Shown: one piece after another, positions 1 through 64,000 of the stretch
How positions within the stretch are numbered: position 1 is the first letter of the stretch
How the letters are laid out: every line of letters begins with the position of its first letter
Origin: a plasmid
Strand: one strand, 5' to 3'
Sequence record: NZ_CP067424.1
Length of the DNA: 64,000 nt
Program-made: the position numbers and the translations under genes
The notes under the pieces: generated by a model
Seen by the model: only the letters and a program-made list of their open reading frames with translations
The model's database searches: none
Told to the model about the DNA's origin: nothing

Positions 1-120
1 ATGCGGCGGTGCCGGGGGATCAAGTGGAAGCTGTGGCACGGCGACGGCCGTGAGGCCCTGGCCCGGACCGAGAACCTGGCCGATGACGTGGACGGCCTGG
101 AAAGCGATCATCCCAACCTG
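1..120 (+). pseudogene. 3' fragment of a DDE transposase gene (ISKra4/ISNCY-like C-terminal region), cut by the Tn3-family insertion
   Basis: Translates ...IKWKLWHGDGREALARTENLADDVDGLESDHPNL. About 85% nt identical to 5650-5770 of a second copy. Ends exactly at the 5-bp TSD/IR of Tn3-family element A, and the reading frame resumes after the element at 4038. Confidence 0.45.
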
Positions 121-172
121 GGGTTCTAAGCCCAAACCCTCGAAATTTTTGGAAGCTTTGCCGATCAATGGG

Positions 173-3100
173 TTAGCCTAACCTGACGTTCGCCAGCAGG
201 GCTTCCGGGTCGATCGCGTGCTTGCCGCCGCGAAACGTGTAGTGCCCGAGCAAGTGGATATGCTGCCAAGCCACCGGGGAGATTTTCTGCAGCAGTGCGA
301 GTGCTTTGCGGTCGTCCTCCCGGCGGTACCGCTCCAGCAGCGTCGAGAGCAGGACCGAGTTGTAGGCGATGATGACGTTGGCGACCAGCCGGCCGCACTG
401 GTTGCTGATCGCGATCGCGAGGTCGGTCCGCCCGATCAGTTGCTTGCCGCCGCTGACCTGGGTGAGCACCGCGCGCAGCTGGTGGTAGGCCTCAATGCGG
501 TTCTGGGAGCGGTGGACGTCACGCTGCAGCTGTGGGTCGCGGAGGTAATCGAGCGTGTAAAGGCTGCGGATCAGCTTGTCGTACTCGAAGACCGCCTTGC
601 GGGTCCGGTCGTGAGGGGACAGGGCACACAGTTTCCGCACCAGGATGGCCTGGCTCATCTCTTTGAGCCCGAGCGTGGCGACGATCCGGTCGATGCTGGC
701 TTTCTCCGCGACGATCAACGCGCGGTCGATCCGGCCGGCTGGCTGAACCAGACAGTCCTGGTAGTCCTCGATCGGGTTGCCGCAGTACAGGTGCTTGAGC
801 TGTGCTTGCCGGCGGGTGAACCGCGGCGCCAGCTTCAGCCCGAACCAGTGGAGGATGGCGAAGTTGGCGCGGTTGATGCTGTGCATGTCGCCGGTGATGG
901 TAGTCGGTGCGATGTCCGAGGTGTTGTGGTAGCAGATGTCGAAGACGTAGTGGCTTTCATGCTCGTGAGCGCCGATCAGCTCCGTTTCCAGCGGCACGTG
1001 GTTGGCCAGCAGCGTGTAGGCGACGACGCCCCTGCCGGTGCCGAAGTACTTGCGCGAATGCCGCGCTTTGGCTGTCGGCACGGCGACCGAGAACTTCTGG
1101 CCGTCGACGCTGCCGTACAGGACTGCCGGATCGAACGAGTAGAAGGGGAAGATGCCGAGGCCGGCGATGAAGTTGCTGACCCGGTCATTGGCTGCTTTCA
1201 GGGTCGACAGGCGCAGGTGCTGCTGATGGGTCGCCTCCAGGACGTGGTACGGGATGTCGCTGGTCTCGGCCATGCCCAGGTTGCCGTGGTTCATGGCCTG
1301 ACCAAGGATCACGGCCGTCAGGCTGTCGTCGTCGGTAATCCTCTTCGCATAGCGGGGCTGCAGTGGGGTCAGCGCCGACAGAAAGCGGCAGCGCTCGTCC
1401 ACGAAGCGGAAGATATCGGCGATACCGCGCGCCGGCAGCCGGGCATAGAAGGCGGCCTGCAGCGCTTCCTCCTTGTCGACCTTGGGAGTGCGCCACGACA
1501 GGGTCTTGCGCCCGGGGTCGTACTCGAGGTGCTTGAGCTTGCCTTGGCGCAGGTCGCGGTCGAAGATCAACCAAAGTCGATGCAGGTCGGCGCACAAGCC
1601 GTCGAGCGTCGCGTCCACGGGTTGGCGCAACCAGGGACTGTCGAGATCCCGGAGCGCCTCCGCCGCCCGGTCCGACGCGACCAGCTCGTCACCGAAGCGG
1701 CGATGCCGGACGCTGTCGTCCAGGTGGAGTTCGCCGGTGGCGAGGCGCTTGCGGAGCTGCCGGTAGATCCAGAACTCGTAACGGTACCCGCGCAGGCCGG
1801 TCGCCTTGCCATCGTCATCGACGTCGAGCAAATGCGGACGCAGCCGGTCGGGGATGGTGTTTTCCGGGAGCTCGCCGAAGGGCCTTTGGGCGAGGCGCTG
1901 TTGACGGGAAAACACGCCCTTCATCCAACGCAAGGCGGCGAGCCACGGATTGTCCGCCGTGGTGGCCGAGACCTCGAGCGCCATGGCGAGCGGGCGCAGA
2001 TGCTTCCTGCAGCGCGCCGCCGTGCGGTCCACCGCCTGCCAGCGCAGTTCAAGCTGGCTGACCGGCTTTTCGCACAGCCTCTGGCCGGCGCCGAGCATCG
2101 CTTCTCTCGGCAGGATCGTGAAGGCCCGGTGGCGGACGGCCCCGAACGGCGTGGCGTCGTCGACCGTGTCGTCGACATAGAGCAGGAGTACGCGGCCAAT
2201 CCGGGATCCCTCCTGCTGCCGGCCGGCTTGTGCCTGGACGAAGGCGGCCTCCGATTCCTCCTTGGTCTGCCCTTCCATCTGCCCCATGTGGAAACCGAAG
2301 GCCTCGACCAGGTTGTCGGTAAGTTGGCGGAAGCGCTGCCAAGCATAGCACAGCAGGTACAGGTGGGTCTGGCCGGGCTTCAGCCGGCGCAGGTCGTAGA
2401 CCGTGTAGTAATGGGCGAGGCTCGCGTAATAGGCGACGTTCTGCTGCGAGATGTCGAGCTTGGGCAACAGAGTCTTCGCGACCCGGTGCAAGGGCGCCAG
2501 GGTGGTGCGCTTTTGGCGCTCCATCGCCATCATGCGGTAGCCGAAGTGCTTGGCGTCCTGCTTGAGCGCCGCCAGTTCCGAGAGGGTGTCCTCGCGCACG
2601 AGGAGGCCCTGCAGGGCGGCGCGCGCCTCCTCGTCCAGCCCGTCCTCGACAAGGTGTTCCAGGCGTCGGCGTTCCGCCGTGAGCACCTCGCTGATGATGC
2701 CCTGCAGCGTGGTATAACCTGGGCGCACGATGCGCCGGGTGGCCAGGAAGGCCAGCAGTTCCGTCAGGATGAAGGTCGCGGCCACGTCCCGCTTCGCCAG
2801 AAGGCCGGCCCTGCCGACGACCGCCGCCCGGTCCGTGTCCGCCCAGAGCCGATAGCCAAACAACCCGGCGATTTCCCGGCGTTGGGCGTAATGCTCGTTG
2901 GCGCGGATCGGCTGCGGCGTCAGCGCGCTTCCCGGAAAGTAGCGTTCCATCAGGAAGGCGATGTCGCTGGACGGGACGTCGGGCCAGGAGAAGCCGAAGA
3001 AGGCCTGCTTGGCCTTGAAATACCCGATCTGCAGCAGGCACCAGACCTGTTCCGCCAGCCCCTTGCGCTGGTCGACCAGAGCGCGTTCAGCGGCGCTCAG

Positions 3101-3223
3101 GGCGAAGAACTCGGCTCGCTGGAAGTCGTCGAAGTCGGGCAGGCCGTACAGAGCGAGCCTCTCGGCCTCGGAAAGGACGGTCAGCCGCTTGCTGCCGTCG
3201 GCGCGCATCGGTCGGTCGGGCAC
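173..3223 (-). CDS. tnpA: Tn3-family DDE transposase TnpA
   Basis: 1016-aa ORF. N-terminal DUF4158-like region (…TTLQGIISEVLTAERRRL…) and overall length and architecture match Tn3 TnpA. Homologous to the two other TnpA genes in this window. The C-terminus abuts IRL. Confidence 0.9.
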   Translation of the reverse strand: MPDRPMRADGSKRLTVLSEAERLALYGLPDFDDFQRAEFFALSAAERALVDQRKGLAEQVWCLLQIGYFKAKQAFFGFSWPDVPSSDIAFLMERYFPGSALTPQPIRANEHYAQRREIAGLFGYRLWADTDRAAVVGRAGLLAKRDVAATFILTELLAFLATRRIVRPGYTTLQGIISEVLTAERRRLEHLVEDGLDEEARAALQGLLVREDTLSELAALKQDAKHFGYRMMAMERQKRTTLAPLHRVAKTLLPKLDISQQNVAYYASLAHYYTVYDLRRLKPGQTHLYLLCYAWQRFRQLTDNLVEAFGFHMGQMEGQTKEESEAAFVQAQAGRQQEGSRIGRVLLLYVDDTVDDATPFGAVRHRAFTILPREAMLGAGQRLCEKPVSQLELRWQAVDRTAARCRKHLRPLAMALEVSATTADNPWLAALRWMKGVFSRQQRLAQRPFGELPENTIPDRLRPHLLDVDDDGKATGLRGYRYEFWIYRQLRKRLATGELHLDDSVRHRRFGDELVASDRAAEALRDLDSPWLRQPVDATLDGLCADLHRLWLIFDRDLRQGKLKHLEYDPGRKTLSWRTPKVDKEEALQAAFYARLPARGIADIFRFVDERCRFLSALTPLQPRYAKRITDDDSLTAVILGQAMNHGNLGMAETSDIPYHVLEATHQQHLRLSTLKAANDRVSNFIAGLGIFPFYSFDPAVLYGSVDGQKFSVAVPTAKARHSRKYFGTGRGVVAYTLLANHVPLETELIGAHEHESHYVFDICYHNTSDIAPTTITGDMHSINRANFAILHWFGLKLAPRFTRRQAQLKHLYCGNPIEDYQDCLVQPAGRIDRALIVAEKASIDRIVATLGLKEMSQAILVRKLCALSPHDRTRKAVFEYDKLIRSLYTLDYLRDPQLQRDVHRSQNRIEAYHQLRAVLTQVSGGKQLIGRTDLAIAISNQCGRLVANVIIAYNSVLLSTLLERYRREDDRKALALLQKISPVAWQHIHLLGHYTFRGGKHAIDPEALLANVRLG

Positions 3224-3253
3224 GCGGTTGTTTCCATCGGATGGACTGGGCTG

Positions 3254-3368
3254 GGACTTTCCCTATAAAGTGTCTTTTCGGGAAAGTAACCTGTTTCGGA
3301 CCCAGGTAGGGCTTGGTCCGGAAGGCGCCGGCAACCACCGCGCCACTGATCGTTTTCGGGAAAGTCTG
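3254..3368. promoter_or_regulatory. Repeated GGGAAAGT motifs between tnpA and the recombinase gene; candidate recombination (res/IRS-like) site
   Basis: Direct repeats TTTTCGGGAAAGT(aac)CTGTTT at 3275-3296 and 3354-3374, plus an inverted partial copy GACTTTCCC at 3256-3264. This sits in the divergent intergenic position where Tn3-family resolution sites lie. Confidence 0.4.
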
Positions 3369-3374
3369 TTTACC

Positions 3375-3950
3375 GTGCGACCGCCGCCGAAACAACCCAA
3401 TGCCGAGCGCCGCAGCCGGGAGCACTTGACTCCGACCGAGATCGACCGACTGATCACAGCCGCCCAACGGCTCGGACGTCATGGCCACCGCGATGCGACG
3501 ATGATTCTGATCGCCTATCGCCATGGGCTGCGCGTCTCGGAACTGGTCGGCCTGCGGCGCGAGCAGGTAGACCTGAGCCTGGGGCTGCTGCATGTGCGCC
3601 GTCGTAAGAACGGGCTGCCAAGCACCCATCCCCTACGCGGTCCGGAAATCCGAGCCTTGCGCCGGCTGTTCCGCAATCATCCGGACACGCCCTACGTCTT
3701 CGTCTCCGAGCGCAAGGCACCGATGACCGAGGCCACCTTCCGTAAGCTGGTCGCCCGCGCCGGCGAAGCGGCCGGGCTGGGCATGCCGATCCATCCGCAC
3801 ATGCTGCGGCACTCGACCGGCTTCAAGCTGGCCAACGACGGCCAGGACACCCGCGCCATCCAGCATTACCTGGGCCACCGGAACATCCAGCACACCGTCG
3901 TCTACACCCACTTGGCGGCCGATCGCTTCAACGGCTTCTGGGACGACTGA
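3375..3950 (+). CDS. Small tyrosine recombinase, FimB/FimE-like (about 191 aa), probable resolution/inversion recombinase of the Tn3-family element
   Basis: C-terminal HMLRHSTGFKLANDGQDTRAIQHYLGHRNIQHTVVYTHLAADRFNGFWDD closely resembles the FimB/FimE catalytic region (R..H..GHRNI.HTV.YT with a Tyr nucleophile). GTG start at 3375 in the frame of ORF 2961..3950. Confidence 0.7.
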   Translation: MRPPPKQPNAERRSREHLTPTEIDRLITAAQRLGRHGHRDATMILIAYRHGLRVSELVGLRREQVDLSLGLLHVRRRKNGLPSTHPLRGPEIRALRRLFRNHPDTPYVFVSERKAPMTEATFRKLVARAGEAAGLGMPIHPHMLRHSTGFKLANDGQDTRAIQHYLGHRNIQHTVVYTHLAADRFNGFWDD

Positions 3951-4004
3951 AAAACAGCCGAGACAATCAAGCCAGGAAGCCCAACCCATTGAATTTAGAG
4001 GATT

Positions 4005-5087
4005 TCAAAAATTTCGAGGGTTTGGGCTTGGAACCCCAACCTGAAGCGATTCGCCACGGCGGCCGACGAGTTCGCCACCTACATAGTGAGCCAGGCAGCG
4101 CTGCCGCTTCTTGAACGACCGGTACGCGGCGTAGCCGTCGCTGACCAGCCAGCCCAGGAAAGCGTCGCCGATCAGATCGCGGATCTCGTCGGCAGACCGC
4201 GAGCCGATGTGGAAGATGGCGGTGCTCGACGACAGCACGACCCACAGCCAGCGTAGGCGGCCGTGCTGCCTCCACGGGGTCTGATCGGCGTGAATCACGC
4301 CGGCCTGCCGCAGGTCGCCCAACAGATCCTCCACGACTGACTCACAGGCGACGCCGACTTCCCGGATGCAACGGTCGAGCGTGCCGACCGAGAGCGGCAC
4401 GTCGAACCAGACGGCCAGAAACTCGCGGATCCTGGTACGTGACACATGATAGCGGACCGACAGGGCGGCGATGAACGTGGCCAGGGCGGGACCGACCAGA
4501 CAGGCCTCACTCAGCAGCAGATCGCGCGAGCGCCCCGGCACCGTGGAGAGCACGCCAAGGCCGGGCCGCGCGGCGGTCCGAACACCGCAGGCACACTCGA
4601 TCGCATGATAGCGGTGCCGCACGCAGGCGATCCGGATGCCGCCGGCGGCGCGCTCCAGGTCGAGCACGAAGTGGGCGCTGTGACCGCTCTGGCGGTCCCA
4701 CATCTCGAACGGCGTGGCGCACGCGGCGCAGAGGATCGGGTAATGGTTCTCGTCACGCTCGGCCTGAAGAAGCTCGCACCGCCAGATCCCTTTGGTGCCG
4801 CGCTGCTTGCCGGGTTTGCGCCCGGAGCGCGCTGGTGGTTCCGGTGCGGAGGGTGAGGCCGATGGCGCGGGCGGCACCGTGCCGGTCGAGGTTCCCGATG
4901 CCGCGCCGAAGGGGCCGTCGGACGACGGCGGGCGCGACGAGTTGGTCGAGTCCCGGGCCAGCTTCTCCGCCTGCTCGATCGCCAGCGCATGCAGGCGGCA
5001 CAGCAGCTCAACCCGGGCTTCCGGGCTCAACCCCTCGAAGAAGCGGCGGTCCATACCGGAAAGATCAACAGGCCTCTTGCGCGTCAT
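4005..5087 (-). pseudogene. IS66-family transposase (TnpC-like), truncated copy
   Basis: N-terminal leucine-zipper-like MTRKRPVDLSGMDRRFFEGLSPEARVELLCRL, a Cys-rich zinc finger, and the DDE region ADQTPW…GWLVSDGYAAYRS…RCLAHYVGG are typical of IS66 TnpC. Only 360 aa; the 3' end runs into and terminates inside the Tn3 IRR, so the last codons are IR-encoded. No tnpA/tnpB companions are present. Confidence 0.7.
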
Positions 5088-5235
5088 ACGGCCATAGAAT
5101 CAGAACCGGCCGGGTAATGCCACCCTCATATCGACAGACCGATTCCTCGCGCTACACCGTCAATGGGAGGGAAGGTGAACGGGTACTCCGCCATGTCCCA
5201 TTAGCTTTTCTGGGCATGGCGGATCGGTGTATAGC

Positions 5236-5484
5236 TTATGGTGCTGTCTGCATCAGGAAAAGAGGGCGCAGTATTTCCCACTTTCTTCCGGTAGCCTTTT
5301 CAGGTATGGGACGAATACAATGTTCGTATACATCATATCCGTCACGACCTATGCCAACTTGGAGAATTGTGCCGTCACTGAATTCTCCTGCCCATACTAC
5401 ACCTTGAGGCAGCTTTTTATTTTGACGTATTTCATTTAATAAGTCGTCAAGTTTGGTATCAGAAAGCGTTGGAGATGGCGCCAC
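5236..5484 (-). CDS. Hypothetical protein (82 aa) in a low-GC segment
   Basis: ORF in the AT-rich 5100-5560 island, which contrasts with the roughly 67% GC surroundings. No recognisable motifs. Confidence 0.25.
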   Translation of the reverse strand: MAPSPTLSDTKLDDLLNEIRQNKKLPQGVVWAGEFSDGTILQVGIGRDGYDVYEHCIRPIPEKATGRKWEILRPLFLMQTAP

Positions 5485-5564
5485 AATTGTATCCTCAGTT
5501 GATTCGGTTCAGGTCAACACACATATTAATACTAATTTTATCTAAGGATCAAGTCAATATGGTT

Positions 5565-6030
5565 GAATCTGACTTTCTGTTCCGTTGCTACTCGGGACCC
5601 TATGCCAAGGGCCTGGCACACCACAACGCCGAGGACGCCCAGACGATCCAGAACCGGCTCGAGCGGATCAAGTGGAAGCTGTGGCACGGCGACGCCCGGA
5701 AGGCCCTGCGCCGGACCGAGGACCTGGCCGAGGACCTCGACGCGCTGGAGAGCGATTATCCGAACTTGGCGCGCTTCGCCAAGCTATGGTCGAGTTCGCC
5801 GGCTACATCCGCAACAACCACGCCATCATCCCGAACTACGGGGAGCGTCGGCGCTACGGCGAGCCGATCTCGACGGCCTTCGTGGAATCCACGGTCAACG
5901 TCGTGGTCGACAAGCGGTTCGCCAAGAAGCAGCAGATGCAGTGGTCGAAGGTCGGCGCCCACCGGCTGGTCCAGGTCCGAACCCGCACGCTCGACGGCAC
6001 CCTGCGGAAGACCTTCGCGGAGTGGTAGGC
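5565..6030 (+). pseudogene. Second DDE transposase 3' fragment (ISKra4/ISNCY-like), frameshifted
   Basis: Frame A reads …LERIKWKLWHGDARKALRRTEDLAEDLDALESDYPNL. Frame B continues …AGYIRNNHAIIPNYGERRRYGEPISTAFVESTVNVVVDKRFAKKQQMQWSKVGAHRLVQVRTRTLDGTL, the S..N.VV…M.WS..GA…R…L tail typical of these transposases. The frame switch is near 5775. The upstream part of the gene is absent and replaced by low-GC DNA. Confidence 0.5.
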
Positions 6031-6419
6031 GGCCATGGCCGCCAACGACAGCCCAATCCCAGCGGCGGCCGACGCGGCCTGAATGCCCAGGGGTTCTGCA
6101 TGCTCTCTATGGTAGCCGATAGCGCTACGCAGGCATGCGCTACACGATCCCGCGCGGGCCTGGGAGCAATCCCCGGCGGAAGCATGGCCGAGGCGGGCGC
6201 TGTCTGCAACGGGGTACCGGAGATGACCGGACGTTGTGACTGACCAGACGGATAGACGGGCATCATGTCCGCCATCCGCCTCGACATCCCGACGATGATC
6301 CTGGTCGCCAGTTTCGACCGGCGGGATCCCAGCCTGATGCGGACGCGCTGGGCAGACGAGTCGGTTTACCCCATGATCTTGCTCGTTGTACGGCTCCGCT
6401 CCGAACTCGAGGATCATCA

Positions 6420-6644
6420 ATGACCACTGTCCTGCCGGAATTCAACCGTCTGCTGATCGAGGCTCATGGGAGCTTGGAAGAGCTGGACTATTTCGACCTC
6501 GATAGCAAGGACCCCGCATCGAAGGCGCAGTTTGAGGAGATCGATCAGCGCTACAGGAAGGATGCAGAGGCTCTGGTCGAATTCGTCACTTCGAACCGGG
6601 ACGCACTCATAGCCGCCATCTGGGAACTCGGAGTGCCCGACTGA
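6420..6644 (+). CDS. Hypothetical small acidic protein (74 aa)
   Basis: Clean ORF with ATG start between the transposase remnant and Tn3-family element B. No known motif. Confidence 0.3.
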   Translation: MTTVLPEFNRLLIEAHGSLEELDYFDLDSKDPASKAQFEEIDQRYRKDAEALVEFVTSNRDALIAAIWELGVPD

Positions 6645-6951
6645 TTGGGTCAGGGTACGGCAACGCCGGGTGAGATGGTCAAACATCCAGACTGAAAAAA
6701 GCCGCCGCCGCCTCAAGCGCCGCGGCGCTGGTGAACGGCCGGCCCTCAGGCGATGCACGGTAGGTCTCCCAGACCAGGAACTCTTCGGTCGCCGGCTGCT
6801 CGCCCCGTACCAGCTCGCGGACGGTGATCCGGGCGATCGTCTCGGCATCGGCTGGGATCAGCGTCCAAGGCCCCTCCCCTTCCAGCTCGCCGGGTATCAG
6901 GACCATGCGCATGAACAGAACGGTGTACTGTCATAAAGCTTTGCAAAAGAC

Positions 6952-9948
6952 CTATCCGGAACTAGGCTTCCGAAGTGGCCGGAGGGCTCCCTCGGCAACG
7001 GCCTTTGGGAGTTCGAAGGCGTATCGCCCGAGGAAGTTGATGTGCTTGAAGGCAAGCGGAGAGATCCTGGCGACGTCAGCGGGGTCGATCGTCCAGCCCT
7101 CGGTGGCGAGCTGGTCCAGTGCGGCCTGGATGTAGGTGGCGTTCCACAAGGCGATGACGTTGAGGACCAGGCCAAGGGCGCCGAGCTGCTCTTCCTGTCC
7201 CTGCCGGTAGGGTCTCCGGATCTCGCCCCGTTCGCCGTGGCAGACGCGCCGGGCCAGCCGGTGCCGGAACTCATGCCGGTTCAACTGCGTCAGGATGCGC
7301 CGCCGCTTCTCCTCGTCGTGGACGTAGCCGAGCACATGGAGGGTCTTGACGATCCGGCCCAGCTCGGCCAGCGCGCGGGCCAGGCCGGTGGGCCGGTCCT
7401 TGACCTGCAGCATCCGCATCACCGAGCCGGCCTGGACATACCCGAGCCTCAGGGAGCCGGCAAGCCGCAGGAGGTCGTCCCAATGGCGCTCGATGAGGCC
7501 GGTGTCGATGCGATGACGCGGCAGGTCGTCCAGGGGGCCGTAATCGGCATCGCGGTCGATGCGCCACAGGCGGGCGCCGCCGATGTCGGCCAACCGCGGG
7601 CTGAACTGGTAGCCGAGCAGCCAGAACAGGCCGAAGACGCTGTCGGCATAGGCGGCGGTGTCGGTCATGATCTCGGCCGGTTCCAGCTCGGTCTCCTGGT
7701 CGAGCAGCAGTCCCAGGATGAGCAGGCTGTCGCGCAGCGTACCGGGCACGACCACGGCGTTGAGGCCGGTGAACTGGTCGGAGACCAGGTTGTAGTAGGT
7801 GATCCCACGGCCAGCACCGAAGTACTTGGGGTTGGGACCGGCGTGGACGGCGTGGCCCGGGGCCACGAACCGAATGCCGTCGGCCGAGGCGACCTCGCCG
7901 GCTCCCCAGATCCGGGCGATCGGCAGCGCGTTCTGGGCGGCCACCAGGCGCCGGTTGGCGGCGATGGTCTCGGCGCGGATGAAGTTCTGCTGGACCCAGG
8001 ACAGCCGGGCACGGCCGAGTGCCGGCTGGTCGGAACGGACCATCGGCTCGAAGCCGATGTTGCAGGCCTCCGCCACCAGAACGGCGCACAGGCTCATGAG
8101 AAACGCCTCCACCCGCGCTTTTCTCTCGCTGACATGGGTGAAGGCCTCGGCGAACCCGGTGCGCGCGGCGATTTCCAGCAGGATGTCGGGCAGATCGACG
8201 TTCGGCAAGCGGCCCTGGACGGCGGATTGAAGCGCGACCAGGCTGGGCGACCGATCGAGCTTGTCGAGCGGCCTGACGACCAGTTCGTCCTTCCCATCAC
8301 GTGTCTCGATCCGCAGCGCGGCGTTGCCGGCTATCCCGGAGGCCACCTGCCGCCACGCCCGATCGAGCCTCTGCCCCAGGCCGGCCAGCTCCGCTTCGGC
8401 ATCCGCCGACCGGCCGAGGGAGCGGCAGACCGTGAGGCGGGCGCTTTCCCACGCCTCGCCGACCAGCAGCCCGCGCCGGGGATCGGCAAAGCGAAGGCCG
8501 GGCATGATGAACACGTCGCGCCGTTTCAGCGCCCTCCGGAAGGCTTCGAGCACGGCGAAGACATAGGCCTTGCCGTTGATGACCTGCCCGCCGTCGTCGA
8601 GGACGTGGCGTTTCCATGCCGACCCGATCACCCCAGTGGGAGCGCCGGTCATCCCAGCCCCCGTCCAGGTCTTGAGGCCGCGCAGATAATCGAGCGCCTC
8701 CCGCACCGGCTGCCCGCCGGGCGCCGCTCCGATGGTGACGCGGAGCAGGAAACCGGAGAACAGCCGATGGACCCGCCGCCACCTGGCGCGAAGTTCGGCG
8801 TAGCGCGGCGTGTCGGGAGGACAGGCCAGGGTCTCGACCAATGCCATCGCGGCGGTGATGTCGGTTTCGGAGATGGTCGTGAAGAGGGCCTCGCGCCATT
8901 GGTCGAGTGGCAGCTCCTCGCCGCCGATCGCCAACCGGACGACGTCCCTGAGCCTCAGGGCCGCCGCGTCGAGGTCGCGCAAGGTCCGCAGGCGCGCCTT
9001 GCGATGGGCAGTGTCGGCTTCGCTGACAACGTCGGTCACCAGGGCCTCGAACAGCTCCACCGCGTCGTCGAGGGCGGCGGCCTCGAGGGTGCTGAACAGC
9101 GCGGCGAGGGTGGCGGTGCGGCGCGGCTCCGGAAGCGCCAGGACCGCCGAGGGCCGCGCCGCGCGGGCGAACCGTGCCAGGCGCTGGACCGCCGCGGCCG
9201 GGATGGTGCCCGGCGGCCTGGGGACCAAGCCGAGGGACCGGACGGCGTCGATCCGTTCCAGATGCCGGATGAACTCGGTGGGCATGCGCCGGGCCGGTGC
9301 CTTGCGCAGGTCGTCCAGGGTGGACAGGGTTTGGCCGCCCGGCTCGAGCAGGCCCTGGATCCGGGCGCGCTGCCCGTCGTTCAGGCTGCTGGCCAGGACC
9401 CGCCAGAGGCGCCGCTGGGCCCGGTGGCAAATGCGCGCGACGAAGCGTTCGAGCGTCGTGGCGCCGGGCAGGAGGATCTTGTTGGCCGCCAGCCAGGACG
9501 TCGCCCGGTCGAAGAGAAGGCTCGGGCGGTCGTCCCCGGTCCAGGCGAGCGTGTAGAGCCAGCGGGCCAGCCGGAACCGCGTCGCGCCGTCCTCGGCGAA
9601 GTCCCGGAAGCTGTAGCGCTCGCGGATCACGGCCACGTGGCGCCACCGCTGGCGCCTATCGCCATAGGACGCGAGATCCACGTCGCTCCTTTCGCCGAGC
9701 TGCTGGGCGATGTCGGCGATCACCCCGCGCGGCACCTGCCCGAGGTCGTCGAGGAACACCCCCAGGAACCGGACGGTGCCGAGCTGGGCCGCGAAGCCGA
9801 TGCGGTTGTGGGCGCCGCGCAGCAGGGCAATGACCTCGCGGTCGGCGGCATCGAGATGGAAATGGCGGGCCAGCTGCTCCTCATTCGGCTCTCCCGCGTA
9901 GCGGCCATAGCGCTGACGCTGCTCGTCGCTGAGGAAGCGGGTCGCCAT
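6952..9948 (-). CDS. tnpA: Tn3-family DDE transposase TnpA (element B)
   Basis: About 998 aa starting MATRFLSDEQRQRYGRY (the ORF track start at 10023 is probably upstream of the true start). Homologous throughout to the other TnpA copies. Confidence 0.9.
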   Translation of the reverse strand: MATRFLSDEQRQRYGRYAGEPNEEQLARHFHLDAADREVIALLRGAHNRIGFAAQLGTVRFLGVFLDDLGQVPRGVIADIAQQLGERSDVDLASYGDRRQRWRHVAVIRERYSFRDFAEDGATRFRLARWLYTLAWTGDDRPSLLFDRATSWLAANKILLPGATTLERFVARICHRAQRRLWRVLASSLNDGQRARIQGLLEPGGQTLSTLDDLRKAPARRMPTEFIRHLERIDAVRSLGLVPRPPGTIPAAAVQRLARFARAARPSAVLALPEPRRTATLAALFSTLEAAALDDAVELFEALVTDVVSEADTAHRKARLRTLRDLDAAALRLRDVVRLAIGGEELPLDQWREALFTTISETDITAAMALVETLACPPDTPRYAELRARWRRVHRLFSGFLLRVTIGAAPGGQPVREALDYLRGLKTWTGAGMTGAPTGVIGSAWKRHVLDDGGQVINGKAYVFAVLEAFRRALKRRDVFIMPGLRFADPRRGLLVGEAWESARLTVCRSLGRSADAEAELAGLGQRLDRAWRQVASGIAGNAALRIETRDGKDELVVRPLDKLDRSPSLVALQSAVQGRLPNVDLPDILLEIAARTGFAEAFTHVSERKARVEAFLMSLCAVLVAEACNIGFEPMVRSDQPALGRARLSWVQQNFIRAETIAANRRLVAAQNALPIARIWGAGEVASADGIRFVAPGHAVHAGPNPKYFGAGRGITYYNLVSDQFTGLNAVVVPGTLRDSLLILGLLLDQETELEPAEIMTDTAAYADSVFGLFWLLGYQFSPRLADIGGARLWRIDRDADYGPLDDLPRHRIDTGLIERHWDDLLRLAGSLRLGYVQAGSVMRMLQVKDRPTGLARALAELGRIVKTLHVLGYVHDEEKRRRILTQLNRHEFRHRLARRVCHGERGEIRRPYRQGQEEQLGALGLVLNVIALWNATYIQAALDQLATEGWTIDPADVARISPLAFKHINFLGRYAFELPKAVAEGALRPLRKPSSG

Positions 9949-9959
9949 GGTTCGCACAT

Positions 9960-10070
9960 CTCCGGACATTTGCGAGGGCCGGGCGGGATCAGGAAAACCA
10001 ACGGCTTGACCCTCGCAAAACATAGGCGCGAAAGTGCGTCTTTTTGCGATATGTTTTGCGAGGCTGCGGC
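9960..10070. promoter_or_regulatory. Probable res site / divergent promoters of Tn3-family element B
   Basis: Intergenic tnpA-tnpR region with repeated TTGCGAGG / CCTCGCAA half-sites (tttgcgagggc … ccctcgcaaaacata … tgttttgcgagg), as expected for resolvase subsites. Confidence 0.4.
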
Positions 10071-10541
10071 ATGAGGCTGGGCTACGCGCGGGTGTCCACC
10101 GAGGACCAGGCCCTGGAGCGCCTGCTCGCCGAGCTGCGGACCGACGATGTCCTGGTCGTCACCCGGCTCGACCGGCTGGCGCGCTCGACGGCGGAACTGC
10201 TGCGTATCGTCCAGACCATTGAGGAGAAGCGCGCGGGCCTCCAGTCGCTCGAGGAGCCCTGGGCGGACACCACGTCCCCCGCCGGCCGGATGGTGCTGAC
10301 CGTCTTTGCCGGCATCGCCGAGTTCGAGCGCGCCCTGATCCGCCAGCGTACTGAGGAGGGCCGGACCGCCGCCAAGAAGCGCGGCGTCCCCTTCGGCCGT
10401 CCCCGCAAGCTCCGGCCCGACCAGCAGGACCTGATCCGCCGCCTGATTGAGGAGGGCCGGTCCGTCAGCGACGTTGCCCGGGCCTTCAATGTCCATCCGG
10501 CGACGATCTACCGCTGCCTGGAGACCGCCCAGCCCTTATGA
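10071..10541 (+). CDS. tnpR: Serine recombinase (resolvase TnpR), short variant with an apparent internal deletion of about 25-30 aa
   Basis: MRLGYARVSTEDQ (catalytic Ser motif) and the C-terminal HTH are present. The segment normally between the Ser motif and the ..LVV.RLDRL.RS block, present in the resolvase at 22953, is missing. Confidence 0.7.
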   Translation: MRLGYARVSTEDQALERLLAELRTDDVLVVTRLDRLARSTAELLRIVQTIEEKRAGLQSLEEPWADTTSPAGRMVLTVFAGIAEFERALIRQRTEEGRTAAKKRGVPFGRPRKLRPDQQDLIRRLIEEGRSVSDVARAFNVHPATIYRCLETAQPL

Positions 10542-10875
10542 CAGTACGCCGTTCCGTTCATGCGCACAGTCCAATACGGCGGACTCGGATGGCAGATGCC
10601 AGTACACTGATGCATACAAAAGATGCACCTGAATCGGCAAAAAGGTAGTCTTTACATGAGCTTGGATGTCGCTCCTTGAATCTTTTGTATGCGTCAGTGC
10701 ACTAGTATTTTTACTAATCAATCTGTAACACCCGCATTTGTGTCCTTGCTATTACCTCGAAAGGAGAATGCGGACAGCGGATCAGCCGCCCGAACGAATG
10801 CGGAACATCAATGATTCATTGCTAAGTGTCGGATTTTGCGGCAAAACTTCCATTTTTCGGCATCACAGGAAGGTC

Positions 10876-11484
10876 ATGCCAAGGAAGCGCGACCCGTCTG
10901 TCTTCACGACATCAGTTTCAGGGATTTCTGATGATGCTTGGGATGTCTTCAGGGGGGAAGTGAGGAGACTTCAAAGACATATCCCGAGTTATACGTTGCG
11001 GCAAGCGCTGGAGCAGTCAATTTATTCCATAAGAGGAGAGATCGAACGGCGCGATGAATATGGATCGCAGTTGATGATATACCCTCTTCCTGAAGGTGAA
11101 AGCAGGCCAGTGTCTATCCAGATAGATAAGAGATTTCGCGAGTATTTACATCATTGCTCAAAGTTAACTGGATACAAACAGAATGTAATTTTACTCAATG
11201 GTATGCTCTTGAATGCTCTGTCCATGAATGATTTGTCGACGGAACACGAGTATGAAGAAGAGAAAGAAACGTTTAGTGGCATGATTGCGGAAGGAAGAAA
11301 TATTATAGGGGAAGGAAATAAAATATTAACTTCCTTAGAAGTGAAAGATTTTCTTAGGCAAATGTATAATGATAAAAAAGATAAAAACATCAAGGATATA
11401 TATTTGAGAATGACTGGCAAGTCACCTCCAAATCCGTCTTCTAGCGGGTATGGTTACATGTCGCATGGGATAAAAACCGCTTAA
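10876..11484 (+). CDS. Hypothetical protein (about 200 aa) in a low-GC island upstream of repA
   Basis: ORF in the roughly 40% GC region 10580-11500. Lys/Glu-rich C-terminus. No recognisable domain. Start chosen at MPRKRDPS; in-frame upstream alternatives exist. Confidence 0.35.
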   Translation: MPRKRDPSVFTTSVSGISDDAWDVFRGEVRRLQRHIPSYTLRQALEQSIYSIRGEIERRDEYGSQLMIYPLPEGESRPVSIQIDKRFREYLHHCSKLTGYKQNVILLNGMLLNALSMNDLSTEHEYEEEKETFSGMIAEGRNIIGEGNKILTSLEVKDFLRQMYNDKKDKNIKDIYLRMTGKSPPNPSSSGYGYMSHGIKTA

Positions 11485-11601
11485 AACTTATTAGCGCCCA
11501 GTTCTATTTTGCCTAGTAATTTTACTAGACAAAAGCGCTTGCCAAACCCCGCCGCTTGAGTCCATCCTGCCCTCACCCTTCCGCAGCCAACAGGTGACGC
11601 T

Positions 11602-12690
11602 GTGCCATCGAAGAAAACGCCGACCGGCTCGCGCGAAGGGGATCAGTACGGTTTCGACCTCTCCGCCTCCCGTGGCCGTGCCATGCGGGAGAAGATGCGC
11701 CAAGCTGCGGAGTCGGCGGACGACAGGGGCGACCTGAAGCCTCTCGGCAGCGCGATCACCCTTCCCGCTCTGACGCCGATCAAGAAGCGCCTGCTGGAAG
11801 CATCTGTCGAGATCAGGGCGGACGAGCCGGAGGAGCTGGCATTCCAGCACACATGCCTGACGCAATGCTCGATGCCTGCCGCCAAGCCGAAACCGGGAGT
11901 GCTGACATGGGAGCGCCGTCAGGGCCGCACCATGCTTCAGGTATCCGCCGGAACGGCGATGAACCCCAAGGGCGGGAAATGGGTGCAACTCGGCCTGCCG
12001 TATGGCCCCAAGGCCCGCCTGCTGCTGATGCACCTGAACAGCGAGGCGATCCGCAGCGGCTCCCCCGTCATTCCGGTGGAAGACAGCATGACGGCGTTCT
12101 TCCGCCGCCTGATGGGCCGGTCTATCGACGGGCGCCAGGTGCGCATGCTGAAGACGCAGCTTTCGGCGCTCGCCGCCGCGACCTTCCGCATGGGTATCGC
12201 CTACGAAGACCATTCCATGCAGATGACCGGCCAAGTGGTCGGAGCCTTCGAGCTTTGGTCGCTGACCGATGAGGGGCAGCGGGTGCTATGGCCAGCCACC
12301 CTGCGCCTGTCGACCGATTATTTTGACAGCCTGAGCCGGTATGCGGTGCCGCTGGATGAGCGGGCTATCGCGGCGCTCGCCTTCTCCGCCGTGGCACTGG
12401 ACATCTATTGCTGGCTGGCGCAGCGCCTGCATCGTATCCCGGTCGGAAGGCAGCAATTCGTACCGTGGACGGCGCTGCTGGAGCAGTTCGGGCAGGGGTA
12501 CAGGGAAATCCGGTTTTTCCGCCGCGACTTCCTGCACCTCCTGCAGCAGGTAAAATCCGCTTACCCTGAAGCGATCTTTGATGCGGACGGCAAGGGCATG
12601 TACCTCACGACCTCGCCGCCGCCTGTCAGAAAGAAGCTGGTGATGCTGCCGGGTGCGAAGACGCTAGACCTGAAGGCGGTGAAAAGTTGA
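11602..12690 (+). CDS. repA: Plasmid replication initiator RepA (alphaproteobacterial RPA family)
   Basis: 362 aa. The central block GKWVQLGLPYGPKARLLLMHLNSEAIRSGSPVIPVEDSMTAFFRRL is characteristic of the 'replication initiator protein A' family of alphaproteobacterial plasmids. GTG start. Followed by iterons. Confidence 0.65.
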   Translation: MPSKKTPTGSREGDQYGFDLSASRGRAMREKMRQAAESADDRGDLKPLGSAITLPALTPIKKRLLEASVEIRADEPEELAFQHTCLTQCSMPAAKPKPGVLTWERRQGRTMLQVSAGTAMNPKGGKWVQLGLPYGPKARLLLMHLNSEAIRSGSPVIPVEDSMTAFFRRLMGRSIDGRQVRMLKTQLSALAAATFRMGIAYEDHSMQMTGQVVGAFELWSLTDEGQRVLWPATLRLSTDYFDSLSRYAVPLDERAIAALAFSAVALDIYCWLAQRLHRIPVGRQQFVPWTALLEQFGQGYREIRFFRRDFLHLLQQVKSAYPEAIFDADGKGMYLTTSPPPVRKKLVMLPGAKTLDLKAVKS

Positions 12691-12723
12691 GGCGTATGCT
12701 CCTCTTTTTCCCGTTCTGATCAA

Positions 12724-13280
12724 CGTGCAATCGCTCACGCTTTGGGGCATCCAAAGCCAGTGATCACGCATGCTTAGGCCCAGCTACGTGCAATCACTCA
12801 CGCCCCTTGACGCCGCTCGATCTCCTCTGCCGAAGGCCCTTCGGGTGAGAATGGCCCCTCGATAATGCGACGAGCATATTTTGAAGCTTTCGCAGCAGTA
12901 TCATCACTTGGTACAGCTCTCGGTCTGCCAGAATTGCGATCATGAACCGTATCCAACCATGACTGGACTTCCTCCATGAAGGCCATCTGCTCGTTTCTAG
13001 TTTTACCGATCTTCCCGCCCCTCTGCAGAAATCTCCCCAGAACCGCCTCAACAGCAAGCGCGTAAGCCTTTTCGTCAAACTCTTCCTTGTAGAAGTCGTA
13101 TATCATTTGCTTTCAGTTTCTCCGTTATTGAACGCACAGTTTTATGAACCTATTGCGCCCAACCGCACAAGTCACTCCATTGGGAGGTGGACTAAATCGC
13201 CTATTCACAGGTAATCGCTCACGCTATCTGCGTGCAATCGCTCACGTTTTCCGGGGCTGATCGACGTGCAATCACTCACT
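12724..13280. repeat. Two clusters of 16-bp iterons CGTGCAATC(G/A)CTCACG (candidate oriV)
   Basis: Copies at 12724-12739, 12787-12802, 13210-13223 (partial), 13231-13246 and 13265-13280. They lie just downstream of repA and flank a small ORF. Confidence 0.6.
12798..13106 (-). CDS. Hypothetical small protein (102 aa) between the iteron clusters
   Basis: ORF MIYDFYKEEFDEKAYALAVEAVLGRF…, lower GC. Position suggests a replication/partition accessory protein, but there is no motif support. Confidence 0.3.
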   Translation of the reverse strand: MIYDFYKEEFDEKAYALAVEAVLGRFLQRGGKIGKTRNEQMAFMEEVQSWLDTVHDRNSGRPRAVPSDDTAAKASKYARRIIEGPFSPEGPSAEEIERRQGA

Positions 13281-13597
13281 CAAACCTCTAAGACTCTTAA
13301 CCTCTAAGAATCCGGTAGTTGGTGCTGGATAACGGGGAAAGCGGGGAAGTGCCATCGTCTCGATGGTGGAAGGGTAGCAGCGGGAGAGCCAGCCGCCTCA
13401 AGGACGCTTCGCGCCGCCTCCGGCGGTGCCTTTCAGGCATCCTTGACCCGTCTGTCTCCCCGTGCTTAGCAGGAGCCATCGGGACGAAGGGCGGGTGTAG
13501 GGGTGTTTCCAGCATCTCTGCGAAAATATACTGTAGCGTATTGCACGCCATATTAACCTCGTGGATCGGAGCCGGGCGCAATGGCCTGCGCCAGCGC

Positions 13598-16049
13598 TCA
13601 GACTTCGACCGGCTCGGGCAAGTCGAAGGCGGGCATGGTGCGGTTGACGAAGTAGACCCCACTGGGAACGATATGCCGGCGCTGGAGCGGCCAGACATGG
13701 GCGAGATCCTGGTCGGCGATCGTCATGCCGCCGGTGCGCAGCTCGCTGACGATGCGCGCCATTTGCAAAGTGTTCCACAGCACCACCGCGTTAGACAGCA
13801 GGCCGAGGCAACTCGCCCGGTTCATCATCGCCTCGTAGTCGCTGGTGCGGAACTCGCCCTGATTGGCGAAGAACAGCCAGCGGGCCAGGGCGTGGCGGGA
13901 TTCACCGCGGTTGAGCTGGGCCTGGATGCGCCGGCGCAGCGGCGCGTCGTGGAGGTAGCGCAGAACGTTGCGCGTCTTGACCAGGCGGCCGAGCGTGGTC
14001 AGCGCCTTGGCCACACGATCGTTGGGACCGCCGGCGGTGAGACGCTGCAGCACGACATGCGCCGGCGCCGTGCGGGCCTTGAGCGAGGCCGCGACGCGGA
14101 CGAGTTGGTCCCATTGCTCGATCAGAAGGGTCGTCTCGCTGGTCCCTGCGAACAGCGCGGCGAGATCCTCGGGGATCGCGGCACCCTCGGGCCGCCAGAG
14201 CCGCTGGTCGCTCAGATCCTTGAGGCGCGGCATGAAATCGATGCCCAGGAGATGGCACAGGCCCCACAAGGGTTCGGTGAAGCCGTGGGTGTCGGTGGTG
14301 TGCTGGCGGGGATCGAGGCTGGTATCGTTCTCGAGCAGGCCGTCGAGGACGTAGGTCGCTTCCCGCGGGGCGCAGGAAATGAGCTGGGTGGCGAAGACGC
14401 CGATCCGGTCGCTGACGTGGGTGTAGACGGTGACGGCCTTGTCGTAATGGCCGAAGTAGCGGGGGTGGTAAGCGCCGATCAGGGTGCCCGGCGGGGCCCG
14501 GAAGCGCTGGCCATCCGAGGACGACAGCCGGCCGTCGCCCCAGACCGCGGCGAAATCAACCTGATGGAGATGCTCGACGATCCGGGCGCTGGCGGCCTTC
14601 AGGGTGGCGTCGCGCACCAGCCAGCGCGCGGTCTGCTGGAGATCGGCGGCGGTCAGGTCCTCGACGCTGTCGCCCATGGCGGTCAGGCCGAGGTTGGTGC
14701 CGTGGGCGATCAGGGTGGCGAGCAGGGCACGGTAGGTGTCCTGCGCGCGCGGCTCATAGCCGGCAAGCGGATGGAAGGCGCGGGAAAAGCCGCAGCGCTG
14801 GTCGACCTCGAGCAGAACATCCTCGATCCGGACCCGGGGCATCCGGCTTTCGATCTCGCGGCGCAGATGGCGGACCTCGGGCGACAGCGGCAAGGCATCG
14901 GGCCGGTGGAGACGCAACTGGCCCTGCTCGATGCCGGCGAAGTCGTTGGCCGCCCGCCCGGCGGCAAAGGCGCCGGCGGCGGTTTCGATGGCGCGCGCCA
15001 GATCGGCGAGGTGTTCGGCCGGCCGTTCGGGCAGACCGAGATCGGCGTAGGCGCCGGTTCGGGCGCTCGCCCACAGCCGCTCGTCGAGCACCAGCGACCA
15101 GAAGCCGGCATGGCGCCGGCTGTCGGGCAGATGGAGATCGCCCGAGCGCAGCGCGTCGCGGACCGCCAGGGCGAGCGCAGTCTCCCAGACCGAGCGGCGC
15201 AGCCGGCCGCGCTCGTCGCGCAGCACCGTTCGCCAGCCGGGCGGGACGAAGCCGGTCGGCGCGTCCTCCGGCAGGGTCTTGATCTCACCGCGGTCGAGCT
15301 GGCGAACCAAGTCGATCGCCCGCGGCAGGTCATCGTGACCGGTGTCGGAGGTGAATGGCAGCGACAGGAAGGCCGGCAGGGACTTGCGCAGATCCGGGTA
15401 GCGGGCGAGGACGGCGTCGACCACGCCGCGGCTGTCCTGGGTGGAAACCGCCTCGCAGGCGGCGACCGCGCCCCGCAGCCGCTCGGCCCCGAGGCGGCCG
15501 CGCAGGCCAGCCACGGATTCCTCAGGGTCGCCGGCGAGGACCGCCTTGCCGGTATCGACCAGCGTGAGCAGGCCGTCCTCGGCCGCGCGCCGCAGACGCC
15601 GGGCCTCGGCTTCGGCGGCATGGCGGGCGCGGCGCATCAGGCCGGTCATGTGATTGTCATGGGCCTGCACCAGGTCGTCGAGCAGCCCCTGGCGCCGGTC
15701 GAGCAGAAAGCAGACGAGCAGGCCGTGGCGCTTGTCGGGCGGAAAGCGCCGCAGGGCACGGCCATCGTAGCGCCGGCACAGCTGGGCGAGTTGCTGACGA
15801 ACCCGCTGGGGCACCTCGGCAAGATCAGGCAGATCGGCCAGCATGACCGTGATCTCGTCCAGCCGCTGACAGGCCTCACGGGTGAACCGCCCCATCGACG
15901 CTGCCGAGGGCGTGCGGTAGCGGCCGAGGGAGGCACGGCCCTCCGTACCGGCGTCGTCGGCCAGCTGACCGACCAGCCGGTCGAGGGCCGCGCGCAGGGA
16001 TGAGGGAAGGCGGGCGGCGAGGCGGTTGAACAGGCCGTTCAGGGCCTGG
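13598..16049 (-). pseudogene. tnpA: Tn3-family transposase TnpA of element C, distal (about 815 aa) part, separated from its 5' end by IS21
   Basis: The frame stays open upstream of the annotated Met up to the IS21 boundary (…QTDWGLFTRPIWGSFIRPLHQALNGLFNRLAARLPSSL…). Removing IS21 and one TSD copy rejoins it in frame to 18409..18892 (…VAAITRQ|ALNGLFNRL…), which matches the other TnpA genes. Confidence 0.8.
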
Positions 16050-16113
16050 TGTAAAGGGCGGATGAAGCTTCCCCAGATCGGGCGGGTGAATAATCCCCAG
16101 TCGGTTTGTCAGG

Positions 16114-16992
16114 TTATAGGTCGGTGTCTGGCTGGGTAGAGGTCATTTTCGGTGGTCGTCCCCGGCGGCGTGGTTGAGGTTGAGGGGTAGTGATGGATCG
16201 GGTTCGAGTGTTGTCCGGGATCAGGTCGGCGTGGCGGCGGAGCCGGTAGCTGGCTCCCTCGATCTGAACGACAACGGCATGGTGTAGCAGGCGGTCCAGC
16301 AGCGCGGTGGCGACGACGGTGCCGCCGAAGACATCGCCCCATTCGGCAAAGCCGCGGTTCGAGGTCAGGATCATCGCGCCGCGTTCGTAACGGGCATTTA
16401 CCAGCTGGAAGAATAGGTTGCCGCCCCCCGGGATGACGGGCAGATAGCCGATCTCATCGACGATCAGCAACTGGGGCCGGCACAGAAAACGCAGGCGTTC
16501 GCGCAGGGTGCCTTCCCGCTCCGCCTTGGCGAGCGAACTGACGATGTCGGCCAGGGTGGCGAAGTAGACCGAACGACCGGACTTGACCGCCTCGACACCG
16601 AGGGCCAGCGCCAGATGGGTTTTGCCGCAGCCGGGTTGACCGAGGAAATGGACCGCCTCGTGGCGATCGACGAAGTCGAGCTGGGCCAGCGCCATGATGC
16701 GGTCGCGGTCAAGCGAGGGCTGGAAGGAGAAGTCGAACCCGCCCAGGGTCTTGATGTTGATCAGCCGGCCCATCTTCAGCGCGGACCTGACGCGTCGCCC
16801 CTCCCGCAGGGTCAGTTCCTCGCCGAGCAGGGTGTCGATGGCCTCCAGGGCCGAGATCTCGCCGCGTTCGATCCGCCGCAGGATATGCTCCAGCACTTCG
16901 AGCGCGCGCGGCATGTTGAGACCGACCAGGTGAGCGCGGATGCGGTCGAGCGTGGCGGGGCTGGCCGCCGGATCGAGGGTGGTTGCGGTCAT
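16114..16992 (-). CDS. istB: IS21 helper ATPase IstB
   Basis: Walker A GQPGCGKTHLALALG and an AAA+ IstB-type sequence. 4-bp overlap with istA. Confidence 0.85.
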   Translation of the reverse strand: MTATTLDPAASPATLDRIRAHLVGLNMPRALEVLEHILRRIERGEISALEAIDTLLGEELTLREGRRVRSALKMGRLINIKTLGGFDFSFQPSLDRDRIMALAQLDFVDRHEAVHFLGQPGCGKTHLALALGVEAVKSGRSVYFATLADIVSSLAKAEREGTLRERLRFLCRPQLLIVDEIGYLPVIPGGGNLFFQLVNARYERGAMILTSNRGFAEWGDVFGGTVVATALLDRLLHHAVVVQIEGASYRLRRHADLIPDNTRTRSITTPQPQPRRRGRPPKMTSTQPDTDL

Positions 16993-18263
16993 GGGACACC
17001 CTGCTGGCTGGCGAGACGGCGGCCGATCGCGTCGTAGATGGCCAGCGAACGGGGTGTCACCGTGCTGCCCCGAGGCTCGGGCCTGGCCTCCTCCCGGGCC
17101 GTCCTGCTGTTGGCCGGCGGCGGCTGGGTGCGGTGACCGGGAGCGATCCGGCGCTGGCCGCGGCCTTCCTGTGCCGGATGGGAGGCGATGAGGATGCCGT
17201 CCTCCAGGATGTTGACCGCGCCGGCGGTAATCTGCACCTCGACGGTCCGCCGGCGGGTGCTGTCGGGCACGGAGTAGAGATTGCCGGCGACGGAGACCAT
17301 GCCGTCGCGGGTGATGCGGCGCTCGAGTGCCAGCACGGTGTTGAAGGGACCGGCCGGGAGGGCCTTGAGGTGATCGCGCTCCTCGGCGAAATGCTCGACG
17401 ACGACACGCTGGGTGGTGGCGTGCAGGCGAACGTTGGCGACCTGGTCCAGCCACTGGACGAACTGGGCGTTCAGGTCGTCCAGATTGCGGAAGGTGCGGG
17501 CGAGGAAGAAGTCCTCCCGGACATAGCGGAAGGGCCGCTCCACCTTGCCCTTGGTCTGTGCCCGGTAGGGCCTGCAGGCCTTCGGCAGGAAACCGTAGCA
17601 GGCGGCCAGATCGAGGAGCTTGGCATTGTAGGCGATCCCCTTGGCCGGCTGGTCGGGGTCCTCGACGTCACCGAGCACGGCGGTCTTCATGCGGTCATAA
17701 AGGATCTGCTCGGGCACGCCGCCGAACGCCTCGAAGGCGGCGATGTGGCACCGGAGCACGGTCGGCAGATCCTGGCGGGCGACGAAGCGGGCCCACATCA
17801 TGCGGCTGTGGCCGAGCACGATCGAGAACAGCCAGACGATCCGCTCGACGTCGGGCTGGTCGGTGAACACGGTCTTGAAGAAGGCGAAATCGACCTGGGC
17901 CTGCTTGCCGGGCGGTGTCTCGAACCGGCGCTCGAACTGTGTCTCGGGCCTGGGCCGGACGGTACGCAGGAAATCCTTCAGCACGGTATAGCCGCCCTGG
18001 TAGCCGAGCGCGCGGATGTCCCGGAGCAGACGTCGGCCGCTGAGTTCCGGGAAGGCCTGGAGGCGCTCCCGCAGATAGGGTTCAAAGGGGCCGACAAGGG
18101 TCTGTCGCGGGGGCCGCGGCGTGTAGGCGGGCGGCTCCAGCCCCTTGGCGATGTACTTTCGGATGGTCTTGCGGTCCAGGCCGGTCCGGCGCGCGATTGC
18201 CGACACGCTCAGCCCCTGGCGGGCGAGATCGAGAATCATGACGAGTTCCCCAAGTGTGACCAC
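16989..18263 (-). CDS. istA: IS21 transposase IstA
   Basis: N-terminal HTH (LSVSAIARRTGLDRKTIRKYI) and a DDE core (…HSRMMWARF…QILYDRMKTAV…) typical of IstA. 424 aa. Confidence 0.85.
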   Translation of the reverse strand: MVTLGELVMILDLARQGLSVSAIARRTGLDRKTIRKYIAKGLEPPAYTPRPPRQTLVGPFEPYLRERLQAFPELSGRRLLRDIRALGYQGGYTVLKDFLRTVRPRPETQFERRFETPPGKQAQVDFAFFKTVFTDQPDVERIVWLFSIVLGHSRMMWARFVARQDLPTVLRCHIAAFEAFGGVPEQILYDRMKTAVLGDVEDPDQPAKGIAYNAKLLDLAACYGFLPKACRPYRAQTKGKVERPFRYVREDFFLARTFRNLDDLNAQFVQWLDQVANVRLHATTQRVVVEHFAEERDHLKALPAGPFNTVLALERRITRDGMVSVAGNLYSVPDSTRRRTVEVQITAGAVNILEDGILIASHPAQEGRGQRRIAPGHRTQPPPANSRTAREEARPEPRGSTVTPRSLAIYDAIGRRLASQQGVP

Positions 18264-18408
18264 CCACGCCCTCCCTCAATCGACTGAGGGGATTATGGGC
18301 CAAGGGCGGCTACACGGTTCCGAGGCGCCTGCTCCGGAGCCGTGCCGTTGCGTCAGCCTGGGGAAAGTTCATCCGCCCGATCTGAGGAGTATTCACCCGG
18401 CACTTACA

Positions 18409-18892
18409 CCTGGCGGGTGATGGCGGCGACCAGCCGTTCGAGCGTGGTGCGGGCGGGCAGGATGACCTTCGCCGCGGACAGCGACGCTTCCGCCCGCTGG
18501 ATCAGGTCGGCGGTCGTCAGGCCATCGGCGGCGACCGCCGAGAGATCGGTCTCCAGACGGTTTTGGGCGTCGGTGGAAAACACCGTGAACCCGAGGTGGT
18601 CGCGCACCCGGGCGCGGATGGCGCTGTCGGTCGGCTGGCGGGCCAGGGAAGCCAGCCGGGCCGGTGGATCAATCCCGAGCCGGCGGGCCAGGTGGATGAC
18701 AGCGTCCCGCGGAACCTGCTCCGGGTCGTCGATGAACCGGCCGGTGCGGCGCACGCCGCACAGGTGCAGCGCGGTCCACAGGCGGTTGTCCGGACCGCGG
18801 GCGCGCATGACCTCCCGGAGGTCGGCCTCGTCGAGTGCCCAGTCGTTCAGGATCCGGTCCGGGTCGATCTCCTCCGGAGCGGGCTCAGCCAT
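18409..18892 (-). pseudogene. tnpA: Tn3-family TnpA of element C, N-terminal (DUF4158-like) part, separated from the rest by IS21
   Basis: MAEPAPEEIDPDRILNDWALDEADL…ILPARTTLERLVAAITRQ aligns with the N-termini of the other TnpA copies. Ends at the IS21 boundary. Confidence 0.8.
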
Positions 18893-19823
18893 CGAGATTG
18901 AACGGGGTCTGCTCGACGTCCCGGGCGAGATCCTCGGTCGAGGCGCGGGTGTAGACGGCGGTGGTGTCGAGGCTCTCGTGGCCGAGCAGCTGGGCCAGTT
19001 CGACCAGCTTGCCCGGATGCTGGCGCAGCCAGGCCAGGGCGAAGGTGTGGCGCAGGCTGTGGGCGGAGATGCCGGCGCGCTTGAGGCCGGCGCGGCGCAC
19101 TAGGCCGGCGATCGTGTTCTGGATCGAGCGCACCGGCAGCGGCTCGCTGCGGGTCGAGCGGAACACCGGATCCTCCGGCCGGGCGGGAGCCGGATCCCGC
19201 TCGAAGACTTGGCGCAGCGCCCGGCGGGCGGTGGCGTTGAGCGGCACCTCGCGTTCCCTGAGGCCCTTGCCGTGGCGGACGCGGAGCACGCCGGCGCGCT
19301 CGCGCAGGGTAATGTCGGCGCGCCGCAGGGCGGCCACCTCACCGATCCGCAGGCCGGTCTGCAGCATGAGCTGGACCAGCGCGTAGTTGCGCCGGGCCAG
19401 GCCGTGGGAGCTCTCACCAGCGGCGCGCAGCAGTCCATGGACCTCGGCCGCGGTGAGGCCGACGGGCTGGCGGTCGCCGGTCAGACGGATCGTCCGGACC
19501 CCGGCGGCGACGTTGGCGGCGACAACCCCGGTGGCCTCGGCCCAGCGCAGCACGCGGCGAACGGCCTCGAGACGGCGGTTGATGGTGGTCGCCCTGAACT
19601 GGCAGCGGGTGATCATGTGCTGGCGCCAGGCGATGACGTCGTGCTCGGTCAGCCGCGGCAGATCGGGTGGGGTGCCGTACAGGGCGGCGTACCAAGCGGC
19701 GAACTGGAGCAGATCGTAGCGGTAGCCCCGGCGGGTGGCGGCCGAGAGATCCTCCGCGGCGAGGCGGTCGAGGAAGGACTGAAGCCAGGGCGGAGGATCG
19801 ACCATCGCCGGGGATATTCCCAT
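18885..19823 (-). CDS. tnpI: Tyrosine recombinase (XerD/TnpI-like) of Tn3-family element C
   Basis: 312 aa with R…HxxR…Y catalytic signature (LRHTFALAW…GHESLDTTAVYT). Overlaps the tnpA start by 8 nt. Confidence 0.8.
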   Translation of the reverse strand: MGISPAMVDPPPWLQSFLDRLAAEDLSAATRRGYRYDLLQFAAWYAALYGTPPDLPRLTEHDVIAWRQHMITRCQFRATTINRRLEAVRRVLRWAEATGVVAANVAAGVRTIRLTGDRQPVGLTAAEVHGLLRAAGESSHGLARRNYALVQLMLQTGLRIGEVAALRRADITLRERAGVLRVRHGKGLREREVPLNATARRALRQVFERDPAPARPEDPVFRSTRSEPLPVRSIQNTIAGLVRRAGLKRAGISAHSLRHTFALAWLRQHPGKLVELAQLLGHESLDTTAVYTRASTEDLARDVEQTPFNLDG

Positions 19824-19828
19824 TGCAC

Positions 19829-19927
19829 GCCATGTCGACCCCCAGGATAAGGGCTTGGTTTACGGCGTGCAATGTGGCGATCGGGCTAGGCATATGGAGT
19901 GCAATTCGTATTGTACGCCATGTTAAC
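19829..19927. promoter_or_regulatory. Candidate internal resolution site (IRS): three TTGCACGCCATGT-type motifs, one inverted
   Basis: ttgcacgccatgtcgac (19829-45), ggcgtgcaatgtggcga (inverted, 19859-75) and ttgtacgccatgttaac (19911-27), between tnpI and the right IR. A fourth copy (13541-57) abuts the left IR. Confidence 0.4.
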
Positions 19928-20026
19928 ACGCCATTTTCAGCGGTCAGAGGCAAAACGACCTGGAAACCTGCCGGAATCGGTCCAAAAAGGGCGTCGTTAG
20001 AGTATATTTTCGCAGCGGCGCTGGAT

Positions 20027-20135
20027 GCACCCCTCCTTCGAGCTGCTTAATCTGCGGGGCAGGGTGTTTGCGCGCGTTGCGGGCATAAGGAACCAGCTCG
20101 TCAATCTTGCGATTGACGATCGATAACGTTGCCAT
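20027..20135 (-). pseudogene. 5' fragment of a ParB/Srx-like N-terminal domain gene (often fused to DNA methylases), truncated by the Tn3-family insertion
   Basis: MATLSIVNRKIDELVPYARNARKH… is the hallmark ParB-N motif. The ORF is cut after about 36 aa at the transposon end. Confidence 0.45.
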
Positions 20136-20198
20136 AGTGTGGAACTCCGTTGGATCTGGAAGGTAGGGGCTGAAGCTGTCGGAACGCTTCGCCGGTTC

Positions 20199-20417
20199 TC
20201 AGTCCTGCCGTGCGCTGACCTGGAACGAAGCGCGCGAGCTGATCCAGGCGTCTACCTCAGACAGCCGGTAGCGGACCGTTCGGCCGATCAGGCGATAGAC
20301 CGGTGGCCCCTCGCCCTTCAGTTCGAGATTGCGCAAGGTGCGCTGCGTCACGCCGAGGCGCGCGGCGGCGCTCGTCGCGGTGATCCAGTCATCAACGGGT
20401 GCGGCATTCGCGGGCAT
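20199..20417 (-). CDS. AlpA/Xis-family HTH DNA-binding protein (excisionase-like regulator)
   Basis: DDWITATSAAARLGVTQRTLRNLELKGEGPPVYRLIGRTVRYRLSEVDAWIS matches the AlpA/MerR-type phage excisionase fold. Start taken at MPANAAP. A hairpin plus T-run (minus strand) sits just upstream at about 20440-20475. Confidence 0.55.
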   Translation of the reverse strand: MPANAAPVDDWITATSAAARLGVTQRTLRNLELKGEGPPVYRLIGRTVRYRLSEVDAWISSRASFQVSARQD

Positions 20418-20961
20418 GTGGATCTCCCTGGCTGCGAGCACAAAAAAAGCCCGCTCCGCGATTGCGGGCGAGCTGGTAGGCGATTGCAGTTGTCCCAAGC
20501 TGCGAACACAACTCGGGTGCCTTTTGTCTACTCCCGTTTAGCTGGGGGCCGCAAGCGAAAAGGTGAGGTAAGACGCGCCTCGGTTCCGCAAGGGCGGCGC
20601 GATCGAGCCTATCAAGGAACCCTCGCCGGCTGCTTGATGATATCTGGCTGGCAACCCTCATTATTAGTGAATCATTTATGTAAAAATATCAATGCGCGTT
20701 GTACAGAATAGGCGGGCAGACGAATGACTTACTATCGGATTAATCGATGGTGTATAGGTTGCCTATTCATAAGTACGTATTGCGCATACCCCAATTACAT
20801 AAATCTATAGATGGATAACTCTAGAGCAGATTCTGTTTTGGTTGAGCAACAGCAGCGGCAAGCCGGCAGCATATGTAAGCATAATAAATAATAAATTTGT
20901 TTAATATACTGAAATGCTTCTAGGTTAATTAAGACGTCATCAGAACCTAAGGAGGAAAACG

Positions 20962-21582
20962 ATGAAAAAGCTTATCCACATGAGCCCCATTATGCTTGTA
21001 CTATTTTTATTATTATATGATCCTACACAAGCATTTTCTCAGTATAAGCATGATCATTATGAAAACCTCGGGAGAGATGTAGAATTTTGGCGCTGGTCTG
21101 TTGTACTAGGCAGAACTGCACAATACACCCGTAGAGGAGAAGTGAGGGTTGATGTTGAAAGCAGAAAAAAGCTGTGTGCCTACAGCCTACATGAAGCAAG
21201 TGGTAACCCTAAGTACTCCAGATCAAATCCCCCAAGAAATAGTATGTCAGGTCGTAATGTATCAAATAATGGTATTACTGTAAGTTACGAGTCCCCATGT
21301 TGGGGAACTCCTGTTGGGGATTTTTTACAGCAGATCGCAACCACTTTAGGTATTGCATTTGGCCAACCTACGACTGGTGCCATCGTAGGCGGAGCATTGA
21401 GAGAGCTGACAACTTCCAGCCAACAGTGTGTCGGTGATCAACGAGCTAGCTGGCTTACTATGCGAATTTATGTTTGGACAGTTCCAGACGGAAGGACCTG
21501 TAACGCACGGGAAACGATGATTAAAGCAGATCAGAGAAGAAGAGAATCTCCAATTCAGCGTTGGTATGGTGATGAGAGGTGA
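20962..21582 (+). CDS. Secreted hypothetical protein (206 aa) in a low-GC island
   Basis: Strong RBS AAGGAGGA. N-terminal signal peptide MKKLIHMSPIMLVLFLLLYDPTQA. About 40% GC, against about 67% for the backbone. Confidence 0.5.
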   Translation: MKKLIHMSPIMLVLFLLLYDPTQAFSQYKHDHYENLGRDVEFWRWSVVLGRTAQYTRRGEVRVDVESRKKLCAYSLHEASGNPKYSRSNPPRNSMSGRNVSNNGITVSYESPCWGTPVGDFLQQIATTLGIAFGQPTTGAIVGGALRELTTSSQQCVGDQRASWLTMRIYVWTVPDGRTCNARETMIKADQRRRESPIQRWYGDER

Positions 21583-22048
21583 TAACTTAAGAAAATCTTT
21601 TACTAGGCGAATGCGCTTACCTGTCCATCAAGCGATAAGGTTCTAAACTCGTTCACTTTTGACAACCCGATACCGGATTTCTAAAAAACTTGGTAGCTCT
21701 TAACAGCGAAGATCCGCCTGCTGAAGCGGGGCGGGACCGTCAATCTGAGGCGTACTCATTGGGCCAGTAGCCGCCACAATTCGGCCGAAAAGTACATATT
21801 ATTATATAATTTTTACAAAAGTTTTCCTCTGAGGCTCTTTCGGGGTGTTCGGAAACGTTGGGTTCTGAACACCTTCGACCGGCACTGCTGGAATGACGAT
21901 TTCCGGTGTGCAGAACCCGTGTCCGAAATCGGGTTTCAAGAACGGTGTCCGAAATCCCCTTCCGGTAAAGACTCTCAGATCGAGGGAGACGGCGCTCTAA
22001 GAGTGTATGATTTCGTGGAACGGTCGGACGAAAATCTAAGGAGAGATC

Positions 22049-22783
22049 ATGCCTCACAGATTGAAAGCCTTGTTCCCCGATGCCGAAGTCCTCCTGGGGT
22101 TACCGCCCGAGGAGTTGGGGGGTGTCCTGCTCTCGATCTTGCGTAATGACAGGCCACCACTAAGCCTACACAATTTCGTTAATAATTTATATCAGACTCA
22201 ACTGATCTATCCGGTGGATTACAAGGACCGGGTGGGAGAAGCCATTGCGGAGGCGTGGAATTGGCTGCTCAGCGTCGGTCTTCTTGCGCCTCACCCACGA
22301 CAAGGTGCCGGATGGTACTTCATCACGAAGCGCGGTTGGGAAGCTGCGACTCCGGAGGCTTTCGAGAGTTATCGCAAGGCTTCGCTGATCCCGCGAGACC
22401 TTCTCCACCCGATTGTCACGACCAAGGCATGGCCGAACTTTCTTCGCGGTGACTACGACACTGCGGTCTTTCAGGCTTTCAAAGAGGTCGAAGTCGAAGT
22501 CCGGAAAGCGGGGAACTACGAGAACACCAAAATAGGGAAAGACCTGATGCTCGCCGCATTCCACGAGAGCACAGGCCCGCTGACGGATCAGACGCTTCCC
22601 GTTTCTGAAAGACAGGCTACGGCTTTTCTGTTTGCAGGCGCTATCGGTCGCTATAAGAACCCAGGCAGTCACCGCACCGTTGTTATCGATGAGGCTACCA
22701 GAGCGGCGGAAATGCTGATCCTTGCCAGTCATCTTCTGCATCTTGTCGATGAGAGAATAGCCGACCAGCAATCTGATGAGTGA
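22049..22783 (+). CDS. Hypothetical protein with a C-terminal TIGR02391/Hypoth_Ymh-like domain
   Basis: C-terminal 110 aa (…DTAVFQAFKEVEVEVRKAG…GKDLMLAAF…ERQATAFLFAGAIGRYKNPGSHRTV..EATRAAEMLILASHLLHLVDE) follow the conserved spacing of that family. N-terminal half unknown. Confidence 0.5.
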   Translation: MPHRLKALFPDAEVLLGLPPEELGGVLLSILRNDRPPLSLHNFVNNLYQTQLIYPVDYKDRVGEAIAEAWNWLLSVGLLAPHPRQGAGWYFITKRGWEAATPEAFESYRKASLIPRDLLHPIVTTKAWPNFLRGDYDTAVFQAFKEVEVEVRKAGNYENTKIGKDLMLAAFHESTGPLTDQTLPVSERQATAFLFAGAIGRYKNPGSHRTVVIDEATRAAEMLILASHLLHLVDERIADQQSDE

Positions 22784-22952
22784 AGCGTTGGCAGGCGATC
22801 TGCTGGATTGCCCTATTTGGGTATACGCCAGGGGAACAGTTTCACGGGACATCCTGATCCAGCTTCTTCCTGTTCCAATAGGGTTGCTTTTCGAGTTCCG
22901 GCACAGGATACTTGAATGGTCTAGAGCCTAACGGAACAGATCGGGGTGATCG

Positions 22953-23498
22953 ATGGCAGTTTACGGGTATGCTCGCGTTTCCACGATCGACCAGGACCTC
23001 ACCCTGCAGCGGGAGGCGCTGACGAAGGCAGGGTGCTTCGTGGTTCGAGAAGAGAAGGTGACGGGGACGACCAGGTCGGGCCGGTCGGAGTTGAAGACGC
23101 TGATGGAATTCCTGCAGCCGGGCGACACACTGATGGTGACGCGCATCGACCGGCTGGCCCGCTCCATCGGCGACCTCCAGGACATCGTGCGGGAGCTGAA
23201 GACCAAGGGCGTGGCGCTGAAGGCGACCGAGCAGCCGATCGACACATCGACTGCGGCCGGGAAAGCCTTCCTCGACATGCTGGGCGTCTTCGCCGAGTTC
23301 GAGACGAACCTCCGGAAGGAGCGCCAGCTCGAAGGCATCCAGCAGGCGAAGGCCAAGGGGGTCTACAAGGGGCGCAAGCCGAAGCTCGACCGGTCAGCCG
23401 TCCAGGCACTGAAGGCGGAAGGCCTGGGCGGCAGCGAGATCGCACGCCGGCTGCGGATCGGCCGGACGAGCGTCTATCGGTTGCTGAAGGCAGGATGA
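22953..23498 (+). CDS. Serine recombinase (resolvase/invertase), full length
   Basis: MAVYGYARVSTIDQDL…GDTLMVTRIDRLARS…C-terminal HTH GRTSVYRLLK. 181 aa. Confidence 0.85.
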   Translation: MAVYGYARVSTIDQDLTLQREALTKAGCFVVREEKVTGTTRSGRSELKTLMEFLQPGDTLMVTRIDRLARSIGDLQDIVRELKTKGVALKATEQPIDTSTAAGKAFLDMLGVFAEFETNLRKERQLEGIQQAKAKGVYKGRKPKLDRSAVQALKAEGLGGSEIARRLRIGRTSVYRLLKAG

Positions 23499-23505
23499 AG
23501 ATCAG

Positions 23506-23760
23506 GTGATGACGTTCGAAGAGATCCTGACCGCGGCGAATGCCGGCGGCGCCCGCGCACCTGGTCAGTGGACCCCGCAAGCATGCCGCACCTGGCGGGA
23601 GGCAGATCCGGAAGATGCGCGCCTGCTCGAAGCCTGCTGGGCCTGGGAGCTGGCGAACGATCGCCGGGTGCAGGCGAAAGACGAACTCGCGGTGACGGAG
23701 CGGCGCCGGACGAGGCGATGGCTGCGGCACGGGCGCACAAAGAAGGGTAGGGCTGCAGTT
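23506..23760 (+). CDS. Small hypothetical protein translationally coupled to the recombinase; a degenerate tandem copy lies at 24049-24235
   Basis: Start overlaps the recombinase stop. FEEILTAANAGGARAPGQWTPQACRTWREADPEDARLLEACWAWELANDRR is repeated (about 75% nt identity) 540 bp downstream without a start codon. Confidence 0.3.
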
Positions 23761-23862
23761 CAGGGGGTTGCGGAAAAAAGGATGCAGGCATGCAGCCTGC
23801 ATTTCCTCCCTCGAATTAATTCGGCGCTAAGACTATGTATGCAGTGCGGTAGCGATACTGCA

Positions 23863-23926
23863 ACGCCTTCTTTCGGGCGTTTCCTCCCTAGACTCAGGCT
23901 GCCTCTTTGTGGGCGGCCTTCTTTTT
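23863..23926 (+). other. Conserved double-hairpin element, copy 1 (hairpin ACGCC-TTCTTTC-GGGCGT, TTCCTCCCTAGACTC, hairpin AGGCTGCC-N8-GGCGGCCT, T-run)
   Basis: Second copy at 53860-53921 with compensatory stem changes. Looks like a Rho-independent terminator or sRNA 3' module on the plus strand. Confidence 0.35.
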
Positions 23927-24296
23927 ACACATATTTCAGAAAATAGCACCTGCTCAAAATAGGGTATGTGAAAGCGTGTAGAAGAAGCAAACTACCCATC
24001 TGTAAGGCTATGAGCGTAATGCGCTATAAAGAGTATCCTGAACGATAACCTTCGAAGAGCTGCTCGCCGCGGCGAATGCCGGCGACGCCAGGACCTCGGG
24101 ACAGTGGACGCCGACAGCCTGTAAGACCTGGCGGGAGGCAGAGCCGGAAGAAGCTCGCCTGCTGGAAGCGGCCTGGGCATGGGAACTCGCGAACGACCGC
24201 CGAGCACAGCCGCGCGACCTGGTCGAGGTCAGTCAGGCAGCGCCGCCAGGAGATGGACGAAGCCACGGTTGCAGCGAGGCAAGGGTAGAAAATGGC

Positions 24297-24340
24297 ACCT
24301 TCAAGGTGGCAAAGATCTTGACGCGCCACCTTGAAGGTGC
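24297..24340. promoter_or_regulatory. Two MqsA-type operator palindromes CACCTT(C/G)AAGGTG flanking a TTGACG -35 upstream of mqsR
   Basis: Palindromes at about 24297-24309 and 24328-24340 match the ACCT-N(2-4)-AGGT MqsA operator consensus. Two copies as in the E. coli mqsRA promoter. Confidence 0.55.
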
Positions 24341-24657
24341 CACATTCCGGCATGGACAAACGGAAGCCCACCTATGATCTGGCGTCATTTAAGGCATCGT
24401 TTAGCAGCGTCGAGAAGTTGAATGCAACTATTGTCGCTCTCCAAGGGGCTAGAAGCCTAGGAATTACGGTTACCGGTATGGTTTCCGTCATACAAACGAT
24501 GGAAAGAAAGCATTTCTACAAGTCTATGACTTCGAATAATGATCATACAGTCTGGCAGGACGTTTACCATGTGCCGCATGATGAGAATGTTATCTACATC
24601 AAGTTCATTGCGGATGTCGTGACAGAGTTTAGATTGCTGTCCTTCAAGGAGAAGTAG
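24331..24657 (+). CDS. mqsR: MqsR-family mRNA interferase toxin
   Basis: …FYKSMTSNNDHTVWQDVYHVPHDENVIYIKFIADVVTEFRLLSFKEK parallels E. coli MqsR (FYKSMTTYSDHTIWQDVY…VSFKEK). Confidence 0.75.
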   Translation: MKVPHSGMDKRKPTYDLASFKASFSSVEKLNATIVALQGARSLGITVTGMVSVIQTMERKHFYKSMTSNNDHTVWQDVYHVPHDENVIYIKFIADVVTEFRLLSFKEK

Positions 24658-25097
24658 TGATGGCTGATACGATGATCTGCCATGAGTGCGGCGGGCACAT
24701 GGCGCGGGCTTCAAAGCCTGTCGAATTTGAGTATAAGGGACATAAGGTTACCTTGGACCAGCCAGGATGGTACTGCTCTTCTTGCGAGGAGAGTGTCCTG
24801 ACGGGTGCCGACATGTTAGCTACGGAACCGGCGTTTTTGGAATTCAAGGCAAAGATTGATGGCTTGGCGCCTCCGAAGGAAGTTTCCCGCATTCGTAAAA
24901 AGCTTAAACTTTCTCAGCGCAAGGCTGGAGTAATCCTCGGAGGGGGTGTTCACGCATTCCAAAAATATGAAAGCGGGAAGGATCTGCCCACCAAGGCTAT
25001 GAGCAATCTGCTTCGCTTGCTTGATAGTCAGCCGACCTTGCTTGAGCAGCTCGTCGCGATCCAAGCACAGCAAGAAAGCGGGAAGCACACCGATTAG
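24657..25097 (+). CDS. mqsA: MqsA-family antitoxin (N-terminal zinc ribbon plus C-terminal XRE HTH)
   Basis: CHECGG…YCSSCEES zinc-binding pairs. RKKLKLSQRKAGVILGGGVHAFQKYESG matches the MqsA HTH (RKKLSLTQKEASEIFGGGVNAFSRYEKG). Start overlaps the mqsR stop. Confidence 0.75.
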   Translation: MMADTMICHECGGHMARASKPVEFEYKGHKVTLDQPGWYCSSCEESVLTGADMLATEPAFLEFKAKIDGLAPPKEVSRIRKKLKLSQRKAGVILGGGVHAFQKYESGKDLPTKAMSNLLRLLDSQPTLLEQLVAIQAQQESGKHTD

Positions 25098-26180
25098 CAA
25101 ACTGCTCGTGCTATGGCTGTTCTCTAACCTACTGACTTAGCTTCGTCTAAGGCAGAAACTATGGGAAAATCCCATAGTTAAAGATCCTTCGCCAGGGGGC
25201 ATCCCCGGTCCGATTTCATCGAACCAGGGGAAAGCAGGATGTCTCTTGGTGGTGGGCATCAATCCCCTTCCGTCCCATTCTCCGCGCTACGCTTGTGCGA
25301 ACGGGTCCCATCGAGAAGGGGATTGACGTACAACCGTGACGGGCTGCTTCGCCGTGCTCGATGGCCCGGCTCTCCTGGCTCAGGCAGCGGCTACCGGCGG
25401 GCGGTGGCTAGGTCTGCCGTCCTGTCCGGTGTACGGGCGCTCTGCCGCCTTAGCCCATAGATCGCCGACGTAGGCCCACAGCTCGGGAGCCATCCGGTCG
25501 CGCAGATGGACCAGAACGCCATGAGGGGCATTGGCTCCGGTGGCGAGCGAAATGCACTGACCATTGCGATATCGGAAGGTCCGGTTCTCTGCCGACCGGA
25601 AGTCCTGGTCGCCCAAGCGGCACATCTCATAGACATGGTCGATGAGGTCGAAGCGGTCGCCCGAGTGGGTGGTGATGATACGTGCCGGTCCTGTGTTTTA
25701 CAGTTTCACCTTGGAATATAGGGATGGGCGAGTCATCGACCTACGGGAAATTCACAGCCTGTCAGAGGGGCTCCTGCGGCTGACGGATCGGGTGATCAGG
25801 TAAGCCAGACCGCCGACGACTAAGCCGACTGGAACGACCGTTGCGATCATGCGGGGCAGGAATCGCTGGGTGATTTCAGGGTCTATAAAATACGCGACAA
25901 CGCAGGTCAGGATGCCGCCGACCAGATAGACGATGCCGGGCGGTTGGAAAAGTAGCGGTTATCATTCATTTGAGGGGCTTTCTTCCAAAGGGTTGAAGGG
26001 CGATTTGCGGGAAGAAAACTGAGGTTGGGGAGAGGGGGTATTGCAAGTTAAAAGCGCCTGTCCCCGGACGGCGCTGAACCCCCTCCCTTTCTGCGATTTT
26101 CGTGTCCCTAGCCGTAGCCTGTTGTCCCTGATATGGGGTATACTACGATTTTACGTTAGTCAGGGTCAAGGAGGCAGGTC

Positions 26181-26951
26181 ATGGCAGGGCGGGTGCCGCT
26201 GGCGAGGTCGAAAGACGCGCTGATCGAGCGATGGCTGAGGTTCGCGCCGAAGGCCGGCGGAGAGTCGGCAGGGCGGGTTTACCTGCCCGACCTTGGAAAA
26301 CCGAAGGCGGTGCATCGGGGTACGACACGGCTGGGCAGCGGCGAAGGGTCGTCGTACCGTCGCCGCGTGGTGGTGATCTCCTACCATTACCGCATGGCCG
26401 GTGCGGGATACTCTAAGTTGCACAGCCACATCCGGTATGTCGAGCGGCCCGGGGCCGGCGAACGGGCGGTGACGCCGTCGCTGATCGATCGAAACGGCGA
26501 CGGCGTCACGGGCCATTCGGCCGTCCAGGGGTGGCGGGACGACCGGCACCATTTCAGGCTCATCCTGGCGCCGAACGACGGCGCGCAGCTCGACATGGCG
26601 GCCTATACCCGCGAGTACATGGCCGAGCTGGAGCGCCGTCTGGGCACCCGGCTGGACTGGTTCGCGGGCATCCACGAGAAGCCGGACGCGACGCACGCCA
26701 TGAACCGGCACGCCCACGTCATCCTCCGGGGCATCGCCCAGGACGGAACCGACCTGGTGATGGACAGGGAATTTATTCGGTTCGAGATGCGCCGCATCGC
26801 CGAGGATCTGGCGACCCGGCACCTGGGTCCGATGAGCCAGCGGGAGATGGACCGGTATATGGAACGGCAGGCCCAACGGTTGCGAGACGGGGAACGGAAC
26901 TACCACATGGGCCGGCGCCCGATCCGGGGGGAGGATCGCGGCCGTGATTGA
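26181..26951 (+). CDS. Relaxase-like protein (DUF3363 / VirD2-like HUH domain), short form
   Basis: RRVVV…HSHIRYVERPG…HHFRLILAPNDGAQLD…LGTRLDWFAGIHEKPDATHAMNRHAHVILRG matches the N-terminal catalytic region of alphaproteobacterial DUF3363 relaxases (His triad). Only 256 aa; the usual long C-terminal region is absent. Its stop overlaps the T4CP start. Confidence 0.6.
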   Translation: MAGRVPLARSKDALIERWLRFAPKAGGESAGRVYLPDLGKPKAVHRGTTRLGSGEGSSYRRRVVVISYHYRMAGAGYSKLHSHIRYVERPGAGERAVTPSLIDRNGDGVTGHSAVQGWRDDRHHFRLILAPNDGAQLDMAAYTREYMAELERRLGTRLDWFAGIHEKPDATHAMNRHAHVILRGIAQDGTDLVMDREFIRFEMRRIAEDLATRHLGPMSQREMDRYMERQAQRLRDGERNYHMGRRPIRGEDRGRD

Positions 26952-28725
26952 CCTCGGGCAGATCCTGACCAACCCGGAACCGTTCGTGCAGGCCACGCGG
27001 ACGTGGATCGAGACCAACGCCGTGCTGCTGGCCGGCTGCGCGGCCGGCGCGTTGACGGTCGCGGGGGTGGCCGGGGTCGGGGCCGGCTACGTCGTGGACC
27101 GGCTGCGCGATGCGGCCGAGGACCGGCAGCGTTACGGCGGCAAGAGGGAGGCGAAGCGCGCCGGGCTGCTGCGCAACCCGAAGCTGGAGTACTCCGGCAT
27201 CCCCCTGGGTCGGATCGGGCGCAAGCACCTGTGCTGGGTAGACCAGGAGCCGGTGCTGGTGACGGGCGGCACCCGGTCGGGCAAGGGTGTCGGCGTGATC
27301 CGCCCGGCCTGCCTGACCTATGGCGGGCCGATGGTGATGTATGACGGCGGCAAGGGAGAGCTGTTCAGGACGACGTCGGGGTGGCGCAAGCGGTTCAGCC
27401 ACGTCCTGAACCTCGACCTGACCAACCCGGCCGGCGTCCACTTCAACTTCCTGGAGGAGATCGACCCGGCCAACCCGGTGGCCGGGGCCGACAACCTCGC
27501 CAAGTCGGTGCCGCGACCGGCCAGGTCGGACGAGCACTTCGAGGCCGGCGCCGACCGTCTGATGGGGGCGGTGATCCTGCACGTGCTGCACGGGGAGCCC
27601 GACGAGCGCAAGAACATGGCCGAGGTGGTCCGGCTGATCTCCCAGGGAGACGTCGGGATGCGCCGCATAGCCGAAACGAAGGCGCATCCGGTGGCGGTCG
27701 ACCGGATCAACGCCCTGTTCGGCGGCGACCCGTTCGGCGAGAAGTCCGGGGACGGCATGAAGTACCGCGGCATGTTCTACAACGCCGCCCTGGTGCGCCT
27801 GTCGCCCTTCGAGGACCCGATCGTCGCCCGGGTGACAGGCCGGTCGGACTTCAGGATGCGGGACCTGTTTCGGCTGAGCCCGAAGCGCAGGCCGGTGTCG
27901 CTCTACCTGACGACGCCGGCCAGCGATGACGATCGCCTGCGACCGGTGACCAGCATGTTCCTGTCCATGCTGATGGGCGCGATCATGAGGGAGCAACCGG
28001 CGCTGGAAGGGGAGCCGATGTCGCTGCTGGTGGTCGACGAGTTCGCCAGCCTGCGCCTGGAGATCCTGCAGACCGCGATCACCAAGATCGTCGGGTGCGG
28101 CGCCACCATGCTGCTGGGCGCCCAGTCGCTCAACGCCCTGCGTCAGGCGCCCTACGGGCCGTACAACCAGTTCCGCGACAACATCCGCTGCCACGTCGTC
28201 TACGCCGCCAACGACGGCATGACCCAGCAGGAAATCTCCCAGTCCTGCGGCACCGTCACGGAACGGCGCAGGTCGACCAGCCGGAGTCGCTCTTCCGGCA
28301 CCTGGGCGCGGTCGCATACCGAGAGCGTCAGCGAGGTCGAGCAGCCGGTCATCAACCCCGGCGGCGTCCGCCAGCTGAGGGATCGGTTCGAGCTGGTGCT
28401 TATCACCGGTCAGCCCGTGATCCGGGCGCGCAAAATCGTGGACCACAAGGACCGCATCCTGCGCAAGCGGCTGGATCTGCCCCAGGCTGCCCTGCGCGGC
28501 TCCGACGGCGCCTATCCTGATCTGCCGCACCCGCACCGCCCGAGCGCCTGGGCGGGCGTGCCGGTTCACCCGCAAACCCCGGAAGCCATGGCCTCCGGCG
28601 CCGGGGCCGTCGATGACGGCGATTTGCCGGAACCGCCGGCGAATGACGACGCCACCGCTCCCCCTGCCAGGCCGAAGCCGAGGCGCAAGCGAAAGCTGAT
28701 CACAGCCCCTGGAGGTGAAGAATGA
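26944..28725 (+). CDS. traG: Type IV coupling protein (VirD4/TraG family)
   Basis: 593 aa. Two N-terminal TM helices. Walker A VTGGTRSGKGVG and Walker B LLVVDEF. GTG start overlapping the relaxase stop. Confidence 0.9.
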   Translation: MIDLGQILTNPEPFVQATRTWIETNAVLLAGCAAGALTVAGVAGVGAGYVVDRLRDAAEDRQRYGGKREAKRAGLLRNPKLEYSGIPLGRIGRKHLCWVDQEPVLVTGGTRSGKGVGVIRPACLTYGGPMVMYDGGKGELFRTTSGWRKRFSHVLNLDLTNPAGVHFNFLEEIDPANPVAGADNLAKSVPRPARSDEHFEAGADRLMGAVILHVLHGEPDERKNMAEVVRLISQGDVGMRRIAETKAHPVAVDRINALFGGDPFGEKSGDGMKYRGMFYNAALVRLSPFEDPIVARVTGRSDFRMRDLFRLSPKRRPVSLYLTTPASDDDRLRPVTSMFLSMLMGAIMREQPALEGEPMSLLVVDEFASLRLEILQTAITKIVGCGATMLLGAQSLNALRQAPYGPYNQFRDNIRCHVVYAANDGMTQQEISQSCGTVTERRRSTSRSRSSGTWARSHTESVSEVEQPVINPGGVRQLRDRFELVLITGQPVIRARKIVDHKDRILRKRLDLPQAALRGSDGAYPDLPHPHRPSAWAGVPVHPQTPEAMASGAGAVDDGDLPEPPANDDATAPPARPKPRRKRKLITAPGGEE

Positions 28726-29048
28726 CGAAGGTCGAATTCAAGCTCTACCTGGAGCCGAACCTGGCATCCCAGATAACCGAGACGACGGCGCAGTTCCGCG
28801 GCGCCGGCCGGAAGGTCTCCCGCAACGAGGTATTGGAGCAGCTGATCGAGGACGGTTTCCGCCTGTGGCGCCGGGAGGCGCAGGTGGTCAACCGTGTGGA
28901 GGCCGGCATCGCCAAGCTGCTCGACCAGTCGGCCCGCCAGGACCGGCTCCTGCGCTCGATCCTGCTGACCCTTGCCGAGGGCGACCAGGTAGAATACCGC
29001 AGGGTGATCGAAACCATTGAACGCGAGGATGCCGGCAATGCCGCTTGA
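28722..29048 (+). CDS. Small conjugation-associated protein (108 aa), function unknown
   Basis: ATGA overlap with the T4CP stop. Sits between the coupling protein and trbB in the same operon. Confidence 0.4.
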   Translation: MTKVEFKLYLEPNLASQITETTAQFRGAGRKVSRNEVLEQLIEDGFRLWRREAQVVNRVEAGIAKLLDQSARQDRLLRSILLTLAEGDQVEYRRVIETIEREDAGNAA

Positions 29049-30000
29049 GCTGCAGGGGGAGAACCTGACCGCGAACCGGACCGAGGGCATGAGGCGCCTG
29101 CTGGACGACCTGGAGGACGCCTACGGCCCGATCATCCGGACGGCCAAGCAGACGCCGGGCTGCACCGACATCATGGTGAACGAGGACGGCGCGATCTGGC
29201 TGACAGTCGGCGGGCAGGACAGGCCGACCGGCGAGCACCTGACCGAACACGCCGCGCGCCGGATCGTCACCTTGGTCTCGGACATCGACAATCACCCGAT
29301 CGAGAAGGCGGCGCTGTCGGCCAACCTGCCGACCGGCGAGCGGTTCGCGGCCCTGCTGCCGCCCACGGTGCGCCGGATCACCTTCTCGATCCGCCTGCCG
29401 CCGGGGCGGATCTTCACGGTGGACGATTATGTCGCCGCCGGCGCCATGACGGAGGCGCATGCCGACGTGCTGCGCGCGGGCGTGGCCGACCGCAAGAACA
29501 TCCTGATCGTCGGCGGCACCGGAGCGGGCAAGACGACGCTGGGCAACGCCCTGCTGGCGGAGGCGCCGTTCCGGTCCAGCCGGGTCTTCATCATCCAGGA
29601 CCAGGACGAACTGCGGGTGAGTGGTCCCAACGTGGTCCGCGCCTTCACCGGCGCGATGAATGCCCGCGAGCTGGTCCGCGAGGCCTTGCGCCACAAGCCC
29701 GACCGCATCGTGATCGGCGAAATCCGGGACGGGGAGACGGCACTGGAATGGATTGGTGCCAGTAACACCGGCCACCCCGGCGGGCTTTCCACGGTCCACG
29801 CCAACTCGGCGGCGCATGGCCTGTCGCGCATCTCGCGACTGATCGGCCACGTAGCCGCCAACGTGCCGCACGGCGACATCATCGAGGCGGTCGACATGGT
29901 GGCGTTCATCCGGCGGGAGCGGGACGGATCACGGCGCCTGGCCGAGATCGTAAAGCCGACCGGGCATGACGGAGAGAGATACCGGACAGACACCGTCTAG
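29017..30000 (+). CDS. trbB: Conjugal transfer ATPase TrbB (VirB11 family)
   Basis: Walker A GGTGAGKTT. VirB11 motifs DRIVIGEIRD and His box GHPGGLSTVHAN. Start ambiguous (ATG at 29017, 29029 or 29080). Confidence 0.85.
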   Translation: MNARMPAMPLELQGENLTANRTEGMRRLLDDLEDAYGPIIRTAKQTPGCTDIMVNEDGAIWLTVGGQDRPTGEHLTEHAARRIVTLVSDIDNHPIEKAALSANLPTGERFAALLPPTVRRITFSIRLPPGRIFTVDDYVAAGAMTEAHADVLRAGVADRKNILIVGGTGAGKTTLGNALLAEAPFRSSRVFIIQDQDELRVSGPNVVRAFTGAMNARELVREALRHKPDRIVIGEIRDGETALEWIGASNTGHPGGLSTVHANSAAHGLSRISRLIGHVAANVPHGDIIEAVDMVAFIRRERDGSRRLAEIVKPTGHDGERYRTDTV

Positions 30001-30020
30001 GGAGGACACTATAAAACAGG

Positions 30021-30452
30021 TTATGGCCCCGTGGGAAGGCCCAGGCGCAGCAGCGACGCAACCAAGCCGCTTTCGCTGATATCCAGCGCAGCCTGGGACG
30101 GGGTGAGCCAACGCCGTTCACGCTCGTCCCGTTCCGGCCAGTCCTCCAGCTCCTGCGCGACCTCCAGAAGGTAGACGGTGACATGACACTCGACCGACTG
30201 CCTCGCCGTCAGGCGCTTGTCATAGCGGTAGGTGCAGTAAGGAGCAGCCGCGACCCTGCCCCGGACCCCGGCTTCCTCAAACGCCTCCCGGGCGGCCATG
30301 TCATGCGGCTCTGTGCCCTTCTCGGCCCATCCCTTGGGAATGATCCAGCGCCGCGTCTCGCGCGACGTGATCAGGAGCACTTCGAGCCGGTCCCGGACAG
30401 AGCGGTATGGCAGGGCGGCGAACTGGGATCGGGGTTTACGCTGCTTGCTCAT
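30021..30452 (-). CDS. NUDIX hydrolase, antisense, inserted between trbB and trbC
   Basis: Nudix box GWAEKGTEPHDMAAREAFEEAGVRG (GX5EX7REUXEEXGU). 143 aa. Convergent with trbB. Confidence 0.8.
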   Translation of the reverse strand: MSKQRKPRSQFAALPYRSVRDRLEVLLITSRETRRWIIPKGWAEKGTEPHDMAAREAFEEAGVRGRVAAAPYCTYRYDKRLTARQSVECHVTVYLLEVAQELEDWPERDERERRWLTPSQAALDISESGLVASLLRLGLPTGP

Positions 30453-30676
30453 GTCTCGCTCACGGCCGGCGTAGCCACGGCGGAAAGTTCCGTACCGGCA
30501 GAGGCTTTCTGTTTCTGGCAGATTTATCGATTACAACAGGTTACGCGGGGCGCACTCCCCATACCATCCCTTCCGCATTCGTCGTGCCTCATGGCATTTT
30601 TGGCTGAGTTGTTCGCTATCGTACCGACACTCACAGCATAACCGTCCTTCTATCTTGCAACCAGCAGGAAGGAGGC

Positions 30677-30846
30677 AATGATGAACCGCAAAATAGCCAC
30701 TGATAACAAGAATTACGAGAGTAAAAACCTTTTAAGGTCGTTGGAATTTGCTCAATATTTCATTGAGAACTCCCGATGTGCAGATGATGAGGCGGAAGAA
30801 CTTAGGGCTAAGCTAGAATTAAACGCTCAACATCTTCGACGCTAAT
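30677..30846 (+). CDS. Low-GC micro-ORF (56 aa), followed by a 29-aa ORF (30846-30935) with TAATG stop/start overlap
   Basis: RBS GGAAGGAGG 6 nt before the ATG. About 38% GC segment 30650-30845, against 67% backbone. Below the ORF-track cutoff, found by reading the sequence. Confidence 0.3.
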
Positions 30847-31110
30847 GACCACCTTTGACCGATCGGACCTGGAGAAAGCCTTTCGCGAGTGCTACGACAC
30901 CGTTCATCGGCATTTCGAACAATTACCCGAATAGTGAGCTGCGCATTAGTGGATGTCATTCAAGATTTTCCATCTCTGGTACGGCAGCGTACCATCAGAA
31001 AACGTTCCTTGTGCTCTCTTCCATCAGGACTGACTAGCTTCAGGAATTTTCCTCCCTGATCTGATGGCCATCCAAGCTCCCGCGGATGGCCACTTTTTCG
31101 TTGGAAGGCT

Positions 31111-31317
31111 ATGGCACAGGATCGCGTCTGTCTGCTTGATCACCTGGACGGCCTGATCTATCTGGCCGATCAGGCATGGCAGCTTCCACCGGGCAGAAGT
31201 TTGTATCTCGTGCATACCTTCCAGCACCTGGGGCAGGCATATCAGGATGCCGCCCTGGCGCAGCGGGAAGAGCGGCCCACACGGTTGCGTATCTCGTATA
31301 ATTACATTCTCAAGTAG
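31111..31317 (+). CDS. Small paralog P1 (68 aa) of a four-gene tandem family
   Basis: LLDHLDGLIYLADQAWQLPPGRSLYLVHTF… is homologous to P4 (LLDQVNGVISLADVAWRLPPGRSASLARKF…). Followed by a conserved intergenic motif TAGTATATTT…GTTCCGCGATCC. Confidence 0.4.
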   Translation: MAQDRVCLLDHLDGLIYLADQAWQLPPGRSLYLVHTFQHLGQAYQDAALAQREERPTRLRISYNYILK

Positions 31318-31356
31318 TATATTTTTCCATATTGTTTGTTCCGCGATCCTGCCGCC

Positions 31357-31612
31357 GGTGGCCTGTTGGGTCGGGACGGAACAGGACCATGACAGTGTGC
31401 ATGTCGGCCTGGACCGGTTGATTGAACTGGCGCGCCAGGCTTCGCCAGACAAGCGCATGCGGCTGATCCGGGCATTCCGGCAGGTCGCCGAGGTACTCCA
31501 GGAGGTCATTCGGGTTCGGGAAGAAATGCACGGCGCCGGGAATGAACCCAGCCGGCGGTACCCTGTTAGGGACCTATGGAAATCGATTACGCAGCCTCGC
31601 GCGCCCGCCTGA
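31357..31612 (+). CDS. Small paralog P2 (about 85 aa, GTG start)
   Basis: …VGLDRLIELARQASPDKRMRLIRAFRQVAEVLQEV… aligns with P1, P3 and P4 (LD.L..LA.QA..P…L…F…V.E pattern). Confidence 0.3.
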
Positions 31613-31851
31613 AACGGCTAACGGAACTGCTGGAAATAATCCGGGGAGCTCCGCACCAGGATCAGGCTCGGCTGTCACAGACCCTCATGCTGGTCTGCCA
31701 GGCGCTTCAGACTGTTGCCCGGGTACGTTTGCAGATCGGCGATCCCGGACAGGTGAGGCAGGCCGTCGAGCTTGAGGCGCTGTGCTGGAAGTTCGAGAGG
31801 ACGGCCCTGCGGTACGAAACGCGCTCGAAATTCAGAGGTGATCAACTGTAG
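31576..31851 (+). CDS. Small paralog P3 (91 aa), overlaps the P2 3' end in another frame
   Basis: MEIDYAASRARLKRLTELLEIIRGAPHQDQARLSQTLMLVCQALQTV… resembles P2. 37-nt overlap suggests translational coupling. Confidence 0.35.
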   Translation: MEIDYAASRARLKRLTELLEIIRGAPHQDQARLSQTLMLVCQALQTVARVRLQIGDPGQVRQAVELEALCWKFERTALRYETRSKFRGDQL

Positions 31852-31870
31852 CGATCTTCCCATAGCACTA

Positions 31871-32125
31871 GCCATGAGCAGGCTTGACCCGATCCACCGG
31901 TCGGTTGTTGCATGGGGCATGGAGCAGCATGATCCTACCCTGCTCGACCAGGTGAACGGGGTTATTTCCCTGGCGGACGTGGCGTGGCGCCTACCGCCGG
32001 GGCGTTCCGCTTCCCTGGCCCGGAAATTCCGGCTTATCGGCTTGGTCTTTGAAGCCTCTGCGGCTGTCCAGAAGCGCGATATGCTTAGAGAGCTGCAAAT
32101 CACATACGACGACATCCGTCAGTAG
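31871..32125 (+). CDS. Small paralog P4 (84 aa)
   Basis: Homologous to P1. The same conserved 3' flank (TAGCATATTTACTATATCGTTGGTTCCGCGATCCGGCCG) follows it. Confidence 0.4.
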   Translation, partial: AMSRLDPIHRSVVAWGMEQHDPTLLDQVNGVISLADVAWRLPPGRSASLARKFRLIGLVFEASAAVQKRDMLRELQITYDDIRQ

Positions 32126-32331
32126 CATATTTACTATATCGTTGGTTCCGCGATCCGGCCGTCGCCGGATCAGCGTGTATTTCCAGCGGGCTCGCGCCTC
32201 GCGCGAGGTTGTAGGCGTCGCTGAAGGCCGGTTCCGGCCCTCTTGACACAAATTCTGGTGCTGCCAGCGGTTGGAAGGCAGGGATGCAGACTGGCTTAGC
32301 GATGATCCTGTCCGTTCGATGGATGGTCGCT

Positions 32332-33645
32332 CTAACAGGCTGCGGAAAAAGGGCTGTGCACGGGCGGGCGGTCGTGATTCTCTTCGGTGGTGTAGACTGC
32401 GGCCGGCGAGGGGACGATGCGGGGATTGGACGAACGCAGCGAGGGTCTGTTCAGCTACGTGAGCTGTGAAGCGCGGGTTCCGGCGAGCCATCCGTTGCGG
32501 CCGATCCGGGCCATCGTGGACGAGGCGCTGGAGGTGATGTCGCCGGCCTTCGAGGGGCTGTACTCCAGGATTGGGCGACCATCGATCCCGCCGGAGAAGC
32601 TGCTGCGGGCGCTGCTGCTGCAGGCCTTCTACTCGGTGCGCTCGGAGCGTCAGCTGATGGAACAGCTCGATTACAACCTGCTGTTCCGCTGGTTCGTCGG
32701 CCTGTCGATGGACGCGCCGGTGTGGGACGTGACGGTGTTCACCAAGAACCGTGAACGGCTGCTGGCCGGCGATGTGGCGGCCAAGTTCCTGGCTAGCGTG
32801 CTGGATCAGCCGCGGGTCAAAACGCTGCTGTCGGACGAGCATTTCTCGGTGGACGGCACGCTGATTGAAGCGTGGGCCGCGGTGAAGAGCTTCCGGCCCA
32901 AGGACGGCAGCGGCGAGCCGCCGGGGCCGGGACGCAACGGCGAACGCGACTTCCATGGCGAGAAGCGCTCCAACGAGACCCACGCCTCGACTACCGATCC
33001 CGAGGCGCGGCTGTACCGCAAGGGCAACGGGCAGCCGGCGAAGCTGGCCTTCATGGGTCATGCGCTGATGGAGAACCGCCACGCCCTGGTGGTGGATGTC
33101 CGGCTGACGGCGGCCACCGGCTTGGCCGAGCGCGAGGCGGCGGTGGCCATGGTCGAGGCCATTCCGGGCCGCCACCGCATCACGGTCGGGGCCGACAAGG
33201 CCTACGACACCAGGGATTTCGTGGCGAACATGCGCGAGTTGGGCGCGGCCCCGCACGTCGCCCAGAACACGAACAACCGCCGCTCGGCGATCGACGGCCG
33301 GACCACCCGCCACCCCGGCTACGCCGTCAGCCAGCGGATCCGCAAGCGGATCGAAGAGGTGTTCGGCTGGATCAAGGGAGCCGGCTTGCGCAAAACGCGT
33401 CATCGCGGCACGGCCCGTGTCGGTTGGATGTTCACGCTGACCGCCGCGGCCTACAACCTGATCCGCCTGCCCAAGCTGCTGGCTGCGGCATAATCACGTC
33501 CGGAGCCCGCCTCAACGGCGGCTCCGCGAGCCCTGGATCGAGGCAAACCGCTCCATCTCGACCAAAACGGGCGTCCAAAGCGCCCTCTTCAAGCCTCGGC
33601 GGAGGCAACGGCGCTGCGAAGGCCCATTTTTCCGCGTCCTGCTAA
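32332..33645. mobile_element. IS5-family insertion sequence with 4-bp TSD CTAA (32332-35 and 33642-45)
   Basis: Imperfect terminal IRs CAGGCTGCGGAAAAAGGGCTGTGC (32336-) and CAGGACGCGGAAAAATGGGCCTTCGC (inverted, ending 33641). CTAA direct repeats match the IS5 target preference. Confidence 0.75.
32417..33493 (+). CDS. IS5-family DDE transposase
   Basis: 358 aa with the N-terminal …HPLRPIRAIVDEALEVMSPAFEGLYSRIGRPSIPPEKLLRALLLQ and C-terminal …RIEEVFGWIK… blocks typical of IS5/IS1031-group transposases. Confidence 0.85.
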   Translation: MRGLDERSEGLFSYVSCEARVPASHPLRPIRAIVDEALEVMSPAFEGLYSRIGRPSIPPEKLLRALLLQAFYSVRSERQLMEQLDYNLLFRWFVGLSMDAPVWDVTVFTKNRERLLAGDVAAKFLASVLDQPRVKTLLSDEHFSVDGTLIEAWAAVKSFRPKDGSGEPPGPGRNGERDFHGEKRSNETHASTTDPEARLYRKGNGQPAKLAFMGHALMENRHALVVDVRLTAATGLAEREAAVAMVEAIPGRHRITVGADKAYDTRDFVANMRELGAAPHVAQNTNNRRSAIDGRTTRHPGYAVSQRIRKRIEEVFGWIKGAGLRKTRHRGTARVGWMFTLTAAAYNLIRLPKLLAAA

Positions 33646-33677
33646 AGGCATTGCCTGACGGGGTCTTTGGTGTACTA

Positions 33678-33700
33678 TTGACTACGAATTATTTGTAGTA
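33678..33700 (+). promoter_or_regulatory. Putative trb promoter/operator: TTGACTAC-N9-GTAGTA (palindromic, overlapping a -35-like TTGACT)
   Basis: TACTATTGACTACGAATTATTTGTAGTATTAC 27 nt upstream of trbC. A near-identical element is at 40843-40865 upstream of trbG. Confidence 0.45.
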
Positions 33701-33726
33701 TTACGCAGCCTTGAGGGAGTCATCCT

Positions 33727-34044
33727 ATGCGCAAGACCTTGGGCGATGCAGCATCTTTCGCGCTGGCCACGCTGATCGTCACCGCGGCCGACCCGGCGCT
33801 GGCGCAGTTCAACGGCGGCGGTGACGTGCCGTTCCAGCAGGGTATGAGCACGGTGCTGAACTGGGCCTTCGTCGCCGGCATCGCGGTGGCGCTGTTCTCG
33901 TTCATCCTGGCCTGCGTCTTCCTGTTCATGCGGAACCTGATCGGTTTCGCCGGCGGTGTCCTGGGCGTCCTGATCGGCGGTGCGCTGATGGCGAATGCCC
34001 CGACCATCGTCCAGGGGCTGACCAACCTGTCGAGCCCGTTCTGA
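33727..34044 (+). CDS. trbC: T4SS pilin TrbC (VirB2 family)
   Basis: 105 aa. Long signal peptide, then two hydrophobic helices (…WAFVAGIAVALFSFILACVFLF…GGVLGVLIGGALMA…). Confidence 0.8.
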   Translation: MRKTLGDAASFALATLIVTAADPALAQFNGGGDVPFQQGMSTVLNWAFVAGIAVALFSFILACVFLFMRNLIGFAGGVLGVLIGGALMANAPTIVQGLTNLSSPF

Positions 34045-34319
34045 TGGAGGCCGGGCGGACTTACAAGAGCCTGGAGGTGCCGCCCAACTATTTCGGGTGC
34101 CACATCCACGTGGCGCTGATCGCCATCCTGATGCCGGTGGCGGCCCTGCTGGGCTTCCTGTTCCTGGACTGGCTGACGGCCCTGCTGCTGGTGCTGTCCG
34201 CCCTTGGCTCTTCCGCGACCGTGTTCTCGCTGGGTGCCTGGTTCGGACGCGAAGACCCTTACTGGGTCGAGGGCGGGCAGAGGCATCTCCTGGACGAGGA
34301 GCACTATCTCGATGTTTAG
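34044..34319 (+). CDS. trbD: TrbD (VirB3 family)
   Basis: 91 aa, TGATG overlap with trbC, single TM. Sits between pilin and the VirB4 ATPase, the canonical position. Confidence 0.75.
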   Translation: MEAGRTYKSLEVPPNYFGCHIHVALIAILMPVAALLGFLFLDWLTALLLVLSALGSSATVFSLGAWFGREDPYWVEGGQRHLLDEEHYLDV

Positions 34320-36822
34320 GATCGGAGCGAACCGGGGGGCGGCTGCCGTCCCCCTGACGGCCAAGCTGCCGTGGGCCTACTTCGCCGAGCAGGGCATCGT
34401 GTTCCTGAAGTTCGGCGGCTTCATGCGTACCCTGCGGTTCCGCGGCGGCGATGCCGACAGCATGAGCGAGACCGACCTGGTTGCCACGATGCGGCGACTG
34501 CACGATGCCCTGCGCCGGGTGCGTGGGCAGATGAGCCTGCACATCGAGGCGCAGCGCCGGCCGGCGTCGCCCTATCCCGGCGCCGACCTGGGCGACCGGG
34601 AGCGCCGCGCCCTGTGGCCGGACCCGATCTCCTTCCTGTTCGACGAGGAGCGCCGCACCGCCTACGACCGGACCGGTTCCCAGTTCGAGACCGACCGCTA
34701 CATCACCTTCGTCTGGCGTTGCTCGCGGGCATCGACCCGCCGGGCGCGGTCCTTCTTCATGAGCGGCAAGAAGAAGGCAGGCAAGGCCGGCAGCGCCGAA
34801 CTGCACGAATTCGTCCAGGCCAGCAATGCCGTGAAGGGCATGCTGGACGGCGTCATGAAGGAATGCGCCTGGCTCGACGACGACGACACCTTCGACTTCC
34901 TGCACAAGGCGGTTTCGGTCCATCAGCACCGGGTGAAGCCGTCCTACGGCAAGGCCCGGATCGACTACGACGTTGCCGACTGCCGGGTGGTCGGCGGTGC
35001 CGAGCCGATGCTCGGCCCGTGCCACATGCGGACGATCAGCGTCAAGAATTCGCCGGACACCATCCCCGCGGCGCTGGCCGCGCTGGACTCCCTGCGGTGC
35101 GAGTACCGCTACTCGATCCGGTGGATGGGCATGGAGCACGCCGAAGGCCTGCGTCGCATCGAGCAGCAGCTGCGGGACTGGAGGATGCTCGGCATCGCGA
35201 TGATCCCGATGCTGATCTCGTACATGCTTCGGTCGAACAAGCAGAAGGAGAACGAGGCGGCCAACGCCATGGCCGAGGATGCGCAGGAAGCCATCTACGC
35301 GGTGCGCCGGGATGACCTGACCATCGGCCACGCCACCATCAATGTCGTTGTCTGGGACCGTGACGAGGAACGGCTGGAGAGAAAGGTCGGGTGGGTCGAG
35401 GACACCCTGCGCCGTCAGCAGCTCACCGTCACCAGCTACACCGTGGCGCCCCTCGACACCTGGCTCGGCACCTTGCCCGGCCACATCTACGCCGACCTGC
35501 GCCGGCCGATCCGCACATCCGTCAACCTGGCGCACTTCGCACCCTATTCGTCGGTGTGGTCCGGCGAGGTGTGCAACGATCACCTGTCCAGGAAGCTGGG
35601 CCGGCCGATCCCGCCGCTGCTGATCGCCACGACGGACGGGTCGACCCCGTTCCGGCTGAACCTGCACCGCGGCGACCTGGGCCACACCCTGATCTTCGGC
35701 CCGTCCGGCAACGGCAAAACCACCCTGATGAACGCCATGATCACCGGGTGGCGGCGCATCCCCGGCTCCAAGGTCTGCATCTTCACGATCAAGGGCGGCG
35801 GCGAGGTCGTGACCCGGCTGCTGGGCGGCGTCTCCTACGATGTCGGCGCCGTGGGCCCGGGGGCGCTGGGCTTCCAGCCGCTGCGGTATGCCGACGAACC
35901 CAACGAGCGCATCGAGCTGCTGGAATGGGTGCTGGGCCTGATGCGCGCCCAGGGGATCGACACGAACAGCGCCGTGGTGAAGGAGGAGGCGACCGGTGCC
36001 CTGGACCTGATCGCCCGGAACCCGCCGGAACGACGCACCCTGACCCACTTGAGCGGCTACCTGACCACCGAGGTGCTGAAGCGGGCGGTCCGGCACTATG
36101 CCCTGGCCGGCGACACCTACGGCCGGCTGCTGGACGATGACCGGGACCGGATCGAGCTGTCGGACATCCTCAGCCTGGACATGACAAGCCTGCTGAAGAA
36201 GACCGACGTGGCCCCGCACGTCCTGGCGCACCTGTTCCGCTACGTCGAGCGTCGCGTCTTCACCGGGGACCCGGTGCTGCTGGTGGTCGACGAGGCGTGG
36301 CTGTTCCTGGGCGACAGCCGGTTCGCCGCGAAGTTCGATGAGTGGCTGCGGGCCGCCAGGTCGAAGAACGTGGTCGTGGTGTTCGCCACCCAGAACATGA
36401 AGGATGCCTTCGACAGCGTCATCGGCAAGGTGCTGGCCGATGCCGAGAACGTGCCCAACATCATCCTGCTGCCCAACCACCGCGCCGGCAGCGAGAAGGG
36501 CCGGAAGCCTTACGAGCAGCTGGGATTTCACGAACGCGACATCGAGATCGTGGCAACCGCCACGCCGAAGCGTGACTACTACTTCACGTGCCCTGACGGC
36601 GCCCGGCTGTTCGACCTGGGTCTCGGTCCGCTGGGCCGGGCGCTCTGCTCCTCTACCGACACGAAGGACGACCTCGGCTTGGCCCGGGGCATCCTGGCCG
36701 ACCATCCCGCTGAGGAATTCGCAGAGCACTTCCTCGACGCCAAGGGCGTGGGCTGGGCAGCTGAGTTCGTCCGGCATGAGGCAGGGCGTCGGCCAGTCGA
36801 AATCGCCGCGGCCGCTGAGTAG
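34312..36822 (+). CDS. trbE: Conjugal transfer ATPase TrbE (VirB4 family)
   Basis: About 835 aa. Walker A GPSGNGKTT. Walker B …VLLVVDEAW. ATGTTTAG overlap with trbD. Confidence 0.9.
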   Translation: MFRIGANRGAAAVPLTAKLPWAYFAEQGIVFLKFGGFMRTLRFRGGDADSMSETDLVATMRRLHDALRRVRGQMSLHIEAQRRPASPYPGADLGDRERRALWPDPISFLFDEERRTAYDRTGSQFETDRYITFVWRCSRASTRRARSFFMSGKKKAGKAGSAELHEFVQASNAVKGMLDGVMKECAWLDDDDTFDFLHKAVSVHQHRVKPSYGKARIDYDVADCRVVGGAEPMLGPCHMRTISVKNSPDTIPAALAALDSLRCEYRYSIRWMGMEHAEGLRRIEQQLRDWRMLGIAMIPMLISYMLRSNKQKENEAANAMAEDAQEAIYAVRRDDLTIGHATINVVVWDRDEERLERKVGWVEDTLRRQQLTVTSYTVAPLDTWLGTLPGHIYADLRRPIRTSVNLAHFAPYSSVWSGEVCNDHLSRKLGRPIPPLLIATTDGSTPFRLNLHRGDLGHTLIFGPSGNGKTTLMNAMITGWRRIPGSKVCIFTIKGGGEVVTRLLGGVSYDVGAVGPGALGFQPLRYADEPNERIELLEWVLGLMRAQGIDTNSAVVKEEATGALDLIARNPPERRTLTHLSGYLTTEVLKRAVRHYALAGDTYGRLLDDDRDRIELSDILSLDMTSLLKKTDVAPHVLAHLFRYVERRVFTGDPVLLVVDEAWLFLGDSRFAAKFDEWLRAARSKNVVVVFATQNMKDAFDSVIGKVLADAENVPNIILLPNHRAGSEKGRKPYEQLGFHERDIEIVATATPKRDYYFTCPDGARLFDLGLGPLGRALCSSTDTKDDLGLARGILADHPAEEFAEHFLDAKGVGWAAEFVRHEAGRRPVEIAAAAE

Positions 36823-36831
36823 GAGGAAACA

Positions 36832-38775
36832 ATGCGTCCGTCCGTGATCGCCGGTCTGTTGCTGACCGGCACCGCCATCGGGACCCCCGCCCTGGCGGCA
36901 ACCATCGAGGTGCAGCCGGGCGACAACCTGGAGGCTAAGATCCGCTCGGCCCGGCCGGGCGATACCGTGGCGGTCCGGCGCGGCACCTACAACGGCAGCC
37001 TGGATCTGAGCACCCTGCACGGTGATCCGGGGGCGCCGATCCGCATCCTCTCGGTTGACGGCAAGGGTGCCGCGGTGATCCAGGGGAGCCGCGATCAGGC
37101 CGCCGTGCAGGCCAACCGGATCTCGAACGTCGAGATGGACGGCTTCCATGTGGTCGCCAACGCGCCCGGCGGCGGTGACGTCGGCGGCTTCAAGCTGTGG
37201 GGGCCTTACGGCGACATCGGCAACCTGAAGATCACGAACAACCTGATCACCGGCCAGGGGCAGGACGGCTTCAAGCTGTTCAACATGTCGCCGACCGACC
37301 AGCAGAGCGTCCTGGTGGCCGGCAACACGATCGACGGTAACTGGCGTCAGGAAGCCATCGACAACGTCAGCGTCAAGAATGTCCGGTACGAGGGCAACAC
37401 GATCAGGGGCAAGGCTGGCTTCGCCGGCATCACCTGGAAGGCCGGCAGCGACGGCGTGCAGCTGGTCAACAACACGATCGACATCGACGCCGATACGGCG
37501 GTCTCGGTTGGCGGCTACGGCAACAGCCGCCTGAACCGGATGGACCGGTTCCCCGACGAGTTCCAGGACAACGAGGCAGAAAACAGCGTGGTCACCGGCA
37601 ATACCATCCGGGGCGACGTGCGGGTGATCTCGGCCGAGAACAACCGAGTCGAGGGGAACAGCATCACCGGCAGCATCAGCAACGGCCAGAACAGCCACAT
37701 GCCGGGCTCGATCACCAGCCGGAACAACGCCATCGCCCACAACAGAGTGACCGGCGGCACGGGAGCGTCTGCCTGGAACGGCAACACCGATACCCAGTTC
37801 GAGCGCAACGTGGACGGCCTGGCCAACAATTTCTACGACACCGACGAGCAGTTCTGGGGGGCGGTGGAGCGCGGGGAAGCGGGCGCGCTGCGCCGGCTGA
37901 ACGACCTGGTGTCCGGCGGCATCATCGTGCGCGAGGGCAACCGGATCATCAACAGGGCCACCGGCCAGATCACCAGCGCGGTCGGCAACGCCATCGGCGA
38001 CGCTGTCGACACCGTGCTGCAGCCGGCGGAGGATTACGTCGACGCTGCCGTCGAGACCGTGAAGTGCAACATCGGCGGCGCAGTGATCGGTGGCGCCGCG
38101 TCGGTCGTCAGCGGGATTTTCTCGGGCGGCCGGGCGACGCTGGCAGCACAGATCGCCCAGCAGATGACCGCGATCGCCGGCAACCTGTGCCTGGGCAAAC
38201 AGCTCGCCGCCCAGCAGCGCCTTGTCGAACTTGCCAGGCGGGACAATGCCCACGGCACGGCCGACAATGCCGCCGGCCTCAACGGCATGATGACCAGGAC
38301 CCTGCCGGGGCTGGCGCAGGGCGGCTTCCTGTCGTCCGAGCAGGCCATCGCCAGCCAGTACGGCGAGGTGTACCCGGATGCCTTTCCGCCCATGCTGCCG
38401 GACGACCTGGTTGCCGTGAACCGGTCCATGCAGGCCCACGAACGCACGGTACACCTGAACAGCTTGGCGGTCCAGAACCGGACGGTCCAGGAACAGGCCG
38501 ACACCCTGGAGCGGGCGCGCGACCATGCAGCCGCCGGCCGGGCCGGTGACGGCATCCGCTCCGAGCTGCAGGCCATGAACGCCATTGGCGGCGAGCAGAT
38601 CGCGGCGATCAACAGCCTGACGGCGGCCACGGTAGCTAATCATCGTGCTTCGACCGAGATACAGTTACGGGACGAGTCAAGGAAAGCCGCAGCAAACGCA
38701 ACGGCCGAGGAGTTCATGTCGACCCTGGCGACTTGCGGGAACTGCACCATAGACCGCCCGTTTTTGGGCGAATAG
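36832..38775 (+). CDS. trbJ: Fusion protein: signal peptide, right-handed parallel beta-helix domain (about aa 30-400), then TrbJ (VirB5-like) domain (about aa 400-647)
   Basis: PbH1-type repeats (GNTIDGN, GNTIRG, NNTIDIDAD, GNTIRGDVRVISAENNRVEGNSITG, NNAIAHNRVTGG). The C-terminal coiled-coil region (YGEVYPDAF…LQAMNAIGGEQIAAINSLTAATVANHR…) is homologous to P-type TrbJ. Single uninterrupted ORF with a good RBS. Confidence 0.75.
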   Translation: MRPSVIAGLLLTGTAIGTPALAATIEVQPGDNLEAKIRSARPGDTVAVRRGTYNGSLDLSTLHGDPGAPIRILSVDGKGAAVIQGSRDQAAVQANRISNVEMDGFHVVANAPGGGDVGGFKLWGPYGDIGNLKITNNLITGQGQDGFKLFNMSPTDQQSVLVAGNTIDGNWRQEAIDNVSVKNVRYEGNTIRGKAGFAGITWKAGSDGVQLVNNTIDIDADTAVSVGGYGNSRLNRMDRFPDEFQDNEAENSVVTGNTIRGDVRVISAENNRVEGNSITGSISNGQNSHMPGSITSRNNAIAHNRVTGGTGASAWNGNTDTQFERNVDGLANNFYDTDEQFWGAVERGEAGALRRLNDLVSGGIIVREGNRIINRATGQITSAVGNAIGDAVDTVLQPAEDYVDAAVETVKCNIGGAVIGGAASVVSGIFSGGRATLAAQIAQQMTAIAGNLCLGKQLAAQQRLVELARRDNAHGTADNAAGLNGMMTRTLPGLAQGGFLSSEQAIASQYGEVYPDAFPPMLPDDLVAVNRSMQAHERTVHLNSLAVQNRTVQEQADTLERARDHAAAGRAGDGIRSELQAMNAIGGEQIAAINSLTAATVANHRASTEIQLRDESRKAAANATAEEFMSTLATCGNCTIDRPFLGE

Positions 38776-38787
38776 GAGGATAATAGA

Positions 38788-38964
38788 ATGAAAACTTTGG
38801 TAATCGCCTCGATCCTGCTTGTCGCCCTGTCCGGTTGCTGGGACGCCGAGCAGAAAAAGAAGTCGGACGACTTCATGAGCAACCTGACGAAGTGCGAGAA
38901 TGACTGCCGGATTACCGAACCCTTCCTGGGCGGCGGCAAGAAGGGCGAGGGCGATGGACGCTGA
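38788..38964 (+). CDS. trbK: Small lipoprotein (58 aa), probable TrbK-like entry-exclusion protein
   Basis: MKTLVIASILLVALSGC lipobox. RBS AGGAGGATAA. Sits between trbJ and trbL as in RP4/Ti. Stop overlaps the trbL start. Not in the ORF track (<60 aa). Confidence 0.45.
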   Translation: MKTLVIASILLVALSGCWDAEQKKKSDDFMSNLTKCENDCRITEPFLGGGKKGEGDGR

Positions 38965-40099
38965 TTACGCCTACCTCAACGCTGCCATCAAAGAGATGCT
39001 GGCCCGGGTCACGTCTACCGGATCCGCCATCGACGCGGCGCTTCAGCCGGTGTACCTGATCACCGGCACGCTGCTGTTCGTCATCGCGTTGATGAAGTTC
39101 ATGTGGCAACGCGACTTGGCGCCGCTGGCCGCGTTCGTCATACGCTATATGCAATTGATGGTTCTGATCTTCATATCCGGTCAGTGGATGCCGCTGACCG
39201 ATGCGTATGTTTCCGGCATGGGTAGTTTCGGCGCCGGCATCGCGGGGTTCGATATCCTGCAACTGGCTCCGGGAACGGTGATCGTTCGCGCGCTGGAGCT
39301 GGCGAACAGGATGTACAGCGAGAACGTCTCCTGGATGCGCCTGATGCTGGGCAGTACGCAGGACACGGTCGCTCACCTGCTGCTGCTGATCGGATGCGCC
39401 GGCACGATCCTGCTGAGCATCTTCATGGCCGCCTGGATCATGCTGTTTTTCGTGGTCTTCAAGCTCGCCACCGTGGTGGCACTCGTCTTCCTGGCCTTCA
39501 TGATGTTCGACAGCACCCGGTTCATGGCGGCGCCGGGTCTGGCGCGCATCGTGGCTTACGGCACCCAGATGCTGGTGCTGGGACTCGCCACAGGCATGTT
39601 CTTCATGGTTCTGGATGCCCTGGACCTGAGCGGGCACCTGCATGTCGGCCAGTCGATCTCGCTGCTGGTGGTCATGTTCTTCTTTGCCCTGCTATTCAAG
39701 TACACGACGGATATCGCGCGCGAGCAGCATTCCGGCATGCCGACCCTCGGGCTTCACGACATTGGCCGGACTGCCGGGCAGATAGCCGGCGCCGCGGCCT
39801 CGACGGTGGGCACGATCGGCACGGTTGGCTTGGGCGCCCTTGCCATGTCTCGCGCCGCCGCGATCTCCCGGCCAGCGACTGCTTCCTACGCCATGACCGG
39901 CCCTGGCGCTGCCGGCGGTTCGGCCGGTGCCATCGGTGGGCCGCCGCCGTCCGTCGCCCGCATGCTCAACAAGCCGTCGGTCGACGCGACCTGGACGGAG
40001 GCCCGGGACCTCGCCCCGGCCTCGGTCCAACGGATGCTGAGCCAGAGCCGGAAGGCATTGCCGGCACCGCCGCGCCAGCTGCCCCCTCCCCGTTCCTGA
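38954..40099 (+). CDS. trbL: TrbL (VirB6 family) polytopic membrane protein
   Basis: Multiple TM helices. Gly/Ala/Pro-rich C-terminal tail. Position after trbJ/K. Confidence 0.8.
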   Translation: MDADYAYLNAAIKEMLARVTSTGSAIDAALQPVYLITGTLLFVIALMKFMWQRDLAPLAAFVIRYMQLMVLIFISGQWMPLTDAYVSGMGSFGAGIAGFDILQLAPGTVIVRALELANRMYSENVSWMRLMLGSTQDTVAHLLLLIGCAGTILLSIFMAAWIMLFFVVFKLATVVALVFLAFMMFDSTRFMAAPGLARIVAYGTQMLVLGLATGMFFMVLDALDLSGHLHVGQSISLLVVMFFFALLFKYTTDIAREQHSGMPTLGLHDIGRTAGQIAGAAASTVGTIGTVGLGALAMSRAAAISRPATASYAMTGPGAAGGSAGAIGGPPPSVARMLNKPSVDATWTEARDLAPASVQRMLSQSRKALPAPPRQLPPPRS

Positions 40100-40121
40100 T
40101 CGTTCTCGATAGGGGTTTTCC

Positions 40122-40799
40122 ATGCTCGGTTTGAACCGCGGTCACTGGAAGGAAGACGACGAGTACAGGAAGGCCCGCTGGGCCTACGAAGGTCAAGGTG
40201 CCGGCGCCACCAGAGCGGCATGGTTCCTGGGCGCCGGACTGATCGCCGTCACGGCGTTCGCCGGCATCCAGACCTATGACAAGCACCTGCTGGCCAAACT
40301 GGACGACCTGAAGTTCGTGGCGATCGAGAGCAACCGGACCACCGGCGAGGTTGTCAGCGTGTCCAAGGTGACCGGCGAACTGATGGCCGACGAGACCAAG
40401 CGCCGGCAGTTCGTGCGGTGGTGGATCGAACTGTGGCGCAACGTGCCGGCCGATGCCGTCGCCTACAATCGCTCCTACCTGGCGGCCCAGGTCTACATGG
40501 CCGACCCGGTCCACCACGCGGTCGCGGCCTACATGAGCGAGAACCCGGTCAACACCTTCATCCGGTCGGGCCATGCCCGCATGGTGCGGGTCCAGAACGT
40601 GACGCCGGCCGGCAACGGCACCCGCTACCGGGTGGACTGGATCGAGAGCGTCTACCGGAACAGCCAGCTGGTCAACCAAACGCCAATGACGGCCGACCTG
40701 GACCTGGAGCAGCACACGCCGCGCACCGATGCGGAGGCCGAGGCCAACATCTTCGGCTTCGTGGTGAAGGGTTTTTACTGGACCCCGCCGGCGATGTGA
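40122..40799 (+). CDS. trbF: TrbF (VirB8 family)
   Basis: 225 aa. N-terminal TM, then NTF2-like periplasmic domain (…VYRNSQLVNQTPMTADLD…). Canonical position. Confidence 0.8.
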   Translation: MLGLNRGHWKEDDEYRKARWAYEGQGAGATRAAWFLGAGLIAVTAFAGIQTYDKHLLAKLDDLKFVAIESNRTTGEVVSVSKVTGELMADETKRRQFVRWWIELWRNVPADAVAYNRSYLAAQVYMADPVHHAVAAYMSENPVNTFIRSGHARMVRVQNVTPAGNGTRYRVDWIESVYRNSQLVNQTPMTADLDLEQHTPRTDAEAEANIFGFVVKGFYWTPPAM

Positions 40800-40842
40800 C
40801 AATGTAAGTGCCTTTCCCCGAGAGGGCACGATCATTATACTC

Positions 40843-40865
40843 TTGACTACTATATTTTTGTAGTC
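40843..40865 (+). promoter_or_regulatory. Second copy of the TTGACTAC-N9-GTAGTC palindromic operator/promoter, upstream of trbG
   Basis: TATACTCTTGACTACTATATTTTTGTAGTCATG. Same spacing and flanks as the copy at 33678. Confidence 0.45.
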
Positions 40866-40891
40866 ATGCCGCTTCGGGGGATGTGCTGACC

Positions 40892-41761
40892 ATGAGACGT
40901 GCCGCCTTCTTGATCCTTCCGCTCATCGCAGGGTGCGCCTCGTCAAAGTACGAAGCGCCCCTGCCGACCCTCCCCTCGGCGTCCCTTCAGCTGCCGAGAG
41001 CACCGGCCCGGCCGCCGCTGCCGGACACCCTGCCGAAGCTGCCGGCCGAAGATCCGGTCAAGGCCATTGCCGGTGCCACCAAGGACGGCCTGGTGAAGCC
41101 GCGCCGGGAGTGGTTCAAGGGGCTGACCTACATGCCGCCCTACCACCCGAACCACGGCTACCTGGTCTATATCCCGTTCGGCCTTTCCTCGACCTTCGAG
41201 TTCAGTCCCGGCGAGAAGCCGCAGGATGCGACCTGCAGCGACAGCAGCGGCAACATCATCGCACCAAGCTGGTCGAGCATGGGCGTCGGTGCCGGAAAGA
41301 AATGGGTTTTCCAGGTCAAGGTGACGATGGAGCCGCCGTTCCCCCGCCAGGACTGCACGGTGCTGACCACCCGCGGCATCTACTCGATCTATGTCCAGGG
41401 CACCAGGAGCACCCATACGGCCAAGGTCCGCTGGTCGGACCCTTACGGTGTGCTGTCCGAGGCCGACCCCGAAGCGCCGGAGCCGTGCGCCCAGGCCGAC
41501 ATCGACTATGCCCTGTCCGGTGATCCCGGCGCCTTCGGCCTGCGTCCGGGCGACGTCTCCAACGACGGCCGGCATACCTGCCTGCGGTTCCCGCAGTCCG
41601 CGGGCTTTGACCTTCCTTCCGTCTGGCTGATCGAGGGCGACCAGGAGCGCCCGGCCAGCCCGACCATGATCGACGGTGCCTACAGGATCGACGGGGTTCC
41701 CCGCGTGATCGAGCTGCGCACCGACAATGCCACCCTTCGCATCGAGAGAGCCGCGCCATGA
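40892..41761 (+). CDS. trbG: TrbG (VirB9 family) lipoprotein
   Basis: MRRAAFLILPLIAGC lipobox, then a Pro-rich linker and VirB9-like beta domains. ATGA overlap with trbI. Confidence 0.85.
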   Translation: MRRAAFLILPLIAGCASSKYEAPLPTLPSASLQLPRAPARPPLPDTLPKLPAEDPVKAIAGATKDGLVKPRREWFKGLTYMPPYHPNHGYLVYIPFGLSSTFEFSPGEKPQDATCSDSSGNIIAPSWSSMGVGAGKKWVFQVKVTMEPPFPRQDCTVLTTRGIYSIYVQGTRSTHTAKVRWSDPYGVLSEADPEAPEPCAQADIDYALSGDPGAFGLRPGDVSNDGRHTCLRFPQSAGFDLPSVWLIEGDQERPASPTMIDGAYRIDGVPRVIELRTDNATLRIERAAP

Positions 41762-42846
41762 CCCAGGCAGAGACCGAATACGTTGACCCGCCGCGGTCGG
41801 TGAACGACCCCCGGCCGCCGATCCACACCATGCTGAAGTGGCCGGTTGCCCTGGCCGGCACGGCGATGGTCGCCCTGCTGGCCGGCATCACCATCGGCCC
41901 CACCCTGTTCCGGGACGAGCCGGAGCCCAAGCGGGTGGACCCGGAACCGAGGATGGCCACGCCCCGTCCGCTGCACGGCATGCCGACGGATTACAGCCAG
42001 GTCCAGCCGCCGCCGGAACCGGAAGCAGTACCCGCCCCGGCGCCCGCCCCTGCCCCTGTGGCGGCGCCGGCTCCCGCCCCGGTCACCCGCGTCATGGGGG
42101 GTGGTCCGAGAGGGCCGACCAAGACCGAGTTGTTGAGGGAGGCGATGCGCTCGCCGCTGAAGCCGATCCCGATCACGTCGGGCGGCAACGTCGCGGTCGA
42201 GCAGGCCGCTGTCGGCGGATCGGGCGGCGCCGCACCGGCCAGCAACCTCTACAGCCGGCATTCCCTGGTCGATCCTTACGAGTGCCAGGTCAATGCCGGC
42301 ACCAACATCCCGGCCATGACCGAGCAGCGCATCACCAGCGAGTCACCTGGCACGGTATCGGCGGTGGTGACCCGGGACGTCTGGAGCGCCGACAAGGCGT
42401 GCCTTGCCATCCCGCGGGGTACCCGGTTCGTCGGCCGCTACCAGACCCAGGTGGCCGAGGGACAGGCGCGACTCGGCGTGATCTGGACCGGCCTGACCCG
42501 CCCGCCGCCGCGCAACGACACGATCGACCTGGACGACACCGTGGCGGGGGATCCGGACGGCACCGCCGGGCTCAGCGGCGAGGTGAACGGCTTTTTCTGG
42601 CGCAAGCTGGGCTATGTGGCCGCCGCCTCGCTCCTGGACATCGGGCGGACCAGCATCCAGGCGACCGGCGAGGGTGGCATGGGAGCCGCGATCGCGGGCA
42701 TTTTCGCCAATCGTGCCACGAGTCCCATTGATGAATGGGCACGCCGCCAGTTAGACATTCCCCCGGTGATACAGGTGCCGCCGCGCGAGATCAGCATCGT
42801 CCTGGCGCGGCACGTGCCGATGGACGAGTTCAGAACCGGGAGATAG
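41758..42846 (+). CDS. trbI: TrbI (VirB10 family)
   Basis: N-terminal TM. Pro-rich region (PEPEAVPAPAPAPAP). Conserved C-terminal VirB10 barrel region. Confidence 0.85.
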   Translation: MTQAETEYVDPPRSVNDPRPPIHTMLKWPVALAGTAMVALLAGITIGPTLFRDEPEPKRVDPEPRMATPRPLHGMPTDYSQVQPPPEPEAVPAPAPAPAPVAAPAPAPVTRVMGGGPRGPTKTELLREAMRSPLKPIPITSGGNVAVEQAAVGGSGGAAPASNLYSRHSLVDPYECQVNAGTNIPAMTEQRITSESPGTVSAVVTRDVWSADKACLAIPRGTRFVGRYQTQVAEGQARLGVIWTGLTRPPPRNDTIDLDDTVAGDPDGTAGLSGEVNGFFWRKLGYVAAASLLDIGRTSIQATGEGGMGAAIAGIFANRATSPIDEWARRQLDIPPVIQVPPREISIVLARHVPMDEFRTGR

Positions 42847-42853
42847 GCCAGGG

Positions 42854-43177
42854 ATGCCCCAGCGCGACGACAAGATCGGCGTCAGTTTCGGAAAGATACC
42901 GTCGGAGCGCTGGGAGCAGATGCAGCCCCTTCCGGGAGCCGTGACCGAGAAGGCCATCGCGTTACTGGACCAAGCCCGCCGCGCCGGCCGGGAGGTCGTC
43001 TACCCGGCCAGCCTGAAGGTCGGACTGTCGAAGAAGCTCTGGCTGACGCCGGAGACGGTCAGGGTGATCGACCGCATCAGCGAAGAGACCGGCCAGCGGC
43101 GCACCCCGATCATCCTCGCCGCGCTGGACCTGTATTTCTCCGCCGCTCGATCAGGGCAAGGCCAAGCAGAAGACTGA
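42854..43177 (+). CDS. Small protein following trbI (DUF2274-like / ribbon-helix-helix)
   Basis: 107 aa, …RRTPIILAALDLYF. Same operon. DUF2274 proteins characteristically follow trbI. Confidence 0.4.
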   Translation: MPQRDDKIGVSFGKIPSERWEQMQPLPGAVTEKAIALLDQARRAGREVVYPASLKVGLSKKLWLTPETVRVIDRISEETGQRRTPIILAALDLYFSAARSGQGQAED

Positions 43178-43298
43178 GGACGACAACCCCGCCCCAGGTG
43201 AAGAATGCCGCCTCGTACGGCGCCAGCGCCCTGTCGATGGCGCCGAAGATCATTTCGGCCAGCAGCCAAAGCGTCAACAGCAGTACGGGGCGGTTCAT
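43110..43298 (-). CDS. Small membrane protein (about 61 aa, two TM helices)
   Basis: MNRPVLLLTLWLLAEMIFGAIDRALAPYEAAFFTWGGVVVLSLLLGLALIERRR. Antisense-overlapping the end of the preceding gene, so uncertain. Confidence 0.25.
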   Translation of the reverse strand: MNRPVLLLTLWLLAEMIFGAIDRALAPYEAAFFTWGGVVVLSLLLGLALIERRRNTGPARRG

Positions 43299-43525
43299 TC
43301 TCGATGTCCTCCTGCTACACGTCTTCCATGTCGATGCCGTTACCGGCTCCGCCGGAGGCACCGGGGCCAAGGCCTCACTGGGCTGCCTCTGCTGAAAACC
43401 GGAACACCGCCACGGTGCTGTTGTGTTTCGCTCAATCGCTTATGCGTGGCCCTGGCCGGGGAATACGATGACGCCAGCTCCCTGCGGCATGATGGGAGAT
43501 CCGGAAAGCAGGAATCGATTGTTCC

Positions 43526-44014
43526 CTACGGCCGCCCTCTCATCCATACGATACGTCGCCCCCGGGTATCATCAGACCCACCGTTTTTTGCTGTCGCGGG
43601 TGAGCTGATGCCCATCGCGGCGTCCGTCAGCACGTGAGCGTCCTTGACCAGACGGCGAAGCATGTAGAACTCGGTATCGTCCTCGATCACCTCCGCCAAC
43701 GCGGTGAATTTTGCCAGGAAATCAACCATCGTGGCGGGTTGCTCATTGGTCAGCGCGGTCATGGCGCGCGCTGCGGCAGCGTCGGCGTCGACCCAGATGT
43801 CGAAGTACTGGGCGGAATCAACCGCCTCCGTGCCGGCTGTCAGAAGCTTGTAGTCGGTGATCAACTCAGCCATTCGGGGCGAGACACCGACCGGCACGGT
43901 GGTGTCGATAATGGAAGCCACCGGAGCATCATGGGTTGCCGAGCTGCAGGTCAGGATACTGCGCTGGTAGGTTGCCCCGCGGACGCTGATCGAGTATCGA
44001 TGATGACCACTCAT
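43526..44014 (-). CDS. Hypothetical protein (162 aa)
   Basis: Clean ORF convergent with the trb operon. No motif recognised. Confidence 0.35.
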   Translation of the reverse strand: MSGHHRYSISVRGATYQRSILTCSSATHDAPVASIIDTTVPVGVSPRMAELITDYKLLTAGTEAVDSAQYFDIWVDADAAAARAMTALTNEQPATMVDFLAKFTALAEVIEDDTEFYMLRRLVKDAHVLTDAAMGISSPATAKNGGSDDTRGRRIVWMRGRP

Positions 44015-44163
44015 GATTGGACTGCTCCGTCATGGCGTGTCGATACGGTAACCATAAACAGTTCATTGTTATTTCAGCAACCAAATTCTTCTGAGAGATG
44101 AAGTTTGATATACAAGATGTTGTAGTCAACTCAAATCGTCGAAGCTGAGAAATGCTCAAATGA

Positions 44164-44781
44164 TCAAGGCTTGATCCAAAGGATCGGGGAGGCATTCTTC
44201 AGTAAAACATCATCCAGGGGAAACGGTCTGCCTCCTGAAGGAACCGATTTGTCACAGCCTTCGACCCCTATAAACTTTAGATTGTATAATCCTGGCTCTG
44301 TTCCTCTGTCGACATAGGCCAGATAGGCCTCTCCATTCGGCAGGGTGACTATGGACAGCCGCCCAATCGATCCGGCATCAACGATGTTTTCTTTTCTAAA
44401 ATAGAGAACTGCTCTATGAAGCGGAGATAATGTGTTAAGAACTCTTATTCCCACGGTCCCTTCCGGAATGTTGGATGGAACTATAAAGGTGTCCTGTGTT
44501 GACACTTCATCTTCGACCAACCGGTTGTTGTGCTCGATATGGCCAACGATGTTTATTCTTTTTGATCTGATCCCTTCCAGTACCAGGCCGGCATTACTCA
44601 GGACATCCTCGATCGGTGCACCGATGAACTCCGCGATCCGAGCGGCCTCATCCAACTGCATCCGGCGTTTGCCTTTGAACATCAGCGTGATCGCGCTCGG
44701 ATCGAGGCCCAGATAGCGCGCGAGCAGGCGCTGGCTCAATCGTTTAAGGGCAAGTTGCTGTTGAAACCACTCCGCGTTCAT
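44164..44781 (-). CDS. cI/LexA-like repressor (XRE HTH plus S24 peptidase domain), SetR-like
   Basis: N-terminal HTH LSQRLLARYLGLDPSAITLMFKGKRRMQLDEAARIAEF. C-terminal S24-like segment (…GRLSIVTLPNGEAYLAYVDRG…). 205 aa. Lower GC than the backbone. Confidence 0.7.
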   Translation of the reverse strand: MNAEWFQQQLALKRLSQRLLARYLGLDPSAITLMFKGKRRMQLDEAARIAEFIGAPIEDVLSNAGLVLEGIRSKRINIVGHIEHNNRLVEDEVSTQDTFIVPSNIPEGTVGIRVLNTLSPLHRAVLYFRKENIVDAGSIGRLSIVTLPNGEAYLAYVDRGTEPGLYNLKFIGVEGCDKSVPSGGRPFPLDDVLLKNASPILWIKP

Positions 44782-44970
44782 GGCATTTCCAGCAGCTTTT
44801 CATATAAAACAACATCAACATGCTACGTTATTATATCAACGGGCAGATAAGGGGATTATGGATGGGAGGAGGCAGGAAGTCGGGCTTTTCTGGCTTTGGC
44901 CAAGCTTATTCGTTTTCGACGATGCCCGGCTGAAGACCTGTATAGCCCGCTCGGCCAGGCAAGGCGCTGT

Positions 44971-45141
44971 TGACGGGAGGGGTTGTCAACTACCGAGGCC
45001 GGTGTGAGCCGCATTTCCGATGCGTTCGTGAGTCGAGCCGCCACCGAGCGGCGACCGGCTCGTCAGCGGCCGAGGTCAACAGGGTTCGCGGGGACCCGCG
45101 CGCACAAGCGCAGCGCGGAGCGTGGGCGGAACCCTGTTGAC
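44971..45141. promoter_or_regulatory. Cluster of GTTGAC/GTCAAC inverted repeats upstream of the repressor gene
   Basis: GTTGAC-N10-GTCAAC at 44971-44992. Perfect 13-bp arms GTCAACAGGGTTC / GAACCCTGTTGAC at 45075-87 and 45129-41, with a GC-rich self-complementary 41-nt spacer. Confidence 0.4.
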
Positions 45142-45281
45142 CCCCACCCGATGAATACCCTTCTGGCTCTCCTCCGGTTGCCACCGGCAACCGGAGGAGA
45201 TGCCGGCCCGGCGAGGGCACTGCTTTTCCCTTGCCCGGTTCTTGGGCGGATGAACACCGCCACAACTCTGGGCACCCGATT

Positions 45282-45844
45282 TCACTCGACCGTGATGGAC
45301 TTCAGCTGCTCCACCCATCGCAGGAGGTACATGTCCTGACCGGGTTCGGGGGACCTGCGCGGCGGGTGGACCATCCGGATCGGTCCGCCGTCGCGACGCG
45401 ACAGGAAAGCGCCGTCGCGCCGCAGGGCCAGCAGCACCGGCCAGGTCCGGGCGCCGGCGATCGGCACCCGAACCGCGAGGTCGTCGAGCCCCGTCAGCAC
45501 CAGGGTCGTGGCCGTCGCATCGGTTCCCACGGCATTGAGCACGGCGACCAGCGGCACTCCCTCGAACAGGAAGGGGGCGGCCATCCGGTTCGTCGCGGTG
45601 GTGAGGCGGGTCAGTCCGAGACCTTCCAGCGCCCCGCGATCGAACCGAACCGAACCGGGGCGGGGAACCCGGTCCTGCCATCGATCGTGAGAACGACCGG
45701 GCCGGTCGGCTCCGGAATAACCACGCCTGATCCGGCCCTCGTCTCCGCCACGGTGCCGTGGACCGGAGAGGCCGCACAATCCGGATCACGTGATGCGGGA
45801 ACCGGGACCAGGACAAGCAGCAGAGTGACAAGCCGCTTCAGCAC
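45282..45844 (-). pseudogene. Sulfite-oxidase-family molybdopterin oxidoreductase-like gene (YedY/MsrP-like C-terminal region), apparently frameshifted
   Basis: One frame gives a signal peptide MLKRLVTLLLVLVPVPAS…TIDGRTG. A second frame continues …WPVLLALRRDGAFLSRRDGGPIRMVHPP…YLLRWVEQLKSITVE. Frame switch near 45640. Confidence 0.35.
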
Positions 45845-45877
45845 ACGGCATCTCCCGACCGGAGCCGCTTCACGGGC

Positions 45878-46525
45878 TCAGCCCCGGTCCGGCCCGCCGA
45901 TCATGGCCAGGAACTCCCGGCGGGTTGTCGGGTCGGCCTGGAACGCGCCGAGCATGCGGCTGGTGACCATGCTGACACCTGGCTTGTGGACGCCGCGCGT
46001 GCTCATGCACTGGTGCTCGCCCTCGATCACCACCGCGACGCCGAGCGGCTGGAGCACCTGCTCGATCGTGTTGGCGATCCGCGAGCTCATCTTCTCCTGG
46101 ATCTGCAGGCGCTTGGCGTAGGCTTCGACCACTCGGGCCAGTTTGCTGATGCCGACGACGCGGTGCCTGGGCAGGTAGCCGACATGGGCCCGGCCGATGA
46201 TCGGCACCATGTGGTGCTCGCAGTAGCTCTCGAACCGGATGTTCCTCAGCACCACCATCTCGTCGTAGCCGTCGGTCTCCTCGAAGGTGCGCTGCAGCAG
46301 CCCGACCGGATCAACGCCGTAGCCGGCGAAGAACTCCCCGGACGAGCGCACGACCCGGTCGGGCGTGCCGAGCAGGCCCTCGCGGTCCGGATCGTCGCCG
46401 GCCCACAGCAGCAGGGTACGCACCGCGGCTTCGGCCTGGACCCGGGTCGGCCGGCCGGCTGCGGCGTCATGGCTGTGGCCGGGATCCGGTTCGGCAAGGC
46501 TTTTCAGGACGGGAGCGGAACCCAT
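45878..46525 (-). CDS. folE: GTP cyclohydrolase I
   Basis: …[29 protein letters not shown]…[15 protein letters not shown]…, the canonical FolE active-site motifs. Confidence 0.9.
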
Positions 46526-46721
46526 GGATGTCTCCGGAGATGTCAGCGTCAGCGCCTCGGGCGTGCGCGCCAGACTGGCCCCGGCATGTTAAAGATCCTA
46601 TAACTTCAAGGTATCTGATCGAAACGGAGAGCTGATCGCCGGGGTGAACGCTATTCGGGCTGCGATGCCCAGGCAGGAGTCACAGCAACGCATTCCCGGA
46701 TAGGAGCCTGGCTGCTTCCAG

Positions 46722-47894
46722 GTGTCGGCACCGGGCCGGGATTTCGCCACCGAGAAACGCAAGGCACAGATGGACGAGAAACCGGACCCTGCCGACGATC
46801 CCGAGCGGCTCGCGGCCCTGCACGATTACCAGGTCCTCGACACACCGCGCGAGGCCGCCTTCGACACCCTGGTCGAACTCGCCGCCCGGATCTGCGCGGT
46901 GCCGGTCGCGGTGATCAACCTGGTCGAGAGCCGCCGCCAGTGGTTCAAGGCCGAGCTTGGCCTGGGTGTGCGGGAAACCCCGATCGACGTGTCGATCTGC
47001 CGCCACTTCCTGCTGCGGCCCGGCCTGACCGTCGTCCCGGACACGCTGCGCGACGAGCGCCTGTGCTGCAATCCCCTGGTGACGGCCGACGACGGCCTGC
47101 GCTTCTACGCCGGCTGCCTGCTGCAGACCGCCGACGGGCACGCCATCGGTACCCTGTGCGTGCTCGACCGGCGCCCGCGCGACCTCGACGCGGACCAGCG
47201 CTTCGCGCTGCGGGCGCTGGCGGACCAGGTCATGGCCCAGCTCGAGCTGCGCCGGACGCTGCGGCAGAAGAGCCGGCTGCTGGAGCGTCACGAGCTGCTG
47301 ATCCGCGAGGTCAACCACCGCACCAAGAACAACCTCCAGCTGATCAGCAGCATCATTAGCCTGCAGCTGCGCTCGATCGACGATCCGGCGGCGCGGGCGG
47401 CGCTGCTCGACACCGGCAGCCGCATCCGCAGCATCGCCGCGGTGCACGAGCAGCTCTACCGGGCCGACCAGGTGGGCGCGGTGGACCTCGGCACGTTCCT
47501 GCAGGCCCTGGCCCCGGGGCTGCAGTCGTCGGCGCCCCACGGCGTCACGCTCACCGTCGAGGCGGCCCCGGTCCCGGTCCCCCTCGACACGGCGGTTCCG
47601 GTCGCGCTGATGGTCAACGAGTTCGTCACCAACGCGCTGAAGTACGCCTACGGCGAGGGCACGGGCGGTCCGGTCCGGGTCGTGCTCCGGACCGTCGGCG
47701 GGCGGGTCGAGCTCGTGGTGCGGGACCATGGCCGGGGACTGCCGGCCGACTTCGACCTGCGGCGGAGCCGCTCGCTGGGCATGCGCATCATCCTGTCGCT
47801 CGCCGGGCAGATCGACGCCGCCGTCGTCATCGGCAACGCCGATCCCGGGACCGAGTGCCGGGTGAGCTTCGGCGCGGCGGTCCCGTCCGCCTGA
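46722..47894 (+). CDS. Sensor histidine kinase, GAF domain plus HWE/HisKA_2 kinase
   Basis: N-terminal GAF (…VINLVESRRQWFKAELGL…HFLLRPGL…GTLCVLDRRPRD). H-box EVNHRTKNNLQLISSII typical of HisKA_2/HWE kinases. C-terminal ATPase region. Confidence 0.8.
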   Translation: MSAPGRDFATEKRKAQMDEKPDPADDPERLAALHDYQVLDTPREAAFDTLVELAARICAVPVAVINLVESRRQWFKAELGLGVRETPIDVSICRHFLLRPGLTVVPDTLRDERLCCNPLVTADDGLRFYAGCLLQTADGHAIGTLCVLDRRPRDLDADQRFALRALADQVMAQLELRRTLRQKSRLLERHELLIREVNHRTKNNLQLISSIISLQLRSIDDPAARAALLDTGSRIRSIAAVHEQLYRADQVGAVDLGTFLQALAPGLQSSAPHGVTLTVEAAPVPVPLDTAVPVALMVNEFVTNALKYAYGEGTGGPVRVVLRTVGGRVELVVRDHGRGLPADFDLRRSRSLGMRIILSLAGQIDAAVVIGNADPGTECRVSFGAAVPSA

Positions 47895-49009
47895 ACCGGG
47901 CTCCGGAAGCCTTGGGCAACGGCATCGTCGTGACCCGGCAGCCGACCGGGCCAGGGTCGTTCGGCGACAGACGCTTTCGTCGGCAACCGCTTGTTAGCTG
48001 CCCGGCCCGTATCCTCCGGTTCGCTTATCATGAGGTTGACCGCGTGCCTGCTCCCTTACCCGTCGAGACCGATACCGAACTGCGCTACGCCGTGGCGCTG
48101 TCCTGCGAGCTATCCCGCAAGCGCCGCCGGTCGCTCTACGATGCCTGGTTCGCCGCGCGGGCGATCGCCCTGGAGATCCGCCCCGAACTGGATGAACTCG
48201 AGGCCGGCCGCCGCGCGATGATGATCATCGCCTGGATCATGGTCCGGCAGGATGGCGACGCCCGCCCGTCCGGCGAACCGCTTCGCCTCGCCGGGTAAGC
48301 CCCGGTCCGGGAGGGTCGCACCTTGCCCCGCCAGCCATCAACCGCGGAGCAGAGAGGCCCACGCCAGGGCGGTGGCGTGGGCCTCTCGTTCCGACTTCAC
48401 TGCTTGCTTGTCAGACGGTCGCCATACCAGCCAGAAAGGCGACACGGCTTCAACGGCCTGAGGGGCGTGACAGGCGCGTCTTCCAACTGAATTAAGTCTT
48501 TTGGGTGGAACCGGCTGGTGGCCCAGGAGGTGCGAATCTCCTCCTGGACAGGATGAACGGGGACGACGCCGGGGTCTCGTAACGGACAGGTGCTATACTG
48601 CCGCCGGGTCTGCAACGCGTGTCAGGGCCGGGCCATCACCGGTCCCGGCCAGACTCCCCGGTTGAAGCACCTTTAGCGAGACAGACATGAGGCACTGAGC
48701 ATCGGGATCGTTGTGCCAGGAAGGGTATGTCATGTCGGTTCGATTTCAGATCGCTTCGCTGGTTTTCATGATGGTCGATGCCGTGGTCTTTGATTTCGGT
48801 GCCGTTCTCGTTCCCGGCATTCCCGTGCTGGCCGCCAACGCGCAGATCCAAGTCCCGGTCGTCGTTGCCAGTGTTCTTGTCTCCACGCCCTGTCCTGGGT
48901 GATCGCGCCCCGCCTTCGGCTGCGCTACCGCCAAGATTTGCGCCGTTACGTGCTTTAGCAAGGGCACTCGGGAGAGGGCCGACGCGTGTGAACTGACTCG
49001 CTCCCGTCT

Positions 49010-49309
49010 TCAGGACGTTGCCAAGGCGCGGACCTGCGAGACGATGACCTGGGACACGTCGTCCAGGCGTGCCGCCAAGTTCTTCAGCCGACCTGCCGAC
49101 CCCGGGGACCGCACATCCAATGTGTCGATCTCCCGGCGCAGGGCCTCGATGACCGGCCCTAGGGCCAGGCAGAGATCCTGTTCGGTTTGTCCCTGGAGCC
49201 ATTGGGCCAGCTCCTCGATCTGGTCGAGGCCGCCGAGCACGGTGGCTTTGTCCTTCTCCAGCCGGACGCGGAGCACGTCCAGGCGGCGGGCGGCGAGTGT
49301 CGGGTGCAT
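49010..49309 (-). CDS. Hypothetical protein (99 aa) immediately downstream of the MCP gene
   Basis: ORF MHPTLAARRLDVLRVRLEKDKA… in the same orientation as the MCP. No motif. Confidence 0.3.
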   Translation of the reverse strand: MHPTLAARRLDVLRVRLEKDKATVLGGLDQIEELAQWLQGQTEQDLCLALGPVIEALRREIDTLDVRSPGSAGRLKNLAARLDDVSQVIVSQVRALATS

Positions 49310-49388
49310 GGTTTTCGATCTCCTCAGGGCGGATCGGAAGGGGCGCGGGGCCGGCCGCTCCGCGACGGCTGGCCCGCTCTTTGCTGAT

Positions 49389-51467
49389 TCAGGCGGCGCG
49401 GATGCCGGCGAGGAAGCGCTCGACCTCGCGCCGCAGCGCCTCGGCCTGGCGGGCCAGCTCGCCCGACGCGCCCAGCACCTGGGATGCTGCCGCGCCGGTC
49501 TGGCCGGCCGCTTGCGTGACCTGGACGACGTTGCCCGACACCTCGGCCGTGCCGGCCGCCGCCTGGGCGACGTTGCGCGAGATCTCGGCCGTCGCCGCAC
49601 TCTGCTCCTCGACCGCGGCGGCGATCGTGGTGGTGATCTCGTTCATCTCGCCGATCGTGCCGCCGATGCCCTGGATGTCGGCCACGGCTCCGTCGGTGAC
49701 GGCCTGCATGGCCGCGATCTGGGCCGCGATCTCCTCGGTCGCCCTGGCGGTTTGGGTCGCCAGGTTCTTGACTTCCGAGGCGACCACGGCGAAGCCCTTG
49801 CCGGCCTCGCCGGCCCGGGCCGCCTCGATCGTGGCGTTCAGTGCCAGCAGGTTGGTCTGGCTGGCGATCGACTGGATCAGCCCGACCACCTGGCCGATCC
49901 GGCCGGCCGCCTCGGCCAGGCCCCGGACCGTGTCGTTGGTCCGCCCGGCCTGCTCGACCGCCTGGCCGGCGATGCCGGTCGAGCGCACCACCTGGCGCGA
50001 GATCTCCTGCAAGGAGCCGGTCATCTCCTCGGATGCCGCCGCCACGGTCGAGACGTTGGCCGACGTCTGCTCGGCCGCGGCCGCCGAGGCGGTGGCCTGG
50101 CGCGAGGTCTCCTCGGCAATGGCCGCCATGCTCCGGGCCGTGCTGTCCAGCTCGGTCGCGGCCGAGGCCACCGTGCGCAGGATCTCGCCGACGCCGCCCT
50201 CGAAGCCGCCGATCAGCCGCTCGACCGCCGCCGCCCGCGCCTCCTTGGCGGCCCGTTCGGCCGCCTGCGCCTCCTCCAGCCGGACCCGCTCCACCGCGTT
50301 GTCCCTGAACACCTGGACCGCCTGCGCCATGGCGCCCAACTCGTCCCGGCGCTCGGTACCGGCGATGACGACGGCGAGGTTGCCGCCGGCCAGGTCGCGC
50401 ATGGCAGTGGTCATGGATTGCAGCGGGCGGACAAGTCTTCTGCCGACGAGCAGGAACGACAAACCCGCCAGGCCGGCTCCCAGGGTGAGTGTCAGGGCCG
50501 CAACCATCATGTGCCACAGGGCAGCCCGCGACGACGTCTCGACCTCCTGCCCGATCGCCCCGGTCGCCGCCTGCTGCAGGGCCAGGATGGTGTCGATCGC
50601 CCGTGTCGATGTCGCGATCCAGGCAGCGGCATCGATCGGATAGGCTTCTCCTCCGGTGCCGGCGCGGTACACGTGCCTGCGGGTTTGCTCGAAGGTATCG
50701 AAGAACCCCGACCGAACGCTGGTGACGGCAGCCGCGACATCCGGCGGCGCGTTCTCGGCGAGCCCTTGGACCATCGTCCAGGCCAGCTCGACTTGGCCGC
50801 GGTAGCCGGCGAGAAGAGCGGCCCGCTCGAGCTTCAGGGGCTCGCCCGCGGCGATGGTGCCGCCGACTTGCGCGCGTTCGCGTCCGGCGTACTCGCTCAT
50901 GATCCAGGCAAAGTGCCGTAGAGCCTGGAGGTTGGCCAGGGTGGCGCTCCGGTCCCCGGTGCCCCTCGTCACGGCCAACCTCAGGTCCTGGCTGGCCATG
51001 ATCAGTCCCGTGGCTGCCGGCACCCATCCGGACAGGACCAGGCCATCGCGCCGATCCTTCGGCAGGGCCAGGTTCCGGTCCACCTGTCGGCGGGTATCCT
51101 GGAAGGAGGCCAGGAGTTCCTCGACGGTGCGGATCCGGCCGGTCTCGCGACCGTCGTCGAGCCGGTCCAGCTCCGCCAGCGCCGTCCGGATCGCCGTGTC
51201 GGCCGCTTCGCGGCGCTGGCCGATCAGGTCGAGCGCGCCGGCAGCGGCGGGTTCGGCCGCCGCCAGTGCGGCGGCCGTGGCGCCCCGCTCGACCGCCCAG
51301 TGGCCCGCGGCTGACAGGAGCTGATCGCTGACCGGGTTGGTTTCGGCCACCAGCTGCGTGCCACGGTGGCGTGTCCAGGCGTCGGCCGCGATCCACAGGG
51401 TGCTCGCCAGAACGACTGCAGCCAGGGCACCGATCACCAGCATGATCAAACTTCGAATAGACATTAT
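49389..51467 (-). CDS. Methyl-accepting chemotaxis protein
   Basis: N-terminal TM ([22 protein letters not shown]), periplasmic sensor, HAMP, and the highly conserved MCP signalling domain (…[32 protein letters not shown]…). The ORF track start at 51608 is upstream of the likely start. Confidence 0.85.
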
Positions 51468-51630
51468 TCGCACATACCCATGATCAACAAGCGAAGATGT
51501 AGAGATAGGGGCGGTCAAAAGCGACCGATACCGGGTGCGTACCCAGCAGCAAAGCTTCTTTTTCCGATCTCGACCGGATGGTTTTTTATTCACGTGTAGC
51601 TTAAGCAATAGTTTAGGACTGCATTTTCCA

Positions 51631-52035
51631 TTATTTATTCACTGCTGTGCCATCTGCTATGGTGTAGTTGAAAGGCAGTCGTCGCTCGCTGGCTGCCAGG
51701 CACGGCAGAGATCGGCGCAGCCGGACACCCGGCTCGACACCGACTGTGCCGGGTTTCGAGCCGGTGAGCGGCGGCGTTGACGGGCGGATCGGATCCGTGC
51801 AGGCCGACGGCGGCGCATCCGTTTCCGGCGTGCCGTCCTCTTCAGGGCGGGTGAACTGGTAACGACATCGCCTGCAGCGCCAGCGCTGCCGGCCCGCGAC
51901 GAAGCCGAACCGGATCACGCGGCGACTGCCGCACCGGGGGCAGCACGGGGGATTGGGGACCATCACGCCCTCGAAGTTAAGTTCCCCTGAATTACAGACG
52001 ATCCGGCCCGCGTCCGTAACTCCCCTTGCGGACAT
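51631..52035 (-). CDS. Zinc-ribbon protein resembling the N-terminal Zn-finger of IS1595/IS1-type transposases (orphan)
   Basis: [30 protein letters not shown] matches the Zn_Tnp_IS1595 pattern. No DDE domain follows. Confidence 0.45.
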
Positions 52036-52098
52036 CCTGGAAATCCAGCTGCATCATCCGAAAACGCGGGGCCCTTCGAACGGCTTGAGCGACCCCGG

Positions 52099-52485
52099 TC
52101 AGCTCGGCTTGCCCTTCCGCTCGAACGCGGCGGCGATCGCCCCGACCAGGGCGGAATAGGTCACCGGCTTGATCAGGATATCGGTCGCACAGTGGCGCGC
52201 CTCCGCCGCCCGCCGGTAGTCGGCCGTGACGAAGATGATCGACACCCCGAGCGACGCCAGCTCGACGGCGACTGAAACGCCATCGACGCCGCCGAGCAGG
52301 CCGATGTCGACCAGCGCCAGATCGGGTACCTGCCGCTGCACCTGCTCCAACGCAGCTTCCGCACTCGGCGTCGGACCGACTACCGTGTAGCCGGCGTTCC
52401 TCAACATGGCCGACCAGCCGTCGGCGATGAGAGGATTGTCCTCACACACGAGAACCCGTCCGCCCTCCGCCCGTCCGACATCCAT
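52099..52485 (-). CDS. Single-domain response regulator (CheY-like receiver)
   Basis: …RVLVCEDNPLIA…LALVDIGLLGGVDG…IIFVTAD…LIKPV. Acidic pocket, phospho-Asp and conserved Lys present. 128 aa. Confidence 0.8.
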   Translation of the reverse strand: MDVGRAEGGRVLVCEDNPLIADGWSAMLRNAGYTVVGPTPSAEAALEQVQRQVPDLALVDIGLLGGVDGVSVAVELASLGVSIIFVTADYRRAAEARHCATDILIKPVTYSALVGAIAAAFERKGKPS

Positions 52486-52819
52486 GGCCCGCTCCCACGC
52501 CGCGATGAAATGAGAAGCGATCGTTGGGGTTTTTCTTTAATGATTCGTTAACTCCGAGCAAAATACGCATCCCATGGGTGGAACAACGTCTTTCACCGAG
52601 ATCGGGTCGAAGGTAAAAATCAACCTCAGCTCTCTGTTCGGGAAATCACACCCGGCCTGGTGAGGGAAGGCGAAGGCCTCCAGATCAGGAGGTCGCAGTG
52701 GGGGGAAACCCGCTCCGGAACGGGACGGAGCGGGTTTTTCCCATGGTTCCGGAAGGGATGTGCGGTCTGATCCGCCGAGGTTTGCCGTTCCTCGCGGTTC
52801 GGTGCGGGAGCGGGCCTGA

Positions 52820-53213
52820 TCATCTTCCCGTCGGGGATCGATCGCTTGTACAAGACGATGCGGGGACTTGCTGGCCCGGGCCTGCGTCGCTGTGACCCGG
52901 GTGCTGGACAGGCACGGCGTGGCGGTGGCTGGGGGACTTGGAGCCCAGTGCCCTGTCGATCGTCGCGAACAGCTTCGACGGCGACACGGGTTTGAGGATG
53001 AAGGGAACCGGCAGGGTCGGCTGGTCATCGGCCGACATCAGAACCACGGGCACGTCGAAGCGCCTCAGGACGCGTTCCGCGACATCGATCCCGGAGGAGT
53101 CAGCAAGATGGATGTCGATCAGGCAAAGCTCCGGCCGGAGACGCTCGATGCCCGCTACCGCCGCGTCGGCAGCCTCGGCGACCCGCTGGTTCGGCAGAAA
53201 TTACTGGCCTGCA
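52820..53213 (-). pseudogene. 3' fragment of a receiver-domain gene
   Basis: Frame reads …ELCLIDIHLADSSGIDVAERVLRRFDVPVVLMSADDQ…FILKPVSPSKLFATIDRALG, preceded in frame by stop codons. The N-terminal acidic pocket is missing. Confidence 0.4.
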
Positions 53214-53411
53214 CTCTACAGTGACGGCAACTTCATACAGGCGCTTCGCGGCGCAGGCCGACTGGAGGGGAGGAGCCATATGGAGTACAGGGGCTACATT
53301 TCCGGACTGATCCGGATCAACGCGGCAAACGGCACTTTCGCCGGCACGGTTGCCGGTATCCGCGACGTGATCTACTACTACAGCCGGGACTTTCCGATAA
53401 TGATCGGATCT

Positions 53412-53517
53412 GTCCCACGATATCAATAAGTTAGCTGAATCGCCTTGGTTTTGCCCTGTCCCGTAAATTATTGATATCATTGGGACTGTCGAAAAGTCCC
53501 GGCTGTAGTACTACAGC
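53412..53517. other. Dense nest of palindromes (18-bp IR GTCCCAcGATATCAATAA…TTATTGATATCAtTGGGAC, then two short hairpins) adjoining the left 103-bp repeat
   Basis: Read directly: 53412-29 and 53468-86 inverted; GGGACTGTCGAAAAGTCCC; GCTGTAGTACTACAGC. Confidence 0.4.
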
Positions 53518-53614
53518 GGATCGCGTTAAATCCGGATCGCTTTGGAGCGTGATGTCGCCCGGCAACGCCAAAAGAACGGTAGGGATGCTTCGGATTTAGC
53601 GCACGGCACTGTAA
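53512..53614 (+). repeat. About 103-bp repeat, left copy (inverted partner at 57329-57431, about 95% identical)
   Basis: TACAGCGGATCGCGTTAAATCCGGATCGCTTTGGAGCGTGATGTCGCCCGGCAACGCCAAAAGAACGG…GGATTTAGCGCACGGCACTGTAA. Internally self-complementary (GCGTTAAATCCG … CGGATTTAGCGC). Confidence 0.6.
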
Positions 53615-53859
53615 ACGAGGTGCGCCCCCGGCTCCCCGGCAAAGTGCCGGACAGGACGACTTCGCCCGGCAGATCGGACTCCAGCAAGGCTCCACCGCCG
53701 GGACGGTCGTGCCAGGCCGGGGGCATGGCACGCGGGCTTGGGCCGGATGCAGTCCAGGCAGCCAAACGGCATCAGGAAAATGCAGGTACGCATGCCGGCA
53801 CTTTCGATTGAACAGAGTTGGCATTGAGGCTGTTTGCCCAGTACGGCTGCTGTGCCGCG

Positions 53860-53921
53860 ACACCTTCTTTGGGTGTCTCCTCCCTAGACTCAGGCCGCCT
53901 GTCGAAGGCGGCCTTATTTTT
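53860..53921 (+). other. Conserved double-hairpin element, copy 2 (ACACC-TTCTTT-GGGTGT, CTCCTCCCTAGACTC, AGGCCGCC-N7-GGCGGCCT, T-run)
   Basis: Shares the CTCCCTAGACTCAGGC core and both stems with copy 1 at 23863-23926. Stem 1 differs by a compensatory pair (G/C to A/T). Confidence 0.35.
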
Positions 53922-54459
53922 GCACAAAATGGAGCGTTCGCCAATTGCAATCGAACCATCCTGTGTCGTTCTCCCGGAACCGTGCACAGGGAACAGCCTT
54001 CTCGGGGCATGGCGTCGGTCTGCCCGGGCGGGCGCTGCAGGGCGGGCACAACCGCTGGAAAATCGGAGCCCGAGCTTAGTCAACGCGGCCATCCCGGCCG
54101 GAGGACCAGCAGCCCGACGGTGTCGGTGTCGGTGACGGCATGGGCAATGATGATGTTGGCGAGCAGATCCTGGCGCCCATCGTCGAACCCACCAAGGCAC
54201 AGGCTGTCGAGGATACGGGCCAGGACAGAGTGAAGAACCCACATGAGAAGAGCCGACAGGGCCAGCCCCCAGGCAAAGGACCCGCTTCCGAACCCGTGCC
54301 AGCCGATCGAGGCGAGCGGTTGCCTTTCCCAGAGCAGGACGAGCACCACGATGGTCGCCGTCAGGACAAGAAGGTAAACCTGTCGAGGACGCGGGTGCAC
54401 AGGGCGTGCTCGGCTCCGAGGCATCGGTGACCGGACTGGCGCCGCTTGAGGCAGAACAT

Positions 54460-55956
54460 CTACCCCGGCCCCGGCAGGCGAAGCGTCCAGCGTGCACCGG
54501 GAGCGGCATCCTCGGTCCGCAACTCGGCGCCGAGCTGGCGCGCCATGCCCAGGATCACCCGCATGCCGAAGCCCGGCGTCGCCTGCCCGGGAACGAAACC
54601 GGGTGGCAGTCCGACCCCGTAGTCCCGCACGCTCAGTTCCACGCCTCCGGCGCCGGACGGGCCGAACCGCACGGCGATGCGGCGGTCGCCCTCCGCCGGG
54701 CCGGCATGCTTGATCGCGTTGGCGACGAGCTCGACGAAAACAAGCCCGAGCGCCACCGCGGTGTCGGTGGGCAGGTCTGCCGCCTCCGCCTGCACCTCGC
54801 AGACATGCTCCGGCGCCGCCTCGCCCAGGTCCCGGCACAGGGAGTGCAGGTAGGCGCCGAACTCCACCCGCTCGACGCTGGCGCCCTGGTACAGACGCTC
54901 GTGGAGCTTGGCGATGGCGCGCACCCGCGCCGCCGCCGCCTCCAGCTCCCGGCGGGTCTCCGCACCCGCGGTCTCCCGCGCCTGCAGGCCGAGCAGCGAC
55001 GACACCAGCTGCAGGGAGTTCCTGACCCGGTGGTTGACCTCGCCGAGGAGCAGCTCCTTCTGGGCCAGCGCCTCGCGCAGCTCGGCCTGGACCTGCTTGA
55101 CGGCGCTGATATCGCGCCAGGCGATCACGCCGCCGGTGACGGTGCCGTCGGGCGCCCGGATCGGCCCGGCGTTGCACAGGATGCTGAATGCCCTGCCGTC
55201 GGCGTGCCGGAGCACCCACTCCTCGCCCGTCACCACTTCGCCGTGCCGGGTGGCGCGGGTGAGCGGCAGCTCGTCCGGGGTGGCGCGGGTCACGCCGTCG
55301 GCGCGGAAGATGTCCCAGCGGCCGACGTGCTGGTCGGCCGGGATGCCCTCCAGCTCCCCGGCGGTGCGGCCGGTCATCCATGTCCCGTACGCGCTGACAT
55401 GGCGGATGGTCACGTCGGGCGCGTCGGCGATGGTGATGCCCTCCGGGATGTAGGCCAGCAGTCCCTCCAGGAGCCGTTGCGCCGTCTCCGCCTCGGCGGC
55501 GCGCGCCTCGACCGCCCGGCGCATCGTGACCTTGTCGGTCACGTCTGAGGCCAGGACCAGGACGGCCCGGACGGTGCCGTCCTCCCCGGCCAGCGGGACG
55601 TGGTCGAAGTCGTAGTAGGCGGGCTCGCCGGCGCTCGTCAGCACGGCGAACTCGCGCCGCCTGACGGTCCGGCGGGTCAGGTAAACCTCGTCGACCAGGG
55701 GCAGCCGCCCCGCGTCGGCGAACTCCGGGAACACGGCCGCGGCCGGCAGCCCGATGAACCCGCTCCCCGGCTCCCGGAGGCGCCGGTAGGCCCGGTTCGC
55801 GTAGGTGAACCGGTGATCCGGACCGTGCAGCAGCGCGATGCCGACCGGCGCCAGTTCGACCGCTTCGGTCAGGAAGGAGCCGTCCATCAGCGTCGCGAGC
55901 CCGTCGGCATCCGCTGCGTCGATCATCGGAGCGTCGTCCTCGGGCAAGCAGGCCAT
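54460..55956 (-). CDS. Sensor histidine kinase with two PAS domains and an HWE/HisKA_2 kinase core
   Basis: H-box EVNHRVRNSLQLVSSLL. PAS-like segments upstream. C-terminal HATPase region. Start uncertain (the ORF track begins at 56085). Confidence 0.8.
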   Translation of the reverse strand: MACLPEDDAPMIDAADADGLATLMDGSFLTEAVELAPVGIALLHGPDHRFTYANRAYRRLREPGSGFIGLPAAAVFPEFADAGRLPLVDEVYLTRRTVRRREFAVLTSAGEPAYYDFDHVPLAGEDGTVRAVLVLASDVTDKVTMRRAVEARAAEAETAQRLLEGLLAYIPEGITIADAPDVTIRHVSAYGTWMTGRTAGELEGIPADQHVGRWDIFRADGVTRATPDELPLTRATRHGEVVTGEEWVLRHADGRAFSILCNAGPIRAPDGTVTGGVIAWRDISAVKQVQAELREALAQKELLLGEVNHRVRNSLQLVSSLLGLQARETAGAETRRELEAAAARVRAIAKLHERLYQGASVERVEFGAYLHSLCRDLGEAAPEHVCEVQAEAADLPTDTAVALGLVFVELVANAIKHAGPAEGDRRIAVRFGPSGAGGVELSVRDYGVGLPPGFVPGQATPGFGMRVILGMARQLGAELRTEDAAPGARWTLRLPGPG

Positions 55957-56183
55957 GCGCTCAGGGTTCCCGGTCGGTGACGGCGGAAGGTCCGCCTCGG
56001 CATTGACTTGCATTATCCTCAACCGCCTTGATCCCGCAAGCTGCCCGTCGGGGGCCGGTGAACAAAAGCGGAATACCCCGTGCAAGTTGCTGGATTCCGC
56101 CGATTTTAGCTCCCCGGCGACACCGTTCCAGGCCGCGCACTGTTGCTGCCTGTGACACCCGCAACCGTTCCGGCAGAACTGAC

Positions 56184-57347
56184 ATGACGAACCAGAAGGA
56201 CGTCCCGCGAGCGCCCGGCGCGGTCCAGGCGCAGCCCGGCCTGGAAACCTGGCCCTTCGCCGCGATCGTCCAGGCCTCCGACACGCCGACCCTCCTCACC
56301 GACCCCCGCCTGCCCGACAACCCGATCGTCTTCGCCAACGACGCCTTCCTGCGGCTGACCGGCTACGGCCGTGACGAGGTCCTGGGACGCAACTGCCGCT
56401 TTCTCGGCGGCCCGGGAACCGACCGGGAGGTCCGCAGCCGGGTGCGCACCGCGGTCGAGGAGGTGCGGCCCCTCAGTGCCAGGCTGCTGAACTACCGCAG
56501 GGACGGCTCGGCATTCTGGAACCAGCTGCACATCAGCCCGATCTTCGACGAGGTCGGCATGCTGGCCTACTTCGTCGCCTACCAGCACGACGTCACCGGG
56601 CAGGTCGAGGCGGAGCAGGCCCTGCGGCAAGCCCGGCGGGACCTCGAGGAACGCCTGGCGGAACGCGAGCGCCTGATCCTCGAAGTCCATGACCGGGTGC
56701 GCAACAATCTCCAGACGGTCATCGCCCTGCTCAACCTGGAAGCCGGCCGGGCCGATCCTTCCCTGCGCCAGCAGTTCAACCTGATCACGCAGCGCGTTCG
56801 TGTGCTGGTCGGCATCCACGAGCAGCTGAAGAGCTTCGGCCAGTGGGCGGCGATCGACTTCGGCCGCCACCTGCGGGAGACCTGCGCCGGGCTGGAGGAC
56901 CTGTTCGCCGACACCGTCACGGCCACGGTCGAGGCCGAGCCGCTGCTGTGCGACATCCAGGCGGCGGTACCCCTGGGTCTGATCGCCAACGAACTGATCG
57001 CCGCGTGTTTCCGCCAAGTCACTGGAAGCGGTGCGGTGGGCCGGTGCCGGGTCAGGGTCCAGCTCAGCCACCGACAGGAGACCGGCGTCGTCGAGCTCGC
57101 GGTCGGCGTCACCGGGGCCGGGGAGGCTTCACGGCCGGTCGGCGACCTCCCCGGTCCGAGCGCGATCGTCGACGTGCTGACCGAGCAGATCGGGGCCGAG
57201 CTGGCATTCGACCCGAACGCCGGCACGCGGGTCAGGCTGACCATCCCGGCCCGCTGCTTCACGCTCAGCCCGTCCTCCCCTTCCGGCTCGACCGATCCGC
57301 AGGTCCGGCCCGGCCCGTCCGGCCCGGATTACAGTGCCGTGCGCTAA
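56184..57347 (+). CDS. LOV-domain histidine kinase (blue-light photoreceptor type), HWE/HisKA_2 family
   Basis: Canonical LOV flavin-binding motif GRNCRFLGGPGTD with the adduct-forming Cys. H-box EVHDRVRNNLQTVIALL. The last 6 codons lie inside the right 103-bp repeat. Confidence 0.8.
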   Translation: MTNQKDVPRAPGAVQAQPGLETWPFAAIVQASDTPTLLTDPRLPDNPIVFANDAFLRLTGYGRDEVLGRNCRFLGGPGTDREVRSRVRTAVEEVRPLSARLLNYRRDGSAFWNQLHISPIFDEVGMLAYFVAYQHDVTGQVEAEQALRQARRDLEERLAERERLILEVHDRVRNNLQTVIALLNLEAGRADPSLRQQFNLITQRVRVLVGIHEQLKSFGQWAAIDFGRHLRETCAGLEDLFADTVTATVEAEPLLCDIQAAVPLGLIANELIAACFRQVTGSGAVGRCRVRVQLSHRQETGVVELAVGVTGAGEASRPVGDLPGPSAIVDVLTEQIGAELAFDPNAGTRVRLTIPARCFTLSPSSPSGSTDPQVRPGPSGPDYSAVR

Positions 57348-57431
57348 ATCCGAAGCATCCATGCCGTTGCTTTGGCGTTGCCGGGCGACATCACGCTCCA
57401 AAGCGATCCGGATTTAACGCGATCCGCTGTA
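57329..57431 (-). repeat. About 103-bp repeat, right copy (inverted relative to 53512-53614)
   Basis: Reverse complement matches the left copy with about 5 mismatches. The two copies bracket 3.7 kb holding both kinase genes. Confidence 0.6.
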
Positions 57432-58118
57432 TTTCGAGGAGGCGAGCGCGGAGGAACCGGAGGCCGGTTTTCGGCGCAGCATCGACAGGTCCCTGGCCGC
57501 CTGTTCCAAGGCAAGTCTCGAGCCCGCCAGGTCAGGGTAGATCGTCAGGGGCCAGGCTGGTGCCGTTACTTGCTGCGCACTTGCGCGATGCGTAGGCGGT
57601 GGGGCCCGGTGAACCGCTGAAGCACGCTCCCGGGCGATGGTCTGCCGCAGACCTGTACCTCGATCCCTGCCATGTCGTACGCTACCCGGGACAGGAAACC
57701 GCCCGGCGCGTCGGAGGGCGGCTTGCGGCATGGCTTGGCCCTGTGCTGGAGTGTTGCGGCAACTGAGGGACACGCCGCTCGACCACGTCCTTGCATTTCA
57801 CGTCCGGATACACAACCCACTGGTTTCCGCAGGGCTTCCTATGTCAGATTACCGGCCGGAACTCACATAGACCCGGTGGAGTGGTTCGATGCTGATGGAC
57901 GAGACGGCGGCGGCGGTGGCGGCCCTCGACGCGGTGGCCCGGCGGCTGTCCGGGGCACCGGCCCGGCAGCTGGCCGTCATGCGGGCGCAGCTGCTGGAGC
58001 TGACGCGCGAAGCGGTGCGGACACCCGCCGGGGATCCGGGTGTCACGGCGGTGGAGCTGCGGATCGTGTCCAGGAAAGCAGGGTAGCAGCCTGAGGATCT
58101 GCCGAGCAGGCGGATGCC

Positions 58119-60221
58119 TCAGGCGGCATCCGGTCGGCGGTGCGAACCCGCCGTCATTCCGGCCAGGAGCCTCTCGTACGCCGTGTTCCCCGCCGTCTCC
58201 AGCGCCAGCCGCAGGCCGTCGGCCGCGGCGTCGATGACGCGGAAGCCGACCGCGACACCCGACGCCGCCAGGGTCAGGGTTCCCGTATCGCCGGCGTCCA
58301 GGCCCGGATTGCCCGCGACCCGGGCTCCCGTCGTCGAGAGATCCGCGACCCTCACCTCGCCGGTGCCGGCAGGCCCCGAGATCCTGGCCGCCAGGTCCAC
58401 GGGGTGGCGCGGGCTGGCCCGGCGATCGACATCGGGCGTGGCGGTGCGCACGACCCGGACCAGCACCTGGCGCAGCTCCTGGATGGCCACGGCGACCTCG
58501 GTGGTCTCGCCCCGCACCCGCCCCGCCGTGGCGCCGGTCGCCAGGGCTTCCGCCGAGACCGCCGCGATCCGCTCGGAGACGTCGTGCGCCGCCGTCGCGG
58601 TCTGGGTCACGTTGCGCGCGATCTCGCGGGTCGCGGCACTCTGCTCCTCCATGCCCGCGGCGATGGTCGACGAGATCCCCGACACCGCGTCGATGTGGCG
58701 GCGCATGCCGGCGACCGAGGCGACGGCCTCCCGGGTGACGCCCTTGATCGCGGCGATCTGCCGGCCGATCTCCTCGGTCGCACTGGCCGTCTGGCCCGCC
58801 AGGTTCTTGACCTCGCCCGCCACCACCGCGAAGCCCTTGCCCGCCTCGCCGGCGCGCGCCGCCTCGATCGTGGCGTTCAGCGCCAGCAGGTTGGTCTGCG
58901 AGGCGATGCCGGCGATCAGGGTCGAGACCTCGTCGATCCGGTCCACCGTGACCGCCAGCGAGGCGATCGTCCGCTCGGTCCGGTCGCCGGCCTCGACGGC
59001 CTCCCGGGTGACGCTCGAGGCCTCGCCGAGCCGGCCGGTGATCTCCTGGATCGAGGCGGTGAGTTCCTCGGTCGCGGCCGAGACCATCTGGGCGTTGGCC
59101 AGCGCCTGCTGGGCGGCATTGGCGACGGTCCGGGCGTTGTCGGTCATGCCGGTCGCCGACCGCGCCATCACTTCCGCTTCCCGGCTCATCGCCTCGGTCC
59201 GCCGCGAGACCTGGGCGACCGCGGCGCCGGCCTCGCTCTCGACCCGCTCGGCCATGGCCTGCAGGGCCTGGCGCTGCGCCTGGCGGGCGCTCTCCGCCTG
59301 TTCGGTCTGCTGGTGGCGCAGATGCTCCGCCTCGCGCAGGCCCTGGCGGAACACCTCGGCGACCCGCACCATGGTGCCGATCTCGTCGCGCCGGTGGCCG
59401 CCGAGAATGACGTGGCCGTGCTCCCCCGCCGAGAGTTTCTCCAGGTCGCCGGTGAGCCGGCGCAGCGGCGTCACGAGGGCGCGGCTGAGCACGGCCGTGA
59501 TGAGGAGTGCCGCCGCGACCGACAAACCGATCGCGATCAGGGTCGAGCGCTGGCTGTCCGCCATCTCGTCCTCGGCGCGGGCGCGGTAGGCGAAGCCGTC
59601 GGCGGCGAAGGTCTCGACCACCTGCTCGAACCCGCCCGCGGCGACCTCGAGCAGGGCCGGCATCGCCGCCGGATCGTCGGCCTGGATGCCGACCCGCTCT
59701 ATCTGCCCGCGCAGCGTCGTGGCGGCTCCGCGTCCCTCGGCGGACATGGCGCGCTCGATCGCGACGTCCAGGTCCTCCAGGATCGCCGCCACCCGCTCCC
59801 GGACCGCGGCGGGATCGACGCGTGCCGGCAGCTCACCGGCAGTATCGGAAGCTTCCAGCTTCGGAGTTTCCTCCGCCCGGATCTCCGGCTCGCCGGCCGC
59901 CCGTGTCGGACTACCGGTGCGGGCCAGCGCGATCAGCCGCTGGCGCTCGCTCGGTTCGTCCCGGGCGACGGGTGCGGCCAGGCTGCCGCGCACCGCCCCG
60001 GCCGCCTGCTCCGCCGCCCCGGCGGCGAGGTACAGGCCCTGCAGGGCGGTGAACCTGGTCTCGGCGCTGCGCACCAGGCTGACCGACATGAAGGCCTCGT
60101 CGTAGACCTGGACGGCCAGCTGGCCGAGCTGCCGCCCGGCGGCAAGAGCGAAGACGCCCAGAGTGACCGTTACCGCGGTCATCAGCAGGCAGGCGAACAG
60201 GATCTTGAGCCGGATCGACAT
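58119..60221 (-). CDS. Methyl-accepting chemotaxis protein with a C-terminal PilZ (c-di-GMP-binding) domain
   Basis: MCP signalling domain (…[32 protein letters not shown]…) followed by [16 protein letters not shown]…[17 protein letters not shown] (RxxxR … DxSxxG PilZ signature). Same architecture as Azospirillum Tlp1. Confidence 0.8.
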
Positions 60222-60285
60222 GGCGGGGTTCGGTTCCGTGAAGGTGATGCGGGCGGGGCGGTTGCGAAGGTGCGACCGGTCGGTG

Positions 60286-60618
60286 CTACTGCGCGGTGAC
60301 CGTCATCTTCATCTTGGGATGGATCGCGCAGCGGACCTCGTGGACGCCGGCCTTGTCGAATGCCAGGTCCGTCCGGGTGCCGGGCTTCTGCAGTTCGCCC
60401 GTACGATTGCCGCCGCTCGGGTCCTTGACGGTGATGTTGTGGGCGATGGTGTCGTCGTTGACGAAGGTGACCTCGTCGCCGGCCTTGACGGTGATCGCGT
60501 CCTGGCTGAACTGCTTGCCTTTCTGGCCGATCGCGGTCTCGGCCAGGGCTTCGGTGCCCGAGACGGCGGCAACGGCGGCGAGAAGGATGGCCAGGGCAAC
60601 GGTGGTGGTGGTGTTCAC
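60286..60618 (-). CDS. Small blue-copper protein (pseudoazurin/plastocyanin-like cupredoxin)
   Basis: GTG start. Signal peptide [21 protein letters not shown]. Copper ligands H…C…H…M (…[11 protein letters not shown]). GTGA overlap with the upstream ccp stop. Confidence 0.75.
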
Positions 60619-61658
60619 GAGGAAGCCTCCTTGGTGGGCAGGGTGGGAGCGGGGATCGGATCGTCCTCGCTGGTCAGCGTCCGCAGGAAGGCCAGCAGGG
60701 CCTCGGTCTCCCCGGGCGTCAGGCCGAGCCGACGCATCTCCGGCGACAGGCTGGGCCGCTCGACGAACCCGGTGTCGTAGTGGACGATGACGTCGCGCAG
60801 GGTCGCCGCCGAGCCGTCGTGCATGAAGGGCTCGCGCGTCGCGACGTTGCGCAGCGTCGGTGTCTTGAAGGCGTGCCGCATGACCGGGATATCCGGCAGC
60901 AGGGCGCCGCGCCCGGGATCGGCGCTGTTCAGCCCGATGTCGTGGAAGCTGTCGTCGGTGAAGCGCCAGCCGGAGTGGCACGCGGCGCAGTTGGCCTTGC
61001 CGTTGAACAGTGCGAAGCCCTGTTTGGCCTCCTCCGGAATGGCGCCCTCGTCGCCCTCGATCCAGCGGTCGAACGGCGCCTTGTTGCTGACGATCGTGCG
61101 CTCGAAGGTGGCGAGCGCCCGGGCGATGGCGGCGCCGCTGATCGTCTCACTGCCGAAGGCCTCGCGGAACAGGCGCCGGTAGGCCGGGATGTCCGACAGC
61201 TCGGCGACCAGGGAGGCGATCGGCTGGTTCATCTCGCCGGCCGCCTCGATCGGCCCGGTCGCCTGCTCCTCGAGCGTGTCCTTGCGCCCGTCCCACATCA
61301 GCGGTTCGGCCCAGGCCAGGTTGAGGATGGTCGGCGAGGCGCGCTCGAGCGACTTGGCGCCGTCGCCGGTCGCCACCGGCAGCCCGTCTTCCCAGCCCAG
61401 CGCGGGGTTGTGGCACGAGGCGCACGAGGCGGTGTTGGAACCGGACAGGCGCGGGTCGAAGAACAGGACGTGCCCGAGCGCCGCCTTGGCGTCGCTGTAG
61501 GGATTGTCGGCCGGGAACGGGATCTCGTTCGGCCGCCGGTACTGCGCCTTGAGGTCGCCCGGATCATCCGCAGCGGCAGCCGCAACGCTCAGCAGGCTGC
61601 CGGCGAGCAGCGCAACCGCCCAGGCCGGACGCAGCGCCCGTCTAGCAGGAACACCCAT
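60615..61658 (-). CDS. ccpA: Di-haem cytochrome c peroxidase (CcpA/MauG family)
   Basis: Two CxxCH motifs (CASCH, CAACH). Conserved …MWDGR… and …FKTPTLRNVA… blocks. Signal peptide. Confidence 0.85.
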   Translation of the reverse strand: MGVPARRALRPAWAVALLAGSLLSVAAAAADDPGDLKAQYRRPNEIPFPADNPYSDAKAALGHVLFFDPRLSGSNTASCASCHNPALGWEDGLPVATGDGAKSLERASPTILNLAWAEPLMWDGRKDTLEEQATGPIEAAGEMNQPIASLVAELSDIPAYRRLFREAFGSETISGAAIARALATFERTIVSNKAPFDRWIEGDEGAIPEEAKQGFALFNGKANCAACHSGWRFTDDSFHDIGLNSADPGRGALLPDIPVMRHAFKTPTLRNVATREPFMHDGSAATLRDVIVHYDTGFVERPSLSPEMRRLGLTPGETEALLAFLRTLTSEDDPIPAPTLPTKEASS

Positions 61659-61889
61659 GTCTGCCTTCCTTGATCAGGCCCCGTGCCGCCGCGCCGCAAA
61701 GTCGGTGCTGCGAACTCGAGGGGAAGAGTCTCAATGGGATCAGGGGACTATAGATAAAATGTGAAGGGACAGTTAAGCCTGGTCCACGGTCTCAGCGATC
61801 GCGGCATCCGGCGCAATCATGGCTCCGGCCAATGCAGAGCAGGAAGTATCCCAGCCAACCAAGGACAAGCATTCGATCCGGCAGGTATA

Positions 61890-62040
61890 GATAAAAAAAG
61901 AATTTTGATAATAAAAGTAGATTAATAATGCAAAATGCCCAAAATATAATATCAAAATTCAAATAACAAATTAATTAAATCTTATTTTTAATAAAATAGA
62001 ATGATATTTTTAACGGTACATAGCCGCGCAAGCATGATAA
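61890..62040. other. Extreme AT-rich island (about 15% GC) upstream of the ccp-cupredoxin operon
   Basis: gataaaaaaagaattttgataataaaagtagattaataatgcaaaatgcccaaaatataatatcaaaattcaaataacaaattaattaaatcttatttttaataaaatag in an otherwise roughly 67% GC context. Confidence 0.5.
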
Positions 62041-62155
62041 TATTAGAACTTACTATGTTTCTTCAGGAAGAGTTCTTTCCGGCAGAAATACTTATTCCGA
62101 GTATCCTCGGAAAGCGTCCCTGCGCATAGGCTCCAGGCGGGTCCTTTGACCTTGT

Positions 62156-62488
62156 CTATGAATTTGTCTCAAGCAGTATGGTCATCGCGATGGATCCACT
62201 GGAGGCACTCAGCGTCTTGGCGGCTTTCCTGGGCAGCGGGATGTTCAGCTCCAGGCAGTAGCGGATCAGGGCGGGTTCGATGGCGTCCGGGCCGAAGACA
62301 AGATCGTAGGTGTTCTTCGTGGTCTCATGGCGGATCGTGAGACGGAGCGACACATCTGGTTCAGGTGCCAGGCGGCACTGGACGATGGTTCCGACAAACA
62401 GCTTCTCCACTGCGATCCGGTTGTGCGAGGTCATGGCCGCGATGACTTCGTCGTTCGTGAAGATCAGCTGGCGTGTTTCGGTCGGCAT
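62156..62488 (-). CDS. Hypothetical protein (110 aa)
   Basis: Clean ORF between the AT-rich island and the MCP gene. No motif. Confidence 0.3.
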   Translation of the reverse strand: MPTETRQLIFTNDEVIAAMTSHNRIAVEKLFVGTIVQCRLAPEPDVSLRLTIRHETTKNTYDLVFGPDAIEPALIRYCLELNIPLPRKAAKTLSASSGSIAMTILLETNS

Positions 62489-62590
62489 GGGAAAGTTCTC
62501 TCGTCAGCTCGCAATGGCCTGCTCACCCGATCGCAGACGGCTGTGGCGAGGCACCGCAGCCATCCTGTCCGGATGATAAGGGGAGAGGGT

Positions 62591-62935
62591 TCACGGATCG
62601 TCACCCCGGCCGGTCAAGCCGACCGGCCGGGGAAACCTGGCCGCCAGATCGGCCGCCAACCGGTCACGGGCACGCTCCAGGGCTTCCAGGTCGGTGTTGC
62701 TCCAGGTCTCCTGGCAGGCCCGGCAGAACCGCACGGTGTCGGCAGTCCCGGCGGCGACGTGATCCAGGTATCCGCTGAATTCCGTCAGATCGGCGGCGAT
62801 CCCGGTCGCCCGACGGTGCAGGGCATCTGCATCCTGCCGCAGGAAACCGAGGGCGTTCCTGATTTCCCGGGTTACGGCATCGTGCCGCCGCAGCGCCCGG
62901 ACCCGGGCGAGATCGATGATCCTGGGCCGGGTCAT
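62591..62935 (-). CDS. Hypothetical protein (114 aa) immediately downstream of an MCP gene
   Basis: ORF with stop 2 nt from the MCP stop. Same placement as the 49010 ORF relative to its MCP. Confidence 0.3.
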   Translation of the reverse strand: MTRPRIIDLARVRALRRHDAVTREIRNALGFLRQDADALHRRATGIAADLTEFSGYLDHVAAGTADTVRFCRACQETWSNTDLEALERARDRLAADLAARFPRPVGLTGRGDDP

Positions 62936-62937
62936 GG

Positions 62938-64000
62938 TCAGGCGCTCCGGATGGCGGACAGGAAAGTCTCGACCTCGCGCCGCAGCGCCTCGGCCTGGCC
63001 GGACAGCGCCCGCGAGGCGCCCAGCACCCGGGTCGCCGCCTCACCGGTGCGGGTCGCGGCGTCATTGACCTCCAGGACGCCGGCGCTGATCTCGCCGGTG
63101 CCTTGCGCCGCCTGGCCGACGCTGCGGGCGATCTCACCGGTGGTCGCGTTCTGCTCCTCGACCGCGGCGGCGATCGCCGAGGAAATCTCGTTGATCGTGC
63201 CGATCGTGCCGCCGATGCCCTCGATGGCGCCCACCGTGCTCGTGGTGGCGCCCTGGACGGCGGCGATCTGGGCGGCGATCTCCTCGGTTGCCCGGCTGGT
63301 CTGGTTGGCCAGCGCCTTGACCTCGGAAGCCACGACCGCGAAACCCTTGCCGGCCTCACCGGCGCGCGCCGCCTCGATCGTGGCGTTGAGCGCCAGCAGG
63401 TTGGTCTGGCTGGCGATCGACTGGATCAGCCCGACCACCTCGCTGATCCGCCCGGTGGCATCCGCCAGACCGCGCACCGATGCGGTGGCCGCCTGGGCCT
63501 CCAGCGTCGCCTGCTCGGCGATGCCGGTGGAGCGGCCGACCTGACGGCCGATCTCCTGGCTCGAGGCCGCCATCTCCTCGGTCGCCGCCGCCACGGTCTG
63601 GACATTGGCCGAAGTCTGTTCGGCCGTCGCGGCCGACAGTGCTGCCTGCCGGTTGGTCTGTTCGGCGAGCGAGGCCATACTCTCGGCGGTGCCGCCGAGT
63701 TCCGAAGCGGCCGAGGCGACGCCGCCAAGCACGCCGCCCACGGTACGGTCGAAGGTCCGGATCAACTCCTCCATGGCGGCGGTGCGCCGTTCCCGTACCG
63801 CCTGGCCGGCGGCCTGTTCCGCCTCGAGCCGGGCGCGCGACAGCGCATTGTCCCGGAACACCGCGACGGCGGCGGCCATGGCGCCGATCTCGTCTCGCTG
63901 CCCCTGGGCCGGGATCGTGATGGCGGTGTCGCCCTCGGCCAACCGGCGCATCGCCGCCGTCATCGCGCCCAGGGGGCGGACACCGCGGCCGATCAGCAGG
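62938..64000 (-). CDS. Methyl-accepting chemotaxis protein, 3' part (gene continues beyond the window end)
   Basis: C-terminal HAMP/signalling domain almost identical in its core to the other two MCPs. The reading frame stays open to the window edge. Confidence 0.8.

Follow-up and report, generated by a model that had tools for sequence, protein, structure and literature searches.

The window (the whole stretch of DNA analyzed, 64,000 nt of plasmid record NZ_CP067424.1) carries a 3918-bp Tn3-family transposon at positions 120-4037 (table 1). Its 38-bp terminal repeats agree in 34 positions, 33 of which fall in the outer 35, and open with GGGG, as in the Tn3 family; ends resembling that at 120-157 also bound related elements and Tn5501-like transposons. 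The first-pass annotation had described a complete Tn3-family element with 38-bp repeats that arrived by simple insertion, and this description held, with the ends, the transposase, and the AACCT duplication all present in the sequence. The span that it gave, 117-4042, was right at its right limit but not at its left, since the left AACCT copy occupies 115-119 and a start at 117 clips it. Two further copies, 99.9-100% identical, were observed in the Skermanella sp. TT6 plasmids pTT6-1 and pTT6-5; there, homology ends at exactly the same bases, and the flanking 5-bp duplications are different ones (TTTCC and AGCAT), which fixes the boundaries of the element. The three copies with three different duplications indicated that the element has been recently active. 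Complete related elements with duplications of their own were also found, of 3913 bp (L003, ACTAT), 3898 bp (L010, ATCTT), and 3933 bp (L012, TTGTT). In our reading of the open reading frames, as in PGAP's annotation of the two pTT6 plasmids, tnpA and a recombinase gene are the only genes of the element, without any passenger gene; we regard it as autonomous and minimal. The DNA surrounding the window element and the pTT6 copies is plasmid-like.

Table 1. Features of the transposon, with positions in the window
Feature	Position	Strand	Basis
Left target-site duplication copy, AACCT	115-119		Pentamer present again at 4038-4042
Left terminal inverted repeat, 38 bp, GGGGTTCTAAGCCCAAACCCTCGAAATTTTTGGAAGCT, on the side of the tnpA 3' end	120-157	+	Pairs with right end, 34/38
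tnpA, Tn3-family DDE transposase, 1011 aa	173-3208	-	Profile matches, structure match
Divergent intergenic region, with site and presumed promoters of both genes	3209-3374		18-element alignment
Core-site left arm IR1, ACTTTCCCTATAA	3256-3268	+	Inverted copy of right arm; near-invariant in 18 elements
6-bp central region AGTGTC, predicted crossover/overlap region	3269-3274	+	Varies between flanking conserved arms
Core-site right arm IR2, TTTTCGGGAAAGT	3275-3287	+	Direct repeat copy
Accessory direct half-site DR, TTTTCGGGAAAGT	3353-3365	+	Conserved spacing to core
FimB/FimE-like tyrosine recombinase, 191 aa, catalytic domain only	3375-3950	+	PF00589, sequence comparisons
Right terminal inverted repeat, 38 bp	4000-4037	-	Pairs with left end
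Right target-site duplication copy, AACCT	4038-4042		Same as 115-119

The transposase scored 741 bits against NCBIfam model NF033527 (cutoff 500), contains the Pfam domains DDE_Tnp_Tn3 (PF01526) and DUF4158 (PF13700), and matched the structure of the Tn4430 transposase (7QD8) with an E value of 6e-34. Its start was placed at the ATG at 3208, which corresponds to the start called by PGAP in the pTT6 copies; the open frame extends to a GTG at 3223. The recombinase gene, which is divergent from tnpA, starts with GTG, and the short length of its product, 191 aa, was confirmed by in-frame stops 1-20 codons 5' of the start in relatives and by the predominance of this length among homologues. The sole Pfam match of its product was the catalytic domain of tyrosine recombinases, PF00589, and PF00239 was found nowhere in the element. 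The predicted active-site residues are R53, K78, H142, R145, H168, and Y177; this R-K-H-R-H-Y set was kept in 84 of 85 aligned sequences, and the single exception departs at two positions. The catalytic arginine is preceded by 52 residues, compared with 46 in FimB, 40 in FimE, and 144 in TnpI.

The assignment of this enzyme to the FimB/FimE type, already made from the first reading of the sequence, was borne out by the comparisons. The recombinase is 42% identical over its full length to both FimB and FimE (159 and 144 bits), whereas it reached 75 bits with XerD (31% identity, in an alignment within the catalytic domain only) and 47 bits with TnpI of Tn4430 (26% identity over 145 residues). 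Its top NCBIfam models were the FimB and FimE "tyrosine-type DNA invertase" models PRK09870 and PRK09871, both under cutoff (168 bits for a cutoff of 221, and 152 for 222), and the Xer models TIGR02224 and TIGR02225 gave 99-112 bits (cutoffs 330-335). In a neighbor-joining tree built without support values, the recombinase family was sister to FimB/FimE. In databases, these genes are labeled variously as "type 1 fimbriae regulatory protein FimB/FimE", "integrase", or "XerD".

Between the two genes lies a site of ~110 bp (3256-3365), in which two inverted 13-bp arms, IR1 and IR2, surround a 6-bp center to form one 13-6-13 core, and a third arm, DR, repeats IR2 directly. DR begins 78 bp after IR2, at 65 bp from the core, and 9 bp separate its end from the start codon of the recombinase gene; on its 5' side it has a conserved GCCAAnnATC extension. 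No further arm of this kind occurs in the 64-kb window; a search of the window for a second core with up to three mismatches found none beyond 3256-3287, and no inverted partner arm was found next to DR. The two direct copies and one inverted copy noted in the first-pass annotation were therefore confirmed, but the trailing CTGTTT that it had counted as part of the repeat is unconserved in relatives. Going by how tyrosine-recombinase core sites are generally built, crossover is predicted to occur in the 6-bp center.

We addressed the conservation of this site in an alignment of 18 elements whose transposases are 46-86% identical and whose hosts include GC-rich Alphaproteobacteria at one extreme and AT-rich Legionellales at the other. 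Intergenic conservation was limited to three motifs: the 13-bp arms are kept, whereas the 6-bp center between them is variable, and the motifs stand at invariable distances of 24 and 78 bp. No covariation was observed in the aligned sites; what is conserved is thus the sequence itself, in keeping with a protein-binding site. The strict tripartite pattern, with the 78-bp spacing allowed to differ by up to two bases, was present in 28 of the 80 related loci, in each case immediately 5' of the gene for the recombinase, and gave no match in 20 shuffles of all loci, which indicated that the site is more than a chance arrangement. Its orientation was the same in the three Skermanella copies and in all 18 aligned relatives.

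The position of the module proved to be interchangeable with that of a classical resolvase. Beside transposases 65-75% identical to those of module-bearing elements, a serine Resolvase (PF00239) occupies the same slot, either divergent from tnpA (P0184, P0203, P0207, P0227, P0182, and P0195) or colinear with it (P0128 and P0165), whereas in P0137 (transposase 71% identical) a 191-aa PF00589 protein stands in place of the Resolvase. Transposase relationships cut across the two modules: that of L012, which carries the tyrosine module, is 82% identical to that of a TnpR-bearing Klebsiella element but 57-61% identical to those of other tyrosine-module elements, and that of the TnpR-bearing P0128 is 72-75% identical to those of tyrosine-module elements. 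The transposase tree was a neighbor-joining tree without support values. Because transposases 65-82% identical carry either module in the same place, we concluded that the TnpR and tyrosine modules replaced each other repeatedly. In addition, the same site and recombinase were observed colinear upstream of two other transposase lineages (L026, and L038 to L040), which are 16-20% identical to the window transposase and hold the module within their own terminal repeats. Thus, the module lies within the terminal repeats of three separate transposase lineages, in elements of 3.9-4.1 kb with no other cargo, and the sequence comparisons indicate that site and recombinase move as one unit. For many distant homologues of the recombinase, at 55-72% identity, no Tn3 transposase lies within 6 kb; since some of these keep the tripartite site, the module is not exclusive to Tn3 elements. 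Some of the units outside Tn3 elements adjoin a STAND NTPase or an intein-containing protein.

Tn3-family transposition is replicative, and between two molecules it leads to a cointegrate in which the transposon is present twice, as direct repeats. We proposed that the Fim-type recombinase, acting at the ~110-bp internal site, is probably the cointegrate-resolution module of this element and replaces TnpR/res. A resolution system was one of the two roles suggested at first reading, and the comparative evidence, namely, the conserved site and the exchange with TnpR, argues well for it. In this scheme, TnpA would act replicatively on the 38-bp ends to give the 5-bp duplication and, in intermolecular events, the cointegrate. 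In each copy, two recombinase monomers would then occupy the inverted 13-bp arms; synapsis of the cores would follow, and strand exchange across the 6-bp center via a Holliday junction would return the donor and target parts with one copy each. A further monomer at DR would probably shape the synapse toward deletion between direct repeats and probably also repress the divergent recombinase and tnpA promoters; both roles are modeled on those of DR1-DR2 in the Tn4430 IRS and of sites II-III in res. The selectivity of resolution is uncertain, because there is one accessory half-site here and two in the IRS. The three clean copies are no proof that the module works, because host RecA-mediated resolution could also give simple insertions. 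A further point against resolution is that the characterized relatives, FimB and FimE, work as invertases, not resolvases, and depend on host factors.

The closest parallel in layout is TnpI/IRS of Tn4430 and Tn5401. The IRS of Tn4430 combines an IR1-IR2 core with accessory motifs that are repeated directly and lie next to tnpI (PMC2847244); in both systems, a tyrosine recombinase gene lies inside a Tn3-family element, directly downstream of an internal site of ~110-116 bp in which an inverted core is joined by direct accessory repetition of the core motif (PMC2847244). The site-recombinase-tnpA order in L026 and L038 to L040 likewise resembles that of Tn4430 (IRS-tnpI-tnpA) and of Tn21, although in the window the recombinase gene is divergent from tnpA, unlike in Tn4430. 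The enzymes differ in that the present recombinase lacks the ~95-residue N-terminal domain of TnpI, and the sites differ in that one accessory motif, 65 bp from the core, replaces the two of the IRS. The module is best read as a cointegrate-resolution system with a layout as in TnpI/IRS, served by a Fim-type enzyme. With TnpR/res of Tn5501-like and other Tn3-family transposons, the module shares the recombinase slot beside tnpA, whether divergent or colinear. The closest transposases carry TnpR (60-62% identical in catalogued plasmid elements, 65-72% in metagenomic ones), and the terminal repeats are similar. However, a PF00589 tyrosine recombinase with a core plus a half-site is substituted for a PF00239 serine recombinase, a type that has an HTH domain, with a three-subsite res, and the chemistry is that of tyrosine recombinases, with a Holliday-junction intermediate.

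Two other systems share part of this design. XerC/XerD-dif and the plasmid multimer-resolution recombinases have the same catalytic fold and residues, inverted arms, a 6-bp center (the dif core itself being inverted arms around such a center), and the deletion between direct repeats that is predicted here, but the present recombinase has no core-binding domain and is a single protein encoded beside its own site on a transposon. TnpS, which resembles Cre-type recombinases, was set apart by gene content and by the fact that no Cre-type chain appeared among the PDB sequence matches of our recombinase. The TnpS+TnpT/rst modules of Tn4651 and TnXax1 are also tyrosine-recombinase resolution modules of Tn3-family elements, with the site between divergent genes (PMC7157771), but they depend on a second protein, TnpT, and the window element has no gene for it.

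In their survey of 190 Tn3-family members, drawn from ISfinder and the literature, Lima-Mendez et al. (2020) recognized only TnpR, TnpI, and TnpS+TnpT as resolvase types (PMC7157771). This agrees with the first-pass view that a Fim-type recombinase is absent from the known modules, and no catalogued element with one turned up in that survey, in published full texts, or among the homologues listed. On balance, we lean toward a fourth, so far unrecognized class of Tn3-family resolution systems, and toward the following statements taken together: a 191-residue Fim-type recombinase without a core-binding domain acts at a ~110-bp core-plus-half-site, has taken the place of TnpR/res several times beside closely related transposases, and has been captured by at least three transposase lineages in Alpha- and Gammaproteobacteria, Bacteroidota, and other phyla. 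The module might nevertheless have an earlier description, whether in ISfinder, in TnCentral, in the 2015 review of the Tn3 family, or elsewhere. It is abundant in public data (at least 8000 homologue matches, many on contigs of ~4 kb), so curators may have met it. In published full texts, with ISfinder, TnCentral, and the 2015 review outside the scope, we found no description of a Fim-type module in Tn3 elements and no paper linking the two; close transposase homologues bore generic names only among the matches listed, and the source names of the closest homologues listed held no IS or Tn designation. Hence, an earlier description appeared rather unlikely.

It is less probable that the module is cargo, that is, a plasmid multimer-resolution or stability system or a regulator of tnpA, with cointegrates resolved by host homologous recombination. 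The recombinase and site do occur outside recognizable Tn3 elements (L028, L048, L052, L053, and L080), and the window and pTT6 copies lie on plasmid-like DNA; however, the module sits in the exact slot held by TnpR/res in sister elements and has been exchanged with it repeatedly, and the three lineages that enclose it carry no other cargo. Because multimer resolution is the same chemistry as cointegrate resolution, this explanation differs from ours in emphasis more than in mechanism.

The second role suggested at first reading, an invertible-promoter module, fared poorly. FimB and FimE, which act on fimS of Escherichia coli, are the closest characterized proteins and share with the recombinase a length of ~190-200 residues, the catalytic-domain-only architecture, and the active-site residues. 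A Fim-style invertase that flips a promoter-bearing segment, and so switches tnpA or its own gene on and off, would fit this relatedness, the "invertase" labels of the best models, and a site between divergent genes, where a promoter switch makes sense. However, fimS has two inverted repeats flanking an invertible segment, and inversion needs two complete inverted sites, whereas the window holds a single core and the third arm is partnerless. Moreover, the protein falls below both curated Fim cutoffs, one orientation was seen in every copy and aligned relative, and neither a fimbrial context nor any other switchable cargo exists in the element. We considered inversion very improbable, and the predicted reaction differs from that of FimB/FimE in being deletion, or resolution. 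Still more doubtful is an integrase providing a second route of mobility through a circular form that integrates and excises via the core site: a gene beside its own core-plus-arm site does resemble the int-attP layout of integrative elements, in which a tyrosine recombinase gene lies next to such a site, but all bounded copies end at Tn3-type repeats with 5-bp duplications in unrelated targets, and every copy has an unbroken core in its interior, none ending at a split core.

The Tn3 family is a main vehicle of resistance, catabolic, and virulence genes, and is a textbook case of modularity, built from transposase, resolution module, and cargo. If the proposed resolution class is real, it would be among the smallest natural resolvase systems, and its recombinase would be the first of the Fim type to serve deletion and not inversion. 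The compact pair of 191 aa and ~110 bp would be suited to studying how 13-bp arms are recognized without a core-binding domain and how resolution selectivity arises, and the recombinase-site pair could serve as a tool for genome engineering. The role of the many Tn3-independent copies of the module would then be raised as a question. For the family as a whole, a fourth system from the Fim branch would extend the catalogue of three and improve the annotation of these genes, and it would document a locus at which a serine recombinase gave way repeatedly to a nonorthologous tyrosine recombinase.

The region proved to hold what the first-pass annotation had described, a Tn3-family element with a recombinase gene and repeats. 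Its 38-bp terminal repeats are identical at 34 of 38 positions, and the target-site duplication AACCT lies immediately outside both ends. A megablast search of PLSDB returned two further copies, 99.9-100% identical, on plasmids pTT6-1 and pTT6-5 of Skermanella sp. TT6. In both, similarity ended at exactly the same bases as in the window element, and the flanking pentamers were different (TTTCC/TTTCC and AGCAT/AGCAT); this establishes where the element begins and ends, its 5-bp duplication and its recent mobility. Tests of the transposase, of the ends and of the 5-bp duplication each gave a Tn3-type result, which places the element in this family. Further in than the terminal repeats, both ends carry a subterminal 10-bp block, its two copies in inverted orientation.

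Features of the element and its surroundings in the window
Feature	Position	Strand	Properties
Tn3-family element	120-4037		3918 bp; starts GGGGTTCTAAGCCC, ends GGGCTTGGAACCCC
Target-site duplication	115-119 and 4038-4042		AACCT
Subterminal block	165-174 and 3983-3992		TCAATGGGTT
tnpA	173-3208	-	full-length Tn3-family transposase; NF033527, 741 bits (cutoff 500); PF01526 and PF13700
Core site	3256-3268 and 3275-3287		ACTTTCCCTATAA - AGTGTC - TTTTCGGGAAAGT; 13-bp inverted arms, 6-bp centre
Half-site (third arm)	3353-3365		TTTTCGGGAAAGT, direct orientation; 78 bp downstream; ends 9 bp before recombinase start
Recombinase gene	3375-3950	+	191 residues; GTG start; matches PF00589 catalytic domain alone
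ISKra4-family transposase gene fragment	1-119 and 4043-4085		insertion target of the element
IS66-family transposase fragment	4086-5087	-	NF033517, 106 bits, under cutoff
Second ISKra4-like C-terminal fragment	~5585-6028		102 bits; in region 5469-6122
Second Tn3-family transposase	6952-10023	-	full-length; NF033527, 918 bits
ORF adjoining second Tn3-family transposase	10738-11484		no Pfam match
RepA_C replication protein	11602-12690	+	
Third Tn3-family transposase	13598-15895	-	lacks N-terminal DUF4158 part
IS21-type istB-like and istA-like genes	16114-18263	-	adjoin third Tn3-family transposase
Stray GGGAAAGT	18361		near Xer-like recombinase gene
XerC/XerD-like two-domain tyrosine recombinase	18885-19823	-	312 aa; under Xer cutoffs
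Type IV secretion genes	24000-30000		~80% identity with Skermanella plasmids

The DNA of the window belongs to a replicon different from pTT6-1 and pTT6-5. It is Skermanella-like and plasmid-like, but outside the element it shares only ~80% identity with known Skermanella plasmids, and it is probably a plasmid or conjugative element absent from PLSDB. When the flanks of the element were rejoined, the reading ...GLESDHPNL continued into KRFATAADEFATYI and matched NF033572 positions 308-359, and the IS66-family fragment adjoins this interrupted ISKra4 fragment; the ISKra4 and IS66 fragments form a nest of insertion-sequence debris. The second Tn3-family transposase is only ~25% identical to the TnpA of the element over the aligned C-terminal half, and no partner resolvase was identified for it. 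The third may have been truncated by the IS21-type genes. The 312-aa Xer-like recombinase is 31% identical to the recombinase of the element.

The recombinase, encoded divergently from tnpA, had been described as of FimB/FimE type, and the comparisons bear this out. It was 42% identical, end to end, to both FimB (159 bits) and FimE (144 bits) of E. coli, and it was sister to FimB/FimE in a neighbor-joining tree without support values. Clustering with TnpI, which would have refuted this assignment, was not seen; identity to TnpI of Tn4430 was 26% (47 bits) over 145 residues against 42% to FimB/FimE; identity to XerD was 31% (75 bits) in the catalytic domain only. Among curated models, the 'tyrosine-type DNA invertase' models for FimB and FimE scored best (168 and 152 bits), and the Xer models scored ~100-115 bits. 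On these comparisons we assign the recombinase to the Fim branch of tyrosine recombinases, and it is not a TnpI, TnpS, TnpR or Xer protein; it is not filed as FimB or FimE, because it falls under both cutoffs (168 vs 221 and 152 vs 222 bits) and lacks the inversion-site architecture. The class II transposon Tn4655 of NAH7 encodes a tyrosine recombinase named TnpI; this lead was dropped, as the only integrase annotated in that part of NAH7 (415 aa), putatively the Tn4655 TnpI, showed no similarity.

The predicted active-site residues (R53, K78, H142, R145, H168 and Y177) are all present, and they are kept in 84 of 85 aligned sequences, the single exception departing at two positions. Only 52 residues precede the catalytic Arg, compared with 46 in FimB, 40 in FimE, 144 in TnpI and 147 in XerD, so that the recombinase lacks a core-binding domain. 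Its shortness is genuine, because in several relatives the conserved start is preceded by in-frame stops, 1-20 codons away, and because 191 aa is the prevailing length in the 120 closest homologue clusters; a longer frame of 329 aa (2961-3950) was rejected on account of the same stops. An AlphaFold2 model built from a shallow alignment of 21 close homologues, at least 80% identical, had a mean pLDDT of 48 and a pTM of 0.44, too low for use.

The repeats noticed earlier between the two genes are present; of these, the inverted one joins with the first direct one into a single core unit. The layout of this unit corresponds to the standard anatomy of a tyrosine-recombinase core, and the 64-kb window contains three arms in all and one core site. 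We retrieved 80 loci that encode relatives of the recombinase, one genome per species, and aligned the intergenic regions of 18 elements whose TnpAs are mutually 46-86% identical. The hosts of these elements include GC-rich Rhodospirillales at one extreme and AT-rich Legionellales at the other. Invariant columns fell mainly within the three arms, and the remainder of the intergenic region was unconserved. The spacings of 24 bp and 78 bp were constant across the 18 elements; the 6-bp centre varied among them, and palindromes within the 65-bp spacer changed position from element to element. A conserved GCCAAnnATC adjoins the half-site. Of the 80 loci, 28 contain the strict tripartite pattern, in every case immediately upstream of the recombinase gene and on its strand; 20 shuffles of all loci gave no match. 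RNAalifold recovered the core-arm DNA palindrome alone, without covariation, and an RNA element in the intergenic region was dropped; because there were no compensatory changes, the conservation is at the sequence level, as expected for protein binding.

Variants of the site were also observed. A gammaproteobacterial subgroup (L033, L043-L046) keeps the layout, placed ~180 to 60 bp before the tblastn start, but its right core arm is degenerate (ATAATGGGGGTGT); an ATG lies between core and half-site, and the half-site may here fall inside a longer coding region. Loci L008 and L018 retain the recombinase, the half-site and the right terminal repeat and lack the upstream core site and tnpA; they may be deletion derivatives or products of core recombination.

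In ~30 of the 80 loci, a Tn3-family transposase is encoded no more than 6 kb from the recombinase gene, mostly directly beside it and in a few displaced or interrupted, and no other conserved neighbor was found across the 80 loci. The divergent arrangement was shared by nearly all relatives with a recombinase at least 78% identical, and also by a Legionellales group with ~70% identity in the recombinase and ~50% in TnpA. Complete elements with similar terminal repeats were delimited in L003 (3913 bp, duplication ACTAT), L010 (3898 bp, ATCTT) and L012 (3933 bp, TTGTT). In L031, a further member of 5051 bp from a Paracaedibacteraceae MAG, a 278-aa passenger ORF (4132-4968) separates the recombinase gene from the right end, and this transposon family is thus able to carry cargo.

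In L026 (Chitinophagaceae) and L038-L040 (Legionellales, Berkiella), the same site and recombinase are colinear with and upstream of tnpA, a gene order shared with Tn4430 and Tn21. Each module is enclosed by the terminal repeats of its own element (~4.05 and 4.13 kb), and the TnpAs are just 16-20% identical to that of the window element. Thus, the recombinase and its site move as a unit between transposase lineages, of which at least three are represented. In the colinear Legionellales/Berkiella elements, the terminal repeats are unusually long at ~200 bp (L038, 694-899 / 4618-4824; L040, 2-216 / 3913-4128) and hold extra arm-like motifs, TTTCGAGAAAGA and TCTTTCCCTA; these resemble the TnpI-binding sites near the ends of Tn5401. 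Many remoter recombinase homologues (55-72% identical) are not beside a Tn3 transposase; several retain the tripartite site, including a variant with a degenerate right arm. The full site and recombinase, with no Tn3 transposase within 6 kb, were seen as solo modules in L028, L048, L052, L053 (recombinase at ~6001) and L080 (recombinase at 3207), in each case with the site upstream of the recombinase; neighbors include a STAND NTPase in L048 and an intein-containing protein in L052.

Three resolvase types are known among 190 Tn3-family members, and TnpI is carried only by Tn4430, Tn5401 and TnBth4 (Lima-Mendez et al. 2020, PMC7157771). A search of the full-text literature, with ISfinder and TnCentral outside its scope, returned no paper linking a Fim-type recombinase to a Tn3-family element and no catalogued member with this module. 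The source names of the closest homologues listed were generic, and recombinases were labeled FimB/FimE, integrase or XerD. In our view the module is rather unlikely to be on record already. ISLdr1, considered as a catalogued Legionella Tn3-type IS, is actually an ISKra4-group element and irrelevant.

Among catalogued transposases, the nearest (60-62% identical) are those of Tn5501-like elements, in which a serine tnpR is colinear. We examined what adjoins tnpA for nine TnpA homologues from metagenomes that share 65-72% identity with the TnpA of the element. In six (P0184, P0203, P0207, P0227, P0182 and P0195), the same slot beside tnpA is taken by a divergent serine resolvase (PF00239); two (P0128 and P0165) have a colinear one, and P0137 has a divergent 191-aa PF00589 protein. 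Both in the identity matrix and in a neighbor-joining tree, TnpAs with the tyrosine module and those with TnpR were interleaved: the TnpA of L012, with the tyrosine module, is 82% identical to that of a TnpR-bearing Klebsiella element and just 57-61% identical to other tyrosine-module TnpAs, and the TnpR-bearing P0128 TnpA is 72-75% identical to tyrosine-module TnpAs.

Two functions had been suggested for the module, resolution and an invertible promoter, and the exchange with TnpR supports the former; cointegrate resolution is the best-supported reading and, judging from sequence, a probable one. In the proposed mechanism, each transposon copy would have its two core arms bound by recombinase monomers; once the cores had synapsed, strand exchange across the 6-bp centre would proceed via a Holliday junction. 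At the half-site, 78 bp away, a further subunit would be recruited, shaping the synapse and probably repressing the divergent promoters; a consensus scan of 3100-4100 found no promoters or terminators, and autoregulation is therefore deduced from position alone. The arrangement of core and half-site parallels the 116-bp IRS of Tn4430, in which an IR1-IR2 core is accompanied by direct accessory motifs, DR1-DR2, beside tnpI that give resolution selectivity (PMC2847244). The two systems may work similarly, although the homology of the recombinases extends no further than the common catalytic fold.

Alternatively, the module may be cargo with a stability function, which departs from resolution in emphasis more than in chemistry. 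Fim-style inversion is less favored than resolution, as the essential second, inverted core site is absent from the 64-kb window and the region is flipped in no copy. Site-specific integration of the element is contradicted by the Tn3-type junctions of every copy. The strongest argument that the tyrosine module and TnpR do the same job is that they have repeatedly and reciprocally replaced each other at one locus on closely related transposon backbones.

Follow-up and report, generated by a model that had tools for sequence, protein, structure and literature searches.

The question raised by this stretch of plasmid DNA (64,000 nucleotides of NZ_CP067424.1, hereafter the window) is what is encoded by two look-alike double hairpins, for which the initial annotation offered either the 3' module of a small RNA (sRNA) family or a REP-type element. 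The copies, ACGCCTTCTTTCGGGCGTTTCCTCCCTAGACTCAGGCTGCCTCTTTGTGGGCGGCCTTCTTTTT at 23863-23926 and ACACCTTCTTTGGGTGTCTCCTCCCTAGACTCAGGCCGCCTGTCGAAGGCGGCCTTATTTTT at 53860-53921, have the sequences originally described and share 78% identity over 90 nt (E = 1.6e-13) in a BLAST search within the 64-kb window, which returned no further stretch of comparable similarity to either. RNA folding predicts the same + strand structure for both copies, namely hairpin 1, an unpaired CCUCCCUAGACUC, a 9-bp GC-rich hairpin 2, and a U-run, with z-scores of -3.1 for copy 1 and -4.9 for copy 2 (0 of 200 shuffles are as stable); the - strand of both copies folds more weakly than the + strand. A terminator scan likewise places, on the + strand of both copies, a GC-rich stem of 9 bp with a T-run behind it. 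The CCUCCCU core of the segment between the hairpins, which we call the seed, is unpaired in the MFE and centroid folds of both copies, and the seed is directly followed by AGACUC in each. Hairpin 1, designated SL2 here, has a predicted stem of 5-7 bp. The G:C to A:T covariation previously noted in this hairpin is a true compensatory change, and in the MFE fold it is one of two rather than the only one; between copy 1 and copy 2 an A-U pair is replaced by G-C and a G-C pair by A-U, both through double-sided changes. The terminator stem contains one one-sided change, U.G to C-G. The earlier remark that the loops differ is true of the terminator loops alone, as the SL2 loops are nearly the same in both copies.

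When the whole window was searched against Rfam 15 with curated thresholds, the only two hits were matches to RF00519 ("suhB", Makes More Granules Regulator RNA, MmgR), one at each copy: 23858-23934 with 46.7 bits for copy 1 and 53855-53929 with 52.4 bits for copy 2, each spanning model positions 1-77 of 77 and each above the curated gathering score of 41 bits. The RNAs of this family, alpha-r8, which belongs to alphaproteobacteria other than the Rickettsiales, are defined by a Rho-independent terminator together with an internal single-stranded 10-mer, 5'-UUUCCUCCCU-3', that sits downstream of a weak hairpin (PMC12559287). Usually a single alpha-r8 copy is found beside an N-formylglutamate amidohydrolase gene, although in many genera there are multiple copies, adjacent or dispersed, three of the four Caulobacter siblings lack this linkage, and duplication, along with vertical and lateral transfer, has shaped the family's distribution (PMC12559287). 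We posit, with a probability of roughly 90%, that both copies are genes for trans-acting sRNAs of the alpha-r8 family, which would silence their targets via the ribosome-binding region; this assignment is made from sequence and predicted structure. The earlier suggestion of a small-RNA family with an anti-Shine-Dalgarno CCUCC and a 3' end at the T-run is thus borne out by scores above the RF00519 gathering score for both copies. The description of the element as a 3' module is not, since what was delimited is essentially the whole sRNA minus its 5' stem-loop (SL1), that is, the 3' four-fifths of an ~80-nt RNA; the conserved unit begins ~17 nt further 5' (Table 1).

Table 1. Coordinates of the two sRNA copies, their parts, associated upstream elements, the third candidate, and neighboring genes in the window
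Feature	Position	Strand	Description
Putative alpha-r8 (MmgR/SuhB-family) sRNA, copy 1	23846..23926	+	~81 nt; putative 5' end, 3' end at the U-run
SL1, copy 1	23846..23861	+	GCGGUA-GCGA-UACUGC; subfamily-specific 5' stem-loop outside the paired region of the Rfam model; from alignments and RNAalifold consensus
SL2, copy 1	23862..23881	+	AACGCCU/GGGCGUU, 7 bp in the MFE fold; hairpin 1 of the initial annotation
Seed, copy 1	23880..23889	+	Exact family 10-mer UUUCCUCCCU, anti-Shine-Dalgarno; predicted single-stranded except for the first two U
Rho-independent terminator, copy 1	23896..23926	+	9-bp stem and UCUUUUU
Putative alpha-r8 sRNA, copy 2	53842..53921	+	~80 nt
SL1, copy 2	53843-53858	+	Stem kept via a U-A to C-G change
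SL2, copy 2	53859-53877	+	GACACCU/GGGUGUC, 7 bp in the MFE fold
Seed, copy 2	53876-53885	+	UCUCCUCCCU; 9/10 versus the family 10-mer
Terminator, copy 2	53892-53914, then UAUUUUU	+	From the terminator scan
Putative promoter, copy 1	23811..23839	+	TCGAAT-N17-TATGTA; from alignment with relatives
PhaR/AniA-box-like core, copy 1	23840..23848	+	TGCAGTGCG; matches YGCRNYGCR; directly after the -10, overlaps the putative transcription start
Conserved dyad	23782..23811 including tail (dyad 23782-23802)		ATGCAGGC-ATGCA-GCCTGCAT; A-run before, pyrimidine tail after; upstream of the copy 1 -35
Candidate divergent alpha-r8-like sRNA	31031..31098	+	Exact 10-mer UUUCCUCCCU at 31048-31057; terminator UGGCCAUCC...GGAUGGCCA and U5 at 31065-31098
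Hypoth_Ymh-domain gene	22049-22783		Near copy 1
Serine resolvase	22953-23498		Near copy 1
MqsR toxin/MqsA antitoxin pair	24331-25097		Near copy 1
T4SS coupling protein	26944-28725		Copy 1 side
VirB11-like ATPase	29017-30000		Copy 1 side
IS transposase	32417-33493		Copy 1 side

With copy 2 as the query, a BLAST search of PLSDB reveals homologues carried by Skermanella, Indioceanicola, Azospirillum, Bradyrhizobium, and Methylobacterium plasmids. Five of the six plasmid loci that we fetched exceed the RF00519 threshold, and close homologues from Skermanella, Indioceanicola, and Azospirillum are among those that pass; the sixth, the orthologue of copy 1 on S. mucosa pSM-1 (L002, ~3981-4056), no longer has the 3' arm of its terminator and falls below it. 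More broadly, an exact 18-nt core, TCCTCCCTAGACTCAGGC, occurs in 61 stretches among 185,579 species genomes, nearly all of them alphaproteobacterial, with 1-3 matches per genome. An alignment of 18 diverse members was used to build a covariance model (R1), and the consensus of these members contains three helices that correspond to SL1, the weak hairpin SL2, and the terminator. R1 scores copy 1 at 84 bits and copy 2 at 81 bits, and in the fetched loci it picks up 70-odd copies, several tandem pairs among them. In 77 distinct sequences, 96.3% of cells are standard pairs as opposed to 39-53% after a 1-3-column shift of the 3' partners, and double-sided changes are present in 17 of 19 pairs, with 0 of 500 shuffles reaching the observed values; the alignment of these sequences was fitted to R1, so that the pair counts lean towards structure. 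SL1 shows double-sided changes in all five of its pairs in this set, 98% of the SL2 cells pair, and the most conserved part of the element is the unpaired 10-mer seed.

These comparisons bear on the alternative put forward from the start, a REP- or MITE-like repeat that is maintained by selection at the DNA level or spread by selfish dispersal. Two dispersed copies that contain palindromes, a window rich in mobile-element genes (resolvase, IS, T4SS), and a genuine 103-nt inverted repeat pair around copy 2 are features that such a repeat would share, but just two full copies are present in 64 kb, in the same orientation relative to their own T-runs, and the few core matches per genome are spread over many genera. 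Moreover, the strongest conservation falls on an unpaired 10-mer, unlike in REP elements, the - strand folds less well, promoter-like sequence lies 5' of the relatives, and the match to a curated sRNA model is full length. We consider a repeat of this kind very improbable and retain the alpha-r8 sRNA assignment.

Among the fetched loci, six from Hyphomicrobiales, Bradyrhizobium, and Roseiarcus-type sources (L017, L061, L039, L013, L058, and L031) carry two alpha-r8 copies in tandem, with match starts ~210-250 nt apart except at L031, where the spacing is larger (~1.5 kb); these tandem pairs agree with the literature on adjacent alpha-r8 siblings. The S. mucosa pSM-1 locus also contains a second alpha-r8-like copy (L002, 850-938, - strand; 37 bits with R1), located just upstream of a recombinase gene.

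The putative promoter of copy 1 aligns with TTGAAC/TGGAAC-N17-CATTGT in the copies of Skermanella TT6, S. mucosa, and S. aerolata, and copy 2 is preceded by a -35/-10-like pair, TTGAAC-N17-TGTTTG, in which the -10 TGTTTG is poor. Given that a strict sigma-70 consensus scan called no promoter directly upstream of copy 1 or copy 2, these promoters are proposed on the basis of alignment with relatives, and the start sites at ~23846 and ~53842 are likewise predictions; they are in agreement with SisA, in which the 10-mer begins near nucleotide 34 (PMC12559287). A sigma-54 promoter for copy 2 was rejected upon inspection by eye, as the GG-N10-GC spacing is absent. In S. meliloti, PhaR directly binds the mmgR promoter, and the core of its site is YGCRNYGCR (PMC12542648). 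Of 63 related loci, 44 have this core no more than 60 nt upstream, compared with 6% of random 60-nt windows taken from those loci, an enrichment that represents an association rather than a probability given that the 63 loci are phylogenetically related. Copy 1 has a match to this core and copy 2 does not. Based on this retention and loss, we hypothesize that the two copies are probably regulated differently, as judged from their upstream sequences.

Upstream of the copy 1 -35, the initial annotation had described a further hairpin followed by TTCCTCCCT. The sequence is real (23782-23811), but it is not another sRNA copy, because its covariance-model scores are at noise level (9.7 bits and E = 1.4 with R1; no suhB match at E <= 10) and its tail is not the 10-mer in relatives. 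Instead, it lines up with a dyad that those relatives conserve upstream of the -35, where the tail, TTTCCTCCCT at copy 1, reads TTTTTCCCT, TTTTCCATT, or TTTCCTCTGG in Skermanella and the 10-mer is not conserved. From its sequence, the dyad at 23782-23802 looks like a bidirectional terminator that would insulate the sRNA gene, or like an operator.

This upstream region is also relevant to the proposal that the copies are simply intrinsic terminators or 3'-UTR tails of upstream protein genes, with no promoter or trans role of their own and with a likeness that reflects common terminator modules. Canonical terminators do end both copies, and the negative sigma-70 scan is what such a proposal would predict; the orientation of the neighboring genes, which had been suggested as a check on termination, is in keeping with it at copy 1, which lies behind a same-strand small ORF, but not at copy 2, which has no credible same-strand gene upstream. 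Even at copy 1, the interval between the upstream ORF and the sRNA already contains a separate terminator-like dyad, and relatives keep promoter-like -35/-10 blocks and PhaR boxes upstream. Conservation that includes an invariant single-stranded seed and two further covarying hairpins goes beyond a terminator, and alpha-r8 members have been found experimentally to be independent sRNAs (PMC12559287, PMC7143759, bioRxiv 10.64898/2025.12.09.693200). For these reasons we regard terminator or 3'-UTR tails as improbable, and independent alpha-r8 genes as the more probable reading of both copies.

By DNA sequence, the window is closest to Skermanella (Azospirillaceae) plasmids, with ~80-93% identity, followed at lower identity or coverage by other alphaproteobacterial plasmids (Azospirillum, Rhizobium, Methylobacterium, and others). 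The neighbors of copy 1 are listed in Table 1, and those of copy 2 encode a chemoreceptor (MCP), a response regulator, and two PAS-HisKA_2 kinases; based on the genes around both copies, the window looks like Skermanella-type plasmid- or conjugative-element-like DNA. No N-formylglutamate amidohydrolase gene is found beside copy 1, copy 2, or the chromosomal-type S. aerolata copy. A same-strand ORF upstream of copy 1 (23506-23946) formally reads through the sRNA. Copy 1 is flanked by tandem, apparently decayed small-gene copies (23509-23751 and 24042-24290) that resemble WP_202685675.1, a hypothetical protein of 82 aa from S. mucosa; in the first, a 7-nt deletion and frameshift carry the ORF through the sRNA to 23946, and the second has ATA in place of ATG and an end that is shifted.

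The genes downstream bear on a third alternative, that each copy is a cis-acting leader or attenuator for the gene immediately following it. This is reportedly the original 2005 reading of the "suhB motif," and the Rfam family is said to have been first described near suhB genes. However, the decayed gene copy downstream of copy 1 lacks a start codon, the next credible gene downstream of copy 2 is on the opposite strand, and the neighboring genes vary between relatives; in addition, a strong terminator ends each copy and no alternative anti-terminator fold is predicted. Given that no credible same-strand gene follows either copy, we find a cis-acting leader highly unlikely, and continue to treat the copies as probable trans-acting alpha-r8 sRNAs.

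Several other features of the surrounding DNA were observed. The MqsRA pair, the serine resolvase, and the Hypoth_Ymh gene together look like a plasmid maintenance module. The segment 22900-25170, copy 1 included, turns up with 100% identity on short contigs assembled from five unrelated public runs (SRR33478904, ERR14864704, ERZ1030146, SRR29757463, and SRR13356803), reflecting either a widespread element or strain or a common contaminant. The members of the 103-nt inverted repeat pair (53512-53614 and 57329-57431) are 96% identical and bracket copy 2 together with the two PAS-HisKA_2 kinase genes; the same segment is found in three places on the Skermanella TT6 plasmid pTT6-1 with 93% identity, and it may be a MITE or an IS end. 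Finally, AAGGAGGAAA at 20949-20958 is a strong Shine-Dalgarno sequence 4 nt before the ATG of a 206-aa ORF (20962-21582) with a hydrophobic N-terminus, and it is complementary to nine of the ten seed positions; judged by this complementarity it is a potential local target of the sRNAs, although the match may be trivial.

A third region of the window, 31031-31098, resembles the two copies more distantly. It scores 17.8 bits against RF00519, below the gathering score, with E = 0.47 for a search of 701 bases against 4,227 families, or ~0.01 by our own rough rescaling to one family over the whole window, and it is the third-best R1 match in the window (15.3 bits) after the two copies. It holds the only other exact 10-mer on the + strand besides that of copy 1, with a strong terminator after it. 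Its fold has a z-score of ~-3, with the seed partly inside a hairpin loop. On S. rosea pSR-3 and S. mucosa pSM-3 the block that contains it lies downstream of a Crp/Fnr regulator gene and is ~83% conserved, the stretch from seed to terminator is the least variable part of this block, and the orthologues on these plasmids are weak R1 matches (18.8 and 19.3 bits). We tentatively suggest that this region is a plausible third, divergent alpha-r8-like sRNA with its own terminator.

Based on the order of the parts, we hypothesize that each copy is probably transcribed from its own promoter as an ~80-nt RNA in which SL1 would be followed by the weak SL2, the single-stranded anti-Shine-Dalgarno seed (UUUCCUCCCU or UCUCCUCCCU) with AGACUC, and the Rho-independent terminator. 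By analogy with characterized members, the U-tail of the terminator would anchor Hfq, and the seed would pair with the ribosome-binding region of target mRNAs and repress their translation. In Caulobacter, SisA represses many mRNAs through the 10-mer in an Hfq-dependent manner, as proven by compensatory mutations, and is titrated by the sponge CrfA (PMC12559287). In Sphingopyxis, SuhB binds thnR mRNA at its Shine-Dalgarno region, and deletion of suhB results in more PHB (bioRxiv 10.64898/2025.12.09.693200), and the S. meliloti MmgR is an Hfq-dependent RNA of 77 nt with three predicted stem-loops that limits PHB accumulation (PMC7143759) and is activated by NtrC and repressed by AniA/PhaR (PMC7143759, PMC12542648). 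Targets in the studied species have to do with how carbon is stored and used, examples being PHB and phasins, catabolic regulators, and TonB-dependent receptors. We posit that the copies are sibling sRNAs carried on Skermanella-like plasmid or conjugative-element DNA.

Given the RF00519 match, a studied family, and a host type and multi-copy layout that have been reported, the nature of these elements is already known: both copies are ordinary members of a functionally studied sRNA family for which multi-copy arrangements, including laterally transferred siblings, have been described, and any routine Rfam annotation would find them. The practical value of the assignment is that two, perhaps three, regulators are annotated on a Skermanella-type plasmid or conjugative element. 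Mildly new are the covarying 5' stem-loop of this Skermanella/Roseiarcus-type subfamily, which the RF00519 model omits, the PhaR box that copy 2 appears to have lost, and the sub-threshold candidate. The suggested difference between the siblings in PhaR control would be relevant to carbon-storage regulation in Azospirillaceae; if it and the third candidate are real, the replicon would carry a small set of sibling sRNAs with diversified regulation on mobile DNA.

The Betaproteobacteria toxic small RNA (RF02278) similarly has a CCUCC anti-Shine-Dalgarno stretch followed by a GC-rich terminator; however, at 26.0 and 32.5 bits the copies stay well below its gathering score of 50, they lack that model's internal hairpin, and the host is alphaproteobacterial; these weak matches reflect only the common logic of CCUCC plus terminator. 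An Rfam scan of the intergenic region around copy 2 detected no other family. AbcR1/2 and the CcsR "cuckoo" RNAs are also alphaproteobacterial anti-Shine-Dalgarno siblings with C/U-rich motifs, Hfq, and multiple copies, but they carry the motif in hairpin loops and are described by separate Rfam models, neither of which matches either copy. With the alpha-r8 RNAs (RF00519: MmgR of S. meliloti, SuhB of Sphingopyxis granuli TFA, and SisA-D of Caulobacter crescentus), in contrast, the copies share a full-length model match above the gathering score, the succession of weak hairpin, single-stranded seed, and Rho-independent terminator, an alphaproteobacterial host, and more than one sibling per replicon; copy 1 additionally shares with S. 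meliloti mmgR a PhaR-type box at its putative promoter, here as a sequence match. They differ from the family in the copy 2 seed, which is one position off the canonical 10-mer, in an extra covarying 5' stem-loop that is unpaired in RF00519, and, relative to the alpha-r8 "core" copy, in lying on plasmid- or ICE-like DNA with no N-formylglutamate amidohydrolase gene alongside.

Follow-up and report, generated by a model that had tools for sequence, protein, structure and literature searches.

Stepwise accumulation of passenger DNA as the probable origin of a 3.65-kb insertion between trbB and trbC on a Skermanella plasmid

The window analysed here, 64,000 nucleotides of a plasmid (NZ_CP067424.1), contains a P-type (Trb) T4SS cluster in which an additional block of DNA separates trbB from trbC (Table 1). 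Sequence comparison gives a gap of 3,726 nt between the two genes here and of 76 nt in pSR-5, pSR-2 and pTT6-1. The genes are contiguous in a fourth Skermanella plasmid (CP067425) as well, and relative to these four the extra DNA amounts to 3,650 bases. An earlier note on this DNA had stated that trbB is normally followed directly by trbC and that the block is an accessory insertion. Both statements hold: the genes adjoin in 4/4 Skermanella plasmids and in annotated P-type plasmids, and the close relatives lack the block. The survey comprises these plasmids because, in genome contigs, a TrbB-alignment search reached no more than three distant ATPases (34-38% identity).

The surrounding transfer genes are well preserved. 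TrbB is equal in length to, and 89, 78 and 78% identical with, the TrbB of three Skermanella plasmids. TrbD and then TrbE follow trbC, and TrbB, C and D combined share 87% identity with pSR-5. Intact reading frames are present for TrbB, C, D, E, L, F, G and I. The relaxase-like gene encodes a 256-aa N-terminal domain only, a short form that is the norm in relatives. Tn3, IS66, IS21-like and integrase genes crowd the plasmid.

Table 1. Features between traG and trbC, with positions in the window.
Feature	Position	Strand	Basis or remark
traG (TraG)	26944-28725		gene order
gene for a 108-aa protein	28722-29048		between traG and trbB
trbB (T4SS ATPase), full length	29038..30000	+	TIGR02782, 7e-76; left border of the island
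Nudix hydrolase, 143 aa, DIPP/ApnA-hydrolase type	30021..30452	-	PF00293, 9e-11
divergent intergenic region, Nudix gene/55-aa ORF	30453..30677	.	GC down to 56%; matches none of the compared loci
orphan 55-aa ORF	30678..30845	+	40% GC; AGGAGG ribosome-binding site
29-aa ORF, 3'-terminal remnant of a Crp/Fnr-family regulator gene	30845..30934	+	homology to pSR-3
hairpin TGGTACG-GCAG-CGTACCA, downstream of the crp remnant	30977..30994	+	conserved in L015-17 and pSR-3
9-bp hairpin (TGGCCATCC/GGATGGCCA), then CTTTTTCG	31065..31100	+	ends ~10 nt before the gene A ribosome-binding site
gene A, 68 aa, LPPGRS family, predicted two helices	31111..31317	+	homologues 45-93% identical, all ~68 aa
gene B, 71 aa	31397..31612	+	P0126 identical, P0145 76% identical
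gene C, 91 aa, B-like	31576..31851	+	37-nt overlap with the end of B
gene D, 68 aa	31919..32125	+	A paralogue, 40% identity; family alignment
non-coding repeat with three short hairpins	32130..32320	.	unannotated intergenic DNA of pSM-1 and pTT6-1 matches at 78-85%
IS5-family element, ISAzs10-like	32332..33645 with duplication (element 32336-33641)	+	transposase gene 32417-33493; NF033581, 2e-80
TGCCTGACGGG, start of the ancestral trbB-trbC spacer	33652..33662	+	pSR-5 has the same sequence in its trbB stop-codon region
operator-like palindrome TGACTAC-N9-GTAGTAT	33679..33701	+	25 nt upstream of trbC
trbC (pilin)	33727..34044	+	weak PF04956 match, synteny with relatives; right border of the island

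The insertion lies after the trbB stop codon and before the point where the ancestral spacer starts, just upstream of the palindrome. It leaves that spacer's palindrome and the ribosome-binding site of trbC undisturbed. In the window the palindrome (TGACTAC-N9-GTAGTCA) occurs at 26140, 33679 and 40844, the last copy being perfect. Each copy heads a T4SS gene block, the motif preceding the rlx and trbG blocks as well as the trbC block, and it is kept at both equivalent sites in relatives (L001-L003). A sigma-70 scan found no consensus promoter at the palindrome upstream of trbC. The block had been described as lying inside the trb operon. It does lie between trbB and trbC, but upstream of the operator-like palindrome that heads the trbC block, which makes the operon interior doubtful. 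Because the palindrome also precedes the rlx and trbG blocks, the insertion is probably located between transcription units, not within an operon. The palindrome would be a putative repressor site over a promoter. With its own regulated start, the trbC block would escape polar effects of the insertion and the T4SS would stay functional. The repeated palindrome probably splits this poorly known T4SS cluster into co-regulated units, which would explain the tolerance of insertions at trbB/trbC.

The first gene of the block encodes a Nudix hydrolase. As the earlier note had observed, it is antisense to the transfer genes: it is convergent with trbB, the stop codons lying 20 nt apart. The PF00293 match (42.3 bits, against a cut-off of 21.1) places the protein in the Nudix superfamily. 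In the Nudix box (G-x5-E-x7-R-E-U-x-E-E-x-G-U) the REAFEEAG segment is present and the first E is replaced by T, at a position that varies across the family; E55, E58 and E59 are invariant in the family. GC3 is 0.79, compared with ~0.90 in the backbone.

The earlier note had suggested comparing the enzyme with ADPR-, NAD- or cADPR-cleaving clades, a type proposed to serve in anti-Thoeris or NAD-related counter-defence. Sequence and predicted fold place it with the DIPP/ApnA hydrolases. Among solved structures, the best sequence match is DIPP3-alpha (9e-12) and the top 19 are all DIPP/Ddp1; the only ADPR-type matches are T. thermophilus ADPRase entries, at E 0.004-0.01 compared with 9e-12 for DIPP. 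The AlphaFold2 model (pLDDT 93.6) has a Nudix fold. Its top 21 Foldseek matches are all DIPP1/2/3 or yeast Ddp1, followed by Ap4A hydrolases, and the top 50 structural matches include no ADPR, NAD or cADPR-type enzyme. On this sequence and modelling evidence, the protein is a member of the DIPP/ApnA-hydrolase clade. Bacteria are not known to make inositol pyrophosphates, so its substrate must differ from that of DIPP. The enzyme would hydrolyse polyphosphate-type substrates (Ap5A/Ap6A-like dinucleotides, polyphosphate or similar), in house-cleaning or phosphate metabolism.

Genomic context bears on this assignment in two ways. Homologues 68-71% identical are found in ordinary chromosomal neighbourhoods. 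One of them (68%) follows a PhoU-like gene and a PHO4 phosphate-transporter gene, its start lying 2 nt beyond the latter, and this PhoU-PHO4-Nudix arrangement offers a supporting hint of polyphosphate-type substrates. Together, the DIPP/ApnA assignment and the chromosomal homologues correspond fairly well to an unrelated, housekeeping-type Nudix clade, an outcome that the earlier note itself had named as contradicting its proposal. The closest relative on a long contig (76% identical) lies within an integrase/Bro-N/resolvase island, and the protein matches a phage Nudix family at 3e-20. By their genomic settings, some members of the clade do travel as mobile-element cargo, which counts against reading the block as passenger DNA. 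A literature search returned no report relevant to Nudix genes within trb operons or to Skermanella plasmids.

The adjacent segment had been reported as 38% GC, with overlapping ORFs of 56 and 29 aa. GC is indeed low, but at ~40-44% (40% in the first ORF, 42.7% over 30640-30850), and the TAATG overlap is present at 30843-30847, but the first ORF has 55 aa (54 from the second ATG). Its status as a real gene is uncertain. Database searches recover only the ORF itself, on contigs that carry this island, its GC1/2/3 is 0.48/0.30/0.41, and Pfam, PADLOC and PHROG give no family match. The 29-aa ORF is a gene fragment. Homology to pSR-3, at 80% identity, starts exactly at 30845 and takes in the final 29 codons of a gene annotated as Crp/Fnr (235 aa); the full-length cNMP-binding plus HTH_Crp_2 architecture of that family is absent, those codons being all that is left. 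A conserved micro-gene or leader peptide, considered for its dN/dS of 0.2, was rejected because the ORF is the C-terminus of the Crp/Fnr gene. The same remnant is found in L015/L016. The hairpin and T-run before gene A have an equivalent in pSR-3 and, with altered arms, in L015. There is only weak support for calling the DNA hairpin-rich: it has 7 terminator-like sites where shuffled sequences give 3.6 +/- 2.0, and its fold z-score is -1.5. Rfam found no RNA family over 29900-33800, and a metagenome scan with a 16-nt hairpin motif gave, among the matches listed, one real locus, already known, the rest being chance.

The four small genes that follow are, as proposed, true paralogues of one superfamily, but distant ones that form two pairs. 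Identity within the A/D pair is 40%, B and C match by BLASTP at 1e-4, and only a profile comparison connects one pair with the other (hhalign 94%, E 1e-7). Gene B has an alternative GTG start at 31358, giving 84 aa, and its GC1/2/3 is 0.74/0.46/0.72. Gene D most likely starts at 31919 (68 aa), and the longer ORF from 31874 is probably unused. Values of dN/dS are 0.17-0.21 for A and 0.18-0.19 for D, and by this measure (~0.2) both are under purifying selection. The family is rare, with 36 clusters among 1.84 billion representatives, and is carried by Tn3-type transposons, IS-rich DNA and a phage-like element. A scan of viral contigs for the A/D family found a single contig, from the same sample as L043. 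In L028 a C-like 91-aa gene is followed by a D-like gene, and a B-like pseudogene sought downstream of D here was not found.

Structure prediction gives protein A helices at 8-22 and 27-52 at low confidence (pLDDT 65), and Foldseek found no significant match of this model in the PDB. The two-helix shape suggested NepR-type anti-sigma factors. This candidate was dropped, since the A/D family profile matched no solved-structure sequence at E up to 10, and NepR structures are presumably present in the PDB. A type II toxin-antitoxin pair was also rejected: Pfam, NCBIfam, PHROG and PADLOC give no match, and the neighbours of A/D homologues vary between loci, with a GNAT gene following D-type genes only in L040-42. 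A-D would be real small two-helix proteins carried as cargo. The best guess from gene neighbourhoods is that they are small protein-binding regulators, because homologues adjoin Crp/Fnr regulators, HWE/HisKA_2 kinases and response regulators. Clearly under selection and travelling on mobile elements, the family is worth keeping in view.

The right-hand part of the block consists of a 190-nt copy, whose first 35 nt also follow gene A, of a repeat that other Skermanella plasmids carry in intergenic DNA, and of the single IS5 copy that had been noted. This element has the DDE transposase, terminal inverted repeats and short target duplication at a YTAR-type site of the IS5 family. Its ends were set by comparing four copies, it is 98.6% identical to a copy on pSM-1, and the window holds no second copy. 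The 4-bp CTAA target duplication occupies 32332-32335 and 33642-33645, and the empty site (...GTCGCTCTAAAGGCATTGCC...) is present in metagenome contig L023. A role for the IS5 as carrier of the cargo is rejected by this clean duplication and natural empty site; the sequences indicate that the element is the latest insertion, made by simple transposition.

Taken in aggregate, the data suggest, with moderate confidence, that the block is a stepwise pile-up of unrelated passenger DNA in an apparently insertion-tolerant short spacer between the rlx-traG-trbB and trbC-to-trbF blocks of the Skermanella P-type T4SS cluster. GC content is stepped along the block (66%, 56%, 43%, 50%, 60% and 67%, compared with 67-68% in the backbone). 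Its pieces differ in origin. The Nudix gene belongs to a family that Azospirillaceae chromosomes and chromids commonly carry. It is followed by ~400 nt of low-GC orphan DNA and by part of a locus, intact on other Skermanella plasmids, that combines a Crp/Fnr gene, hairpins and small gene A. The three further paralogues B, C and D, the dispersed 190-nt intergenic repeat and, as the last arrival, the IS5 element complete the block. The segment from the crp remnant through the hairpins to A matches pSR-3 and pSM-3 at 80% and Tn3-transposon cargo at 71-73%. In the variant contig L023, the A-D cassette is joined to trbC, a different IS lies left of A, and the A gene is recombinant. Two points are counted against the passenger reading. 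Several independent sequencing runs gave contigs that carry the island with 100% identity; it is hence stably kept, which is compatible also with a selected function. Small proteins that have diversified in tandem and are restricted to mobile elements in some cases turn out to be anti-defence factors. The locus is nonetheless cautionary, in that a seemingly purpose-built island by transfer genes proves to combine an enzyme of housekeeping type with a gene fragment, a dispersed repeat and an IS.

One alternative would be that the A-D array is selected cargo, its products acting as two-helix adaptors or inhibitors that modulate host Crp/Fnr or HWE/HisKA_2 two-component signalling, with the Nudix gene, orphan DNA and IS as hitch-hikers. 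This is unlikely. In its favour, a Crp/Fnr gene precedes A on pSR-3 and pSM-3, as a Crp/Fnr remnant does here and in L015; homologues of A/D are immediate neighbours of GAF-HWE kinases, response regulators or a PAS-GerE regulator (L015-19, L028, L040, L043); GAF-HisKA_2 and PAS-HisKA_2 kinases are encoded on the same plasmid; and the low dN/dS points the same way. However, HWE/HisKA_2-type kinases are common cargo in these bacteria, the pSR-3 copy of A is a pseudogene, the profile and the low-confidence fold model lack structural matches, and the 36 family clusters, longer members included, hold no informative domain fusions. A broader version is more doubtful still. It takes A-D as a rare, undescribed two-helix family (~68-91 aa), confined to mobile elements of Azospirillaceae-like bacteria and under purifying selection, whose members would be protein-binding inhibitors either of host defence at plasmid entry or of Crp/Fnr and HWE-kinase signalling, with the trbB/trbC gap serving as a functional slot for cargo, reached by read-through from the transfer genes.

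The earlier note had viewed the block as a plausible anti-defence or establishment module. In a coherent module centred on the Nudix enzyme, that enzyme would degrade an immune nucleotide signal while the small proteins inhibit defence, all co-expressed with the transfer genes. That the small proteins are restricted to mobile elements, under purifying selection and arrayed as tandem paralogues would suit such a module, as would the identity of the island in several samples, the Nudix relative in an integrative element and the phage Nudix match. The module is nevertheless very unlikely. The enzyme groups with DIPP/ApnA hydrolases, has homologues in ordinary metabolic neighbourhoods and is encoded antisense to the trb genes; the block combines pieces of separate derivation, a gene fragment and a dispersed repeat among them; and A/D homologues adjoin kinases, regulators and transposon genes, not known anti-defence clusters. 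PADLOC, a library of defence rather than anti-defence genes, gave no match at E up to 1 for the Nudix protein, either micro-ORF or A, B, C and D. Pfam and PADLOC place no known anti-defence family (ardA, klcA, psiB, ssb-type) and no defence-related match in the island, and no report of a stand-alone DIPP-type Nudix with an anti-defence function came up in full-text literature searches. An anti-defence role of A-D is likewise unsupported, with a small probability left for these small proteins. Equally improbable is a decaying, non-functional transfer system, with trbC-trbI separated from their promoter by the convergent Nudix gene and the IS5. An insertion of 3.65 kb, IS included, between genes adjacent in all relatives, two relatives typed non-mobilizable and the short relaxase-like gene would fit, but the T4SS frames and the full spacer are retained and relatives share the short relaxase.

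The Nudix protein resembles DIPP (NUDT3,4,10,11; yeast Ddp1) and ApnA hydrolases, its best matches in sequence (9e-12 to 1e-8) and fold (Foldseek 3.5e-11, TM 0.72-0.81), in its invariant metal-binding E-x2-EE motif, in a T-S-R motif that aligns with S-S-R of DIPP and in its single domain of ~140 aa. It differs in an identity of only ~28-30% and in the first Glu of G-x5-E, which is Thr or Val in the alphaproteobacterial family. The IS5 is an ordinary member of the ISAzs10 group (DUF772 + DDE_Tnp_1 transposase, terminal inverted repeats of ~18 bp, CTAA duplication), 88-99% identical to Skermanella and Azospirillum copies and without notable difference.

Anti-defence gene clusters reportedly occur in plasmid leading regions. 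The island shares with them a grouping of small genes of no assigned function on a conjugative element, but it is not beside a recognised oriT-proximal leading region, its gene orientations are mixed and its content is mosaic, with a pseudogene fragment. Its position inside the T4SS cluster, downstream of the relaxase-like gene and traG, would not be where a leading region is normally expected. The cluster itself resembles P-type (Trb) systems in its traG, its small ribbon-helix-helix-like gene, its trbBCDE...LFGI order and its family matches, an order that we take to be the ICEMlSymR7A/Tn4371-like arrangement. It departs from them in a TrbB only ~45% identical to canonical TrbB, the short (256 aa) relaxase-like gene, the palindrome repeated at three block heads and the 3.65-kb insertion, specific to this plasmid lineage. 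Conjugative plasmids, IncP-1 among them, have hot spots of accessory load between their backbone operons. Although trbB/trbC is not a classical IncP-1 site, and the unit boundary here is drawn from the repeated palindrome, the likeness is that transposon- or IS-borne cargo collects at a transcription-unit boundary without disrupting the units.

The trbB and trbC genes of this P-type T4SS cluster are separated by 3,726 nt, of which 3,650 nt (the island) are extra. In the Skermanella plasmids pSR-5, pSR-2 and pTT6-1, a 76-nt spacer separates the trbB stop codon from trbC; the two genes are likewise contiguous in a fourth, more distant Skermanella plasmid and in annotated P-type plasmids, which bears out the earlier note's statement that they normally adjoin. 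Every item that it listed in the island is present, with some details corrected. The left edge of the island falls directly after the trbB stop codon and the right edge just before 11 nt (TGCCTGACGGG, 33652-33662) that recur in the stop region of pSR-5 trbB, so that the whole ancestral spacer is retained. This 11-nt copy may be left over from a target duplication or from recombination. The window's own trbB end, ACCGTCTAGGGAGG, has diverged from the pSR-5-like copy at the right edge (29985-30015 versus 33648-33665).

Across the island, the GC content changes stepwise: 66% in the Nudix gene, 56%, 43% in orphan DNA, 50%, 60% in the small genes and 67% in the IS, with 67-68% in the backbone and ~67% in the window. 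Without its IS, the island is a mosaic. The IS5 element, its ends set by comparison with three other copies in differing flanks, occupies 32336-33641; its 18-bp inverted repeats are imperfect, and a duplicated CTAA flanks it on either side. The predicted empty site, ...GTCGCTCTAAAGGCATTGCCTGACGGGG..., is uninterrupted in metagenome contig L023. IS5 thus entered a pre-existing island by simple transposition, as its last arrival, and the same two observations rule it out as carrier of the cargo. In L023, the same cassette of small genes (A-D) is joined to trbC, with a different IS to the left of A and a recombinant A gene, indicating that the content of the gap turns over.

The 55-aa ORF of the island has a strong ribosome-binding site, a composition unlike host coding DNA and, among 5.8 billion proteins, no homologue besides itself. 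From 30845 to ~31300, the window and plasmid pSR-3 share 80% identity; in pSR-3, the 90 nt of the 29-aa ORF are the 3' end (final 29 codons) of a gene annotated as a 235-aa Crp/Fnr regulator, and pSM-3 has the same layout. The 29-aa ORF is therefore rejected as a micro-gene, and the TAATG overlap is the joint of orphan DNA with a truncated gene. The order crp, hairpins, A, which recurs in metagenome Tn3-transposon cargo (L015-L017, there split by another IS), is ancestral. A hairpin with a T-run stands ~10 nt upstream of the gene A ribosome-binding site in three lineages: the window, pSR-3 (locus L166, ~5225-5260) and L015 (~7946-7990), where the arm sequences differ. A terminator-like structure at so short a distance from a start codon suggests that A is controlled by read-through or attenuation. 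Upstream lie two copies of the heptamer CCATCAG (30992, 31021), which can pair with the hairpin's 5' foot. The 190 nt after D are 78-85% identical to unannotated intergenic DNA of pSM-1 and pTT6-1. This stretch is a dispersed repeat, with intergenic copies on at least three Skermanella plasmids, and is perhaps a small mobile or REP-like element. A second copy of its first 35 nt follows gene A (31323-31357).

Features of the window and positions of the dispersed repeat
Feature	Position	Remark
Tn3-family transposase genes	173-3223, 6952-10023, 13598-15895	three within 16 kb
Palindrome (T/A)GACTAC-N9-GTAGTC(A/T)	26140-26162	coding strand; 18 nt before rlx-like gene
RlxS-like relaxase N-domain	26181-26951	
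TraG	26944-28725	
108-aa protein	28722-29048	
TrbB	29038-30000	
Conserved hairpin	30977-30994	downstream of crp remnant
Hairpin + T-run	31065-31100	ahead of gene A
~190-nt repeat	32130-32320; pSM-1 63522-63708; pTT6-1 287391-287579	non-coding, hairpin-containing
Palindrome	33679-33701	coding strand; spacer before trbC
TrbC	33727-34044	TrbD, TrbE next
647-aa protein, TrbL, VirB8-like, CagX/VirB9-like, TrbI		downstream of TrbE
Palindrome, perfect	40844-40866	coding strand; before CagX-like gene

The retained spacer contains the palindrome TGACTAC-N9-GTAGTAT, one of three matches in the window (0.77 expected by chance at ≤3 mismatches). All three are intergenic, each heading a T4SS gene block, and the palindrome is kept at both equivalent positions in three related plasmids (L001 1482, 5338; L002 1536, 5334; L003 1515, 5313). 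The palindrome would represent a repressor site on internal promoters, and the T4SS cluster at least three co-regulated units; if so, the island lies between units and not inside an operon. No consensus promoter emerged at the palindrome in a simple promoter scan; the palindrome overlaps a TTGACT hexamer at two sites. Candidate repressors are the 108-aa protein and an HTH protein (44164-44781).

Plasmids of Skermanella rosea and Skermanella sp. TT6 are the nearest annotated DNA. Mobile genes in the window comprise three Tn3-family transposases, IS66, an IS21/Mu-like transposase and an integrase; GAF/PAS-HisKA_2 kinase and chemoreceptor genes also occur. One Tn3-family transposase gene is without the N-terminal DUF4158 domain, and transposon DNA makes up about one third of the plasmid. 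An MqsR/MqsA toxin-antitoxin pair (~24352-25097, from L020 401-1146) precedes the relaxase-like gene by ~1 kb. The latter, ahead of traG, encodes only 256 aa, aligning with the RlxS relaxase model (654 aa) over positions 66-240 (1.7e-34), and may specify a minimal relaxase or relaxase accessory protein. Related plasmids encode comparably short relaxase-like proteins (213-251 aa) and are typed non-mobilizable.

The earlier note saw in the island a plausible Nudix-centred anti-defence or establishment module, an idea that needs an ADPR- or NAD-type enzyme. Among sequences of solved structures, the top matches of the Nudix protein are diphosphoinositol-polyphosphate phosphohydrolases (human DIPP3-alpha, DIPP2 and DIPP1, and yeast Ddp1; 9e-12 to 1e-8), whereas ADP-ribose pyrophosphatase reaches only 0.004-0.01. 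For an AlphaFold2 model built with 38 homologues (pLDDT 93.6), Foldseek against the PDB ranks only DIPP and Ddp1 structures in the first 21 places and Ap4A hydrolases next, with no ADPR or NAD enzyme in the top 50. By sequence and predicted fold, the clade is of polyphosphate/ApnA type, not ADPR/NAD type. The family is large (>5,000 database matches, many named from Azospirillaceae), and its E-x2-EE glutamates are invariant. Homologues of 68-71% identity have ordinary neighbourhoods: one at 68% (Azospirillum sp. ST 5-10 contigs L034/L035) begins 2 nt after a PHO4-type phosphate-transporter gene, itself preceded by a PhoU-like gene, which hints that this bacterial DIPP-like family is tied to phosphate or polyphosphate metabolism; another adjoins DUF350 and aconitase genes, and another a GGDEF gene. 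More distant members occur on Ti plasmids, within an opine-catabolism-like operon, and on a Methylobacterium plasmid, beside a CYTH gene. Among long contigs, the nearest relative (76%) sits within an integrase/Bro-N/resolvase island, so mobile elements do capture this gene; the window's flanks recur at none of the examined homologue loci. In full-text literature searches, Nudix domains in counter-defence were tied only to NAD metabolism and reconstitution, none being a stand-alone DIPP-type enzyme.

Nothing ties the island's parts together: they differ in origin, one being a fragment and one a repeat, and the Nudix gene is transcribed against the trb genes. Together with the enzyme's clade, this speaks against the proposed module. 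Most likely, cargo accreted passively at a permissive boundary. The Nudix enzyme would then serve in house-cleaning or in a phosphate-related role, and A-D would be passengers, possibly with a regulatory function.

The small genes were correctly described as four paralogues, the link between the pairs being distant: A and D encode 68-aa proteins that are 40% identical, B matches C (91 aa) by BLASTP at 1e-4, and profile comparison joins the pairs (hhalign 94%, E 1e-7). A and D are real genes, as dN/dS against homologues elsewhere is 0.17-0.27. Since A and D are under selection and contigs from several sequencing runs share the island at 100% identity, there is room for a selected role of the small proteins, anti-defence included, which we consider improbable, with a small but appreciable chance; passive accretion is preferred. 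This rare family numbers 36 clusters at E up to 0.001 in a set of 1.84 billion representatives. The clusters show no informative domain fusions, and the four proteins match nothing significantly in Pfam, NCBIfam, PHROG or PADLOC. Protein A is predicted, with modest confidence, to fold as a two-helix hairpin, for which no structural match was found. Homologues lie in IS-rich DNA (in one case beside a response regulator), beside a CHASE-GAF-HWE kinase in locus L028, in a phage-like element that also carries HK97 capsid and HigB genes, 3' of Crp/Fnr genes of Skermanella plasmids (as a pseudogene on pSR-3), and in Tn3-family transposons, adjoining GAF-HWE kinases or a GNAT gene. In one such transposon (metagenome contigs L040-L042), a D-type 68-aa gene is followed within 70-136 nt by a GNAT acetyltransferase gene, adjoining a resolvase gene. 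This layout recalls the GNAT-type toxin-antitoxin pairs of Tn3 transposons.

Follow-up and report, generated by a model that had tools for sequence, protein, structure and literature searches.

A Tandem Array of Genes for Small Predicted Alpha-Hairpin Proteins Punctuated by a Repeated Non-Coding Module on a Skermanella Plasmid

Location of the Array

The DNA analysed (the window) was a 64,000-nt stretch of a Skermanella plasmid, sequence record NZ_CP067424.1, in which an array of four small genes, P1 to P4, had been read at 31111–32125. All four open reading frames were present on the plus strand. The array lies in an insertion of about 3.8 kb (29983–33769, no strand assigned) between a VirB11-like ATPase gene and a virB2-like gene; the related plasmid pSR-5 of S. 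rosea does not have this insertion. The GC content of the insertion is 61%, and that of its flanks is 66–68%. It also carries a NUDIX hydrolase gene (30021–30452, minus strand), the 3' remnant of a Crp/Fnr-family regulator gene 5' of the P1 cassette (30845–30934, plus strand), and an IS5-family element (32336–33641, plus strand; transposase 32417–33493). The IS5-family element is flanked by a 4-bp CTAA target duplication (32332–32335 and 33642–33645) and is absent from the variant L029.

The whole array is cargo, and mobile cargo, of the 3.8-kb insertion, which splits a type IV secretion operon. The sequence-only reading had placed the genes inside a conjugation operon. This is physically correct, but the insertion is missing from pSR-5, and no type IV secretion genes were found beside family members in the related loci examined. 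The nearest tyrosine recombinase gene (Phage_integrase family), which is also the sole one, lies 11 kb from the array at 18885–19823. No IntI-type recombinase was found beside the array or seen in the related loci examined, and no toxin domain adjoins the array in the window. As for an Aca-type HTH gene, which goes with anti-CRISPR loci, only the phage-like contig L020 has an HTH_3 gene ahead of the array, and the window has none.

Genes and Proteins

P1 (31111–31317, plus strand; IGS68_34825, a hypothetical protein of Skermanella sp. TT6) is a short-type gene of 68 aa. Its leader (31061–31110, plus strand) forms the left edge of the P1 cassette, and L029 matches the window only from this leader (31061) onward. 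A GGAAGG ribosome-binding site lies 5 nt 5' of the P1 ATG. P2, of the P2-type (31358–31612, plus strand), encodes 84 aa from the GTG at 31358, not 31357 as first read, or 71 aa from the GTG at 31397. The ancestral ATG of P2-type genes is ACG in the window (31376–31378), and elsewhere gene callers take the GTG equivalent to 31397, giving 71 aa. P3, of the long type (31576–31851, plus strand; IGS68_34830, hypothetical), encodes 91 aa and overlaps P2 by 37 nt, as had been stated. P4 (31919–32125, plus strand) is a short-type gene of 68 aa; the start first read, 31871, would give 83 aa. The P4 start is most likely 31919, because all homologues (8/8) are 68 aa and the upstream extension of the homologue in L010 is closed by an in-frame TAG. 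The coordinates of P1 and P3 were unchanged. NCBI annotation covers P1 and P3 only; P2 and P4 are unannotated.

BLASTP gave 41% identity over 66 aa between P1 and P4 (E = 3e-17) and 33% over 45 aa between P2 and P3 (E = 1e-4), in agreement with the pairing proposed before. Profile comparison by hhalign gave probabilities of 95.5% for the short and long types (E 1.4e-8), 93.6% for the short type and P2-type (E 2.2e-7), and 96.1% for the long type and P2-type (E 2.9e-9), with all three pairs collinear from residue 1. An HMM built from relatives of P1 and P4 only detected the P2 frame with E 3.6e-8 and P3 with E 7e-3 among 3661 local ORFs. Against two homologues, P4 showed a dN/dS of about 0.18 (0.18–0.19), mostly third-position changes, and stops in the five other frames, which went against the non-coding alternative named in the earlier reading. 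Starts, stops and lengths agreed among the family homologues. P1–P4 are homologous and protein-coding; the alignments, HMM and hhalign scores place them in one family, and the four-way paralogy was thus confirmed.

The structure predicted by AlphaFold2 (pLDDT 81) contained two helices, residues 6–22 and 27–67, which bore out the helical character suggested earlier. The family, without a name so far and confined to Skermanella and relatives, consists of soluble, cytoplasmic, predicted alpha-hairpin proteins of 59–92 aa, with the subtypes short (P1, P4), P2-type and long (P3). Its signature comprises an N-terminus M-x-(Q/D)-D, helix 1 with L-x-x-L-(D/N)-(G/R)-L-I-x-L-A, a Pro-containing turn with the motif AW(R/Q)LPPG, a long helix 2, and a C-terminal L-(R/Q)-I-x-x-D-I. 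The N-termini are acidic (MAQD, MEQHD). The pI ranges from 6.5 to 9.6, with a near-neutral or basic charge. No transmembrane segment or signal peptide was found, the 19-residue Kyte-Doolittle maxima being 0.41–1.04. Homologues of the P2-type end in RRRRKR-like tails.

Pfam gave no match at E ≤ 1 for 29 family members, and searches of Pfam, NCBIfam, PHROGs (known functions), PADLOC and PDB sequences gave nothing meaningful, so the statement that no known domain is evident was upheld. A weak match to phrog_24281 (function not assigned) was obtained for seven members, with a best E of 0.0027. The only Imm-family signal was Imm31 against P3, at chance level (E 0.14).

Distribution and Gene Order

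The family is very rare, with about 31 clusters among 1.84 billion representatives. The search gave 32 clusters, one of them spurious: P0011, an 870-aa protein with 11 profile matches, is a Cys/Ser/Leu-rich eukaryote-like repeat and was discarded. All clusters came from Skermanella plasmids or soil metagenome contigs, some of them phage-like. Members were found in 2 of 72,556 plasmids, both from Skermanella, and in 0 of 50,697 phages; the sole named member is a hypothetical protein. Protein-pattern scanning of genome contigs and protein scanning of viral contigs yielded nothing, DNA-pattern scanning of genome contigs yielded only three chance-like matches in unrelated taxa, and the metagenome scan yielded one locus.

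Both L010 and L020 repeat the order P2-type, long, short, with 35–75% protein identity. In L020, the genes after an HTH gene are, in order, P2-like, long, long and short, and this array adjoins a type II restriction-modification system. Every P2-type gene has a long-type gene directly after it (window, L010, L020, L003), which supports the proposed coupling of P2 and P3. Tandem pairs of family genes occur in L016/L017 and L014. Orthologues of P1 stand alone 3' of a Crp gene in L025, S. rosea and S. mucosa, and this Crp/Fnr-family gene is intact in L025, S. rosea pSR-3 and S. mucosa pSM-3. P1 of the window comes from this separate, Crp-linked lineage and is the second short-type copy in the array. 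It is also a mosaic, with a breakpoint near 31240 (versus L029) and a 3' end resembling P4-type genes.

A HigB/HTH pair in L008 forms a divergent unit of its own. Genes for an HWE histidine kinase and a response regulator are neighbours of the family in L010, L014, L021 and L033. A link to these genes, or a NepR-like anti-sigma role, was considered and left unproven: L014 and L021 count as a single orthologous context, and these genes run on the opposite strand. We know of no similarity between the family and NepR sequences.

Junctions and the D Module

Self-comparison showed a 45-nt direct repeat (31313–31357 and 32121–32164; 82% identical, E 5e-7). It had been described as a conserved 3' motif of P1 and P4. 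The repeat is real and does follow both genes, but as a 3' element it is not specific to them: it forms the front part of an independent non-coding module, conserved over about 160 nt and named the D module here, and P3 is likewise followed by the core motif. The first junction block (31286–31357, plus strand) consists of the last 10 codons, TAG, the TTTCCATA box at 31324–31331, and GTTCCGCGATCC. The second, together with the P4 leader (31821–31918, plus strand), contains TAG and the TTCCCATA box at 31857–31864. The P4 leader carries the conserved CAGGCTTGACCC at 31879–31890 and GTTGCATGGGGC immediately 5' of the ATG.

Searching other sequences for the motif located the box before or after family genes at at least 18 non-redundant sites. 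The exact 8-mer occurs twice in the 64 kb, both times in the array, where about 0.4 occurrences were expected from base composition; a local box model gave no further match elsewhere in the window. The spacing TAG-N4-box is fixed. The last 10 codons are conserved at the nucleotide level, with a TTG Leu codon in 9 of 11 genes versus a 13% background. The box region was unpaired in every predicted fold, with a hairpin after it.

None of the sigma-70, sigma-54, EcfG, DnaA-box, IHF, dif/Xer and attC sites fitted the box consistently when their consensus sequences were compared with it by eye. Consensus promoter scanning of 30600–32450 gave 0 sites, no canonical terminator was found in or near the box, and no Rfam family matched in 30000–33000. 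Base pairing between the box and the next gene's start codon or ribosome-binding site occurred in the minimum-energy fold at only 2 of 9 junctions, with no covariation, and was rejected. An antisense ORF starting from an ATG in the box (ATGGAAAGG) was also rejected, because its length varies (6–102 codons), it lacks a consistent ribosome-binding site, and GC-rich DNA is expected to yield frames of this kind on the antisense strand.

The D module consists of the box, two or three hairpins, and then CTTGACACAA..TGGTGCTGCC..GCGGTTGAG. In the window it occupies 32126–32331 (plus strand), with a degenerate box TTTACTATA at 32130–32138 within the second copy of the direct repeat, a hairpin at 32152–32171, a second hairpin CTCGCGC..GCGCGAG, and CTCTTGACACAAATTCTGGTGCTGCCAGCGGTTGGA at 32240–32275. 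Shortened copies, comprising the box and about 55–65 nt, follow P1 and P3 between family genes. The D module is conserved in seven diverged copies whatever the next gene. Full copies lie 5' of operons: phage head genes in L008, L010 and L036, and virB2 pilus genes in the window, where removal of the IS in thought makes the virB2-like pilin gene (33727–34044, plus strand) the first gene 3' of the module. The operons may or may not have a family gene upstream of the module; in two viral contigs no family gene is nearby, and one of these copies leads into the 210-aa/protease/capsid operon that L008 also has.

The hairpin at 32152–32171 had a z of −2.4, and that of L014a was also strong; the others were weak or variable, and none of the hairpins had a canonical T-tract. 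The hairpins vary among copies, and only some fold better than shuffled sequence. RNAalifold gave no covariation support for the D module with five sequences aligned. TTGACA in the module has no recognisable −10 element 16–18 nt downstream.

Breakpoints of recombination fall in the junction sequences: the 807-bp P2-P3-P4 unit, missing from L025, lies between both 45-bp repeats, and L010 and L008 diverge exactly at the box, where their homology starts. The crossover behind the window arrangement may have been short-homology recombination (GCCGCCGG), not a box-specific event.

Proposed Explanation and Its Alternatives

The best explanation, which we consider fairly probable as a whole, is an array of one protein family that is punctuated by D modules and reshuffled at the junctions. 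The D module would act as transcriptional punctuation, with terminator hairpins followed by a promoter and leader, and its repeated copies would be recombination substrates that shuffle the small genes. The proteins probably form homo- or hetero-oligomeric helical bundles, because they have hydrophobic heptads and a long protruding second helix and because the P2 and P3 genes are coupled. A simple terminator/promoter model is challenged by the TAG-N4-box spacing and the conservation of the last 10 codons, which it leaves unexplained. The role that we favour for the proteins, as a tentative guess, is that of accessory regulators of the mobile element that act on the adjacent D-controlled operon. 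A bolder and rather unlikely proposal is that a short-type gene and the D module form a portable cassette, plugged in upstream of mobile-element operons to control them, in which a small alpha-hairpin protein is paired with its own conserved non-coding target, about 160 nt long. The target would comprise the box, hairpins and an unusual promoter, and the controlled operons would be phage head or type IV pilus genes. The box-delimited genes would then constitute a new, integrase-independent gene-cassette system of alphaproteobacterial plasmids and phages.

The alternative that survives best, although it is also unlikely, is that the proteins are conjugation accessory factors serving entry exclusion, anti-restriction or other anti-defence, or immunity, as the sequence-only reading had suggested. 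The genes are small, the plasmid is of conjugative type, tandem paralogues resemble immunity arrays, and the L020 array, after an HTH gene and beside a restriction-modification system, has an anti-defence-like layout. However, the array is inserted DNA that the closest related transfer operon does not have, and elsewhere no family member adjoins type IV secretion genes. Exclusion is disfavoured by the lack of a transmembrane segment or signal sequence (maximum 19-residue mean 1.04); unlike TrbK/Eex proteins, P1–P4 have neither a lipoprotein signal nor a membrane anchor. DNA mimicry does not agree with the pI of 6.5–9.6, which is not that of a strongly acidic ArdA-like surface, nor with the absence of Ard/Klc matches in Pfam or PADLOC; the searches of NCBIfam and PHROGs (known functions) added none. 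For immunity, no toxin gene is adjacent, and the subtype order is fixed, not variable in number.

It is slightly less probable that the box is a DNA or mRNA binding site for the family proteins, each cassette being autoregulated, possibly by the arginine-rich P2-type tail, much as Rop or phage N-type proteins bind RNA. The box accompanies family genes on both sides, its predicted single-stranded state with a hairpin after it recalls a boxA/boxB layout, and P2-type homologues do have such tails. Against this, full D modules with the box occur in viral contigs where no family gene is nearby, P2 of the window lacks the arginine-rich tail, and no Rop signal was found in the family. To our knowledge, the alpha-hairpin is not a sequence-specific nucleic-acid-binding fold except in Rop, which also counts against a binding site.

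Read-through of the conserved in-frame TAG, which would lengthen the protein by a conserved x-[P/I]-F-H-x-[V/I]-x-S-A, is improbable. In its favour, 15 of 18 members end in TAG, the distance to the stop codon does not vary, the third position varies freely in the +1 codon (CGN or CAN), and the codons TCN and GCN at +8 and +9 wobble there too. However, a 1-nt insertion between P1 of the window and its L025 orthologue breaks the frame and keeps the box, boxes occur without an upstream ORF (L008 4909, L020 3645 and L036), extension lengths range from 7 to 33 aa, and no suppressor tRNA gene was found. In 15 of 16 cases His is encoded by CAT, and A nearly always comes next, which points to constraint at the nucleotide level and not the amino-acid level.

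In-situ duplication of a P1-P2 (or P3-P4) pair, with the motif as a functionless leftover of duplicated sequence, is very improbable and already contradicted. The similarity of P1 with P4 and of P2 with P3 and the 45-nt direct repeat would suit it. However, the duplication of a two-gene unit proposed earlier is not supported, because the P2-P3-P4 order recurs in the unrelated contigs L010 and L020; P1 belongs to another lineage, its orthologues standing alone after a Crp gene, and the box is kept in contigs where the proteins are just 25–40% identical.

The weakest reading, that the ORFs are chance open frames in non-coding GC-rich DNA, could draw on the many spurious ORFs that such DNA yields (several antisense ORFs occur here), the annotation of P1 and P3 only and the lost ATG of P2, but for P1, P3 and P4 it is already contradicted by a dN/dS of 0.18–0.25, a single frame open across homologues of consistent starts, stops and lengths, and a confident structure prediction.

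Comparison with Known Systems

The PeSLs of T4-type phages are promoter-early/stem-loop cassettes, conserved non-coding sequences repeated between small genes, and recombination between their copies inserts, deletes and swaps genes (PMC2839356, PMC4122927). The D module is similar in being a short conserved module, hairpins included, that is repeated among small genes without assigned function in mobile genomes, with gene swapping at its copies. End points of insertion, deletion and replacement lie in the repeated modules here too, as seen for the 807-bp unit versus L025 and for L010 versus L008. In contrast, PeSLs have a clear sigma-70 early promoter, whereas none was recognisable in the array; the sequences are unrelated, and the D module resides in alphaproteobacterial plasmids and temperate-phage-like elements. 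The genes flanked here belong together as paralogues in a single family, where PeSLs flank unrelated ORFans, and mini-circles are a PeSL feature.

Integron cassettes resemble the array in their tandem same-strand small genes, in a conserved site right after the stop, and in copies that bracket an insertable unit. The attC site of integrons is an imperfect palindrome with RYYYAAC and GTTRRRY cores. No such paired cores were seen by eye in 18 aligned junctions, folding predictions leave the box single-stranded, the vicinity has no integron integrase, and the cassettes here carry their own leaders.

WXG100/Esx proteins are likewise helix-turn-helix hairpins of about 70–100 aa from adjacent paralogous genes, expected to form helical bundles, with a Trp close to the turn. 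However, no Pfam WXG100 match was obtained, the turn is W-x-L-P-P-G and not W-x-G, no type VII secretion genes (EccC-type ATPase) were found in the window or related loci, and the host is Gram-negative. Rop, the ColE1 copy-number protein, is also a plasmid-borne soluble alpha-hairpin, of about 65 aa, that would need oligomerisation for stability, but the family gave neither a Rop profile match nor a specific structural match. Polymorphic-toxin immunity arrays share tandem diverged small paralogues on mobile DNA and conserved junctions promoting recombination; here, in contrast, there are no toxin-tip remnants or toxin genes, and the subtypes keep their order.

Conclusions

By itself, the result is a well-documented new small-protein family of very narrow distribution, which is not surprising; it is of value for annotation, P2 and P4 being missing from the public record. 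If the proposed explanation is true, Skermanella plasmids and phage-like elements would share a toolkit of a helical-protein family and an operon-front punctuation module at which genes are swapped. The PeSL principle of modular shuffling at regulatory cassettes would then hold not only for lytic T4-type phages but also for temperate elements and plasmids of alphaproteobacteria, and the array would be a concrete candidate for the wiring of a transfer or head operon to a mobile regulator.

A new family of small proteins

The four same-strand reading frames P1–P4 lie on the plus strand of the window, which has a GC content of about 65% and its nearest relatives among Skermanella plasmids. P1 (31111–31317) and P3 (31576–31851) are identical to IGS68_34825 and IGS68_34830, hypothetical proteins that Skermanella sp. 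TT6 (S. cutis) encodes on a plasmid of 71 kb. These limits agreed with the sequence-only reading, but its starts for P2 (31357) and P4 (31871) were revised. P2-type homologues begin with MEQD(H/R)D..VGL, and their ATG has become ACG in the window (31376–31378), so P2 (called as 31358–31612) must begin at GTG 31358 or GTG 31397. P4, called from 31871 or 31919 to 32125, was assigned the start 31919 because 8/8 homologues were 68 aa long.

P1 and P4 were 41% identical (E 3e-17), and P2 and P3 aligned over 45 residues (E 1e-4). A family HMM made from P1/P4 relatives only and run on the local ORF set matched the P2 frame (E 3.6e-8), P3 (E 7e-3), and P2 and P3 orthologues in another contig (E ~5e-6). 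The profile-profile probability between the short (P1, P4), P2-type and long (P3) subtypes was 94–96%, collinear from residue 1 in every comparison. The proposed homology of all four genes, with P1/P4 and P2/P3 pairing, was thus confirmed. The long form (84–92 aa) differs from the short one by about 21 extra residues in helix 2. AlphaFold2 (29 sequences) predicted a plain alpha-hairpin with helices at 6–22 and 27–67 (pLDDT 81), as expected for the suspected helical proteins. The pI was 6.5–9.6, and no membrane segment or signal peptide was predicted in the family proteins.

Sequence searches of Pfam, NCBIfam, PHROGs, PADLOC and PDB gave no meaningful match, in line with the earlier statement that no known domain was evident. 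A HMMER sweep of all 1.84 billion representatives gave 32 clusters, one of them a spurious repeat protein. The others were 51–159 aa (nearly all <100 aa) and came from soil metagenomes and Skermanella stibiiresistens. With tblastn, matches were found in only two of 72,556 plasmids, both from Skermanella and both with a damaged, unannotated P1-like copy; no match was found in 50,697 phages. The four-gene array is real, and its members form a new small-protein family of very narrow distribution on Skermanella mobile elements.

Insertion in the type IV secretion operon

S. rosea plasmid pSR-5 lacks 29983–33769, which in the window separates the VirB11-like ATPase gene from virB2. This 3.8-kb insertion splits the type IV secretion operon and carries, from left to right, a minus-strand NUDIX gene, a low-GC stretch (30650–30850), a Crp/Fnr fragment, P1–P4 and an IS5-family element. 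The low-GC stretch includes a 55-aa ORF (30678–30845) without a family match. The fragment (30845–30934) is the orphan 3' end, 90 nt long, of a Crp/Fnr-family gene and shares 81–87% identity with the intact genes of S. rosea, S. mucosa and the related contig L025; P1 therefore came in together with part of its former neighbour. The IS5 element (32336–33641), between the non-coding module D and virB2, has target duplications CTAA (32332–32335, 33642–33645) and terminal inverted repeats CAGGCTGCGGAAAAAGGG / CAGGACGCGGAAAAATGGG. It was 98.6% identical to an S. mucosa copy and absent from the metagenomic variant L029, where the array lies immediately 5' of virB2. It may additionally block transcription into virB2–virB10.

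Because the region is an insertion relative to pSR-5 and an IS-free variant exists, the sequence comparison indicates that the array is physically within the transfer operon, yet as cargo. The position "inside a conjugation operon" thus stood, but functional membership did not: among the related loci examined, no other family member had secretion-gene neighbours. The suggestion that the proteins are exclusion, anti-restriction or immunity factors, which was prompted by this position, is rather unlikely.

Mobile-element genes crowd the plasmid: two Tn3-family transposases, an IS66 transposase, IS21 IstB and a tyrosine recombinase. Together with a RepA_C replication gene, they occupy 173–3223(-), 4005–5087(-), 6952–10023(-), 16114–17454(-), 18885–19823(-) and 11602–12690(+). 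A 1653-aa open frame at 33682–38643 (-) is antisense to the virB2–virB4 region. Since the plus-strand genes match S. rosea type IV secretion genes, this frame is almost certainly an artefact of GC-rich antisense sequence.

The box and the D module

The 45-nt direct repeat that had been noticed after P1 and P4 is real; its copies, at 31313–31357 and 32121–32164, are 82% identical. Its core is TAG, 4–5 nt and (C/T)TTTCCATA. The core is not confined to P1 and P4: it was found 3' of nearly all family members examined, P3 and several remnants with a truncated 5' end among them, and 53–66 nt 5' of family genes without a preceding family gene. In the 64-kb window, a local block model gave three sites, 3/3 inside the array, and both occurrences of the exact 8-mer (the box) were also there. 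That the box is a binding site of the family proteins would fit this confinement; the box also occurs within D copies that lack a family gene, and this reading is unlikely.

The conservation is at the nucleotide level and also covers roughly the last 30 nt of each coding sequence. In the C-terminal L(R/Q)I, Leu was encoded by TTG in 9/11 genes (13% elsewhere in the family), and the stop codon was TAG in 15/18. TAG read-through would draw on this stop preference; it is quite improbable. The box was predicted to be unpaired, with a variable hairpin on its 3' side. No match to Rfam or the sigma-70 consensus was found at the motif.

About 160 nt (D) were conserved 3' of short-type genes in five contexts: the window, L025, L030, L032 and L010/L008. 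D consists of the box, GTTCCGC, hairpin 1, ATTTCCCC, TGTGATYYCAAC and hairpin 2, followed by CCCTCTTGACACAA..TCTGGTGCTGCC.GCGGTTGAG at +115 to +150. This layout is independent of the next gene, which is virB2 in the window, a 210-aa gene followed by prohead protease and capsid genes in L008/L010, and other phage-like genes in L032. Two further copies, found when viral contigs were scanned for the pattern, had no upstream family gene, and one of them heads the same 210-aa/protease/capsid operon. Because the layout is kept whatever gene follows and copies occur without family genes, the 3' motif is, on sequence grounds, the leading edge of an independent module that heads operons in this mobile-element group. 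As a conserved non-coding module of Skermanella mobile elements, D is new.

The conserved D-headed operon (L008 5433–8377, L036 1849–4706) encodes the 210-aa protein, which matched no family, together with an S78 prohead protease and an HK97-type capsid. Downstream of the capsid gene, L008 and L009 have a 130-aa ORF and a DUF6371 protein of 1184 aa instead of portal or terminase; these may be satellite-like or reduced phage elements. On the reverse strand of viral contig L035, a repeat run GTGAGGGGAACGGTT / TAACGGT lies about 300–450 nt 5' of D. The repeats adjoin a divergent HTH gene and resemble iterons or operators.

Recombination at junctions and origin of the array

Three comparisons placed breakpoints at or near junction sequences. 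Relative to L025 (Crp, P1, D), the window has an extra P2-P3-P4 and one repeat; this 807-bp unit is exactly bracketed by the two 45-bp repeats, with the crossover in GATCC/GCCGCCGG. L010 and L008 were 98.6% identical from the box on and unrelated before it. L029 was identical to the window at 31240–32335, with 57 differences in 31061–31239 and an unrelated upstream flank. The last codons of P1 and its repeat were closer to P4-type genes than to Skermanella P1-like genes.

The order P2-type, long, short was repeated in L010 and in L020 (HTH gene, then P2-like of 59 aa, long of 84 and 92 aa, and short of 68 aa). L020, a phage-like contig with portal, Mu-F, scaffold and HNH genes and a type II restriction-modification system, also has a fifth, truncated copy on the opposite strand. 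Tandem pairs occurred in L016/L017 and L014. A long-type gene directly followed the P2-type gene in every case, with an overlap of 37 nt in the window and about 11 nt in L003, and a 31-nt gap in L020. The reported P2/P3 overlap was upheld, and the pairing is kept in other contigs. A P1-like gene stands alone 3' of a Crp-family gene in L025, S. rosea and S. mucosa, and P1 is of a separate lineage. Since the order recurs elsewhere and the P1 lineage is separate, the earlier proposal, drawn from the pairing, that a two-gene unit was duplicated in this plasmid was rejected; local pair duplication is very improbable.

In L003, a Tn3-family transposon (resolvase and transposase, 6289–10010) interrupts a family array, and a box-bearing, 5'-truncated P4-like 3' end comes immediately after the end of the transposon. 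Single-domain response regulators lie on the opposite strand beside arrays in L010 (2798–3181), L014 (2857–3957), L021 (3555–4511) and L033 (45–458), accompanied in the first three by HWE-type histidine kinases. L014 and L021 represent the same orthologous context.

P4 and two homologues gave dN/dS of 0.18–0.19, with 26–28 third-position versus 6–7 second-position changes and stops in the five alternative frames. The ORFs are thus protein-coding, and chance non-coding ORFs are extremely improbable. Window P2 has neither the ancestral ATG nor the Arg-rich tail seen in its relatives and is four residues short in helix 1; it may therefore be decaying.

Proposed function

D and the short copies of its leading edge would act as transcriptional punctuation: terminator hairpins would end one transcript, and a promoter and leader behind them would start the next. 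Use of D as a recombination substrate would be a side effect. In T4-type phages, PeSL regulatory cassettes also act as recombination substrates (PMC2839356, PMC4122927), and D would resemble them in both respects. The fixed TAG-N4 spacing and the nucleotide conservation within the coding end are not accounted for by this model.

The family proteins probably form oligomeric helical bundles, given the amphipathic hairpins, the long protruding second helix and the coupled P2–P3 genes. Their recurrent position directly 5' of D tentatively suggests that they regulate the D-headed operon. On this reading, the results would extend a known principle, that regulatory cassettes mediate modular shuffling, to a new protein family and a new module.
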